DNA of 63,589 bases, counting the filler, from Octopus bimaculoides (taxonomy: Eukaryota), in NCBI RefSeq assembly GCF_001194135.2. It is 4 parts of 4 records of this genome, joined end to end, with 100 filler letters (N's around TTAATTAATTAA, not from the genome) between each part and the next. Parts side by side here need not be neighbours in the genome. Positions count along the whole stretch, not along the records: positions 1 to 28,330 come from NC_068981.1; 3 more parts are not named here. One strand, given 5' to 3'. This document shows, piece by piece, positions 1 to 63,589 of this stretch. Positions within the stretch are counted from its first letter, which is position 1, and every line of letters starts with the position of its first letter. The notes beneath the pieces are model-generated. The model ran no database searches. It saw nothing but the letters and a program-made list of their open reading frames with translations, and was not told where the DNA came from. The translations under genes were made by a program, and so were the position numbers.

Positions 1-700
1 CTTTTTGAAAAGCAAGTAAGAGAGTTTTTTTGTGGGTTGCAAGCATTGTGGGGGAAAAAAAGAAAGAAAACGGTGAAGAAGGGACTGAAGATGTTGGAGG
101 AAGGAGTGGAGGTCAGGCATGGTGAGAGGATGTGAATGTCGGTGTGGGTGTTATTGGTGGCGAGAAAAGGGAAGGACGAGATAGGTAGAAGGAGAACGAG
201 AAAAAGTGGAAGAGTCACGGACAAATTATACTGATATCCAATCAGCAGTAATCCAACAGGAACAGTAATCCGAAGGTACAAGAATTCCAGGAATTGGGTA
301 CTCCAAGTTCAGTTGAAAGGCCGGGATCCGTTTGAACGTGCGTTATATAGTGAGTTCAAAAAAGAAAAACAACAAAAAACAACGCGAGGACGTGATACAG
401 ATATTGTGTTACGGGACGCTCAGGAAAGGAAAGAAAGAGAATTTGACGTTTCGAGTGAGCTCTTCGTCGGAAATATAGGAAAGTCCAAAGGGAAGACGGA
501 GGAAGTAAGAATCGCCAAACATATACACGAGGTTAGATTGTGGAATGACCGGAAGGGAAAGGGTGGAAAAAAAGTTCTTTCTAAGACAGGAGAGTGCAAG
601 AGAGGAAGGTAAGTATGAGTCCGTGTGTGTGTAATAGCAGAACGTGTATGTGTGTGTGGTTTGGCTGTTTATCTGTTAGTGTGTGTGATATCTATCTATT

Positions 701-758
<58 letters not shown>

Positions 759-948
759 AAGTAATAATGAGTGAATGAGAATAAAGATGAAGAGTTAAAA
801 AAGCATAAAAATAATTGAAAATGAAACAAAATTGAAGGCAAAACACTAAAAATTATTGAAAGTGGGTACAAATAAACACTACGTAGTATAGTAGTACTAT
901 GCTAGGGTATCTGTAGAAAGTTGAATGTGATTTCGGAAAATAACGAGG

Positions 949-1480
949 TAAAATTCCGATCTTGCGAATTTTCCGAAAGTCCTTCGCCACCTCAAGATTT
1001 TCCCCACAAATTACTTTATAATCGTAATGTATGCCTTTTGAAAGGNNNNNNNNNNNNNNNNNNNNNNNNNNNNNNNNNNNNNNNNNNNNNNNNNNNNNNN
1101 NNNNNNNNNNNNNNNNNNNNNNNNNNNNNNNNNNNNNNNNNNNNNNNNNNNNNNNNNNNNNNNNNNNNNNNNNNNNNNNNNNNNNNNNNNNNNNNNNNNN
1201 NNNNNNNNNNNNNNNNNNNNNNNNNNNNNNNNNNNNNNNNNNNNNNNNNNNNNNNNNNNNNNNNNNNNNNNNNNNNNNNNNNNNNNNNNNNNNNNAAAAA
1301 CCCCCATTTTCCTAAAAATTACAAGGGAAAAACTCGGATCTTGTGAATTTTCTGAGGTACTCTCCCCACCCCTTGGAAAAGATTTTCCACACAAATTTCT
1401 TTATAATCGTAATGTATGCCGTTTGAAAGATATTTCTATGAATTTTCATCGAAAAAAAAACTCCCATTTTCCCAGTATTT
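949..1480 (+). repeat. Tandem repeat of about 155-160-bp unit straddling an N gap
   Basis: aaaattccgatcttgcgaatttt...ttctttataatcgtaatgtatgcc at 949-1045 recurs at 1328-1430; aaaaacccccatttt at 1296 recurs at about 1455. Confidence 0.7.
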
Positions 1481-1957
1481 GTTTTGGATTTTCATTTCCG
1501 GGTCAAGATGTAAACATTAACCCAATGTTTTTCAACTCACTACATTACATACGTGAGACCCAACTGTATATATTTATTATGCAGAAAGCTCAAGATTATT
1601 TTGTCATGACTTAAGTTTTAATTCAGAGGGATCTTCTCCGAGACAAGCCATCATCACCATGGCTAACGAGCACAAATCTATCCATTTTCACAATGGACTT
1701 GTAACATGCTCCTTTACTATTCCAAGTATATCTAAGGCCCCGTACTCAAAGATTTTGTGTTTGTCCTGTTACATTTCTTGCAACCTACCTCGACTATAAT
1801 TGTTATTGAACGGGCAACCGTCGTTACGATACCAAGGTTTATAATAATAAATAAATAATTCAATAATATTCAATCACAAAAACATTTAAAAATAACAATA
1901 AGAATTTTAATAGTTTAAAACGGACAACAACGTTGTAATTTATATACTTAACCAGGT

Positions 1958-2319
1958 GGAGGCGCAATGGCCCAGTGGTCATAGGATCGCGGTTTCGATT
2001 CCCAGACCGGGCGTTGTGAGTGTTTATTGAGCGAAAACACCTAAAGCTCCAGAGGCTCCGGCAGGGGATGGTGGCGAACCCTGCTGTACTCTTTCACCAC
2101 AACTTTCTCTCACTCTTTCTTCCTGTTTCTGTTGTGCCTGTAATTCAAAGGGTCAGCCTTGTCACACTGTGTCACGCTGAATAACCCCGAGAACTACATT
2201 AAGGGTACAGGTGTCTGTGGAGTGCTCAGCCACTTGCACGTTAATTTCACGAGCAGGCTGTTCCGTTGATTGGATCAACTGGAACCCTCGACGTTGTAAG
2301 CGACGGAGTGCCAACAACA
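1958..2319 (+). mobile_element. tRNA-derived SINE with (CAA)n tail and 12-bp target-site duplication
   Basis: A-box-like TGGCCCAGTGG and B-box-like GGTTTCGATTCC; TSD ACTTAACCAGGT at 1946-1957 and 2320-2331. Confidence 0.85.
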
Positions 2320-3284
2320 ACTTAACCAGGTAACGTTTTTGCAAGAGAAGAATTTGATATAAATACGTCACACCTATAAAGGGAGAGTAGTCAATTTGTA
2401 TAATTGCAACGATTCTACCTCTGTTGGGAGAGTGTCGCGGTTATTTAAAATGGAGTTTACAAATTTGGAGACAGTCTTATTTTAGTGAGAAATTTGCGTA
2501 CTTTTCGCCAGATTTCAACGGATTTAGTTTAATATATATGAAGTTCTGCTGGTATATATATTTATTTTTTTAATCATTTGTGTGTGTATTTACAGTGGAT
2601 ATTGTTATTTGTCTTTAATAACGAAATATTCACTTATTAAACAGCATTGTTTTTGTTTTGGCATATTTTGGATTTATATTGTCGCTATTTTTATATATTT
2701 ATTTGTTTCAGCCAAGTGGCTGTGGTCATGCTGGAGCACCACCGCTATGTTGGATTTTTAAAACTTGTTTCACCGTTAAAAAATTCTTTCTGTCTCTTGT
2801 TATCTCAAACAATATCATTACAAGATATTTCACTATCTCATGTTAGTTATTAATTCGGTATACCATTAATTCAACTAATTCTTATTTAAATTTGGCTGCG
2901 GAGTTTTTATAATTCATTTAATAAACAAGCGTATTATTTATATATATTACACGAGTGAACGGAAATAGTCAAAAGGGGCAAAAAAGCATACTTCATTTAA
3001 ATGCTATAAATAATTGTTGAAGTAAAACTTTAAGTTGCTTGTTAACTGACAATGTATAGACATATATACAATGAAAATACAATCGTAAAATGGCATTATA
3101 TATATGAGAAAAAAGGTTTAGTTTTATCCAATATCTTAAAACAGTGAAACACAAAATATTAATTCAGTCATGTACTGAAATGCATGGTATTACTTGCATA
3201 TTTATGGCTTTTAGTGTCGAAAAGAATGGTTCAATTGACATTACGAAGAAATCTCGACAGTCTTGATTGAGGCTGCCCCGTCCG

Positions 3285-3815
3285 CGAATTTTTTCCCCAC
3301 AAGATTTTCGAACCCCAGTAATGAACTCATTTGCTTACAGCCATTCGGAGCTCACCTTCATCTTGTTGCCAAGTTTACAAATACACTCTACCAAGTAAAC
3401 TCAAGACGAAGAACGGTGTTGTAAGTCGACCAATCGCCAAATTATGCCTGATTTCAGAAGGAGACAAGTAATTAGATTTACATCTATACCTATTAACGGA
3501 TTTTGTTAGGGTTCCAAATAGTAAAGATGTGGATTGGAGAAAAATGTGGGTAGAGGGTGATGTGCTAGCAACCCTCTCCCTTTACAAAGTAAACAACAAC
3601 ACAAATAACTACGCAGAGGCAGCCATGGTTCAAACAAGAACAACAAGCATTCTTAAAAGAGAAAAGAAACATGGTCATTCCTTACCCAAGTGACCTTATC
3701 TTATCGCCCATCACTTGTTATGCGCTCATAAATTAGTTTGATAGTTGAGTTCCGATGGGCTGTATGCAAATGAGTTCATAACTGGGGTCCGGAACTCTCG
3801 TGGGAAAACATTTCG
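3285..3815. promoter_or_regulatory. 70-bp inverted repeat pair (3285-3354 / 3746-3815), candidate promoter region or non-autonomous TIR element
   Basis: The arms are clear reverse complements with scattered mismatches, in a CpG-richer region. Arm 2 has ATGCAAAT (octamer) and CGTGGGAA. GTAAG donors lie about 60-66 nt inside each arm on opposite strands. Function is inferred only. Confidence 0.4.
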
Positions 3816-4949
3816 TGCCCCGTCCAGCAACACAAGTTTCAATGACGTTCTTGCAAGTTGCACGTAGCACCGACGAACTCTTCTTTACTTAACTCATAAA
3901 GCACTGGGATTTGCACTTACATAGCACGGACTTCTGAGCATATTTTATGAAAATGAGACTACCATGCACACATAAAAAACAAAAAAATAGTTAAAATATC
4001 TTCTTAGAATGTATTAGTGCCAAGTTTTACATCATCTGAAAAGTCATTAGTTGAACTATTAGTCCTCTCGCATTCTGAAGTGCGGGGGGGGGGGATATCA
4101 GAATGTTTGAGTGACATTAGACCCCAACAGACGCCCATAAATTAAATGTATCTGTCTGGACCATGATCGTGACCTGTGCCTGGCGGCCACGATCGTCACC
4201 TGTCGCACTTTGTGTTAAAGTGTATTGCCAACAACATCGAACTTGATAATGGTGCTTACTGTTGCTTTTTTTTTCACACTGCAACTATTAAATAACACTT
4301 GATTGAGAGATACTGGTAACCGACGAGGTTGAAGAACTTCCCTGCTTCACAAGTGTTGTTAGTACAAGCATTACTGTTGTGTAGTCTCAAACCAGTCCTG
4401 ATTGAGTGATCCTACGGAACAAGGGTAGTCTGATGAGAGACAAGGCTCGATCTTTGAGATCATCATTTCACCTTTATATCCATATCCTGTCTGCCTAGCT
4501 ATATCACTTCAACATGAAGTGGTGAATCGTAAGGCGTGCAGTATGACAGTATATTGCAATTTCATATCTGTCTCATCCATTCCCGTATACCTATAGACTG
4601 TGATGGTTGTTGGAGGTGAGCAAGAAGGATGGGGTTAAAGCACAACAGTTGTGACCCCTCCATTCATGTTGGTGGTGTGCATCTCAGCCCAGTGTTTGAA
4701 GCCAGTGACAGTATTAATGTTGCAGCTATTTCTGATAGTGTTTTTAGGATGTTGTAATGATCTGGGGTGTTGTGTAGTTTAAGTATTTGGAGGTAGCTGT
4801 CCATATAGTAACTAGAACTACAAGGATTGAAGCTGGCTACTATTACAAACTGTGTCCATTTGTTTGTCCAAATGACATTTCATTTGTTTTTAGTATATTT
4901 ACTTTATGCTGTTGGTCTGTGTACAAGATGCATAGTGCACTGTTTTGTG

Positions 4950-6420
4950 TTCTTTGTAGTATGTTGTGATCAGGGCTAGCATAATCCAGTGTTCACCACT
5001 ATTTATAGTACAGCAGTAATATGAAACCAACCGCTAGGTACTCAGTAGGACACCACAAGTGAGCCACCATAGTTTCACGTGATCGGTCTATAAATCGACC
5101 ACTCTGTTCTAAAATAAAACTGCTTGTCCCTTATAAAAACCGTTTGACATGTTGCTTGGAGGATAGATGGCTTATGACCAGAGATTTGCGCAGATGACTT
5201 CATATAATTTTGAACTGACCGCATATTGTGACAAAGATAGCTTTCTATAATTTCAGAGCAGTTTTTCTCTCTCTCCCAGCCAGCAATTATTAATATTGTT
5301 CATTGTAAACAGCCAACACCATATATCTTTATGTCCAGCAATAGATATTCATTTAAATGTTTGTATGTTTGCATCAGTTATTATTCACACAGCCAACAAA
5401 GTACATCTTCATTGGTAGCTCAACTTGAGGGACTTATAGCACCCAGCAACAAAGCTTCTTTCCATTGGCTAAGTATGGTATTTGTGCTTGTTCTGTGCTT
5501 GGTTTTGTTCTATTTACTGTGTTTTCTATGTGTGTTGTGGAGGAATTCTATCTAAGTTGAAGTATTTTTGTTTTCTCTTTTGTGTATTATATTTGTGCTG
5601 TTGAGTGCAAAGTTTGGTTCTCTGTTGCTTGTATGAAAGGAGACAGTAGATTTGGTAGGTGCCACATTAAGTTTCTTAAGGAACTTATTTTCTATGATTT
5701 AAATAGTTTGTAGTGGTTGTGCTACAGTATCTGGAGAAAGATAGGAAGATGTGTGGTACCGTGAGAGGATGGATCCTTGTGATACTTCATTACGACCGAG
5801 TTGAAGAATTTGATGAATGAATTTAGACAATCCAATTATTTTTCAACTCTCACAAATACATAACTACACACATGCACTATGACAGGTACACACACACATC
5901 CTTCTACGTTTTCATCATTTCTTGCATGAGCATTTGAGTAAATATATCTGTTAATTCTTGTTATAAATGATGTCCCATGGCTCAATGGTTAGAGCATTGG
6001 GCTCACAATCATGAGGCAGTGAGTTCAATTCCTGGGCTAGACTGTGTGTTGTGTTCCTGAGCAAGACACTTTATTTCACATTGCTCCAGTTCACTCAGCT
6101 GTAGAAATAAGTTGTGATGTCACTGGTGTCAAGCTGTATCAGCTTTTGCCTTTCCCTTGAATAACATCGGTGGTGTGTTGAGGGGAGGCTGGTATGCATG
6201 GGTGACTGCTGATCTTCCATAAGCAACCTTGCTTAGACTTGTGCTTTGGAGGAGAACTTCCTAGGTGCAATCCCATGGTCATTCATGACTGAAGGGGGTC
6301 TTTATAAGACTAAACTTTTGCGTTTTGTTGAGGTGAGGGAAGATCATGTAAGCGGATGAGAGGATAGATCCTTGTGATACTCCGTTTGGGAAATTGCAGA
6401 TTCTGGAGGTGTTGTTTTTA
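4950..6420 (-). pseudogene. Heavily decayed non-LTR retrotransposon RT fragments
   Basis: Minus-strand peptides NEVSQGSILS (about 5770-5800) and NGVSQGSILSS (about 6350-6385) resemble the RT motif GVPQGSILSP; a YRPIT segment near 5090; clade not resolvable. Confidence 0.4.
5969..6304 (+). mobile_element. tRNA-derived SINE with CORE-like central block
   Basis: A/B boxes (TGGCTCAATGG, GAGTTCAATTCC), then gtgttcctgagcaagacactttatttc resembling the CORE domain. Confidence 0.7.
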
Positions 6421-6510
6421 TGTACTGCATAAGCTTGGTGGCTAAACGAGTAGTTTGCTAGCCAGCATTTTGTATTCATTCTTTTGAAGTATTATCTCTT
6501 ATATGAACAG

Positions 6511-6669
6511 CAGGAGTGACTGTGTGGTAAGTAGCTTGCTTACCAACCACATGGTTCTGGGTTCAGTCCCACTGTGTGGCATCTTGGGCAAGTGTCTTCT
6601 ACTATAGCCTCGGGCCGACCAAAGCCTTGTGAGTGGATTTGGTAGACGGAAACTGGAAGAAGCCCGTCG
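6511..6669 (+). mobile_element. Short tRNA-derived SINE (family A), ends in (TA)n
   Basis: caggagtgactgtgtggtaag...gggttcagtcccactg...gacggaaactg; at least 10 copies in the window on both strands. Confidence 0.85.
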
Positions 6670-7417
6670 TATATATATATGTACTAGCAGTATATCCTGG
6701 TATTGCCAGGGATTAAGCTAGGATTATTAAGTGATCAAGTGCTTTATTTCAAACCAAAATAAGTAACATTGACATCAGATTTGAGCGAAATCCATTGAAA
6801 TTGGTTTGGCTGAAAATGGNNNNNNNNNNNNNNNNNNNNNNNNNNNNNNNNNNNNNNNNNNNNNNNNNNNNNNNNNNNNNNNNNNNNNNNNNNNNNNNNN
6901 NNNNNNNNNNNNNNNNNNNNNNNNNNNNNNNNNNNNNNNNNNNNNNNNNNNNNNNNNNNNNNNNNNNNNNNNNNNNNNNNNNNNNNNNNNNNNNNNNNNN
7001 NNNNNNNNNNNNNNNNNNNNNNNNNNNNNNNNNNNNNNNNNNNNNNNNNNNNNNNNNNNNNNNNNNNNNNNNNNNNNNNNNNNNNNNNNNNNNNNNNNNN
7101 NNNNNNNNNNNNNNNNNNNNNNNNNNNNNNNNNNNNNNNNNNNNNNNNNNNNNNNNNNNNNNNNNNNNNNNNNNNNNNNNNNNNNNNNNNNNNNNNNNNN
7201 NNNNNNNNNNNNNNNNNNNNNNNNNNNNNNNNNNNNNNNNNNNNNNNNNNNNNNNNNNNNNNNNNNNNNNNNNNNNNNNNNNNNNNNNNNNNNNNNNNNN
7301 NNNNNNNNNNNNNNNNNNNNNNNNNNNNNNNNNNNNNNNNNNNNNNNNNNNNNNNNNNNNNNNNNNNNNNNNNNNNNNNNNNNNNNNNNNNNNNNNNNNN
7401 NNNNNNNNNNNNNNNNN

Positions 7418-7571
7418 CTGGTGAGGATGGTTGCTAGAAACCCAGCAGGATTAAAAACAAGACCTGTTGAAAGCTCGGATGGACATGCATACGTACGTAT
7501 GCATGTCCATCCGAGCTTTCAACAGGTCTTGTTTTTAATCCTGCTGGGTTTCTAGCAACCATCCTCACCAG
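7418..7571. repeat. Perfect 154-bp palindrome (77-bp arms, no spacer) abutting a gap
   Basis: 7418-7494 is the exact reverse complement of 7495-7571; centre ATACGT|ACGTAT. Confidence 0.95.
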
Positions 7572-7934
7572 GGTAGCCTGGTGGGGGTGCCAGTTTAGTC
7601 GCCGGCAACCCGACCATGCAACAGGTTGTACTGGATTACATGTTACCAGTAGCACTTATGAGAGCCTCATACGTAAGGAGGGAATCGACACTTTTGAAAG
7701 AGCATGTATCCAGCATGAAGAACTTAAGCGAGCTGCGCGAAAGCGCACGGCTCGTAAAGTGAATGGGGAAAGCTTGGTCTGCAATGTTTGCAGTCGTGTA
7801 TGCTTGTCAAGAGCAGGGCTCATTAGCCACCAACGGAGCCGCAAATGCAAAATATAAGTTAGTCCTAGAGCGCACAATGTTCCCTGAAGGTCGGCAATGG
7901 TCTTCCTTGGTCACGAGTGGACGGCCATCATCAT
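7495..7934 (+). mobile_element. RTE-clade LINE remnant (3' end of ORF with zinc finger, (CAT)n tail), probably an internally deleted derivative
   Basis: Frame KEGIDTFERACIQHEELKRAARKR...LVCNVCSRVCLSRAGLISHQRSRKCKI* matches the C-terminal zinc-finger pattern of RTE ORFs; CATCATCAT tail at 7926-7934. Confidence 0.7.
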
Positions 7935-7956
7935 GTATGTATGTATGGCTACAGTG

Positions 7957-7987
<31 letters not shown>

Positions 7988-8477
7988 GTTGTTATGTGTG
8001 TGTGTGTGTGTGTCACTGAATCCATTCACACACAGACATACATAACCTGCATGTGTGTGTGTGTATGTGTGTGTGTGTGTCACTGTAGCCATTCATACAT
8101 ACATACATAACCTCTCTGTCTCACACTAACAGAACTTCACCACACTCTCTGTCTCGCATACTCACTATAAAAAGGAAATACAAATAATTTAAGTTATCTC
8201 TCTTTCTTTCTCTCCCTCTCTCATACATACACACCAGCAACATTACACACACACACACACACAGTGCCGAGGCCAGATAAGGAAGGAGTAGTCAAGCAAA
8301 TTTGTTCATCATAACTTAATCTTTATCTTTTCCAGGTCTTGCATGAGTTAGATGGATTTTGTTGAGGCAGATTTTGTACAGCTGGATGCCTTTCCTGTCA
8401 TCAACCTTCATTTTCCAAAATTTTATTTGTTTTTGTTTCTTTTGATTTTCTTTTCACTCTATAGAAACTCTAGAAAT

Positions 8478-8582
8478 ATGTCATCAAACACAGATCAAAA
8501 GATAAAGAAACCCGATGAAGATGTGGTTTCAAAACCACAACCTCAAAACAATGATAAACTGAGCACTAGTCCAAAATCTCTT
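8478..8582 (+). CDS. Coding exon 1 ([35 protein letters not shown])
   Basis: Acceptor ttttcactctatag ends at 8464, ATG at 8478, donor GTAAGT at 8583; phase 0. Confidence 0.8.
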
Positions 8583-11500
8583 GTAAGTATGCTACTTAAA
8601 CAACTGAATATTATTTCATTAATATTAAAGTTGTCACATATTTATTTTTGCTAAGACAATAATAAAATACATATGGTAATTCTCAAATTTTGCAATGGAA
8701 GCAGCTCTAGATTAAAATATTAATTTATATGACATAATGTATGTATATTGCAAAGAAGCTGGAGCTACAGTGTTCATCTTCAAGAAAAATCTCTTTATAA
8801 CATATTGTGTTAAAACCACAATATACTTCAGGGCTAGATAAAACTAAATGAAGGGGGTCTGCCTCAAAAAGAACTATAACCTGGAAACAACTGCAAGAGT
8901 GACAGACATGCACTTCATCACTTTTGTAGCTTGTCGATGCCACACACTTGTCTCTTCCTACATGAAAACATCTCAGCCAGTCTGAAGTATGTAGAGTCAG
9001 TGAATAAACAATTCATTGGTTTTATAGAGATGATGCAAGGCTGAATAAAATTCAAATTTTGCAATAGAAGCATCTCTAGATTAGAATTTTTATTTATATG
9101 ATATACTTTAACGCACATATATATTTGGTCAAATCAGCATGGGAAACCATTAATCCAGATGAATATTTTTTTCTCTCTCCATTTTTTCCCCTCTCTCCAT
9201 TGCTTTCTCTCCTCATTCCTTTCTGTAAAGAGTACACAGTTGTGGCCAAAAGTTTGGAACATACAGAGGTTGGACAAAATAATGGAAACGCCTTAAAATT
9301 TCAAACAAATATATTTTAATATGGGTTAGGACCACCTTTGGCAGTAATTACAGCTTGAATTCTACGAGGTATGGACTCGTACAAAGTTTGAATTGTTTTC
9401 AAAGGAATTTTTGTCTATTCTTCAGCTAAAACAGTCTCCAGTTCTTGTAGCGATGATGGCGGAGGATATCGACTCCTTACTTGTTTTTCTAAAATGCACC
9501 ATAAATGTTNNNNNNNNNNAGTCTCCAGTTCTTGTAGCGATGATGGCGGAGGATATCGACTCCTTACTTGTTTTTCTAAAATGCACCATAAATGTTCGAT
9601 AATATTGAAATCTGGGGACTATGGTGGCCAGATAAGATGTTCAACTTCACTAGAATGTTCCTTGTGTCATTCAGTAACAACTTTAGCTGTGTGAATTGGT
9701 GTGTAGCGAGGCACAAAGAAGCCAGCACCATTTTGAAATAGCAAGATCTCGCCTGCAACCATTATTTAAGGAAAAGACAACAGCATTTTCCCTCTTGTTC
9801 TTCTCACGCTGACACCATGCAAGATTTTGAAGCCAGAAGCTCACAGTGGACTTTTGTCCTGCTGTGATGCCACATGTATTGTCTCTAGAGGTTATTGAAC
9901 CTCACGTGTATGGGAGAGAAGGCTAACTACACACTATTGTGAAGATGGTTACTGAAAGCAAACCCCTTGTATGAAGCACCTGTGAATAAACGGTTATAAT
10001 AAAAGGTGGAGTAGAATAAATTTACTCCACCTGAGAACTTCATTCTTTGTATTTCCAGCTACTTGAATAAACAGAATAATTATAATAAAGAAGAAGATAC
10101 CCCCAAAGTATCATAAAAACCATCTTTCCATTATAGGTGCATTTTCATCCTGAAAGATTGTATTTCACTCTGGAAACAGTTCCGCAACCATAGGATGAAT
10201 TTGATCAGATAAAATGCTTAAATAGCCTTGACTATTAATTCTACCATGAAGGGAAACCATTGGGCCAGCGGATTTCCAAGATATAGCACCCCAGATCATC
10301 ACAGATCCTCCTCCATGTTTAACAGTTGGAAGAAGGCAGTGGAAACTGGGTTCTCGAGGTGGTCCTTAAGCTCTTCAGTAATTTTGGGAGCTGTACTTTT
10401 GTGATCCTTTTTAACAATTCACATAAGAGTGTGATGGTCCCTATCTGAAAGTTTTGGTTTTCTTCTGGAGTTTTGTTTTGACGAGGAGGTTTTTCCCTCT
10501 TTCTCAAAGGCTGTCATTACTTTTGAGACAGTACTTCTTGATACACCAAATATTTTGGCTGTTTTTGTTATACTAGCACCTGCTATACGAGCACCAACAG
10601 TTTGACCTCTTTGAAAGTTTGGTAGATCTGTCATTTTAAGGAATTTTAATTACCTTTTTCTGATAATATCTGAAGAGAAACAGCAATTTTAGGAAAACAT
10701 ATTAAGCAACACTCATAATAAATCAAAAAACATAAAAATAAACAAGCTTTTGACAGTTTTATAGATATTTCAAAATTATGATGTTATGATACTAGGTGTT
10801 TCCATTATTTTGTCCAACCCCTGTAGGTTTGGAAATAAGAATTTTTATATTAAATGCCCAATATGTGCATTGTGTATATTTGAATCGAATTGTACTTGGG
10901 CATAACAATTTTGATTTTTAAAGAAATGTTCCAAACTTTTGGCCATGACTGTAGGCTTGAAACCTGAAAGATTCTTCCATTTTTTCCTGAGTATCAAAGT
11001 AATATACCTTATTTGTTGTTCCTTCACTTGTTTCTGTCTTCTGTTTTTTTTGTATTTTGTACAATTTTGAAATATAAACACACACACATACATACATTGT
11101 TTAAAAAAATATCTTTTCTCCTTTCTTATATTTGATACTAGTTGAAACAAATTGCCAAGATAAATGAAGTACTACCGCCAAGTCATCCAGATGATTCTCC
11201 AACAATCCATTTTGTACCCTTACAAACGGTAAGTTTTTCTCTGCTACTAATTTTAATAATACATTGAGAGGCTGGGGAGGAGGAGGAGAAGGTGCAGTGT
11301 TTATTGCCATTTAGGTCTTCATAGACTAGGGTAATAAGAAACTCCATTAGCATAACTAATTTCACTTCAGATCAGCACCAACAATTTTATCTTCCATGAT
11401 CCATTCTAATATACAGCTTGTAACTTATTTTGCAGCAAGAACCAAACTGTACTGTCTTCCTAGTTTCGGAATATGCCTCACTCAAATTAATCTCACTCGA

Positions 11501-14500
11501 AATGATGACTCACATTACATAAAACAAAGGCACATTATTGCAGTCAATTAAAAATTACACCATCATTCAACACTATTTTGCAAGTTCCTTTCTTTACTTT
11601 TTAGCATTGAGGTTACTTTGTCAAATGTAAAGCTTGTTTATGCACATTGCTTTGAATTAGTCATGCATTATCTTGTCACTTCGAGATTTTGATGATATGA
11701 TTGTTTATTTTTAAAATGACATTGTAGGGTAGATGTGAGAGACTGGATATAGCCAGCTTGAGCATAAAATGGGTAGAATATTTTGGCTGGATATGCTGGT
11801 TTAAATGCTAAAGGGTTAAAGAAATTAGTGCATTTATCATGCAATGCGTTTCTAATGAATATTTTAATAAATTCAAGGTTATGCTATTGTTCTATACATT
11901 TATTATTATTCTAAGTGCAGGTTAACATAATTAATGGAGTAAACAAAAAAGCATTTTTAATCAATTGAAATCATGCTGTAACGAGAAGAAAAGTTATTGG
12001 TGTTAATGATCATTCTTTTCAAAAGAAGCGAAGGGAAAGAAATGTGAAAGTCATTAGCATTAATGAAAGTTCATTTCAAAAGGGTCAAATCATGGGTATA
12101 ATACCACTTCATAAAAATTTGTTTTGGCTCACTATATTATGTTGGTCTGCATGTAATTCCATTATTCATGTAGAAGGCTCAAGAAATTTCTCTGTTTATA
12201 TTCCAGTCTCAGAAAGGATATTCTCGACGAAGTTCTGGAATACTTGCAACAGTAAATACACCCAAAACACTTATACAGAAGTTTCTATCTGAAGGTAAGT
12301 TCCCATTCTGTATTATTGTTTTCTTTCATATTTCCTCTCTAATTCATCATCATCATCATCATCGTTTAATGTCTGCTTTCCATGCTAGCATGGGTTGGAC
12401 GATTTAACTGAGGACTGGCAAGCCAGAAGGCTGCACCAGGCTCCAATCTGATCTGGCAGAGTTTCTACAGCTGGATGCCCTTCCTAACTCCAACCACTCC
12501 GAGAGTGTAGTGGGTGCTTTTACATGCCACCGGCACGAGGGCCAGTCACAAAGTACTGGCAACAGCCACGCTCAAAAGGTGTTTTTTACATGCCACCTGC
12601 ACAGGAGCCAGTCCAGCGGCACTGGCAACGACCTTGCTCGAATGATTTTCTAACGTGCCTAATTAATTGTAAATATATATATATATAAAAGTGAACAAAA
12701 GTTTATTAAATATCATATCACAGAAGATAAATTCTTGATTTATTGACATTATCTTCTCTTCCAAAGGAGAATGAACCAACACCATCTGATAATTGCAATC
12801 TACTTCAAATATAAAAAGCAAGATAATTTCTAAACAAATCAAAGCCTCTTTGAAACTAACATGCTGATGGTGTTTGTTGAAGGCAGAAACTTGTGTCCAC
12901 AGTTGTCCTCTTGTCTTCAGATAATCAGACTATCTTTTCCTTAATGACCTGGTCTCCTGAAAGTACCAAATAGATGAAGCTAGTATATTCAAATATCTGC
13001 ACACATGAAAACCTGCAAATGCATTTATGTATGCATCCATAATCTAGAATACCCTCATCCTAGAAACTTGGTGATTGTGATTGTAACCATTTAAAATTTT
13101 ATATAACTAACCTGAAGCATCCTAACAACTTTGATTGTTTCTTGTAGCTCCAACCGAAACTCCAGTAATACCATCCAATATGACAGGCAACAGTTCTTCA
13201 TTAGAAAAATCTTCTGTACCTTTACCTGCCAAAGTAATGGATTCTTACAATTACAGGTAATAATAAAATAATTATGTGATGGTATATGCATCAAGTGCAT
13301 GATGTATGTGTGATGCAAATGTAATATTTTTGGGTGTCTGTGTAGTTATACATGTCTGTATCTACTTTTAAAGATTAGCCTGAAGATGGGGTATTTGTCG
13401 AGATAGGACCTATGAACTTTGCAGGCTCTTCCAGAGCACTGAGATTGAAGCACTTTGTATATTGGTAATCCTATATTGGTAACTAAATCAAGGAGGTCTG
13501 CCTCAAAAAGGGCTAGATCTTTTATCCTGAGGGAGCCAGACTGCCATGATTTAGTTACCAATATTAGATTCCATAAGTACTATAGCCCCTTTCAAGCCAA
13601 ACTAAAATCTAACATTAGAAACTTTAGAAGCTCTAAAAAGAAGTTTGTAATTTCTCTTAAGACCAGAACCTGTATGAAGTCACTAATGATATTTATGATA
13701 AGTTTCTGAATGACACCATTTCCACTAAATATAAGACATTTACATAAACAGATGCAATGACATTAATGATGTGGCTAAATTCCTCTCTAAATGCATTAAA
13801 ATTGAAGATTGAGTAGAATGGAAGGTGTTTATAAGCCATTTAAGAAACACACAAAAACTGTTAGATTCACTTCAACATTTAAATTTAATTTGCCAAAATA
13901 TTTTCATCACTTTGAGACCGCGACCTGTTCACTGACAAATTTCCGTGCTGCATCTCTGCAAAATTCCATGCTGCATCTCTGTGTTTCTTGAATGGCTTAA
14001 AAACACCTGCCATGCTGCAATTGTTTTCGTTCCAGCACACGATCTCAGGTCAGGTCACTTGCTATGCAAGTACATCTCCGTAATTGATTAGAATGTTTAG
14101 CAAAAATGGAAGTTTTTATTTTTCTAAAAGCTCACAAACCTAATTTCAGTAATAAGTTCATTTGCAGATTGTTAAACCCAGCAAGGACTGAAATCAGGTT
14201 AGTAGCCAAAAAAAAAAAAAAAAAAAAAAAAAAATACTAAGGAACATTAATATCATAGCCAGAGAGACCAGTTAAGTCACACGAAGAAGAGAGGGAATGA
14301 TGATTAGCAATAGAGGGTGACACCCTTAAACTGAATATATTGAATATATTACATTAATGGAACTACAGTGATTTATTTTTTTATATTTACATATGATTTT
14401 GCGTGTCTATTTACATATTTCTGTGTTTTTTGCACACATCTAGATGCATATATGTATGTGTAGACAGAAGTTTCATGTATCTTATGTATGTGTGTAATTT

Positions 14501-17500
14501 ATACATGTGAACATAATTTGTGATTTTATGATTAAGGAGTTAGCTATTCTTTCATTTTATATGCAGTGTAAGTATATAGATTTGTATATGTACATGTTCA
14601 TGTTGTGTGTAATCTATTGTCTGATGTATATAGGTCTTTATATATCTGTGTGCATATGTGTAGAGTATCTGCTGTCCTGTATATATACAGGGTGCGATGG
14701 GTAAATTGTTGCCATTTTATATTTTAATTTTGCGCATCTGCATTGCTTGTTTCTAATTTTGTCAACTACGTAGTATAGTAGGGTCAGTTGGGCACCATAT
14801 GTGAGAAAATCAGCACCATGATGCAATTCACTCTACCAGAAATTTGGAAAGGACATGCTGTACTGCTTGGCATTTGTGTCAAAAGCTCCAATAGAAACAT
14901 TTCAGAGTGTTTGGGTGTCAATTTGAAGACAGTGCATGTACCAAGAGTGATAAAAATCAAACATCCAGTCAACATCATGGTGTTTGGAGTGATCATTAAT
15001 GATAGCAACATTATGCCTTCCTTCATCTTCCCACACGGCCGCAGACTCAACATGGAGGTTTACATCAAGTGCCTGGAGGAGGTAGTGCTGCCCTGGGTTG
15101 AGAGGGTGGCTGTTGGAAGACCCTATGTCTGGAAACAGGACTCTGCACCATGCCACACAAGCAGGAGAACCCAGTCATGGCTGACAGACAATTTTTGCGA
15201 CTACATCACCCCTAACATCTCGCCATATAACTCTCCAAACTGCAACCCCCTTGATTATTATGTATGGAGTGCAGTTGATTGAGGCTAACAAAACTCCTTG
15301 TAACACCAAAGATGAACTGAAGGCAAGGATTATTGCAGCATTCACCAACTTAAACAAGGAGGCCATCCAGAAGAGTTGTAGGAGATTCTGAAATTGTCTG
15401 AAGGTCGTGGTTGAAGCCAATGGCGATTTTATTGAATAAATTTACTCTTTAGTATTTCAAGATATTTTTATGTAATTTTGGTAAATATATCTGTTAAAAT
15501 GAGATGTCAGTGTTATTTTCATTCTTGCATAATTTAGCTGACAATATGTTCACCACACCCTGTATATATATAGTTTTGTACTTGTTTGTACAGTGTAATC
15601 TTTTTCTCTAATTTACTTTCTTCTTTGTTGATTCTTTTTATTATCCTCTACGCACCCCCTACAACATGACACATTCTTTCTCCATTAAATTCCTTTCTTG
15701 CCTTATCTTCCACTTCACCTCTGCAAGTGTACCTTATAGATCTAGTGTAGGGACAAACTTACAGCAAACATGTTTACAGCTAGCTCCTACATAAATCTGT
15801 TTCGAGTCATGCTGAGCCCAATATATTTCCGATCTACGAACTCTTTAGGCATATCTGAAGTTTTACTTTCATACAAAAGCCATAGAAAGTTCAATACATG
15901 GCAGTGTGCTTGCATATATGTTTCCTGACCAACAAACAGAATTTGCTTTTCTGCTTCCATGAATACATGGTTATCTGAAAGACGAGTTAGCATTAACAGC
16001 ATCAGCTAATGTATGTGAGAGATGGCTGTATGGGTATGAATGTATAAGAGAATGAAGGATGTGTGCAGAATAAAAGGCAGCCCATGTGTTGTTGGTGGAG
16101 GAAAACATTGGAAGTGGTGTAATCAAAACAGTAAACTTCAAAAACAAGAAATACTCAAAAACAGATGAATTGTTAAATGATGTAGAACAAACTTTTCTGC
16201 CCATACTAGCATGGAAAAATGGACATTGTGACATAGATTCCTGACAAATCTAAGTATAATAGGTAAAGCATTGAATTGCCAACATATTTTTCATGAATTC
16301 AGCTTTATTGCATATGGAAAATTTAATTCTGTGTACCTCAATTTGCTATGGCTGTGATGAATAGATTCCAGATTTTCAAGGAATGTCTCCTATGGTAAAC
16401 TGAGGTCATACTCAGAATAAGATACATTTCTCACTTTATTTCTTCTTATTGTTTATTGTTGTTTTTAGAGAAAAGGTACACAAAACGCAACTCTTAGCAA
16501 TAATTCCTTTTCCTGGCAGAGTTTATATCATGTTGAATTACTGATTTATTTATTTTATTTTTTTTTTTACGTATCAAAGTTAAGCAATATTGAACTTGCT
16601 ATTATTTAGTTGAATAATTATTTAGACAAACCCAGGTGATATTAACATCTTAATTCTAATTGAAATAAATGGTTGAGTGCATTTGGTATTGGACTACTTA
16701 TCATGAAGACTTGAGTTCAAATCTGCTAGAATATTTTCTTGTGTATTTAAGCATTATATTAAATATTATACACCTCAATTCACTTAGCTTGTCAGGAATA
16801 GATACCAGGTCACCTGGGAATGTTAAATGAAACAGACTGATGTCTTTTCCAAAGGGATATTTGTTTCTTATTGCTATATTCTTAAAACCTCATCAGAACT
16901 CATTTTATATTTAGTAGACAAGAATGCTAAAGTTTTTACTATTTGTAAATGACTTATCCATTGATAAAGAATCTAGAGTTAACTTCTGGTTCTAAATGTG
17001 CTTGTGTTTCAAAAGATATTTATCATTAAACAATATTATTTCATATTTTCAGAAAAATAGTTAATCTTTTTTTTTTTTATGTTTACTTTTATAACTCTTT
17101 TTCACTCCAGAGATCTTTCAGTAACTGCTAGTGACCTTGAAGAAGAGCCTGTATTGGGGAGTGAATCAATAACTTCAGAAGAAAAAGCTTCGAAACTTAA
17201 AGGTTTTTTTTTTTTTTTCCATCTGTCATTAACCTTACATCAATTTTTAGTTTCAGTTTTCATTTATTTTATAACAACTATATCGTATGAACATTTTTAT
17301 AAACAAATTTAAAAGTGCCAAGTGAGTTGGTATTTCGCAGAAAATAAAGTAAAGCTTGTACACAGTATAGCTGTGAAAACAGCTTAGAAGATTGGGTAAA
17401 TAATACCTTTAGAAGATAAAGCTACAGAGAGTCAAACCCTGTACCTCTCAGATATTGGATGTAATTACTGTTGGATTGTCTTGATTGTGGGTGTATGATC

Positions 17501-20500
17501 ATGTGTAGCATTCTGGTGTCACATTGAAAATGTCAAATGTGATGCCATACAGAAACATTAACTATAGGTACTAACTTTGTAAAATCAAAACATCTCAGAA
17601 ATGATGGGTTTTTTTAAAATAATAATTTGAGTGATTTCCTGGTACATTCCATGTCAGCATGGAACAGTCATGTTAAATGATGGTGATGAATTGCTGAGAA
17701 AGGGAAGCTTAATAATGTATGAATAGATTGTTAAATCTCATTTTATCTTATTGTTATGAAGATCTCTTCTTGTCTTCAGATTTGTAATTGTAATTACATC
17801 TTGTTCTCTTAATTCAGAATTCTTCATTCAGATCGTTAGTTATTGCAATTGTACATAGCATTAGTTATACAAATGTCATTTGCATCTAAACTGTAGAAGG
17901 ATTTTTAGGCTTGCCTATTCTTGTAGCATATAATTTCTAATAAGAAAATGTTTACTAGAATGTTCAGAGTTAAATTACTAAGTAAAAAGCTCAGTCATGT
18001 AACGGTTGTTACAGAACAGAAATTAACAATAGACAAAGAGATTAGTGTCTTTCTCACTTACAGTTCCTCATCTTCAAAATGAATGTAATCAAGGTTAATA
18101 CAATTCTTGTGATATGTGTTTCAGGATTGGCTGACAGATGCAGTCCTGTACACTACCTTGTCTGACAGGAAGTTAAGGGTTAAAAAAAAGATAAATGTTT
18201 TACGTTTCTAAATGCAATGAATATGTTATTACTCATTTATCTCAGTTTTGAGTGAAGCCCATACTTTTCATTTGAACCAGAGATGCTTTTTAGAAGTCAA
18301 CTCTGTTGCAAGTGACCAAATGTATTACATGATTGAAGGTCAATCTAGACTAGTGCACTGTTCTCTTTGTCAAAAGGTACCAGTGGAAAAGACTTCTAAA
18401 CAAAGGCTGAGAGCTGCTCTGTTATGTATTACATATTTCTTTTCTTGTGATTGCTGTCTTTCTTCAGCAGATATAGGGTCATTTCTGTTGAAGTAAGACA
18501 ACATAAGACTATGATGACCAATCTAAGGCCACTTTCACATTGACTAGTGCTGTAGTTAGCAACACTTTCACTTATAGATCTTTCTGCCATCTGATGCAGC
18601 TACTTTTCTCATCTATGTTAATCTATAAACTATCATTTGTAATAATAATTCATGAGGCTCAACTTGATCTGTAAACAGAAATGAAGAATTCACTTGTTTT
18701 AAAGGAAGTTTTGTTAAAATTTGATTAACTTAGGGTTTAAAAACTTAGATTTCAGAGGTAAACTAATGAGGAATAAATGAGAATGTGCTGCTATTACAAT
18801 CCATCCATCTCTGCCTCAAGTTTTGTAAAACTAATAAAATGTCTTCTTTGTTGTCAGATAGTCATGTAGGCTTTCAGAAAAATTCTTCAAAAGGGCTGAA
18901 GCGACCAAGAAGACAAATAACAGCAAAAGACATAGCAGATGGAGTGAAGCAATCACAAGGTAAGCTATGATTATTTTTAATTTCAACAAAGTAGTGTAAG
19001 GGAAAATACATCAGGGTAGCATTCTGCCCATCATCATCACCATTGTCATCATCGTTTTAGCAACAACTTTTCCATGCTTGCTTGATCGGACAAAGTTTGT
19101 TGAAGCGGATTTTCTAATGCCAGATGCTCTTCCTGTTTCCAAGTAAGATAATATTTCTTCATGGCCAGGCATGTTTTATGGAAGATTGGAAATGATTAAC
19201 ATTGTTTTAATGAAGGTTACACACATTTACAACCATCACATGACATCAAGATAAGGGTGTGTGTGCACACACACACACATGTATATATGAAGGGCTTCTT
19301 TCAGTTTCTGTGTACCAAATTTACTCTTAAGGCTGTTGTCAACCTGGAGCTACAGTAGAAAACACTTGCCCATGATGCTGTACAGTAGGACTGAACCTGA
19401 AAGTACATGGTTGGGAAGCAAGCTACTTAACCACACAGCCATGCCTACTAAATACAAATACAGTAGAGTGTCACATATGTAATACAAGGAGTTGAAAAAC
19501 TTTGGTCAACTGAACTTGTCCAAGTAATTAGTGGACAAAAACTCCCTCTTGAGATGTTTAAGATCTAAAAAAGGAAACAAGGGAAATAATTTACCTGCAA
19601 TAAGATCAGTTAAAGGAAATTTTTAGACAATAGATAATGCAAATTGAAATGGATCTGGTCATGTACTGAAAGCAATGGACTTGTTTAAGTCTTATATTTT
19701 CTTAACAAAGCATATTCTACTTAGTTGGCAACGCAAATAGTTCGTTCAGTCATTTTTATGTCCATTTTTCCATGTTAGTGTGGTGACAGTATAGAGAAGG
19801 GAAATATTCAATATACACAAGAAGAGTATTTTCTTTTCTATAATGGGAAGCATGGCACAGTGAGTAGAAGAAATGATGAGATGGGAGGGGATAGAATCAG
19901 CACAGTGGCCATGAGAATAGATAGTGAAGAGATGTGAGGGTATAGAATGGGCAATAGTATGTACAAAACAGTAGGCACACCTGCTCATACTAATGCAGTT
20001 TTCTCTCTTGTATACTACACCTAATTCTTCTTATACCCAGTTTGTCTCTCAGTTCATATATACTTTGTCATTTGTGCACACTAGTATGTTACATCCAACA
20101 AAGTTACTCACCTCATTTCTTTCCCGTCTTCCACACTCAAAGCCCACATCTCACTGATGTGAAGCAGCACACTTCACACATAAGCATCATACAGTGTGCC
20201 CTTAGCCTTGAGGAATAAACCCTAGGTTGCTAGCAGAAGAAATATCTTCCTGAACTTTTTTCCAGCCCGTTCTTATTCTAGCTATCACACTTTCAGAACA
20301 TCTTCCCTGACAGCTAATTTGATCACCTAGGTAACAAAAGCTGTTGACAACTTTTAGGGAATTGCTTGGATATTTGAGTGAAACTGTGTCTTGAGTGCTC
20401 TTAGTACTTACTGTTCCTGTTGCATATGAAACTTACCTTCTTTGTTGGCCTCTATATGTGTATGTGTGTGTGTGTGTGTGTGTGCATGCATGCAGGTGTA

Positions 20501-20879
20501 CTGTGTGGTTAGAAGTATACTTCTCAACCACATGGTTTTGGGTACAGTCCCATTATGTGGTACCTTGGGTAGGTGTCTTCTACTATAGCCCCAGTCTAAT
20601 CAAAGCCTTGTGAGTGGATTTGGTTGATGTGTGTGTCTGTGCACGTGTTATTTCTTTACTGCCCACAAGGGGCTACACACAGAGGGGACAAACAAGGACA
20701 GACAAACGGATTAAGTCGATTATATTGACCCCAGTGCGTAACTGGTACTTATTTAATCGACCCTGAAAGGATGAAAGGTAAAGTCAACCTCGGCGGAATT
20801 TGAACTCGGAACGTAGCGGCAGACGAAATACGGCTAAGCGTTTCGCCCGGCGTGCTAACGTTTCTGCCAGCTCACCGCC

Positions 20880-20920
<41 letters not shown>

Positions 20921-22443
20921 CGCACATGTTTATGTGTGAGTCACTGTCGTGCAAGAGGTGTCCTTCAATTCCTATGTTTCAAAACATGTTTGGTCATGGA
21001 AAAATATTACCTTCCTTGGAAACAGGTGAAGGTTGGAAACAGGAAGGGCATCCAGTTGTAGAAAATCTATCCAACCCATGTGAGCATGGAAAAGTGGTTA
21101 TTAAATGATGATGATGATAAGGGATTATTGTATATGTATATATAAAGGAGACCATTTCCTTTGAGAACAATTCGGTCTTAGTAGACACATTACATGTGAT
21201 CTTCTTCTAGCACATTAACAGTCCACCTAGTGGTCTCCTTTATATATATATATATATAATCACACACACACATTGAGTTGCCACACTGTTTCTGTCTAAC
21301 AAATTTTACTTAGACTGGCCATCTCAAGGTTGTGGTAGAAGATACTTGCCCAAGGTGTCAAACCAGGATCCATATGGTTGCAAAGCAAACTTCTTAACTA
21401 CACTGCCATATGGCTAAAACTATGTTATACCATAACCTTTCAACATTTCAAACTAGACATTAATCACTTCACCTGTTTATTACTATTCTCTAATATAAAA
21501 AGCTCTTAAAAAAAAAGAAAAAAGTTATAGCTACACTTCACATCTGAGATGCTTGCGTTTCAACTATGTCGGTATTGCAAAATAGACACGATAATACTGT
21601 AATTGATTTGATGTTTAAAATATTTTGTATTCAATCTTATTGTCAAAGGAATATTTGTTTTTACTAGATGCTGAAGAAGATGATGAAATTTCTCTTCACA
21701 AACCAAAAATAGTTATGAAAATTAGAAAGAAAATTACTGCAGATGATCTTGCAATGGGTATCAAACAATCACAAGGTAATTATTGACAGAAATCTTCATT
21801 GTATTGTAGTGAGTTTTGTAAGATGTATGTATTAATGGTGGAGGTGGGTGGCTTAGTGGTTTCGATTCTTGGACTGGGTGGCGTGTATTGCGTTATTAAG
21901 CAAAATGCTTCATTTCATGTTGCTTCAGTTTGCTCAGCTGGCGAAAATGAGTAATCCTGTAATGGACCAGTATCTCATTTGGGTGGGGAATATATATGCC
22001 ATGGAGACTACCCTATGTGTCTACATGACTCTTTTTATGTATTAATGAATTGTTTGGCGATTCTTAACAAGCTGGTCCCTGTTATTCAGCATAGCAGTTA
22101 TTTAACCGTTAGCAAACTGCATTTTCTCTAGAATTGTTTCCCCTGCCACTGCCCTGTTACTACAGGGGAGAAAAGTCATATGGTGACATGATGCTCCTAC
22201 ACTGTGTTAAAGGTTAAGGTCTTGAAAAATAAGCAGTTTTAAAATTATTATTATTATTATCTAGTTAATTTTATTTTATTATTTTATTCTTTTACTTGTT
22301 TCAGCTAGTGGACTGCAGTCATATTAGGTTACTACTTTGAAAGGTTTTAATTGATCAAATCATCCCTAGTATTCTATCAGTCTCTTTTTGCTGGATTGCT
22401 AATACACAGGGAATAAATAAACCAACAGTAGTTAAATGGTGAG

Positions 22444-22499
<56 letters not shown>

Positions 22500-25400
22500 A
22501 CGCACACGCACGCACACACACGCACACACACGCACGCACACACACACACACACACACACACAAATGTTAATGACAGGCTTCTATACAGTTTCCATCTATC
22601 AAATTCATTCGCCAGGCACTGGGCAACTCAAGACTATAGTACAAGACACTTGCTCAATATGCCACATAGTGGAATTGAACCTAAAACCATGTGGTTGCAA
22701 AGTAAACTTCTTAACTGCATGGTCATGTGTGCATCTGTATTTATATTGATCTATAGCACAGAAGTTTTATAGATTGTACTGCAAATTTAAATGATTTTGT
22801 GTAATTGTTGCTAAGGAGGTGATGAAAAACTAATAATAAAAGGTTTGAATCTTTGCTGGAGAAGGCATGTCCAAGAAACATGGAAAAACTGGCTTATACT
22901 GATGATGCTTCTCATAAAGTATTTAACAACTCATACTTGAGTCATGAGTAGTTTTAGAATGAAACATCTACATAGAAAAAGAGATAATCCAGCAGTATGC
23001 ATGGAACCAAATTTGAAAACACACCCTACCCTTTCTAGCATGGAAAATAGCTGTTAAATTGTTTTTATAGTATTTTTGCCATTCTTTTCTAATCTTAGCA
23101 TTCTTTTATATGCAAGGTATCTATTATTCATATATATTCTAATTTCTTTTTTCTGTTTTGGTTCTGACTTTAGAAGCTGCCGCAGCTACTGAGGCAAAAC
23201 CTACTGATATAACAGAAATGTCAACAAGTGACTCATCACTTGGATTTTTGACAGTGAATTCTGAAAATACTGAACATTTTCTGGATACCACAAATGTAGC
23301 AGTTGAAGATAGCTCAGATGAATCAGATTTGTCTGAGGATTGTTCCAACCATGGAAACAAGCAATCAAAATCAGATGCAGTACAATCAGAGAAAAACCCT
23401 CCGAATTCAAGTGAGAGAGAAAAAACATGGAAAATTGATGATGTTAATCGAATGTGTTTGGAAGAAAGTTTAAAAGTATTGCGAGATGCAAGCGATAAAC
23501 ATGCATCAAAAGAAAAGTTACAATATAAACCTGAGAAACCTAATAATTCTGTGATTTCTCAACCAAGAAAAAGTACCAGTTTGACTGAGACAATACCAAG
23601 CTTCCAGCTGAGCCAACGCACAACAAAAGATTTAACAAACCTTTCAGACTCAGAAAACTCAGTTAAACATACTTCTCATGTCAATTTGGCTAACTCTTCT
23701 TCTTCACTCAGCTTTCTTAAGAAACTTACTGTGAGCCTTACTGATATCAGCTGTAGTGGAAACCAGCAATCTATGACCGCATCAACTAAAAACTTCCTAA
23801 ATTCTACTAAAAATATTAAAAGTAGGGATGATGCAGCATTAAGTGATAATAAAGGGAAAGAAAAAGACAGGTTCATCATCAGAGAAAACAAGGAGATTTC
23901 AGATTCACCATCTTCTTCTGATTCTGAATTTAAGACCTCCAGAAAAATCACTTATGATAAAGACATTAAATCTAAGCAGGATGCTGCTGTTATCTCTAGC
24001 AATAGGAATTCTGACTGCGAGGATATTACTGAAGAAAAACCATCTGAGTTAAAAGAGGTAACACCTGATATAGGATCTTTGAAATTAAAAGAGAAATCTA
24101 CAAATTGTGAAGAAACCAAAATCGGACAAAGTGATGTGGCAACTGATAAAGACACTTTCGTTGAAGATCTTGCAGAAATGCCATTGGAAACTAAAGATGT
24201 AGAATATACAAGTGAATTCATTCAGACATTTTCCTTGGAAAGTTTAAATGAAGAGACTGTTTCTTCAAATGTGAGTCAGAATAAAACGGATGAAAAAATT
24301 GAAGTGAGAAGCAAAAATGAAATGGTAGCCCATACACAGGAAAAGCAAAATATAGCAGACCAGCATGAGAGCAAGACCAATTATGGTAGAATGCTAGAGG
24401 GACAGATGGAACTGAATGAAGAACCTGTCAAAGATTTTGTTCCTGTAAACAATGTTGTTTTAGAGCTACATGAAGAGATGGTTGTAATTGAGGATGAAAA
24501 TGAAGTGATTGAAGTACAAGATGAACCAATTGTTGAAATACTTGATGAAGAATATATAAGATTACATAATGAAGATCTCATAGGTATCAATCGGGAGGCA
24601 GCATTTGTGTATCAAACAGAAAATAAAGATACGAAAAACCTACAAAAGGAAAATCAAATGACATTAAATGAAGACATTGAAAAGAAACACGATCAGCATG
24701 CAGAAAAAATTCCAGTAGATGTGCAAGATGACAAAATGAAACCTGAGAGAGAAACTAGAAAAGAAAAAGAACTAAGTAGTAATGTGGAAGAAATAGTAGT
24801 AACAGGTATAGATGAAGCAAGAAGGAAATCAGGGGTGGGTAAGAATAATGAAAATGTATTACAAGATAAAGTTGATGTGACTACAGATGAAAAGGAAATC
24901 AGTGTAACAAAGAGCAAAGTAGAGGTTAGTACAGCACAAGATGAAGAAGAGGACATTCCACTGTTTGAAGTTGAAAGCTTGTCAGAAGATGAAATCAGTG
25001 AAATTGATAGGAGCACGAAAGGGGAAAACAGGAGTGTCAGTCAGAGTGAAGGTGGAGAAGAAGACATTCCACTGTTTGAAGTTGAAAGCTTGTCACAAGT
25101 TGAAATCAGTAAAGTTTCAGGTGAAGTTGACGAGAGTGCAAAAGGGGAAAACGCAAGTGTCCACCAGTGTGAAAGTGACACTAGCATGCCCCATGTTAAA
25201 ACTGACATTGAGTTAAGCCTAGATAAGAGTGAGACTAAGTCATTTCAGAATGAAGATGATATTGGCAAAATACAAGACAAAAGTGAGGACAATATGGCCC
25301 AAAATAAAACTGAAATTGATATGATTCTGGTTGAAAGCAAGGCTGATGGAAAACAGAGCAACAAAACAGGTGTAACTCAGGATGAAAGTGAAATCTATTT

Positions 25401-26983
25401 CATCCAAAATGAAAGAAAAACAGGCATGACCCAAAATGAAGGTGGTGTAACTCAAGATAAAAGCAAGGATTCTGTGATTCAAGATGAAAGCAAGGCTTGG
25501 GTGACCCAGGAAGAAAGCGAAGCTGGCAAGACCCAAGATGAAAGTGAGGCTGATGTGGCCCAAGAAAAAAGTGAGACTGGTGTGCCCCAGGATGGAAGTG
25601 AAGCTGATGCACTCCAGAGTGAGAATGTGGATGGTGAATCCCAAATAGAAAGCAAGGATTATGTGTCAGAAATAGAAAGCAAGGACTCTACATCCGAAGC
25701 TGAAAGTGAAGTTGCTGTAACCCAGCACAAGCACAATCTTAGTGGAATTCAAGAAGAATTTGAGACTGGTGCAATTCAGAATGACAGCAAGATAAGCGTC
25801 ACCCAAGATAGAAGCAAGTCTAGCATGATACAGCATGAAGTTGATGTGATACCAGAAGAAAGTGAAGCTGGTGAGACCCAAGAAGAAAGCAAAGCTGGTG
25901 AAATCCAGGAAGAAAGAAAGGTTGGTGAGACTCGGGAAGAAAGTGAGAATAGTGAATCCCAGGAAGAAAGCGAAGATGGTGAAACCCAGGGAGAAAGTGA
26001 GGCTGGTGAGACCCAGGAAGAAAGTGAGGCTGGTGAGACCCAAGAAGAAAGTGAGGCTGGTAAGACCCAGGATGAAAGTGAGGCTGGTAAGACCCAGGAT
26101 GAAAGTGAGACTGGTAAGACCCAGGATGAAAGTGAGGCTGGTAAGACCCAGGATGAAAGTGAGGCTGGTGAGACCCAGGATGAAATTGAGGCTGGTAAGA
26201 CCCAGGATGAAAGTGAAGCTGGTGAATCTCAAGAAGAAAATGAAGCTGGTAAGACCCAGGAAGGAAACAAGACAGCCACAAAACTGGATAAGCCTGACTT
26301 ATATGAGATCATGGCTGGCCAGGTAAAATATTTGACTCTAACCAGAGATAGAAAGAGAAGTGAGGTCCAATGTCCAGCCAATGTAATGCAAGATGAAGAC
26401 ATGCCTGCTACAACTAATGATTTTGATTTTCTTAATGAAATCAAAAATGATGACAGAGAAGAACAAGAATTTAATATCAAAGTAAAATCTGTAAGCAAGA
26501 ATAAAAGTACTTCTAGGGTAAAAGAACTGGCTGAAAATGAAATACAAGTAGATGATGAAGCTATCTTTCAGCAAAACATTGAACACTCAAAGAAGTATTA
26601 CTTAAGAGGTAAAGAGAGCCAAACAACTCCTTCCTGCTCTTCCTTGCAACAAAGATCTTCTGTTGCTAATCCATCAGTCTCTCCAAAGCCTTCAAAGTCT
26701 CAAGATCTTAGCTTAAAACGTAGAGGAACAAAACGAAAATCTGCTAGTGACCATACAACAGAGGCTGAACAAGTATCAGCTCATTCAGTTTCAGAGAAAC
26801 TAAGACGACGAAGCAGAGAGACAAATTTAAGTAAAACCAGATCATATAGAATTGTAGACTCTTTGAGTGGAATTGGAGACTCTTTGACAATCAGTAATCA
26901 AGCTATAAAGCAGCTTCCCCCGGATATTGGGACAGTTCCAAATGAAAATCAACGTTTGCAGAAGACAGATCAACAAATATCAG
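8478..26983 (+). CDS. CENPT: Multi-exon gene, 3'-incomplete, at least 1500 codons; tentative CENP-T-like inner kinetochore protein
   Basis: Eight exons with canonical AG/GT ends join in frame (intron phases 0,0,1,2,1,1,1, then phase 1 after exon 8): 8478-8582, 11142-11228, 12207-12294, 13148-13256, 17111-17202, 18858-18959, 21668-21775, 23174-26983, total 4501 nt. The spliced N-terminus contains STSPKSL|LKQIA and [13 protein letters not shown]|APTETPVIP. These align by eye with human CENP-T STPRTLLRRVL and QTPRTLLKNILLTAPESSILMP (recalled). An acidic middle and basic distal region also fit. The histone fold is not seen, so the name rests on motifs only. Confidence 0.6.
9264..10823 (-). mobile_element. 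Decayed Tc1-family transposon, catalytic spacing D-36-E (Incomer-like)
   Basis: TIRs CAG(A/G)GGTTGGACAAAATAATGGAAAC with TA on both sides. HTH start [39 protein letters not shown] (10419-10634), [25 protein letters not shown]...[14 protein letters not shown]. Stops, frameshift and internal deletion present. Confidence 0.9.
9702..10135. mobile_element. 434-bp insertion with 4-bp TSD (GGTG), solo-LTR-like
   Basis: Interrupts the Tc1 transposase inside NAP|IH. GGTG at 9698-9701 and 10136-10139; starts TGT, ends ATA (not CA); internal AATAAA at 9985. Confidence 0.6.
11142..11228 (+). CDS. Coding exon 2 ([29 protein letters not shown])
   Basis: Polypyrimidine tract + tag acceptor ending 11141, donor GTAAGT at 11229; 87 nt, phase 0/0; completes the SPKSLLKQI motif. 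Confidence 0.8.
11597..11815. mobile_element. piggyBac-like MITE (TTAA-flanked, ...TTTAGCATT TIR)
   Basis: Right end aatgctaaaggg|TTAA, decayed left end tttttagcatt; homologous to 27802-28004. Confidence 0.6.
12207..12294 (+). CDS. Coding exon 3 ([29 protein letters not shown])
   Basis: Acceptor ttccag ending 12206, donor AG|GTAAGT at 12295; phase 0/1. Confidence 0.85.
12345..12658 (-). mobile_element. SINE/short retroposon with (GAT)n tail (family B)
   Basis: Reverse complement of the 27215-27635 element; also fragmentary at about 19025-19160 and 21020-21120. Confidence 0.8.
13148..13256 (+). CDS. Coding exon 4 ([37 protein letters not shown])
   Basis: Acceptor ttcttgtag ending 13147, donor AG|GTAATA at 13257; phase 1/2, open frame. 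Confidence 0.8.
13473..13564. repeat. 92-nt hairpin: 28-bp inverted arms, 36-nt loop
   Basis: ATATTGGTAACTAAATCA (13473-13490) is exactly complementary to 13547-13564; the arms extend to 28 bp with 3 mismatches. Confidence 0.8.
14688..15562 (+). mobile_element. Internally deleted DD37D (maT/Bmmar1-like) mariner element
   Basis: TA|CAGGGTG...CACCCTG|TA ends; ORF 14788-15282 has [10 protein letters not shown]...[12 protein letters not shown] with 37 residues between the last two D (counted by hand). Confidence 0.85.
17111..17202 (+). CDS. Coding exon 5 ([31 protein letters not shown])
   Basis: Long T tract + ccag acceptor ending 17110, donor AG|GTTTTT (weaker) at 17203; phase 2/1. Confidence 0.7.
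18858..18959 (+). CDS. Coding exon 6 ([34 protein letters not shown])
   Basis: Acceptor ttgtcag ending 18857, donor AG|GTAAGC at 18960; 102 nt, phase 1/1. Confidence 0.8.
19289..19446 (-). mobile_element. SINE family A
   Basis: Diverged reverse complement of 6511-6669. Confidence 0.75.
20648..20881 (-). mobile_element. tRNA-derived SINE (family C), full length
   Basis: Minus strand aaggcggtgagctggcagaa...gagttcaaattccgccgaggttgactttacctttcatcc...; homologues at 50305-50745 and 62112-62539. Confidence 0.8.
21668..21775 (+). CDS. Coding exon 7 ([36 protein letters not shown])
   Basis: Acceptor tttttactag ending 21667, donor AG|GTAATT at 21776; 108 nt, phase 1/1; 3' half is paralogous to exon 6. 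Confidence 0.8.
23174..26983 (+). CDS. Giant coding exon 8 (3810 nt, 1270 codons), E/D/S/K-rich, probably intrinsically disordered
   Basis: Lies in the 1307-aa ORF 23158-27081. Acceptor ctgactttag ends at 23173 in the phase expected from exon 7. Probable donor AG|GTTGGA at 26984, after which the ORF turns intron-like (FCFFFKLAF). The 3' boundary is less certain. Confidence 0.85.
24946..25170 (+). repeat. Two-copy coding duplication ([16 protein letters not shown]...S.KGEN.SV), 111-bp offset
   Basis: GACATTCCACTGTTTGAAGTTGAAAGCTTGTCA at 24952 and 25063. Confidence 0.9.
25849..26265 (+). repeat. Coding 27-bp tandem repeat, 15 units + partial, consensus TQ(D/E)ESEAG(K/E)
   Basis: Units such as GAAAGTGAGGCTGGTAAGACCCAGGAT are directly visible; more degenerate 9-aa units extend upstream to about 25220. 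Confidence 0.95.
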
Positions 26984-27214
26984 GTTGGACATTGTTTTGT
27001 TTTTTTTTTAAACTTGCTTTTGAATGTTTATATACTGGACCCATCTTGATTTGGTATTACTCATTCATTCATCTAAGCTGAAAATGATAGGTGCCAATTC
27101 ATTTTCAAGAATTGCAAGTCAAAGAACTTGACTGTTAAAAGATTGGAAGTCCACTTTGACATACCCATTTCCATCAAGTCATATTAGGATGTTGAGAGGG
27201 ATCTGTTGTTTCAG

Positions 27215-27635
27215 TTACTCATTTTCGAGCGAGATCGTTGTCAGTGCCCCTGGACTGGCTCTTGTGCGGGTGGCACATAAAATACACCATTTTGAGTGTG
27301 GCCGTTGCCAGTACCGCCTGACTGACCTTCATAGGATTTTCGAGCGAGATCGTTGCCAGTGCCCCTGGACTGGCTCCTATGCGGGTGGCACATAAAATAC
27401 ACCATTTTGAGCGTGGCCGTCGCCAATACCGCCTGACTGGCCTTCGTGCGGGTGACACGTAAAAGCACCCACTACACTCTCTGAGTGGTTGGCATTAGGA
27501 AGGGCATCCAGCTGTAGAAACTCTGCCAAATCAGATTGGAGGCTGGTGTTGCCATCCGGTTTCACCAGTCCTCAGTCAAATCGTCCAACCCATGCTAGCA
27601 TGGAAAGTGGATGTTAAATGATGATGATGATGATG
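27215..27635 (+). mobile_element. SINE/short retroposon (family B) with an internal 115-bp tandem duplication
   Basis: attttcgagcgagatcgttg... at 27221 and 27336; ends catgctagcatggaaagtggatgttaa(atg)n. Confidence 0.8.
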
Positions 27636-27801
27636 TCTTTCATGCTAATTTCTTAAACTTACTTGCACATTGATATTAAAACATTCCTCTACCTTAAAAG
27701 ACTATAGAGGAGGTTATGCTTTGGAGTTTCCTCTCTAAGGCAGAAGTTAGTATGGAGGGAAATGCCATCTATGTTGACTTTCATTTAGTCCCTTAAGTTA
27801 A

Positions 27802-28004
27802 CCTGTTAGCATTCAAATTACTCTATAAAAGGTAATGCTTATTTATTTATGAAATAATCATGCATTATCTCACAGCTTCAAGATTTCAACGATTTATTTT
27901 AGAATGACATTATAGGGTAGGTGTGAGAGGCCAGATCTGGTCAGTTTGAACATAAAACAGGTAGAATATTTGGGTCAGATATGGCTAGTTTAAATGCTAA
28001 AGGA
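27802..28004. mobile_element. piggyBac-like MITE
   Basis: TTAA|cctgttagcattcaaa ... tttaaatgctaaagga|TTAA. Confidence 0.7.
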
Positions 28005-28043
28005 TTAAGGCTCCTGCAACTATCCTATTCTGATGTTTTAGAA

Positions 28044-28170
28044 CAGGGGTTTTCAAACTGTGGTCCGCGGACCACAGGGGGTCTACAAGGACAAGACAGC
28101 AAATATTTTTTATGGGCAATTTGATTTTATATATGTTTTTTAATCGAAATCTTTTAATTGACAATAAACC
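28044..28170 (+). mobile_element. hAT (Charlie-like) MITE 5' fragment
   Basis: CAGGGGTTTTCAAACTGTGGTCCGCGGACC terminal motif typical of Charlie-type hAT elements; no matching right end seen. Confidence 0.5.
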
Positions 28171-28330
28171 TATTTGTTCCTAAGCTTCGCCATCTTTCCT
28201 TGTACAAAGGCTTCTTAAATTCATGCTACTTATCTATTCTATTTACCTAGGTTTCATTGCTCTTTTAAAAATTACGATTTATGCATTGTTGTCTCTCAAA
28301 TATTTAGAATCTACGATTAAGAAGTCTATC

Positions 28331-28430
28331 NNNNNNNNNNNNNNNNNNNNNNNNNNNNNNNNNNNNNNNNNNNNTTAATTAATTAANNNNNNNNNNNNNN
28401 NNNNNNNNNNNNNNNNNNNNNNNNNNNNNN
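28331..28430. other. Artificial scaffold linker 44N-TTAATTAATTAA-44N
   Basis: Six-frame-stop 12-mer at 28375-28386 inside exactly 44+44 N. Confidence 0.95.
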
Positions 28431-28502
<72 letters not shown>

Positions 28503-28768
28503 ATATAACAGAACTGAAAGAGAAAGAAAAAACAACAAAAAGACCAACAAGAAACAACAAAAACCCAACCTAGAATTTCTGGCATGGGAACAGGAGCAAG
28601 TAAGCCTCCCCTCATCACCTTCCTCAAACTCGTAGACCCATGTCAGTTCACTCGCTGGCCCTGTTGAATGCCTGTTGTCACTCGTAAACACGTTGACTCA
28701 CTCGTAAACACGTTGTTTCACGCATACATACCTATTCGTTCTACACACATACCAGTTAATTCTCGCTC

Positions 28769-28827
<59 letters not shown>

Positions 28828-29812
28828 NNNNNNNNNNNNNNNNNNNNNNNNNNNNNNNNNNNNNNNNNNNNNNNNNNNNNNNNNNNNNNNNNNNNNNNNN
28901 NNNNNNNNNNNNNNNNNNNNNNNNNNNNNNNNNNNNNNNNNNNNNNNNNNNNNNNNNNNNNNNNNNNNNNNNNNNNNNNNNNNNNNNNNNNNNNNNNNNN
29001 NNNNNNNNNNNNNNNNNNNNNNNNNNNNNNNNNNNNNNNNNNNNNNNNNNNNNNNNNNNNNNNNNNNNNNNNNNNNNNNNNNNNNNNNNNNNNNNNNNNN
29101 NNNNNNNNNNNNNNNNNNNNNNNNNNNNNNNNNNNNNNNNNNNNNNNNNNNNNNNNNNNNNNNNNNNNNNNNNNNNNNNNNNNNNNNNNNNNNNNNNNNN
29201 NNNNNNNNNNNNNNNNNNNNNNNNNNNNNNNNNNNNNNNNNNNNNNNNNNNNNNNNNNNNNNNNNNNNNNNNNNNNNNNNNNNNNNNNNNNNNNNNNNNN
29301 NNNNNNNNNNNNNNNNNNNNNNNNNNNNNNNNNNNNNNNNNNNNNNNNNNNNNNNNNNNNNNNNNNNNNNNNNNNNNNNNNNNNNNNNNNNNNNNNNNNN
29401 NNNNNNNNNNNNNNNNNNNNNNNNNNNNNNNNNNNNNNNNNNNNNNNNNNNNNNNNNNNNNNNNNNNNNNNNNNNNNNNNNNNNNNNNNNNNNNNNNNNN
29501 NNNNNNNNNNNNNNNNNNNNNNNNNNNNNNNNNNNNNNNNNNNNNNNNNNNNNNNNNNNNNNNNNNNNNNNNNNNNNNNNNNNNNNNNNNNNNNNNNNNN
29601 NNNNNNNNNNNNNNNNNNNNNNNNNNNNNNNNNNNNNNNNNNNNNNNNNNNNNNNNNNNNNNNNNNNNNNNNNNNNNNNNNNNNNNNNNNNNNNNNNNNN
29701 NNNNNNNNNNNNNNNNNNNNNNNNNNNNNNNNNNNNNNNNNNNNNNNNNNNNNNNNNNNNNNNNNNNNNNNNNNNNNNNNNNNNNNNNNNNNNNNNNNNN
29801 NNNNNNNNNNNN

Positions 29813-29975
29813 ACCGATGTTGGTATGTTTACGTTCTCGTAACTTAGTGGTTCGGCAAACGAGACCAATAGAATAAGTACCAGACTTACAAAGAATAAGT
29901 CCTTCCGTCGATTTGTTCGACTAAAGGCGGTGCTCCAGCATGGCCGCTGTCAAATGACTGAAACAAGTAAAAGAT
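29813..29975. mobile_element. Abundant interspersed repeat (family D: ...cagtcatttgactgcggccatgctggagcaccgcc...), reverse orientation
   Basis: Matches copies at 38833-38923, 53325-53470, 58090-58265, 60545-60720 and others. Confidence 0.7.
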
Positions 29976-30291
29976 ATAGTACGGAGACGTAAACACGCCA
30001 ACGGCGGTTGTCAAGTTATGATGGCGGACAGATACAGACGCATGTATGTATGTATGTATGTGTGTATGTATGTATGTGTGTGTGTGTGTGTGTGTGTATG
30101 TGTGCGTGCGTGCGTGCGTGTGTGTGTGTGTATGTATGTTTGTATGTATGTTTGTGTGTGTGTGTATGTACGTATCTATGTGTGCATGCATGCGCACGCG
30201 TGTGTATGTATGTCTATGTACGTACGTATTCATGCAAGAATGTACGGATATATGTATGTATGCATGTATGCATATTTGTATATGTGCGTGC

Positions 30292-30332
<41 letters not shown>

Positions 30333-31020
30333 CATGCAAAAATATAAATACAGTATATTAATTAGATTCATGCAAACGTAATAACGTTTTTTTCCCGTGT
30401 TATTTGAAACTTTGGTGCTTATTATAGAAGAAACCGTTCAATTAATATAGAATTTTGATGCGCAGATGTCTGGGCATTCATTTATGCTAATAGTTTGATT
30501 TCGCTTTTTATTCTTGTTTAGTTTAGATATGTCAAATTAAAGCTGGAATAATAGAAAGCAAATTCGAGCGAATTTCTTTTGTGAGTTCAAAATGAAATGC
30601 AAAGCAGCAGAAACTGCTGGCAGTATCAATCAAGCATTTGAGTAGGGGAGCGTTAACAACGAAACGAACGTACAATTTAACATCAATTTAAAAACGAAAA
30701 AAGAAAAAGCAAAATAATGTCTGTGTGGAGTCAGACGATAACGTTGAAAACAACTGAATGTCGCAGACGACATTCTACGGTAGGTAACAATCAAATGAGT
30801 AGCATTATTAAATAGTTTCTATGTTTTTATTTTATTTTTAGAATGGACCCGTGCAATGAAAATTGCGAGAGGTTTCAGCAGAATTAAACATCAACCATTC
30901 AACAATTTTTTTCGATTTTTTTTTTTATTTGTTCTTGTCATTAGATTGCGGCCATGCTGGGGCGCCGCTTAAAAAAAAAACGATTCTGCCAGCTCGCCGC
31001 CTTCACCATCTATCATTTCT

Positions 31021-31503
31021 TCAGTTAATTTTTTGATCTTGGACGAAGTTATTCCCGTTTGAGAAAAACCAAATCAAATCTTCTGCTGAATTTTTCAGTT
31101 TGTTTAAGAACCTTTTAGATCTGATGGGATTTCTGACAAATTGACCTTTCCTCATCATATAAGACTTATATCTGATGTCTTTATGGACAACATTTCTGAC
31201 TGCTCCTTGCAGCACATGGAGATCTTTCGCAATTGACTTCCTGGGATTGTAATCAACTTGAACTTGCTGGATAAATTCAGGTATTCTGATGATTTCAGAG
31301 CATTTAGAATACTTTTTATGCTTTGGTACTGGTGATATGTTTCCATCTTCAGTCTGTAACTCCTTACAAACTTTGTAGACGAAAGATTTTAAAAATCGAG
31401 ATATTTCTAAATCACTATGTTCAGCCTTTATAACCACAATAACAGTATGCCTCTTCATTTCTTGAGTAAGCCGAGGGTCTGCTATTATTATTTTCTGAAA
31501 CAA
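31021..31503 (-). pseudogene. N-terminal half of a second maT-type transposase subfamily
   Basis: MKRHTVIVVIKAEHSDLEISRFL...DIRYKSYMMRKGQF...LIWFFSNGNNFVQDQKIN parallels DIRYFSYKIRKGQF...LWFFSDEK in the 39587 copy. Confidence 0.75.
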
Positions 31504-31590
31504 AGATTATACAGAGTTAGCAAAATATGCAGCAATGACCCAGAAAAGGTATGTGCTCAAATACGTTATGTACCCTGCATATATCTGTGT

Positions 31591-31746
31591 TTCTTTCAAT
31601 TTCCGTCTACCAAATCCCCTCACAAGGCTTTAGTCGGCTCGAGGCTATAATAGAAGACACTTGCTCAAAGGGCCACGCAGTGGGATTGAACCCGGAATCA
31701 TGTGGTTGGTAAGCAAGCTTCTCACCACATAGCAACGTCCACGCCC
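31591..31746 (-). mobile_element. SINE family A
   Basis: Reverse complement of 6511-6669. Confidence 0.8.
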
Positions 31747-32058
31747 GCACCACATTGGGAAAAAAGTGGGTGGGAACTATATAAGAGCAACGCACGAACC
31801 GATTGCACCCCACCTAAAAAGAAAAAAAAATCGACAACAACAACAAAAAAACATAATTTCTCGGAGTTCCTTTTACGTCACATAATTCTTGATTGCTTTT
31901 GTGACATGTGACCTAAACTAGTTTTTATTGGGCAAAAATTTGTAGATTTATTTTGCTTATTATTTTGGTTAAGCATCTTATTGTGGATTGAGATCTGAGA
32001 TACACTGCTTTAAACTAATAGTTAAAAGCCATATAATATCCGATACATACATACATAC

Positions 32059-32130
<72 letters not shown>

Positions 32131-32465
32131 GTATATATATATATATTCACACATACACATATGTTTGTATGTACCTTTGTTAGTTGGTTAAGTTATGGAG
32201 CTGGGATCATGCTGGTAGATGGCCTTATATATATTCTTTTATTATATATATATATATATATGTGTGTGTGTTGTATATTTTATATATTGCTATTTGTAAA
32301 TAACAGCGTCGTACGTTATCGGTTTCCAATGGATGAGCCAATCACTTGTACAATGCATTTACAATGGCGGCAGTGACGCATACGTACAAATATGCATACA
32401 CACAAACACGCGCGCACAGACACACACACACACACTCACACACGCGCACACGTACATACATACAA

Positions 32466-32499
<34 letters not shown>

Positions 32500-32531
32500 G
32501 TAAATTCATACATATTGTTACACACATACAA

Positions 32532-32569
<38 letters not shown>

Positions 32570-33584
32570 GTAAATTCATACATATTGTTACACACATATA
32601 AACACACATATGCACATTGTACGCACTAGTCCAAAAATATTGGGTTCATACATGCAATGACAAATACGAATAGAAAGTTAATGTTATTGATGCCGTATAA
32701 ATTCCATTAAAAAAGCCTTGTTTCTTAGTAGAGGTTGGCACTGATTCTATTGGTGGGAAATTTCTAGAATAAAACCAGCCGAACAAACATACGCGCATAC
32801 ATAAATTCTCGTATATGTAAATATATACACATGCATGTGTATGTATATAGACAGATGCATGAGTACACATGTGCATTAAGAGTAATCAAACACACACTGT
32901 TGTGTACCACAGAGCCATGCAAATCCATTGAATGACTGCACAGCCACACACCTGTACCTACATATATGCACATGTGTGCATACATTAACTCAGATATTCA
33001 CAATCCACTGGAAATGTCTTGACTACGCCCAACCCCCCCAAATAAAGACAAAGCAAAACATTAAAAAGCTAAAGCAAAAGTGAAACAAAACAAAACAAAA
33101 TAAAGCAAAATCGTCTTGTCATGGTTTTAGCGACCATTTTGAATTCTGCAATGAGCCTAAATAAATTGCATTGAAAAACGCACATATATATTTGTATGCA
33201 TAATACAAATATAAATCGCATAGAGAAACACATATGACTACATGTATAATGCAAATATAAATGAATATATCAATACACGTTCAAACAGACAGATAGGGAG
33301 ACAGACAGACAGACACACATATATATCAATATGCATAGAGACACAGTCACGCAAGCATCCACACGCACGCATAAGCATACACCTTCAAATATTTAAAGGA
33401 TGAATGGCTGCACAAAGGATCGTGAAAAGAACAGGTGGCCATACACACTATAAGCTTTAAAACTCCTGCATGGTAGAGAAAACACACACACACTCTCACA
33501 CACACACACGTACACATACACACGCCCACCCACGCGTACGAACATGCATGTGTACATGTGTACATGTGTACATATGTACATGTG

Positions 33585-33636
<52 letters not shown>

Positions 33637-33645
33637 TGTGTGTAC

Positions 33646-33800
33646 AGGCGCAGACGTGGTTGTGTGGTAAGAAGTTTGCTCCCCAATCGCATGGTTTCTG
33701 GTTCAGTCCCACTGCGTGGCACCTTGGGCAGGTGCTTTCTTCGATAGCCTCAGGTCAATCAAAGCCTTGTGAGTGGATTTGGTAGATGGAAACTGAAAGA
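33646..33800 (+). mobile_element. SINE family A
   Basis: aggcgcagacgtggttgtgtggtaag...ggaaactgaaag, followed by (TG)n. Confidence 0.85.
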
Positions 33801-34013
33801 CATGTGTGTGTATGTATGTGTGTGTGTGTGTGTATGTGTGTGTGTGTGTGTGTATGCGCGCGCGCGCGCGTGTGTGTGTGTGTTTGTTTGATATTTCGGA
33901 CTAATGGGTATATGTCTATTAGTGTGGCACATTTTGGGTTTCCTGGTGCTATCCGCAGTCGGGGTATATTACCGTTGGATCTACATCAGAAACTCCACAG
34001 TGGTAGTTGAGAT

Positions 34014-34049
<36 letters not shown>

Positions 34050-35347
34050 AATAATAATGATAATAATAATGATAATAATAATAATAATAATAATAAGACA
34101 AATACATAACAAAAACACCAGGACTTACAAATATATATAACATACAGAAAATTGCACTATTGGGCACTGCACACATACTACGCAAAAGCACTTTCAATAC
34201 AGTAACCATAAGAGCATCACAGCAAACGACATCACATACCCAAGGCACACAGAGCTGCGCTCGGTAGTGAAGTGAAAGCACGTTATAAAAATAAAACTAC
34301 TGAATAATAATAATAATAGTTTCTTAAGTAACTAGAAGATGGATTTGGTATTAATCTTTATTTTGTAGAATGGTCGTTTCAACTCACCCTGCTACGATCC
34401 CTTATGGGTGGGATTCCGTTCAACATGTGTTGCATCCATTTTGCAGTCTGAGTCTCATTAGGTACAGCCATACATAAAGTTGTGTCTCCTTAAAGATCTT
34501 TAGTTTTGGCTGTCATGTTGTTATATGTCCATCTGGTTAGGGAATGAAAGATCGCTACAATTTCCTTGTAGGTACATACAAATGTTTGTAATTCTTGTAG
34601 AAAGATAACAGCAAAAGATAAAAGTTATACACACATTCATATGCATTGATATCAAGATACGTACGTAAGTACATGCATACGCATGCACCTCACACGATCA
34701 TGCGCATACACATACACAAACGCACATACACAAACGCACATACACAAACATACATACGTATATATTTCATCCATCTATCCATCCTTTATTCTGTACATAC
34801 ATAAATACATACTTAAATCCATCCATCCATCCATCCGTCCATCCATCCATCCGTCTGTCCGTCCATCCATCCGTCCATCCATCCATCTATCCATCCATTC
34901 ATCCATCCATCCAACCATCCGCACACACACATACATGCACACTCAAAAACAAAAAGATCTTGGTCGAAACTTCTTTTGAATAACGTAAACGGAAAAGACC
35001 AGACACAAGGTTCTGGGACAGAGAATAAAGAGTGCAAAGAAGAACAGAAATCAGTTGCCTAGCAGACGTTAATAGAATGGTTAAGATAAAAGGCAGCCGA
35101 AACTATTTTTGGCAAGCTAATGAGAAAGCAGCAGACTTATAGCCGTGATTACAGAGGCTCTTGGTTACGTAACTAACTGCCTCAGGAACTATTTTGTGAT
35201 GTCAGGCTTCGCAAAATCCAGATAAGACACAACTAATTAGAAAATTCCAATTATAAGCCTTTAATGGAGTTGTAAAATTGTGTAAAAGTTTCCTGAATTT
35301 TATCCTGCAATATCTGTACGTCGGCATGTATAGACTATACGTAGACA

Positions 35348-35407
<60 letters not shown>

Positions 35408-35592
35408 NNNNNNNNNNNNNNNNNNNNNNNNNNNNNNNNNNNNNNNNNNNNNNNNNNNNNNNNNNNNNNNNNNNNNNNNNNNNNNNNNNNNNNNNNNNNN
35501 NNNNNNNNNNNNNNNNNNTGTATGTATGTATACATACACATGTACACATAGACATGCACACATACGTGCACATACATTAAACATACACACAC

Positions 35593-35663
<71 letters not shown>

Positions 35664-36302
35664 AATATATATACACGTACATAGAACATGCCTGTAGTCA
35701 CACACGTATACATACACACATAAACATATGTATATACGCACATACACTCATATACACATGCGCGTAGGTACACACGCACGCTTACACTCACACACACATA
35801 CACGTACGGTTGCGCATACATAACGCATATTCATATGGACGCATACAAAAACACATGCATACACACATACACACACACGCGCGCGCGCAGAGTCATACTT
35901 GCACGCAAGCACACGCACATTTATACTCACAGACACACGTACGGTTATGCCCACGCGCATACACATGCACGCATATACACACATACAGACACAGATAGGC
36001 AGGCACACACACACACATACACCTGCATGCACACACTCACACACATCCACACACACACACACTCACATACATATATATATGCATAAAGATAAATCGCAGT
36101 ATAAATGCATGCTTTGACATGCAAACATGCAACCATACACGTGCACACATGAATATTCATAGCAAACACACTTCATACGCATATACAGACATACGGCCAT
36201 ATTTCCACACACACACGCATACGCATGTGTGTGTGTAAGCGCTTGCACTCAAACATTCCATTCAAACACATACACAAATACACACACACATATATATATA
36301 TG

Positions 36303-36466
36303 AGGCGCAGGAGTGGGTGTGTGTTAAGTAGTTTGCTTACCAACCACATGGTTCTGGGTTCAGTCCCACTGCGTGGCACCTCGGGCAAGTGTCTTCTACT
36401 ATAGCTTCGGGCCGACCAAAGCCTTGTGAGTGGATTTGGTAGACGGAAACTGAAAGAAGCCCGTCG
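36303..36466 (+). mobile_element. SINE family A
   Basis: aggcgcaggagtgg...gaagcccgtcg, followed by (TA)n. Confidence 0.85.
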
Positions 36467-36639
36467 TATATATATATATATGTATATATAAATATAAATA
36501 TATATATATATAAATATATATAAATATATATATATATATGTATAACCTACGGGTTTCCACACATTTCCGTCTACCAAATGCATTCACAAGGCATTGGTCT
36601 ATCCGGTGATATAGTAGAAGACACTTGTCCTAGGTACCT

Positions 36640-51399: not shown

Positions 51400-51587
51400 A
51401 CAGTTCTATATTTAAGAGATGAGGAATTATGTACATTATTTACATTTGACGGATATTTGTCCTCATCTTGTTTGTTGTTAACACAACGTTTCGGCTGATA
51501 TACCCTCCAGCCTTCATCAGGTGTCTTGGGGGAAATTTCCAACCTGGGTTCTCATTCCTAAGGTATTTTTTGATGTTATCATTATTA

Positions 51588-51676
<89 letters not shown>

Positions 51677-51707
51677 GTTATTATTATTATTATTATTCAG
51701 GTCACTG
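51400..51707 (-). mobile_element. Interspersed repeat carrying the hammerhead and an internal (AAT)n tract; 5' end lost at the linker
   Basis: Unique flanks around the hammerhead plus (ATT)n at 51580-51696; repeat status is partly recalled from cephalopod genomes, since only one copy is in this window. Confidence 0.5.
51480..51525 (-). ncRNA. Minimal type-I hammerhead ribozyme (Penelope-type)
   Basis: Minus strand GACAC-CUGAUGA-A-GGCUG(gagggUaUaU)CAGCC-GAAAC-GUU-GUGUU: helix I 5 bp (one G-U), intact core, helix II 5 bp, palindromic ACGU helix III, cleavage triplet GUU. Confidence 0.8.
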
Positions 51708-51807
51708 NNNNNNNNNNNNNNNNNNNNNNNNNNNNNNNNNNNNNNNNNNNNTTAATTAATTAANNNNNNNNNNNNNNNNNNNNNNNNNNNNNNNNNNNNN
51801 NNNNNNN
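51708..51807. other. Artificial scaffold linker 44N-TTAATTAATTAA-44N
   Basis: 12-mer at 51752-51763. Confidence 0.95.
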
Positions 51808-52124
51808 ATATATATATACGTATATATATATATATATGTATGTATGTATGAATGTATATATGTGTGTATGTGTTTATATGCACATTGAAACGGGGACATA
51901 CACACACAGAAACTACTTAAGATGTTTCCGTGAACAAAAGGAGGTGCGCAGATTTGGTTGAAGTCTAGTTTTTAACAAAGGCCGTCTTGAATGACTACTT
52001 CCTCTCCACACATACTGATTAGCAGGCTGTGTGTGTGCGTATGTGTGTCTGCGTGTGTGTATATATATGTATGGATTATATGTCAAAGTATATCGGTATG
52101 TACACGCACACACAACCATACACA

Positions 52125-52161
<37 letters not shown>

Positions 52162-52591
52162 ACACACTTATGGACATGTATGTATGGTAAGAAGTTTTCT
52201 TCGCTTTTACTTGGTTTCGGGTTTCGTACCATTGTGTGCCATTGGCCAAGTACTTTCTACTATAGCCCTATGGCGCCAGGTCGACAAAGCCTTGTGAGTG
52301 GATTTGCTTGATGGAAACTGAAAGAAGCCTGTCATTTATATGCATGTGCAAGTAAATATATAATGAGGAATAGATAGACAGCAGACAACTGATGAAGGGT
52401 CGATTCTCTGTGTTTACTTATGCTGTTTTCCATTTTTTCTCTCGTTTAATTCGTACTTCATGCTGTTTACACAGTTGGTGACGTCCTGTACCCATATATA
52501 AGTATAATAGATACAACAGAGAGAAACAAATTTCTTAACTATACAACCATACAAAAAGAAATTAAATAAATAAAAAGCAAAACACAGAAAC

Positions 52592-52596
52592 AAAAA
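52592..52596 (-). terminator. Pol III oligo-T terminator for tRNA-Gln
   Basis: TTTTT on the minus strand about 10 nt past the tRNA 3' end, with more T runs beyond. Confidence 0.6.
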
Positions 52597-52606
52597 TAAA
52601 TCAATA

Positions 52607-52678
52607 AGGTCTCACCGAGATTCGAACTCGGATTGCTGGATTCAAAGTCCAGAGTGCTCACCATTACACCATGAGACC
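52607..52678 (-). tRNA. tRNA-Gln(UUG)
   Basis: GGTCTCATGGTGTAATGGTGAGCACTCTGGACTTTGAATCCAGCAATCCGAGTTCGAATCTCGGTGAGACCT: 72 nt, fully paired acceptor (GGTCTCA/TGAGACC), anticodon (CTGGA/TCCAG, loop CTTTGAA) and T (CCGAG/CTCGG) stems. Confidence 0.92.
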
Positions 52679-54027
52679 TCTGCGTCTTAATACCCTTTTT
52701 AATCAATTATAAATTAACTATTTTCTATCTGGTCCAAATATTTCAATTCGCAAGCCTCTCCTATATATCTCACGTATTCCCCCCATGTTCCCTCTTGTTG
52801 ACCCTAATCACCCCTTTTCTAAGCCCTCGTTGACCCCCGCCAGGCTCTGCTGGTCTCGTTCAGGGTAAGCAGTCGAAAAGCTTCTGCTTTATGACGAGTT
52901 ATGTCTTTTACTTGTTCAGTCATTGGAGAGTGGCCATGCTGGAGCACTGCTTTCAAAGGTTTACTCCAACGACTTTCGACCTGGGTCAGTATGACCCCCT
53001 AGGGGTCCACAGAAGATTTTGAGCAATAAATTAGTTATACTTTTACAANNNNNNNNNNNNNNNNNNNNNNNNNNNNNNNNNNNNNNNNNNNNNNNNNNNN
53101 NNNNNNNNNNNNNNNNNNNNNNNNNNNNNNNNNNNNNNNNNNNNNNNNNNNNNNNNNNNNNNNNNNNNNNNNNNNNNNNNNNNNNNNNNNNNNNNNNNNN
53201 NNNNNNNNNNNNNNNNNNNNNNNNNNNNNNNNNNNNNNNNNNNNNNNNNNNNNNNNNNNNNNNNNNNNNNNNNNNNNNNNNNNNNNNNNNNNNNATATAT
53301 ATATATATATATATACATACACGTCTCCGTAAACTAGCGGTTCGGCAAAAGTAAGCTTACAAAGAATAAGTCCTGGGGTCGAGGGCTTCGACTAAAAAAA
53401 AACAAAAAAACTTTTAGGGCAATGGTCCAGCATGGCCGCAATCCAACGATTGAATCAAGAATAAAAGAATATATATCACTTTATCAATTAACCTGGTATT
53501 CGCACTTTTGCATTTCTCTGAACGTCCGTGCCTCTAGTTGTTAGTGTTGAGAAACTGCGCACGCGTGGAGGCCATTGTTATGAGCGTCTGAATCTGGTTA
53601 ATTTAGCGTAATTGAAGAACATGAAAAGGAATTAAGAGTTTCATGGGAGGAAATGGAACGACTTCTATACTGATACATCTAAATATTTAAGTAAGTAATA
53701 AATATACATAAATAATAATTTGGTCTGGTTTTGTCTGTTCTGGCGAGCGTGGGTTTTTAAGTAAATTCGGTGTAGATAGTTGTGGTCTGCTACAATTACG
53801 CCGAAAATGTTATGACAGATGTTCCGGAGATATATCAGGAAGTCAATTTAGTTGTGGTAGTTGGAGAGTTATTATAAGGGGAAGTAAGCGGAAAATATAT
53901 ATGGAAAGAGGCTTACAAACGATTGTCATACCGATATAAGCACATGCATACATACATACACACATACATGCACACATACACGCACTCATACATACATATA
54001 TACACACATACACACATACATATGTCT

Positions 54028-54185
54028 GAGTATGGCTGTGTGGTAAGAAGTTCGCTTCTCGACCACATGGTTCCGGGTTCAGTCCTATTGCGTAGCACCT
54101 TGGACAAGGGTCTTCCGCTATAGCCTAAGACCGACCAAAGTTTTGTGAGCGGATTTGGTAAACGGAAACTGAGAGAAGCCCGTTG
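54028..54185 (+). mobile_element. SINE family A
   Basis: Diverged copy of 6511-6669. Confidence 0.75.
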
Positions 54186-55345
54186 CATATATGTATGTAT
54201 GTATGTATATATGTATGTATGGCTTTACAATTAAAAGTGAAACGACATAGTGTGTATCTAACAAAGTGTGCGGCACATCTGTTGTTTTATAGAAGGAATA
54301 AATAACAAACAAGCTTAATCTAAGACTCTTTCTCGAGAGACACCGTTCCCATTTGACCTCCCTTCGTTAATTAATAACCATCAAAGGAAAGCCGAGACAC
54401 ATCGTCAAAAAGATAGAAAGGAAGACGCTACCATCCTTTGAGACAGATGTTCTCGAGATGTGTCAGGAACTCAATTTGGCGTAGTTGAAGAGTTACTAAA
54501 GAGAAGTAAGCGAAAACTATATGGAAAGAGGCTAGCAAACGATTGTGTTGTCGATATAAACATACAAACACACACACAGACACACACACACATACATACA
54601 TACATACATACATATATACACATACATACACACATACGCACTTACATACATACATACTCACATAAACACCAGATTTTATAGTATTTTTTGTCCTCTTCCT
54701 GAATCTAAAGGGACGTATTTCGCATAAGAGGTTCCGAATCATTTTCTTTTTTTATGTACGAACCCCTTTCATTGTTATTTTATTCTTATGCTTCTACCCC
54801 CCCCCCCNNNNNNNNNNNNNNNNNNNNNNNNNNNNNNNNNNNNNNNNNNNNNNNNNNNNNNNNNNNNNNNNNNNNNNNNNNNNNNNNNNNNNNNNNNNNN
54901 NNNNNNNNNNNNNNNNNNNNNNNNNNNNNNNNNNNNNNNNNNNNNNNNNNNNNNNNNNNNNNNNNNNNNNNNNNNNNNNNNNNNNNNNNNNNNNNNNNNN
55001 NNNNNNNNNNNNNNNNNNNNNNNNNNNNNNNNNNNNNNNNNNNNNNNNNNNNNNNNNNNNNNNNNNNNNNNNNNNNNNNNNNNNNNNNNNNNNNNNNNNN
55101 NNNNNNNNNNNNNNNNNNNNNNNNNNNNNNNNNNNNNNNNNNNNNNNNNNNNNNNNNNNNNNNNNNNNNNNNNNNNNNNNNNNNNNNNNNNNNNNNNNNN
55201 NNNNNNNNNNNNNNNNNNNNNNNNNNNNNNNNNNNNNNNNNNNNNNNNNNNNNNNNNNNNNNNNNNNNNNNNNNNNNNNNNNNNNNNNNNNNNNNNNNNN
55301 NNNNNNNNNNNNNNNNNNNNNNNNNNNNNNNNNNNNNNNNNNNNN

Positions 55346-55625
55346 GGTTGACACCCACAAGATTATCCTCCAACTTTCCCACAACGGCCTTGGGCACCTT
55401 TTTGAATTCCATGTCAAATACTCATGGACATGTTTACAAAATCAAAAAAACAAAAAAAACAACACAGCACCCATGACTTTTGGAAACGTTTTTTTCACGG
55501 TTAGAATTATTGAAGTATGGAATAAACTACCCGCATCAGTCGTTAGCTGTCGAGACAATGCATCTTCGAAACTTCCATGCTTCTTGAAATAAGATAAAAC
55601 GATGATGATGAATGATGATGATGAT
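55346..55625 (+). mobile_element. CR1-type LINE 3' end with (GAT)n tail
   Basis: NTHGHVYKIKK and KRFFTVRIIEVWNKLPASVV match the TRGH..KL.K / FF..R....WN.LP..VV pattern of CR1 ORF2 C-termini. Confidence 0.65.
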
Positions 55626-55953
55626 GGTAGCAGTAGTGTTGACGCATAATGTGTCTCAAATGGCGTCGAGGACGACGGTGGCGGCAGCGAGGGGGAGACG
55701 TGGGAAGGTGATGGCGGTGGTGTAACACGCGTGGGGGCGGCGGCGATGGTGGCGATGGTAGTCCTGCAAGTAGGTGGCGGTGGTTATAATGGTGTCAATA
55801 TTTGTGCTGACCGAGATGTCTATGTTGTGCCGATAATAAGTGTATACATATATATATATATATGTGTGTGTGTATGTGTTGGTTAAGGGAGTCATATATC
55901 TATTGACGATACATTAGGCTGGATAACCCGTAAATGTAGCTTGAATAAGGTCT

Positions 55954-55989
<36 letters not shown>

Positions 55990-56074
55990 ACATGCACATA
56001 CAGACACACAAACGTTACCCGTTTTTGTCTTCGTATTTAGGTGTAACCTTTTCCCATTCATGATATTGCAGAAG

Positions 56075-56114
<40 letters not shown>

Positions 56115-58399
56115 TTTTTCTTATGTCTTTCATATGCATGTCTGTGTGTGTGTGTGTGTTTGTGTAGATGTAGATGTAATATAGGTTGAATGTAGACATG
56201 CACGCAGGCACACACACACTCACACACACGTATGTATGTATATATGTGTCCATGCAATTTACATTAATAGAAATGTATATATTTGTATACATATCACGGA
56301 TGTGTGCATATTCATGTGGATACACCGGCCTGTAATCCTTTTCAGTCATTCAAAAGTAATAAATGACATCAGTGAATGGGTTAGCTGCTACAGCGCATAT
56401 ATACATATATATATATATATTCATTTAGTCTCACCGCAATGCTTCTAGATGTATATTATGTTCTTGTCTTTACAAGCACCCTCTGTGTTNNNNNNNNNNN
56501 NNNNNNNNNNNNNNNNNNNNNNNNNNNNNNNNNNNNNNNNNNNNNNNNNNNNNNNNNNNNNNNNNNNNNNNNNNNNNNNNNNNNNNNNNNNNNNNNNNNN
56601 NNNNNNNNNNNNNNNNNNNNNNNNNNNNNNNNNNNNNNNNNNNNNNNNNNNNNNNNNNNNNNNNNNNNNNNNNNNNNNNNNNNNNNNNNNNNNNNNNNNN
56701 NNNNNNNNNNNNNNNNNNNNNNNNNNNNNNNNNNNNNNNNNNNNNNNNNNNNNNNNNNNNNNNNNNNNNNNNNNNNNNNNNNNNNNNNNNNNNNNNNNNN
56801 NNNNNNNNNNNNNNNNNNNNNNNNNNNNNNNNNNNNNNNNNNNNNNNNNNNNNNNNNNNNNNNNNNNNNNNNNNNNNNNNNNNNNNNNNNNNNNNNNNNN
56901 NNNNNNNNNNNNNNNNNNNNNNNNNNNNNNNNNNNNNNNNNNNNNNNNNNNNNNNNNNNNNNNNNNNNNNNNNNNNNNNNNNNNNNNNNNNNNNNNNNNN
57001 NNNNNNNNNNNNNNNNNNNNNNNNNNNNNNNNNNNNNNNNNNNNNGCGCACACGCGCACCCATATTCAGCCACAGCAACACAAATTCCCTTAAACGATAC
57101 GTTACTTTCTAAGAAGAAAAGCGGCCATATTGACCATATATTTACGTATGCGTTTTTTTTTTCTGTGCGTACCTGGTCTCATTTCTCGAATTTCACCAAT
57201 GGTGAAAGAGCCGGTTTCTAACCTAGAAAGAAGACTCAATCTTGCTTAGACATTAAACAACGTATTTATGAATGCATATATAAATGTACATATATGTACG
57301 CATGTATGCATGCAGGAATATATATATATATATTCATTTAGTCTCACCGCAATGCTTCTAGATGTATATTATGTTCTTGTCTTTACAAGCACCCTCTGTG
57401 TTTAGTGCCAGTCTACAGCAGTTTAGAGCCAGTTAGTTTACGGTCGACACATCTGTCCTAGAGTTGTGTTCCATCACATTCCGTGAATTTTTGCGAGGTT
57501 TTGTCTTAAAACAAAACAAAACAAAACTAGGCCTTACTTATTTCATCTCAAATGTTTCTGAAAATGCGGAAAGTGATAGTATATACTGTGAATGCAATGA
57601 ACGGTGGGAAAAAAAATGCTCTTTTATTCAGAATTTGTCCTTCAGGGAAACCGTTGTGTATTGTCTGCTGAAAATAGTTTCACACGTAACAGAAGACATG
57701 TTGAAAAAAATGAAGACATTTCAAAAACCTCAGACGGAAATAGATGATAATCTTAAACTGGAGAGATTTGGGTGTGAGTTATGCAAAGAAATTGTGATTT
57801 AGAAAGATGGAACGTGTGTGTGTGTGTGTGTGTGTCTTCTGTAAATTGTTTGTAAATTGTATGTTTTGGTAAATTGTTGGCAAATTGTGCTTTGTAAATT
57901 GTTTGTAAAATGTGTGTGTGTGTGTGTTTTGTGTGTTTTGTAAATTTGTAAATTCCTGGTAAATATTCTAACGGTCTCTTACGCCAAACTGCTAACGTAC
58001 GCGGAGGTAAACAAACCAGCACCGGTTGTCATATGGTCTGATGTATGTGTGCGTGTGTGTGTGTGTGTGTATGTATGTGGACGTGTATTGTTTCATGCAT
58101 TGGATTGCGGCCATGCTGGGGCACCGCCTTGGGTTTCGTCGAATAATGCGACACCAGCATTTACTTTTTAAAGCCAGGTACTTCTCCTACCGGACACAGG
58201 TAAATACTGAGGTGGATTTGTTCAACTAAAACCATTCAAGGCGGTGCTCCAGCATGGTCGCTGTCTTCTAATTATGGAAATGAGTAAATCATATAGAAAA
58301 ATAAAAGATGAAAAGATAAAAGTAAAAGAATTTAGTAATTAGCAAAATTAATGAGAAATATTAGATTAAGATTACGTAATGAGGAACTTCAATGATCTA

Positions 58400-58900
58400 A
58401 GTTTGAAAGCATAGAGAACGGAAACAGTTGTTTTACAACTGAGATATGCATTTGTGTCAATAGAACAACAGGGATGCCCTCCCTGTGTGAATCTTTTATT
58501 GTATTTCGTTGAAACACGGACAATTCGTTTAGTTGTGTTTTCTTGGCGAGGCAGTGTTGCAGGCGTGGGTGTGAGGCCAAGAAGCGCTCCCAGGTCATTT
58601 AGTTATGTTTTGTAGGCGTATCGTCTCTCCGGGATCATGATCGAGGACCTGTGGTTCGAGAGAAGCTGCTTGAAGGTGTTTCCGGAACATCCCATGTATG
58701 TTCGTATGTTGCTGCTGGTGATGTCGTTTCCGTTGATGTTAACGTTGCTGCTTCCGCTGTTGTTGGTGCTGTTGGTGTTGTCGCTGGTGATGGCGTCGAT
58801 AATCCTGGCGTAGGGGGACATCATCGGTGGCGGTGTTACCCAAGGAGCAAGCGTTGCAAGCAGTTCATAGCTGAACAGGCGAGAATATTAAACGACACAC
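58400..58900 (-). pseudogene. Penelope-like element GIY-YIG endonuclease remnant
   Basis: Minus strand CSLGN, PYARII, TYMGCSGNTFKQLLSNHRSS (cf. YIG.T...FK.R..NH..SF) and HCLAKK (cf. LCL.EK); frameshifted. Confidence 0.55.
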
Positions 58901-59593
58901 TCGACCCGGGGGAACGTCTTAAATTCCAGAACGGAAACCTTCGGACCTTGCTTACACTTTACGAAATTCCTACTGAAGTCCTGGAATCCACAAGCTGACC
59001 ACGTCGACAACGGATAGTGTTCTAAGGGAGACATTCATTTGTGCTTAACCCTTTGTCCGAGCGGTCAAAATATAGCTACGACGTCTTTTCTCTCTCCACT
59101 TTGAAGGGAGGCCATAAGACACTAGCCCTAGGTGCCGCTTAGTGGTACTGAAACCAAAAGCACGTGGCTGCCAAACGAGCCTCTTACCCGCGTAGCCACG
59201 CCCGATCCAATCTTTCGTAATTCCTTTCAAGCAACAACATCAATAACAACAACAACGACAACAACAAACTCTTTCAAAGCTTGTATACGAAATTCGGGCC
59301 ACCATTACCGAACAGCGGGTCGCATGGTATATATCTTATGAGATGGGCCACACTACTAAAAGAGATAACAATAAATAAAAGGTAATTTTTCGTTAGGAGT
59401 GCCATACCTAAATTCCTGCGGTCAACATGTTACCCAGGGAAGAACTACAAATGAATATAAAAGATGAGTGCAGTTTAACAACCAACTGTGATTTTATTTT
59501 AAAAACGTTTTGCTCTCATTTCTCATTTTAAATACATACATATATACATATGTATATACGTATGTATGTATGTATGTATGTATGTATGTATTA

Positions 59594-59632
<39 letters not shown>

Positions 59633-59677
59633 TGGGTTGTAAGAAATGAATAAAGCCTTTCTTAGATAAAATTACAT

Positions 59678-59708
<31 letters not shown>

Positions 59709-60052
59709 CATATATATATATATACACACAAACACACACACACACATGTGTGTGTGTGTGTATGTAATACATTCATTGCTCAATGTTCCGAAAATAATCC
59801 TATTGAAAAACTGATAAAAGCAAGTTACAGGTGCAAAGTTGTTTGACAGCTATATATATATATGTGTGTGTGTGTATANNNNNNNNNNNNNNNNNNNNNN
59901 NNNNNNNNNNNNNNNNNNNNNNNNNNNNNNNNNNNNNNNNNNNNNNNNNNNNNNNNNNNNNNNNNNNNNNNNNNNNNNNNNNNNNATATGTATGTATATA
60001 TACATATATACACATATATACATACATTCATATATCCTTAAATACATACAGA

Positions 60053-60093
<41 letters not shown>

Positions 60094-60191
60094 ACACATA
60101 TATATATACCTACATACACACACATATGTATATACATACATACAAGCACACACAAACACACATATACATTTATACATACATACACACGCAC

Positions 60192-60242
<51 letters not shown>

Positions 60243-60250
60243 CATATATG

Positions 60251-60282
<32 letters not shown>

Positions 60283-60325
60283 TACATATATCTATATCTA
60301 TCTATATTTCTTTCTCTCTCTCTCA

Positions 60326-60357
<32 letters not shown>

Positions 60358-60749
60358 ATATATATATATATATATATATTTGAATGTATGTATGTATCTA
60401 TGTACATATATATACACCCAAACACATATATTTCTTACAAAAACATGTAATATAACTACATTTACATACAAACGCATGCAAACATGGTTATGTACACATA
60501 TTCGTATAAATCTATGAATCATTGACCATGTGAATGATGATATATACTGCGGCCATGCTGGAGCACTGCCCTGCAGAATTTCAGTCGAACGAATCAGCCC
60601 CGTTATTTTTGTTATAAAGCCTGCTATTCATTCAGTTGGCCTTCTTTGCTAATCTGCTACGTCACGAGGATGTGAAAACACCAACACCGGTTCTCAAGCG
60701 GTGACGTGAAACAAATACGGACACAAAGGAACACACACACACACACACA

Positions 60750-60849
60750 NNNNNNNNNNNNNNNNNNNNNNNNNNNNNNNNNNNNNNNNNNNNTTAATTA
60801 ATTAANNNNNNNNNNNNNNNNNNNNNNNNNNNNNNNNNNNNNNNNNNNN
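60750..60849. other. Artificial scaffold linker 44N-TTAATTAATTAA-44N
   Basis: 12-mer at 60794-60805. Confidence 0.95.
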
Positions 60850-62111
60850 ATATATATATATATATATATAAGCATATTTGCGCGCTTCAGTAGATATATG
60901 TGCTCTTCTACTTTTTGTTTAGAATATGTATTTTGATATTTATGTAGCCAAATATATTTACGCTTTTATCTACATGTACTTGTGTGTAAGCAAACATATT
61001 TAAGTCGGAGCACGCATATGTGTGCACGTTCGTCTATATGTGTAATGATTGGGTTTTCGAAACATTAGTGAGAAGAAGCAAAAAGAAGATTAGAGAGTGA
61101 AAGATAGATAGAGAGAAAGAGAGAGAGAGAGAGAGACAGAAAGTCACGGGGAAAGACTGAGAAAGAAGTAAAACAAGAAAAGCAAATATAAACAGCAACA
61201 ACGCCAAAAAACAATAGCAAAACCAGCGAAGATGACAAAAATTTTCAACTTCCTAAATCGTATTAAAATATTTTCAATATTTTCTATTTATATATTTTTT
61301 AAAGGAAAAATCAATCGCTGTTCAATATAATATAATATTGCTTATTATGCAAAAATCTGTTTAATAGAAGAATAACGTTGGTTTCATATATTGCTATATA
61401 AGTGCGGTTTTGTAAAGACAACAGAGCAAGTTACTAGGTCTTATAGCGTGTGTGTTTGTGTGTCTTTTATCTTTTACTGATTTCAGTCATTAGGTTGCAG
61501 CCATGCTGGGGGCACCGTTGTAATGGGTTTAATCAAGCTATTCGATTCTAATATTTGTTTTGTTTCAAGTTTGGTATGTATTGTCTCGGATTTGGTTCAA
61601 GACAGGAATGTATAAATAGAATATTTAGTTCGATTATATAGGCTGTAAATGTTATCGGAACATTTAATTGGAAATCGAACATTCCTTTTTTTCTATTTTC
61701 TTTCTATTTGTTCTCCCACCCTCTCCTCTTCTCCCTCCAGTATTTCGTTGAGCAAGAACCCGCGCACGCCATAAACATTTTGTACAGAGTTTGTACTGTT
61801 TTTGCGATAAGTTGTGAATTGTATTTCATTTGGGTGTTAAACGAATTCCTCTTTACAGCAGATGGCATCCACTTCGCAGGAGGCTGATTCCAAAGCCCTC
61901 TTTTGTACCGAATGGACTCTTCCTGGGGTGCTTCTCCTCCCACTTAATCACCTTTAAGCAATTCCTTGGAAGTTATTTTTATCATAAATTTCTACTGGTT
62001 CCCTTCGTCCACCATCTCATCTCCATTCTCATAAGTGTACAATTGTGAAGGGACAGATCCTAGTGGTTAATTTCCTGCTGCAGGTGCCGTTTTGTTATAA
62101 TAATCGTTTGT

Positions 62112-62539
62112 ACTAAAGGAACGAAGCCTAAAATTTTGGGATAAGGGATTAGTCGATTACATCGACCCCAGTGTTCCACTGGGATCTAATTTATCGACCG
62201 CCAAAAAATGAAAGGAGAAGTCGACCACAGCGGAATTCGAACTCAGAACGTGGCGACGAGCGAAAAATCGGTAAGCATTTCGTCCAGCGTGCTAACCATT
62301 CTGCCAGCTCATCACCTTAGTAATAATAATAATAATCCTTCCTATTATAGGCCTGAAATTTTGGAGGAGGGGACTAGTTGATAACATCGACCCCAGTGTT
62401 TCACTGGTATTTAGTTTATCGACCCCGAAAGAATGAAAGGCAATGTCGACCACGGTGGAATTTGAACTCAGAGAGTAAAAGACAAACGAAATGCCGCTAA
62501 GCATTTTTCTCAGTGTGGTAACCATTCTGCCAGCTCGCC
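62112..62539 (-). mobile_element. Two tandem SINE family C copies (62112-62318, 62343-62539)
   Basis: Both show gagctggcagaatggtt...gagttc(g/a)aattcc...ggtcgac on the minus strand. Confidence 0.8.
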
Positions 62540-62690
62540 AGAAGAAGAAGAAGAAGAAGAAGAAGAAGAAGAAGAAGAAGAAGAAGAAGAAGAAGAAGAA
62601 GAAGAAGAAGAAGAAGAAGAAGAAGAAGAAGAAAAAGAAGAAGAAGAAGAAGAAGAAGAAGAAGAAGAAGAAGAAGAAGAAGAAGAAGAA
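62540..62690. repeat. (GAA)n microsatellite, about 50 units
   Basis: Directly visible. Confidence 0.95.
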
Positions 62691-62699
62691 GAGCAACAA

Positions 62700-63075
62700 C
62701 AACACACTTTTTATTGGCCACAACGGCCGAATACAAAACAAATAGGGACAATACAATAAAAGGTCAAGTGGGGTGTTGAACAATGCCGTGCATACAATAA
62801 GTAACAAAAAGACAAATAATAGAATTCAACAATAAAAATTCTCCAAAAGTGGGGAGTCCCTCACAGCTACAACATCAGAACCCCACACAACCTGGTTATT
62901 CCGACCGCCAGATGCACTTCAGCAGGCGCCTGTATTTTTCTCAACTTCTCCGGTTTACAAACGGAAGTTCGGAGTAGGCCCATTCACACGTGCCATCCTC
63001 ACCACATACACCCACTTTTGAATAAATTTACAGTGAGGTCAGATCTTCCGTCTCTACCCTCAGATTCTTGCGTAT
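62700..63075 (-). mobile_element. Probable LINE (Tx1/L1-like) 3' end
   Basis: Minus strand LRVE...KFIQKWVYVVRMARVNG, then a pyrimidine-rich UTR, AATAAA and a (TTG)/(TTC)n tail; clade assignment from memory. Confidence 0.4.
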
Positions 63076-63335
63076 TCGGGTGACTTGTTAACAGACCAGC
63101 ATGTAACATATAAGGAAGCTATAATTTCCAGTCACTTGAGGGTTGTCAATTATCGATAACCGGTACTGATGACAACTACCGAGATTCATTGATCCACTAA
63201 GGGCGCCCTCAAATAGCTGTTTGTGTCACAACACCTGGTGACTGAAGCAAAAATTTTCTCAACAGCATACCTCAGTGAAAATGGCTTTTCAACATATCTA
63301 ACTCATCACAAAACATGTAATAACTTTAATAATGC

Positions 63336-63393
<58 letters not shown>

Positions 63394-63406
63394 TGTAGTA
63401 GTAGTT

Positions 63407-63441
<35 letters not shown>

Positions 63442-63454
63442 TGTAGTAGTAGTT

Positions 63455-63486
<32 letters not shown>

Positions 63487-63499
63487 TGTAGTAGTAGTT

Positions 63500-63535
<36 letters not shown>

Positions 63536-63589
63536 ATAGTGGTCGTGGTAGTGGTAGAGGTAGTGGTAGTGGTGGTAATGGCAGTAGTA
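63336..63589. repeat. (GTA)n microsatellite
   Basis: Directly visible; similar tracts at 28431-28500 and 46787-47350. Confidence 0.95.

What the first reader, a model, noticed from the sequence alone, without database searches (positions are those of the whole stretch)
8478..26983. Unusually large CENP-T-like kinetochore protein (at least 1500 aa before any histone fold)
Seen: eight exons splice in frame to 4501 nt, and the N-terminus carries two S/T-P-K-S/T-L-L/I helices. Known: vertebrate CENP-T (561 aa in human) uses CDK-site-containing TPRTLL motifs to bind Spc24/25 of Ndc80, links through a disordered region, and ends in a histone fold that pairs with CENP-W. Inferred: this is an orthologue whose linker is roughly three times longer, mostly from one 3.8-kb exon, which would lengthen the tether between centromeric chromatin and the outer kinetochore.
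Basis: partly seen in the sequence, partly recalled or inferred. Interest (0 to 1): 0.72.

Follow-up and report, generated by a model that had tools for sequence, protein, structure and literature searches.

The report
Octopus CENP-T gene, long acidic linker
This is the Octopus bimaculoides gene for the kinetochore protein CENP-T, which has an unusually long acidic linker; public databases misname and truncate it because an assembly gap hides one tiny exon.

Summary
Eight GT-AG exons (8478-26983, + strand) splice to exactly 4501 nt. They encode the first 1500 residues of the Octopus bimaculoides RefSeq model XP_052826670.1.

The interpretation also holds. The histone-fold exons lie 8-18 kb downstream on the same chromosome and strand, outside the window. 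Spliced together, they pass the Pfam CENP-T_C cut-off, and their best solved-structure matches are chicken and human CENP-T. An AlphaFold model of the 91%-identical O. vulgaris domain matches CENP-T chains.

The N-terminus carries two (S/T)PK(S/T)L(L/I) motifs. They align by profile to the human Thr11 and Thr85 NDC80-binding sites.

The 10-N gap at 9510-9519 lies in intron 1, inside a transposon fossil, and does not affect the coding sequence.

The public O. bimaculoides models lack the histone fold and are named "CAP-Gly linker protein 1". The cause is a 30-nt microexon that falls in a 4.5-kb assembly gap starting at the window's edge.

At about 1650 aa the protein is roughly twice the family median (about 800 aa) and three times human CENP-T. 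It is not unique: newt CENP-T reaches 1617 aa. The idea of a longer tether is untested.

This is an ordinary orthologue, and the result is mainly a useful annotation fix.

The parts
8478..8582 (+). Exon 1 (ATG at 8478; 105 nt, phase 0). Its last codons encode S-P-K-S-L of Ndc80-binding-type motif 1.
   Evidence: Donor is GTAAGT at 8583.
11142..11228 (+). Exon 2 (87 nt). It completes motif 1 (LKQIAKINE, predicted helix 32-44).
12207..12294 (+). Exon 3 (88 nt). It contains the RRSS patch and motif 2, [10 protein letters not shown] (12258-12287, predicted helix 83-93).
13148..13256 (+). Exon 4 (109 nt).
17111..17202 (+). Exon 5 (92 nt), an acidic stretch ([13 protein letters not shown]) conserved in Argonauta.
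18858..18959 (+). Exon 6 (102 nt). It carries MIS12-type motif 1, [19 protein letters not shown] (about 18890-18946).
21668..21775 (+). Exon 7 (108 nt), a paralogue of exon 6. It carries MIS12-type motif 2, [13 protein letters not shown] (about 21724-21762).
23174..26983 (+). Exon 8 (3810 nt, 1270 codons), the acidic, mostly poorly conserved linker (net charge -137). It holds a few conserved islands, including [12 protein letters not shown] and [11 protein letters not shown] near its 3' end. The donor GT is at 26984. Public models wrongly read on into the intron from here.
25855..26263 (+). A 27-nt tandem repeat of about 15 copies inside exon 8, encoding (E/D)ESEAG(E/K)TQ units. It is the source of the long spurious ORFs in other frames and on the minus strand.
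9433..9596 (.). Assembly gap (9510-9519) flanked by exact 77-nt duplicates. It lies in intron 1, inside a minus-strand Tc1-like transposase fossil, and has no effect on the CDS.
26984..28330 (+). The start of intron 8. It contains two tandem 110-nt SINE-like copies (27221-27445) and ends at a 4541-N assembly gap in the genome itself. That gap should hold microexon 9a.

Best explanation
The region holds the first eight exons of the single-copy Octopus bimaculoides orthologue of CENP-T, a protein of the inner kinetochore (CCAN). The full gene continues beyond the window. A 30-nt microexon (9a) is lost in an assembly gap. Four further exons (9b, 10, 11, 12) lie at G000:C1 131843833-131853746 and encode a basic stretch and then the CENP-T histone fold with its two-helix extension. 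The predicted protein has about 1650 residues.

The mechanism below is inferred from the vertebrate protein. The C-terminal histone fold pairs with CENP-W and anchors the protein in centromeric chromatin and the CCAN. Two N-terminal (S/T)-P-K-x-L-(L/I) helices, each preceded by a CDK-type S/T-P site, each recruit one Ndc80 complex through Spc24/Spc25. Two basic-I-T-A-x-D-(I/L)-A-x-G-(V/I) motifs, in exons 6 and 7, are candidates for recruiting the Mis12 complex. Between the two ends lies a disordered, strongly acidic linker of about 1300 residues, encoded by exon 8. The linker evolves fast, partly by expansion of a 9-residue repeat, and acts as a flexible tether.
For: Gene model: the eight exons give exactly 4501 nt, all introns are GT-AG, and the product equals P0002 residues 1-1500.

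Orthologues: O. vulgaris (1648 aa), O. sinensis (1541 aa) and Argonauta (1488 aa, partial) continue into a C-terminal domain that matches or nearly matches Pfam CENP-T_C.

Downstream exons of this genome: they lie on the same contig and strand, were the only three matches reported in the genome, and are intact with canonical splice sites.

Histone fold:
- The spliced product scores 32.1 bits against CENP-T_C; the cut-off is 28.1.
- The best solved-structure matches are chicken CENP-T (3vh5_T, E 4e-9) and human CENP-T (7qoo_T, E 1.8e-4). The alignment runs through the two-helix extension, and no other histone-fold protein matched at E<=10.
- The AlphaFold2 model of the 91%-identical O. vulgaris domain has pLDDT 83 and five helices.
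- The top eight Foldseek hits are all CENP-T chains, with target-normalised TM-scores of 0.70-0.88 and rmsd about 1.8-2.2 A. The next hits are H3, at E>=0.027.

Family search: a search with the histone-fold domain alone, against 1.84 billion representative proteins, gave 84 hits. All have the domain at the extreme C-terminus. Those looked up include proteins named 'centromere protein T' from newt, snake and skate.

N-terminal motifs:
- The TP[RK]xL[IL] motif occurs in 55 of 69 of these homologues, against 0.26 expected in shuffled sequences.
- An N-terminal profile that includes the octopus sequence hits only human CENP-T residues 8-111 in the PDB (E 4.7e-5). It aligns both motifs to the Thr11 and Thr85 sites, which are the experimentally defined SPC24:SPC25-binding sites (PMC5241120).

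MIS12-type motifs: they are present in at least 22 of 69 homologues, against 1 or fewer expected. They resemble the human sequences RKQRLRLSVFQQGV and GLARRPPARRAVDVGAFL; the latter includes Arg209 (PMC11189301).

Partner: an Spc25 RWD exon is present in the genome.
Against: No transcript from O. bimaculoides itself was examined. Exon 9a is absent from the assembly. Without it, exon 8 (which ends in phase 1) and exon 9b (which starts in phase 0) do not join in frame, so continuity rests on three relatives. No Pfam N-terminal model matched. CENP-W and Spc24 were not detected by exon-wise Pfam search; both are short, split by introns and fast-evolving, so these results are inconclusive. In O. 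vulgaris and O. sinensis the CENP-T_C score is only just above the cut-off (28.2 and 28.4 bits). The alignment used for the structure model contained vertebrate CENP-T sequences, so the model is not fully independent evidence. All binding functions are inferred from sequence.
Confidence: 0.93

Rival explanations
1. The database names are right: the gene encodes a CAP-Gly linker protein (CLIP1-like) or a RAD50-like coiled-coil protein.
For: NCBI names XP_052826670.1 'CAP-Gly domain-containing linker protein 1' and the O. sinensis orthologue 'DNA repair protein RAD50-like'.
Against: No Pfam family of any kind matched the 1532-aa model at E<=1, so there is no CAP_GLY, Rad50 or SMC domain. The names most likely come from compositional similarity of the long E/K/Q-rich region. 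Both ends of the protein match CENP-T specifically.
Confidence: 0.01
2. In O. bimaculoides the locus is broken. Either the eight exons make a stand-alone acidic protein and the histone-fold exons form a separate small gene, or the gene is a truncated pseudogene.
For: Both public O. bimaculoides models stop after exon 8 with intron-derived tails. Exon 8 (phase 1) cannot join exon 9b (phase 0) directly. dN/dS over the histone-fold exons is 0.88, although only about 26 substitutions were counted.
Against: The missing 30-nt exon 9a lies, in O. sinensis, in the stretch with no assembled counterpart in O. bimaculoides. That stretch corresponds to positions 28044-32871 here, of which 28331-32871 is the 4541-N gap. 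All four downstream exons are open, keep GT-AG sites, and are 91% identical in the fold to O. vulgaris. O. vulgaris, O. sinensis and Argonauta gene models join both ends in one protein. So does an 894-aa protein encoded on 3.2-3.3-kb contigs assembled from sequencing runs, which are probably transcripts. The histone-fold search reported only these three exons in the genome.
Confidence: 0.04
3. The long exon 8 is largely a gene-prediction artefact: non-coding repeat sequence that happens to be open.
For: It contains a 27-nt tandem repeat that is open in several frames on both strands. It has no Pfam domain and dN/dS of 0.62.
Against: The frame is open for 1312 codons, of which only about 135 are the repeat. 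It is kept open in O. vulgaris and Argonauta, with indels in multiples of three. It contains islands conserved to Argonauta and to the 894-aa relative: [35 protein letters not shown] and [11 protein letters not shown]. dN/dS is below 1 over 1229 codons.
Confidence: 0.02

Closest known systems
Vertebrate CENP-T (human, 561 aa, PDB 7QOO chain T; chicken histone fold, PDB 3B0C/3VH5)
   Same: The order of parts is the same: two TP(R/K)xL(L/I) Ndc80-binding motifs, then MIS12-type basic motifs, then a disordered linker, then a C-terminal histone fold with a two-helix extension. The fold matches by sequence (E 4e-9) and by predicted structure (target-normalised TM-score 0.70-0.88).
   Different: It is about three times longer than the human protein. 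Lys replaces Arg in the motifs (SPK/TPK instead of TPR). The linker is strongly acidic (net charge -137) with a 9-residue tandem repeat. No Pfam N-terminal model matches. The human Thr195/Ser201-type phosphosites could not be identified.
Large CENP-T proteins of other animals: Pleurodeles waltl (1614-1617 aa), Ahaetulla prasina (1198 aa), Amblyraja radiata (1057-1177 aa), Mytilus galloprovincialis (about 1041 aa)
   Same: These also have long linkers built from lineage-specific tandem repeats between conserved ends. This shows that linker expansion recurs in the family.
   Different: The repeat units are unrelated in sequence and length. The octopus repeat is a short acidic 9-mer, and most of the extra length in octopus is non-repetitive.
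The 894-aa cephalopod-like homologue P0006 (encoded on 3.2-3.3-kb contigs assembled from sequencing runs; species not given)
   Same: It has the same two N-terminal motifs, one clear MIS12-type motif, the SYR(I/M)(V/I)DS island, and a histone fold that is 50% identical.
   Different: It is about 750 residues shorter in the linker. The large expansion is therefore seen only in the octopods examined (Octopus, Argonauta).
Lepidopteran CENP-T (Bombyx mori; bioRxiv 10.1101/836262)
   Same: It was identified by the same criterion used here: a histone fold plus the CENP-T-specific two-helix extension.
   Different: The octopus protein keeps clear Ndc80-type N-terminal motifs, and its homology is much easier to establish.

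Membership tests
CENP-T (CCAN histone-fold kinetochore protein) | C-terminal histone fold matching Pfam CENP-T_C (PF15511) above the gathering score | tested here: met
   The spliced O. bimaculoides exons 9b-12 (outside the window) score 32.1 bits; the cut-off is 28.1. The orthologues score 28.2 and 28.4 bits.
CENP-T (CCAN histone-fold kinetochore protein) | Two-helix extension after the histone fold (alpha4-alpha5), which separates CENP-T from other histone-fold proteins | tested here: met
   The alignment to chicken CENP-T runs to residue 103 of 111, through ...LIREHLSLVDQQKLIPVARA. The AlphaFold2 model has five helices. The top eight Foldseek hits are all CENP-T chains, and the next hits are H3 at E>=0.027.
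CENP-T (CCAN histone-fold kinetochore protein) | Closest relatives in solved structures and in a global protein search are CENP-T, not another histone-fold family | tested here: met
   PDB phmmer found only CENP-T chains at E<0.01. The histone-fold search found 84 proteins, all with a C-terminal fold. Of ten looked up, three clusters carry the name 'centromere protein T' (newt, snake, skate); the rest are uncharacterized or unnamed.
CENP-T (CCAN histone-fold kinetochore protein) | N-terminal Spc24/Spc25-binding motif(s) with a CDK S/T-P site | tested here: met
   This was tested at sequence level only. SPKSLLKQIA is at residue 31 and [10 protein letters not shown] at 82. The motif is present in 55 of 69 homologues, against 0.26 in shuffles. 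The N-terminal profile hits human CENP-T 8-111 at E 4.7e-5 and aligns to Thr11 and Thr85. Helices are predicted at 32-44 and 83-93. Binding was not tested.
CENP-T (CCAN histone-fold kinetochore protein) | MIS12-complex-binding region downstream of the Ndc80 motifs | tested here: inconclusive
   The motifs [19 protein letters not shown] and [13 protein letters not shown] resemble motifs found in at least 22 of 69 homologues and in the human 153-166 and 206-223 regions. The regular expressions were designed after seeing the sequences, and no equivalent of the Thr195/Ser201 phosphosites was identified.
CENP-T (CCAN histone-fold kinetochore protein) | Match to a curated N-terminal CENP-T profile in Pfam (auxiliary, not defining) | tested here: not met
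   No Pfam family matched residues 1-280 at E<=10. The region is short linear motifs within disorder, so this does not weigh against membership.
CENP-T (CCAN histone-fold kinetochore protein) | Histone-fold partner CENP-W encoded in the same genome | tested here: inconclusive
   The best exon-wise hit to PF15510 scored 20.9 bits (E 0.78), below the cut-off of 25, and its translation was not convincing.
CENP-T (CCAN histone-fold kinetochore protein) | One transcript joins the N-terminal motifs to the histone fold in this species | tested here: inconclusive
   This holds in the O. vulgaris, O. sinensis and Argonauta gene models and in the probably transcript-derived P0006. In O. bimaculoides, microexon 9a lies in a 4541-N gap.
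CENP-T (CCAN histone-fold kinetochore protein) | Constitutive centromere localisation and recruitment of the outer kinetochore | not testable with these tools
   This needs cell biology.
CLIP1 / CAP-Gly linker proteins (the NCBI name) | CAP-Gly domain(s) | tested here: not met
   No Pfam family matched P0002 at E<=1.
RAD50 (the NCBI name of the O. sinensis orthologue) | Rad50/SMC ATPase head and zinc hook | tested here: not met
   Only CENP-T_C matched P0004.

The most novel reading that the evidence does not exclude
The octopod-specific doubling of the CENP-T linker may be functional rather than neutral drift. The linker has about 1300 residues and net charge about -137, and it grows partly by a 9-residue acidic repeat. 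It might set a longer or more compliant chromatin-to-microtubule tether, or act as a polyanionic platform, for example for phase separation or histone/chaperone binding. If so, the independent giant CENP-Ts of octopods and the newt would reflect kinetochore architecture scaling with centromere or chromosome size.
Probability: 0.1. Interest if true: 0.55.

Novelty: new member of a known kind. Interest (0 to 1): 0.25.

Why it matters
The practical gain is a corrected annotation. The reference octopus genome carries its CENP-T gene under a wrong name and without the domain that defines it, and the cause is now pinned to one microexon in one assembly gap. That matters for inventories of kinetochore genes, in which CENP-T is often scored as lost.

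Biologically, the result shows that octopods keep the canonical CENP-T pathway. The two Ndc80-binding motifs align to the human Thr11 and Thr85 sites, MIS12-type motifs are present, and the histone fold carries its extension.

It also adds a clear case to a pattern visible in the homologues. The CENP-T ends are conserved while the linker changes length several-fold through lineage-specific repeats. If linker length affects kinetochore mechanics, octopus and newt are natural extremes to test. Nothing here shows that it does.

Tried and rejected
- **Pfam on the N-terminal part.** Scanning the 1312-aa ORF, the 1532-aa model and the first 280 residues found nothing. Searching the PDB with the N-terminus as a single sequence also found nothing. 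Only a profile of N-termini reached human CENP-T.
- **A possible exon 9a inside the window.** A tblastn hit at 28292-28324 (SLKYLESTIKK against SSKILESTRPK) has no acceptor site and no DNA similarity to the O. sinensis exon. It was rejected as chance.
- **Looking for exon 9a elsewhere in the assembly.** The first query hit only a high-copy repeat of about 77 bp. A repeat-free query hit nothing.
- **Partner genes.** CENP-W (PF15510) and Spc24 (PF08286) were sought exon by exon and not found convincingly. Spc25 was found.
- **dN/dS by region.** Exon 8 gave 0.62 over 1229 codons. The small N-terminal and histone-fold exons have too few substitutions (about 21-26) to contrast with it. My first attempt failed because the O. 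sinensis assembly has a frameshift inside exon 8.
- **Transposon ORFs in introns.** Pfam found only HTH domains for the Tc1-like fossil and nothing for the mariner-like ORF.
- **Literature.** No paper in the library mentions both CENP-T and octopus.
Full report
**What the window is.** The window is Octopus bimaculoides, G000:C1:131808467-131836852, + strand. It is AT-rich (about 36% GC) and full of repeats. It contains three internal N runs, and a further N run follows the piece at 28331.

**Checking the observation.** A stop-to-stop scan shows one outstanding open frame, 23143-27081 on the + strand, of 1312 codons. The annotated O. bimaculoides protein P0002 (XP_052826670.1, 1532 aa) was recovered by homology search and mapped back with tblastn.

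Reading the junctions gave eight exons:
- exon 1: 8478-8582
- exon 2: 11142-11228
- exon 3: 12207-12294
- exon 4: 13148-13256
- exon 5: 17111-17202
- exon 6: 18858-18959
- exon 7: 21668-21775
- exon 8: 23174-26983

All introns are GT...AG. The exons total 4501 nt, and their translation is identical to P0002 residues 1-1500.

**The flagged gap.** The gap at 9510-9519 was tested first, as asked. It lies in intron 1, between two exact 77-nt copies (9433-9509 and 9520-9596). These sit inside a minus-strand Tc1-like transposase fossil. It is an unmerged assembly overlap. The exon 1/2 junction peptide (SPKSL|LKQIAK) is contiguous in the O. vulgaris and O. sinensis models and in the related 894-aa protein P0006. 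No coding sequence is affected.

**Where the histone fold is.** P0002 does not stop at the exon 8 donor (GT at 26984). It reads on into the intron for 32 spurious residues. The older UniProt model A0A0L8I7C1 instead splices into a SINE-like repeat at about 27340-27460. Neither has any Pfam domain.

The orthologues in O. vulgaris (1648 aa; UniRef name 'Centromere protein T') and O. sinensis (1541 aa) continue after ...KTDQQIS into about 150 more residues that match Pfam CENP-T_C. So does the partial Argonauta hians protein (1488 aa), although its match (25.5 bits) falls just below the cut-off.

Searching the O. vulgaris tail against the window's own genome found three exons on the same contig and strand, 13.5-18 kb past exon 8. 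They were the only matches in the genome. After fetching that DNA, I defined four exons, all with canonical splice sites:
- exon 9b: C1:131843833-131843867
- exon 10: C1:131848989-131849102
- exon 11: C1:131850834-131850938
- exon 12: C1:131853572-131853746

**Why the public models are truncated.** Exon 8 ends in phase 1 and exon 9b begins in phase 0, so a piece is missing between them. In O. sinensis (locus L006) that piece is a 30-nt microexon encoding AESSKILEST, 1.2 kb after exon 8.

Aligning the two species' introns shows where it went. O. sinensis 25300-26086 matches window 26861-28043. O. sinensis 26987 onward matches the sequence immediately after a 4541-N gap, which begins at window position 28331. 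The 900 bp between, including the microexon, has no counterpart. That stretch is also found nowhere else in the assembly. The truncated and misnamed public models are therefore an assembly-gap artefact. The predicted full protein has about 1652 residues.

**Is it CENP-T? The C-terminus.**
- The spliced 142-residue tail scores 32.1 bits on Pfam CENP-T_C, against a cut-off of 28.1.
- Its best solved-structure relatives are chicken CENP-T (3vh5_T, E 4e-9; 3b0c_T) and human CENP-T (7qoo_T, E 1.8e-4). The alignment runs through the CENP-T-specific two-helix extension. This is the criterion used to recognise insect CENP-T (bioRxiv 10.1101/836262).
- An AlphaFold2 model of the O. vulgaris domain, which is 91% identical in the fold, has mean pLDDT 83 and five helices.
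- Its eight best Foldseek matches are all CENP-T chains, with target-normalised TM-scores of 0.70-0.88 and rmsd about 1.8-2.2 A. Histone H3 follows at E>=0.027.
- A profile of the family hits CENP-T in the PDB at 1e-50, and other histone folds at 1e-9 to 1e-11.
- A search with the fold alone, against 1.84 billion representative proteins, gave 84 hits, all with the fold at the extreme C-terminus. Those looked up include 'centromere protein T' of newt, snake and skate, and uncharacterised proteins of mussel and whelk.

**Is it CENP-T? The N-terminus.**
- The two motifs, SPKSLLKQIA (residue 31) and [10 protein letters not shown] (residue 82), fit TP[RK]xL[IL]xx[hydrophobic]2. That pattern occurs in the first ~200 residues of 55 of 69 homologues that were found through the C-terminus alone. 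Shuffled sequences give 0.26.
- In a multiple alignment, both octopus motifs fall in register with those of distant animals. Pro83 is invariant.
- A profile of these N-termini hits a single PDB protein significantly: human CENP-T residues 8-111 (E 4.7e-5). It places the motifs on Thr11 and Thr85. These are the two sites whose CDK1 phosphorylation lets human CENP-T bind two SPC24:SPC25 units (PMC5241120).
- AlphaFold2 predicts exactly two helices in residues 1-125, at 32-44 and 83-93, with local pLDDT of 76-86.

Exons 6 and 7 are paralogous. Each encodes a basic-I-T-A-x-D-(I/L)-A-x-G-(V/I)-K-Q-S-Q motif: [23 protein letters not shown] in exon 6 and [19 protein letters not shown] in exon 7.

Similar motifs sit at the equivalent position in at least 22 of 69 homologues, against 1 or fewer in shuffles. 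The human sequence, exposed by an alignment to a PDB chain, has RKQRLRLSVFQQGV (153-166) and GLARRPPARRAVDVGAFL (206-223). The second lies in the region needed for MIS12C binding and contains Arg209 (PMC5241120; PMC11189301). I regard these as probable MIS12-complex-binding motifs. The patterns were written after seeing the sequences, so this is a lead and not proof. Argonauta has five copies.

**The linker.**
- Composition: exon 8 encodes 1270 residues with 23% Asp+Glu, 20% Ser+Thr and net charge -137. It matches no Pfam domain.
- Repeat: a 27-nt unit is repeated about 15 times at 25855-26263, with weaker copies from 25450. It encodes (E/D)ESEAG(E/K)TQ. It explains the long open frames in other frames and on the minus strand.
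- Conservation: identity to O. vulgaris is 84% in exon 8 and 90-94% in the N-terminal 230 residues. Identity to Argonauta is 32% in the linker and 77% in the fold. dN/dS against O. sinensis is 0.62 over 1229 codons.
- Conserved islands: [17 protein letters not shown], [24 protein letters not shown] (possibly a nuclear localisation signal) and [11 protein letters not shown] just before the fold. Their functions are unknown. The last may correspond to the CCAN-contacting segment of vertebrate CENP-T, but that is only inference.

**How large is 'unusually large'?** Among the 85 family representatives the median length is 765 aa. Ignoring fragments under 400 aa, it is 809 aa. The longest are 1648 (O. 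vulgaris), 1614 (the newt Pleurodeles waltl, whose isoforms reach 1617), 1541 (O. sinensis), 1488 (Argonauta, partial), 1198 (snake) and 1097 (skate).

The octopus protein is therefore about three times the human one (561 aa) and about twice the typical length. It sits at the top of the known range but has a vertebrate equal. The nearest non-octopod relative found, P0006, has 894 aa, so the expansion appears to be octopod-specific. The long homologues that I read also owe their length to unrelated lineage-specific tandem repeats. Linker expansion is thus a recurrent habit of this family.

**How it most likely works.** The gene structure, both conserved ends and the disordered acidic middle are shown here. 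The rest is inferred from vertebrate work. The fold, with CENP-W, anchors the protein in the CCAN and centromeric chromatin. CDK phosphorylation of Ser31 and Thr82 lets each helix bind one Ndc80 complex. The exon 6/7 motifs recruit Mis12 complexes. The linker is a flexible tether.

In chicken, the 80-500 middle region is flexible, stretches under tension, and could extend to about 130 nm (PMC3082190). By simple proportion, about 1300 residues could reach about 400 nm fully extended. As a random coil, the end-to-end distance would be only about 1.8 times larger. Whether this changes kinetochore geometry is untested.

**Verdict.** The finding is a correct identification of an ordinary, conserved kinetochore gene with an extreme but not unprecedented linker. 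It also explains why the reference annotation misses the defining domain. Interest is modest.

Noticed in passing
window 28331 onward (G000:C1:131836797-131841337): The window's edge is a real 4541-N assembly gap in the chromosome. By synteny with O. sinensis it should hold a 30-nt CENP-T microexon (AESSKILEST). Its absence explains why both public O. bimaculoides models (XP_052826670.1 and A0A0L8I7C1) are truncated with spurious tails and misnamed.
   Followed up: yes
window 7418-7571, next to the N run 6820-7417: A perfect 154-nt palindrome (two 77-nt arms, 100% complementary, no spacer) abuts an assembly gap. It is most likely a fold-back or chimeric-read assembly artefact. The same peptide therefore appears in ORFs on both strands.
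   Followed up: partly
window about 9283-10650 (minus strand), intron 1: A degenerate Tc1-like transposon lies here. Its HTH domain matches Pfam HTH_28 and HTH_23, and fragments of the DDE region are readable. The 10-N gap and its 77-nt duplicated flanks lie inside it.
   Followed up: partly
window 14782-15388 (+), intron 4: An ORF of 166 aa, followed by 68 aa in a shifted frame, has mariner-like transposase C-terminal residues (...[11 protein letters not shown]...[13 protein letters not shown]...). No Pfam hit was found at E<=0.01.
   Followed up: partly
window 27221-27445: Two tandem 110-nt copies (94% identical) of a SINE-like element lie in intron 8. The older UniProt gene model ends by reading into them. 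Related 'FVEADF.QLDA.P'-encoding repeat fragments occur at about 8352-8400, 12440-12480 and 19090-19140. A separate 77-bp element in the O. sinensis intron has at least 40 near-identical copies across the O. bimaculoides genome.
   Followed up: partly
L006 (O. sinensis CM016859.1) about 23994-24009: The O. sinensis assembly changes reading frame inside exon 8. This is probably why its RefSeq protein (1541 aa) lacks about 107 residues that O. vulgaris has, and why the locus does not translate to the deposited protein.
   Followed up: partly
P0005 (Argonauta hians), residues 72-322: Argonauta CENP-T carries five copies of the MIS12-type motif, arranged as repeated modules that also duplicate the TEMSxSxxSLGFLxVNSEN island. 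Octopus has two copies and P0006 has one clear copy. The copy number of this module varies within cephalopods.
   Followed up: partly
window 20430-20900 and 22440-22570: (CA)n/(TG)n microsatellites lie in introns 6 and 7. They produce long His/Thr or Cys/Val pseudo-ORFs.
   Followed up: no
window 25666-26326, both strands: Several ORFs of 140-210 aa in other frames and on the minus strand overlap the 27-nt repeat of exon 8. They are by-products of the periodic, stop-free repeat and are not genes.
   Followed up: yes
window 7471-7857 (+): A 128-aa open frame ends in a C2H2-type zinc finger (Pfam zf-met, 18.9 bits, below the cut-off). It is possibly the tail of a retrotransposon ORF, about 600 bp upstream of the CENP-T start codon.
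   Followed up: no
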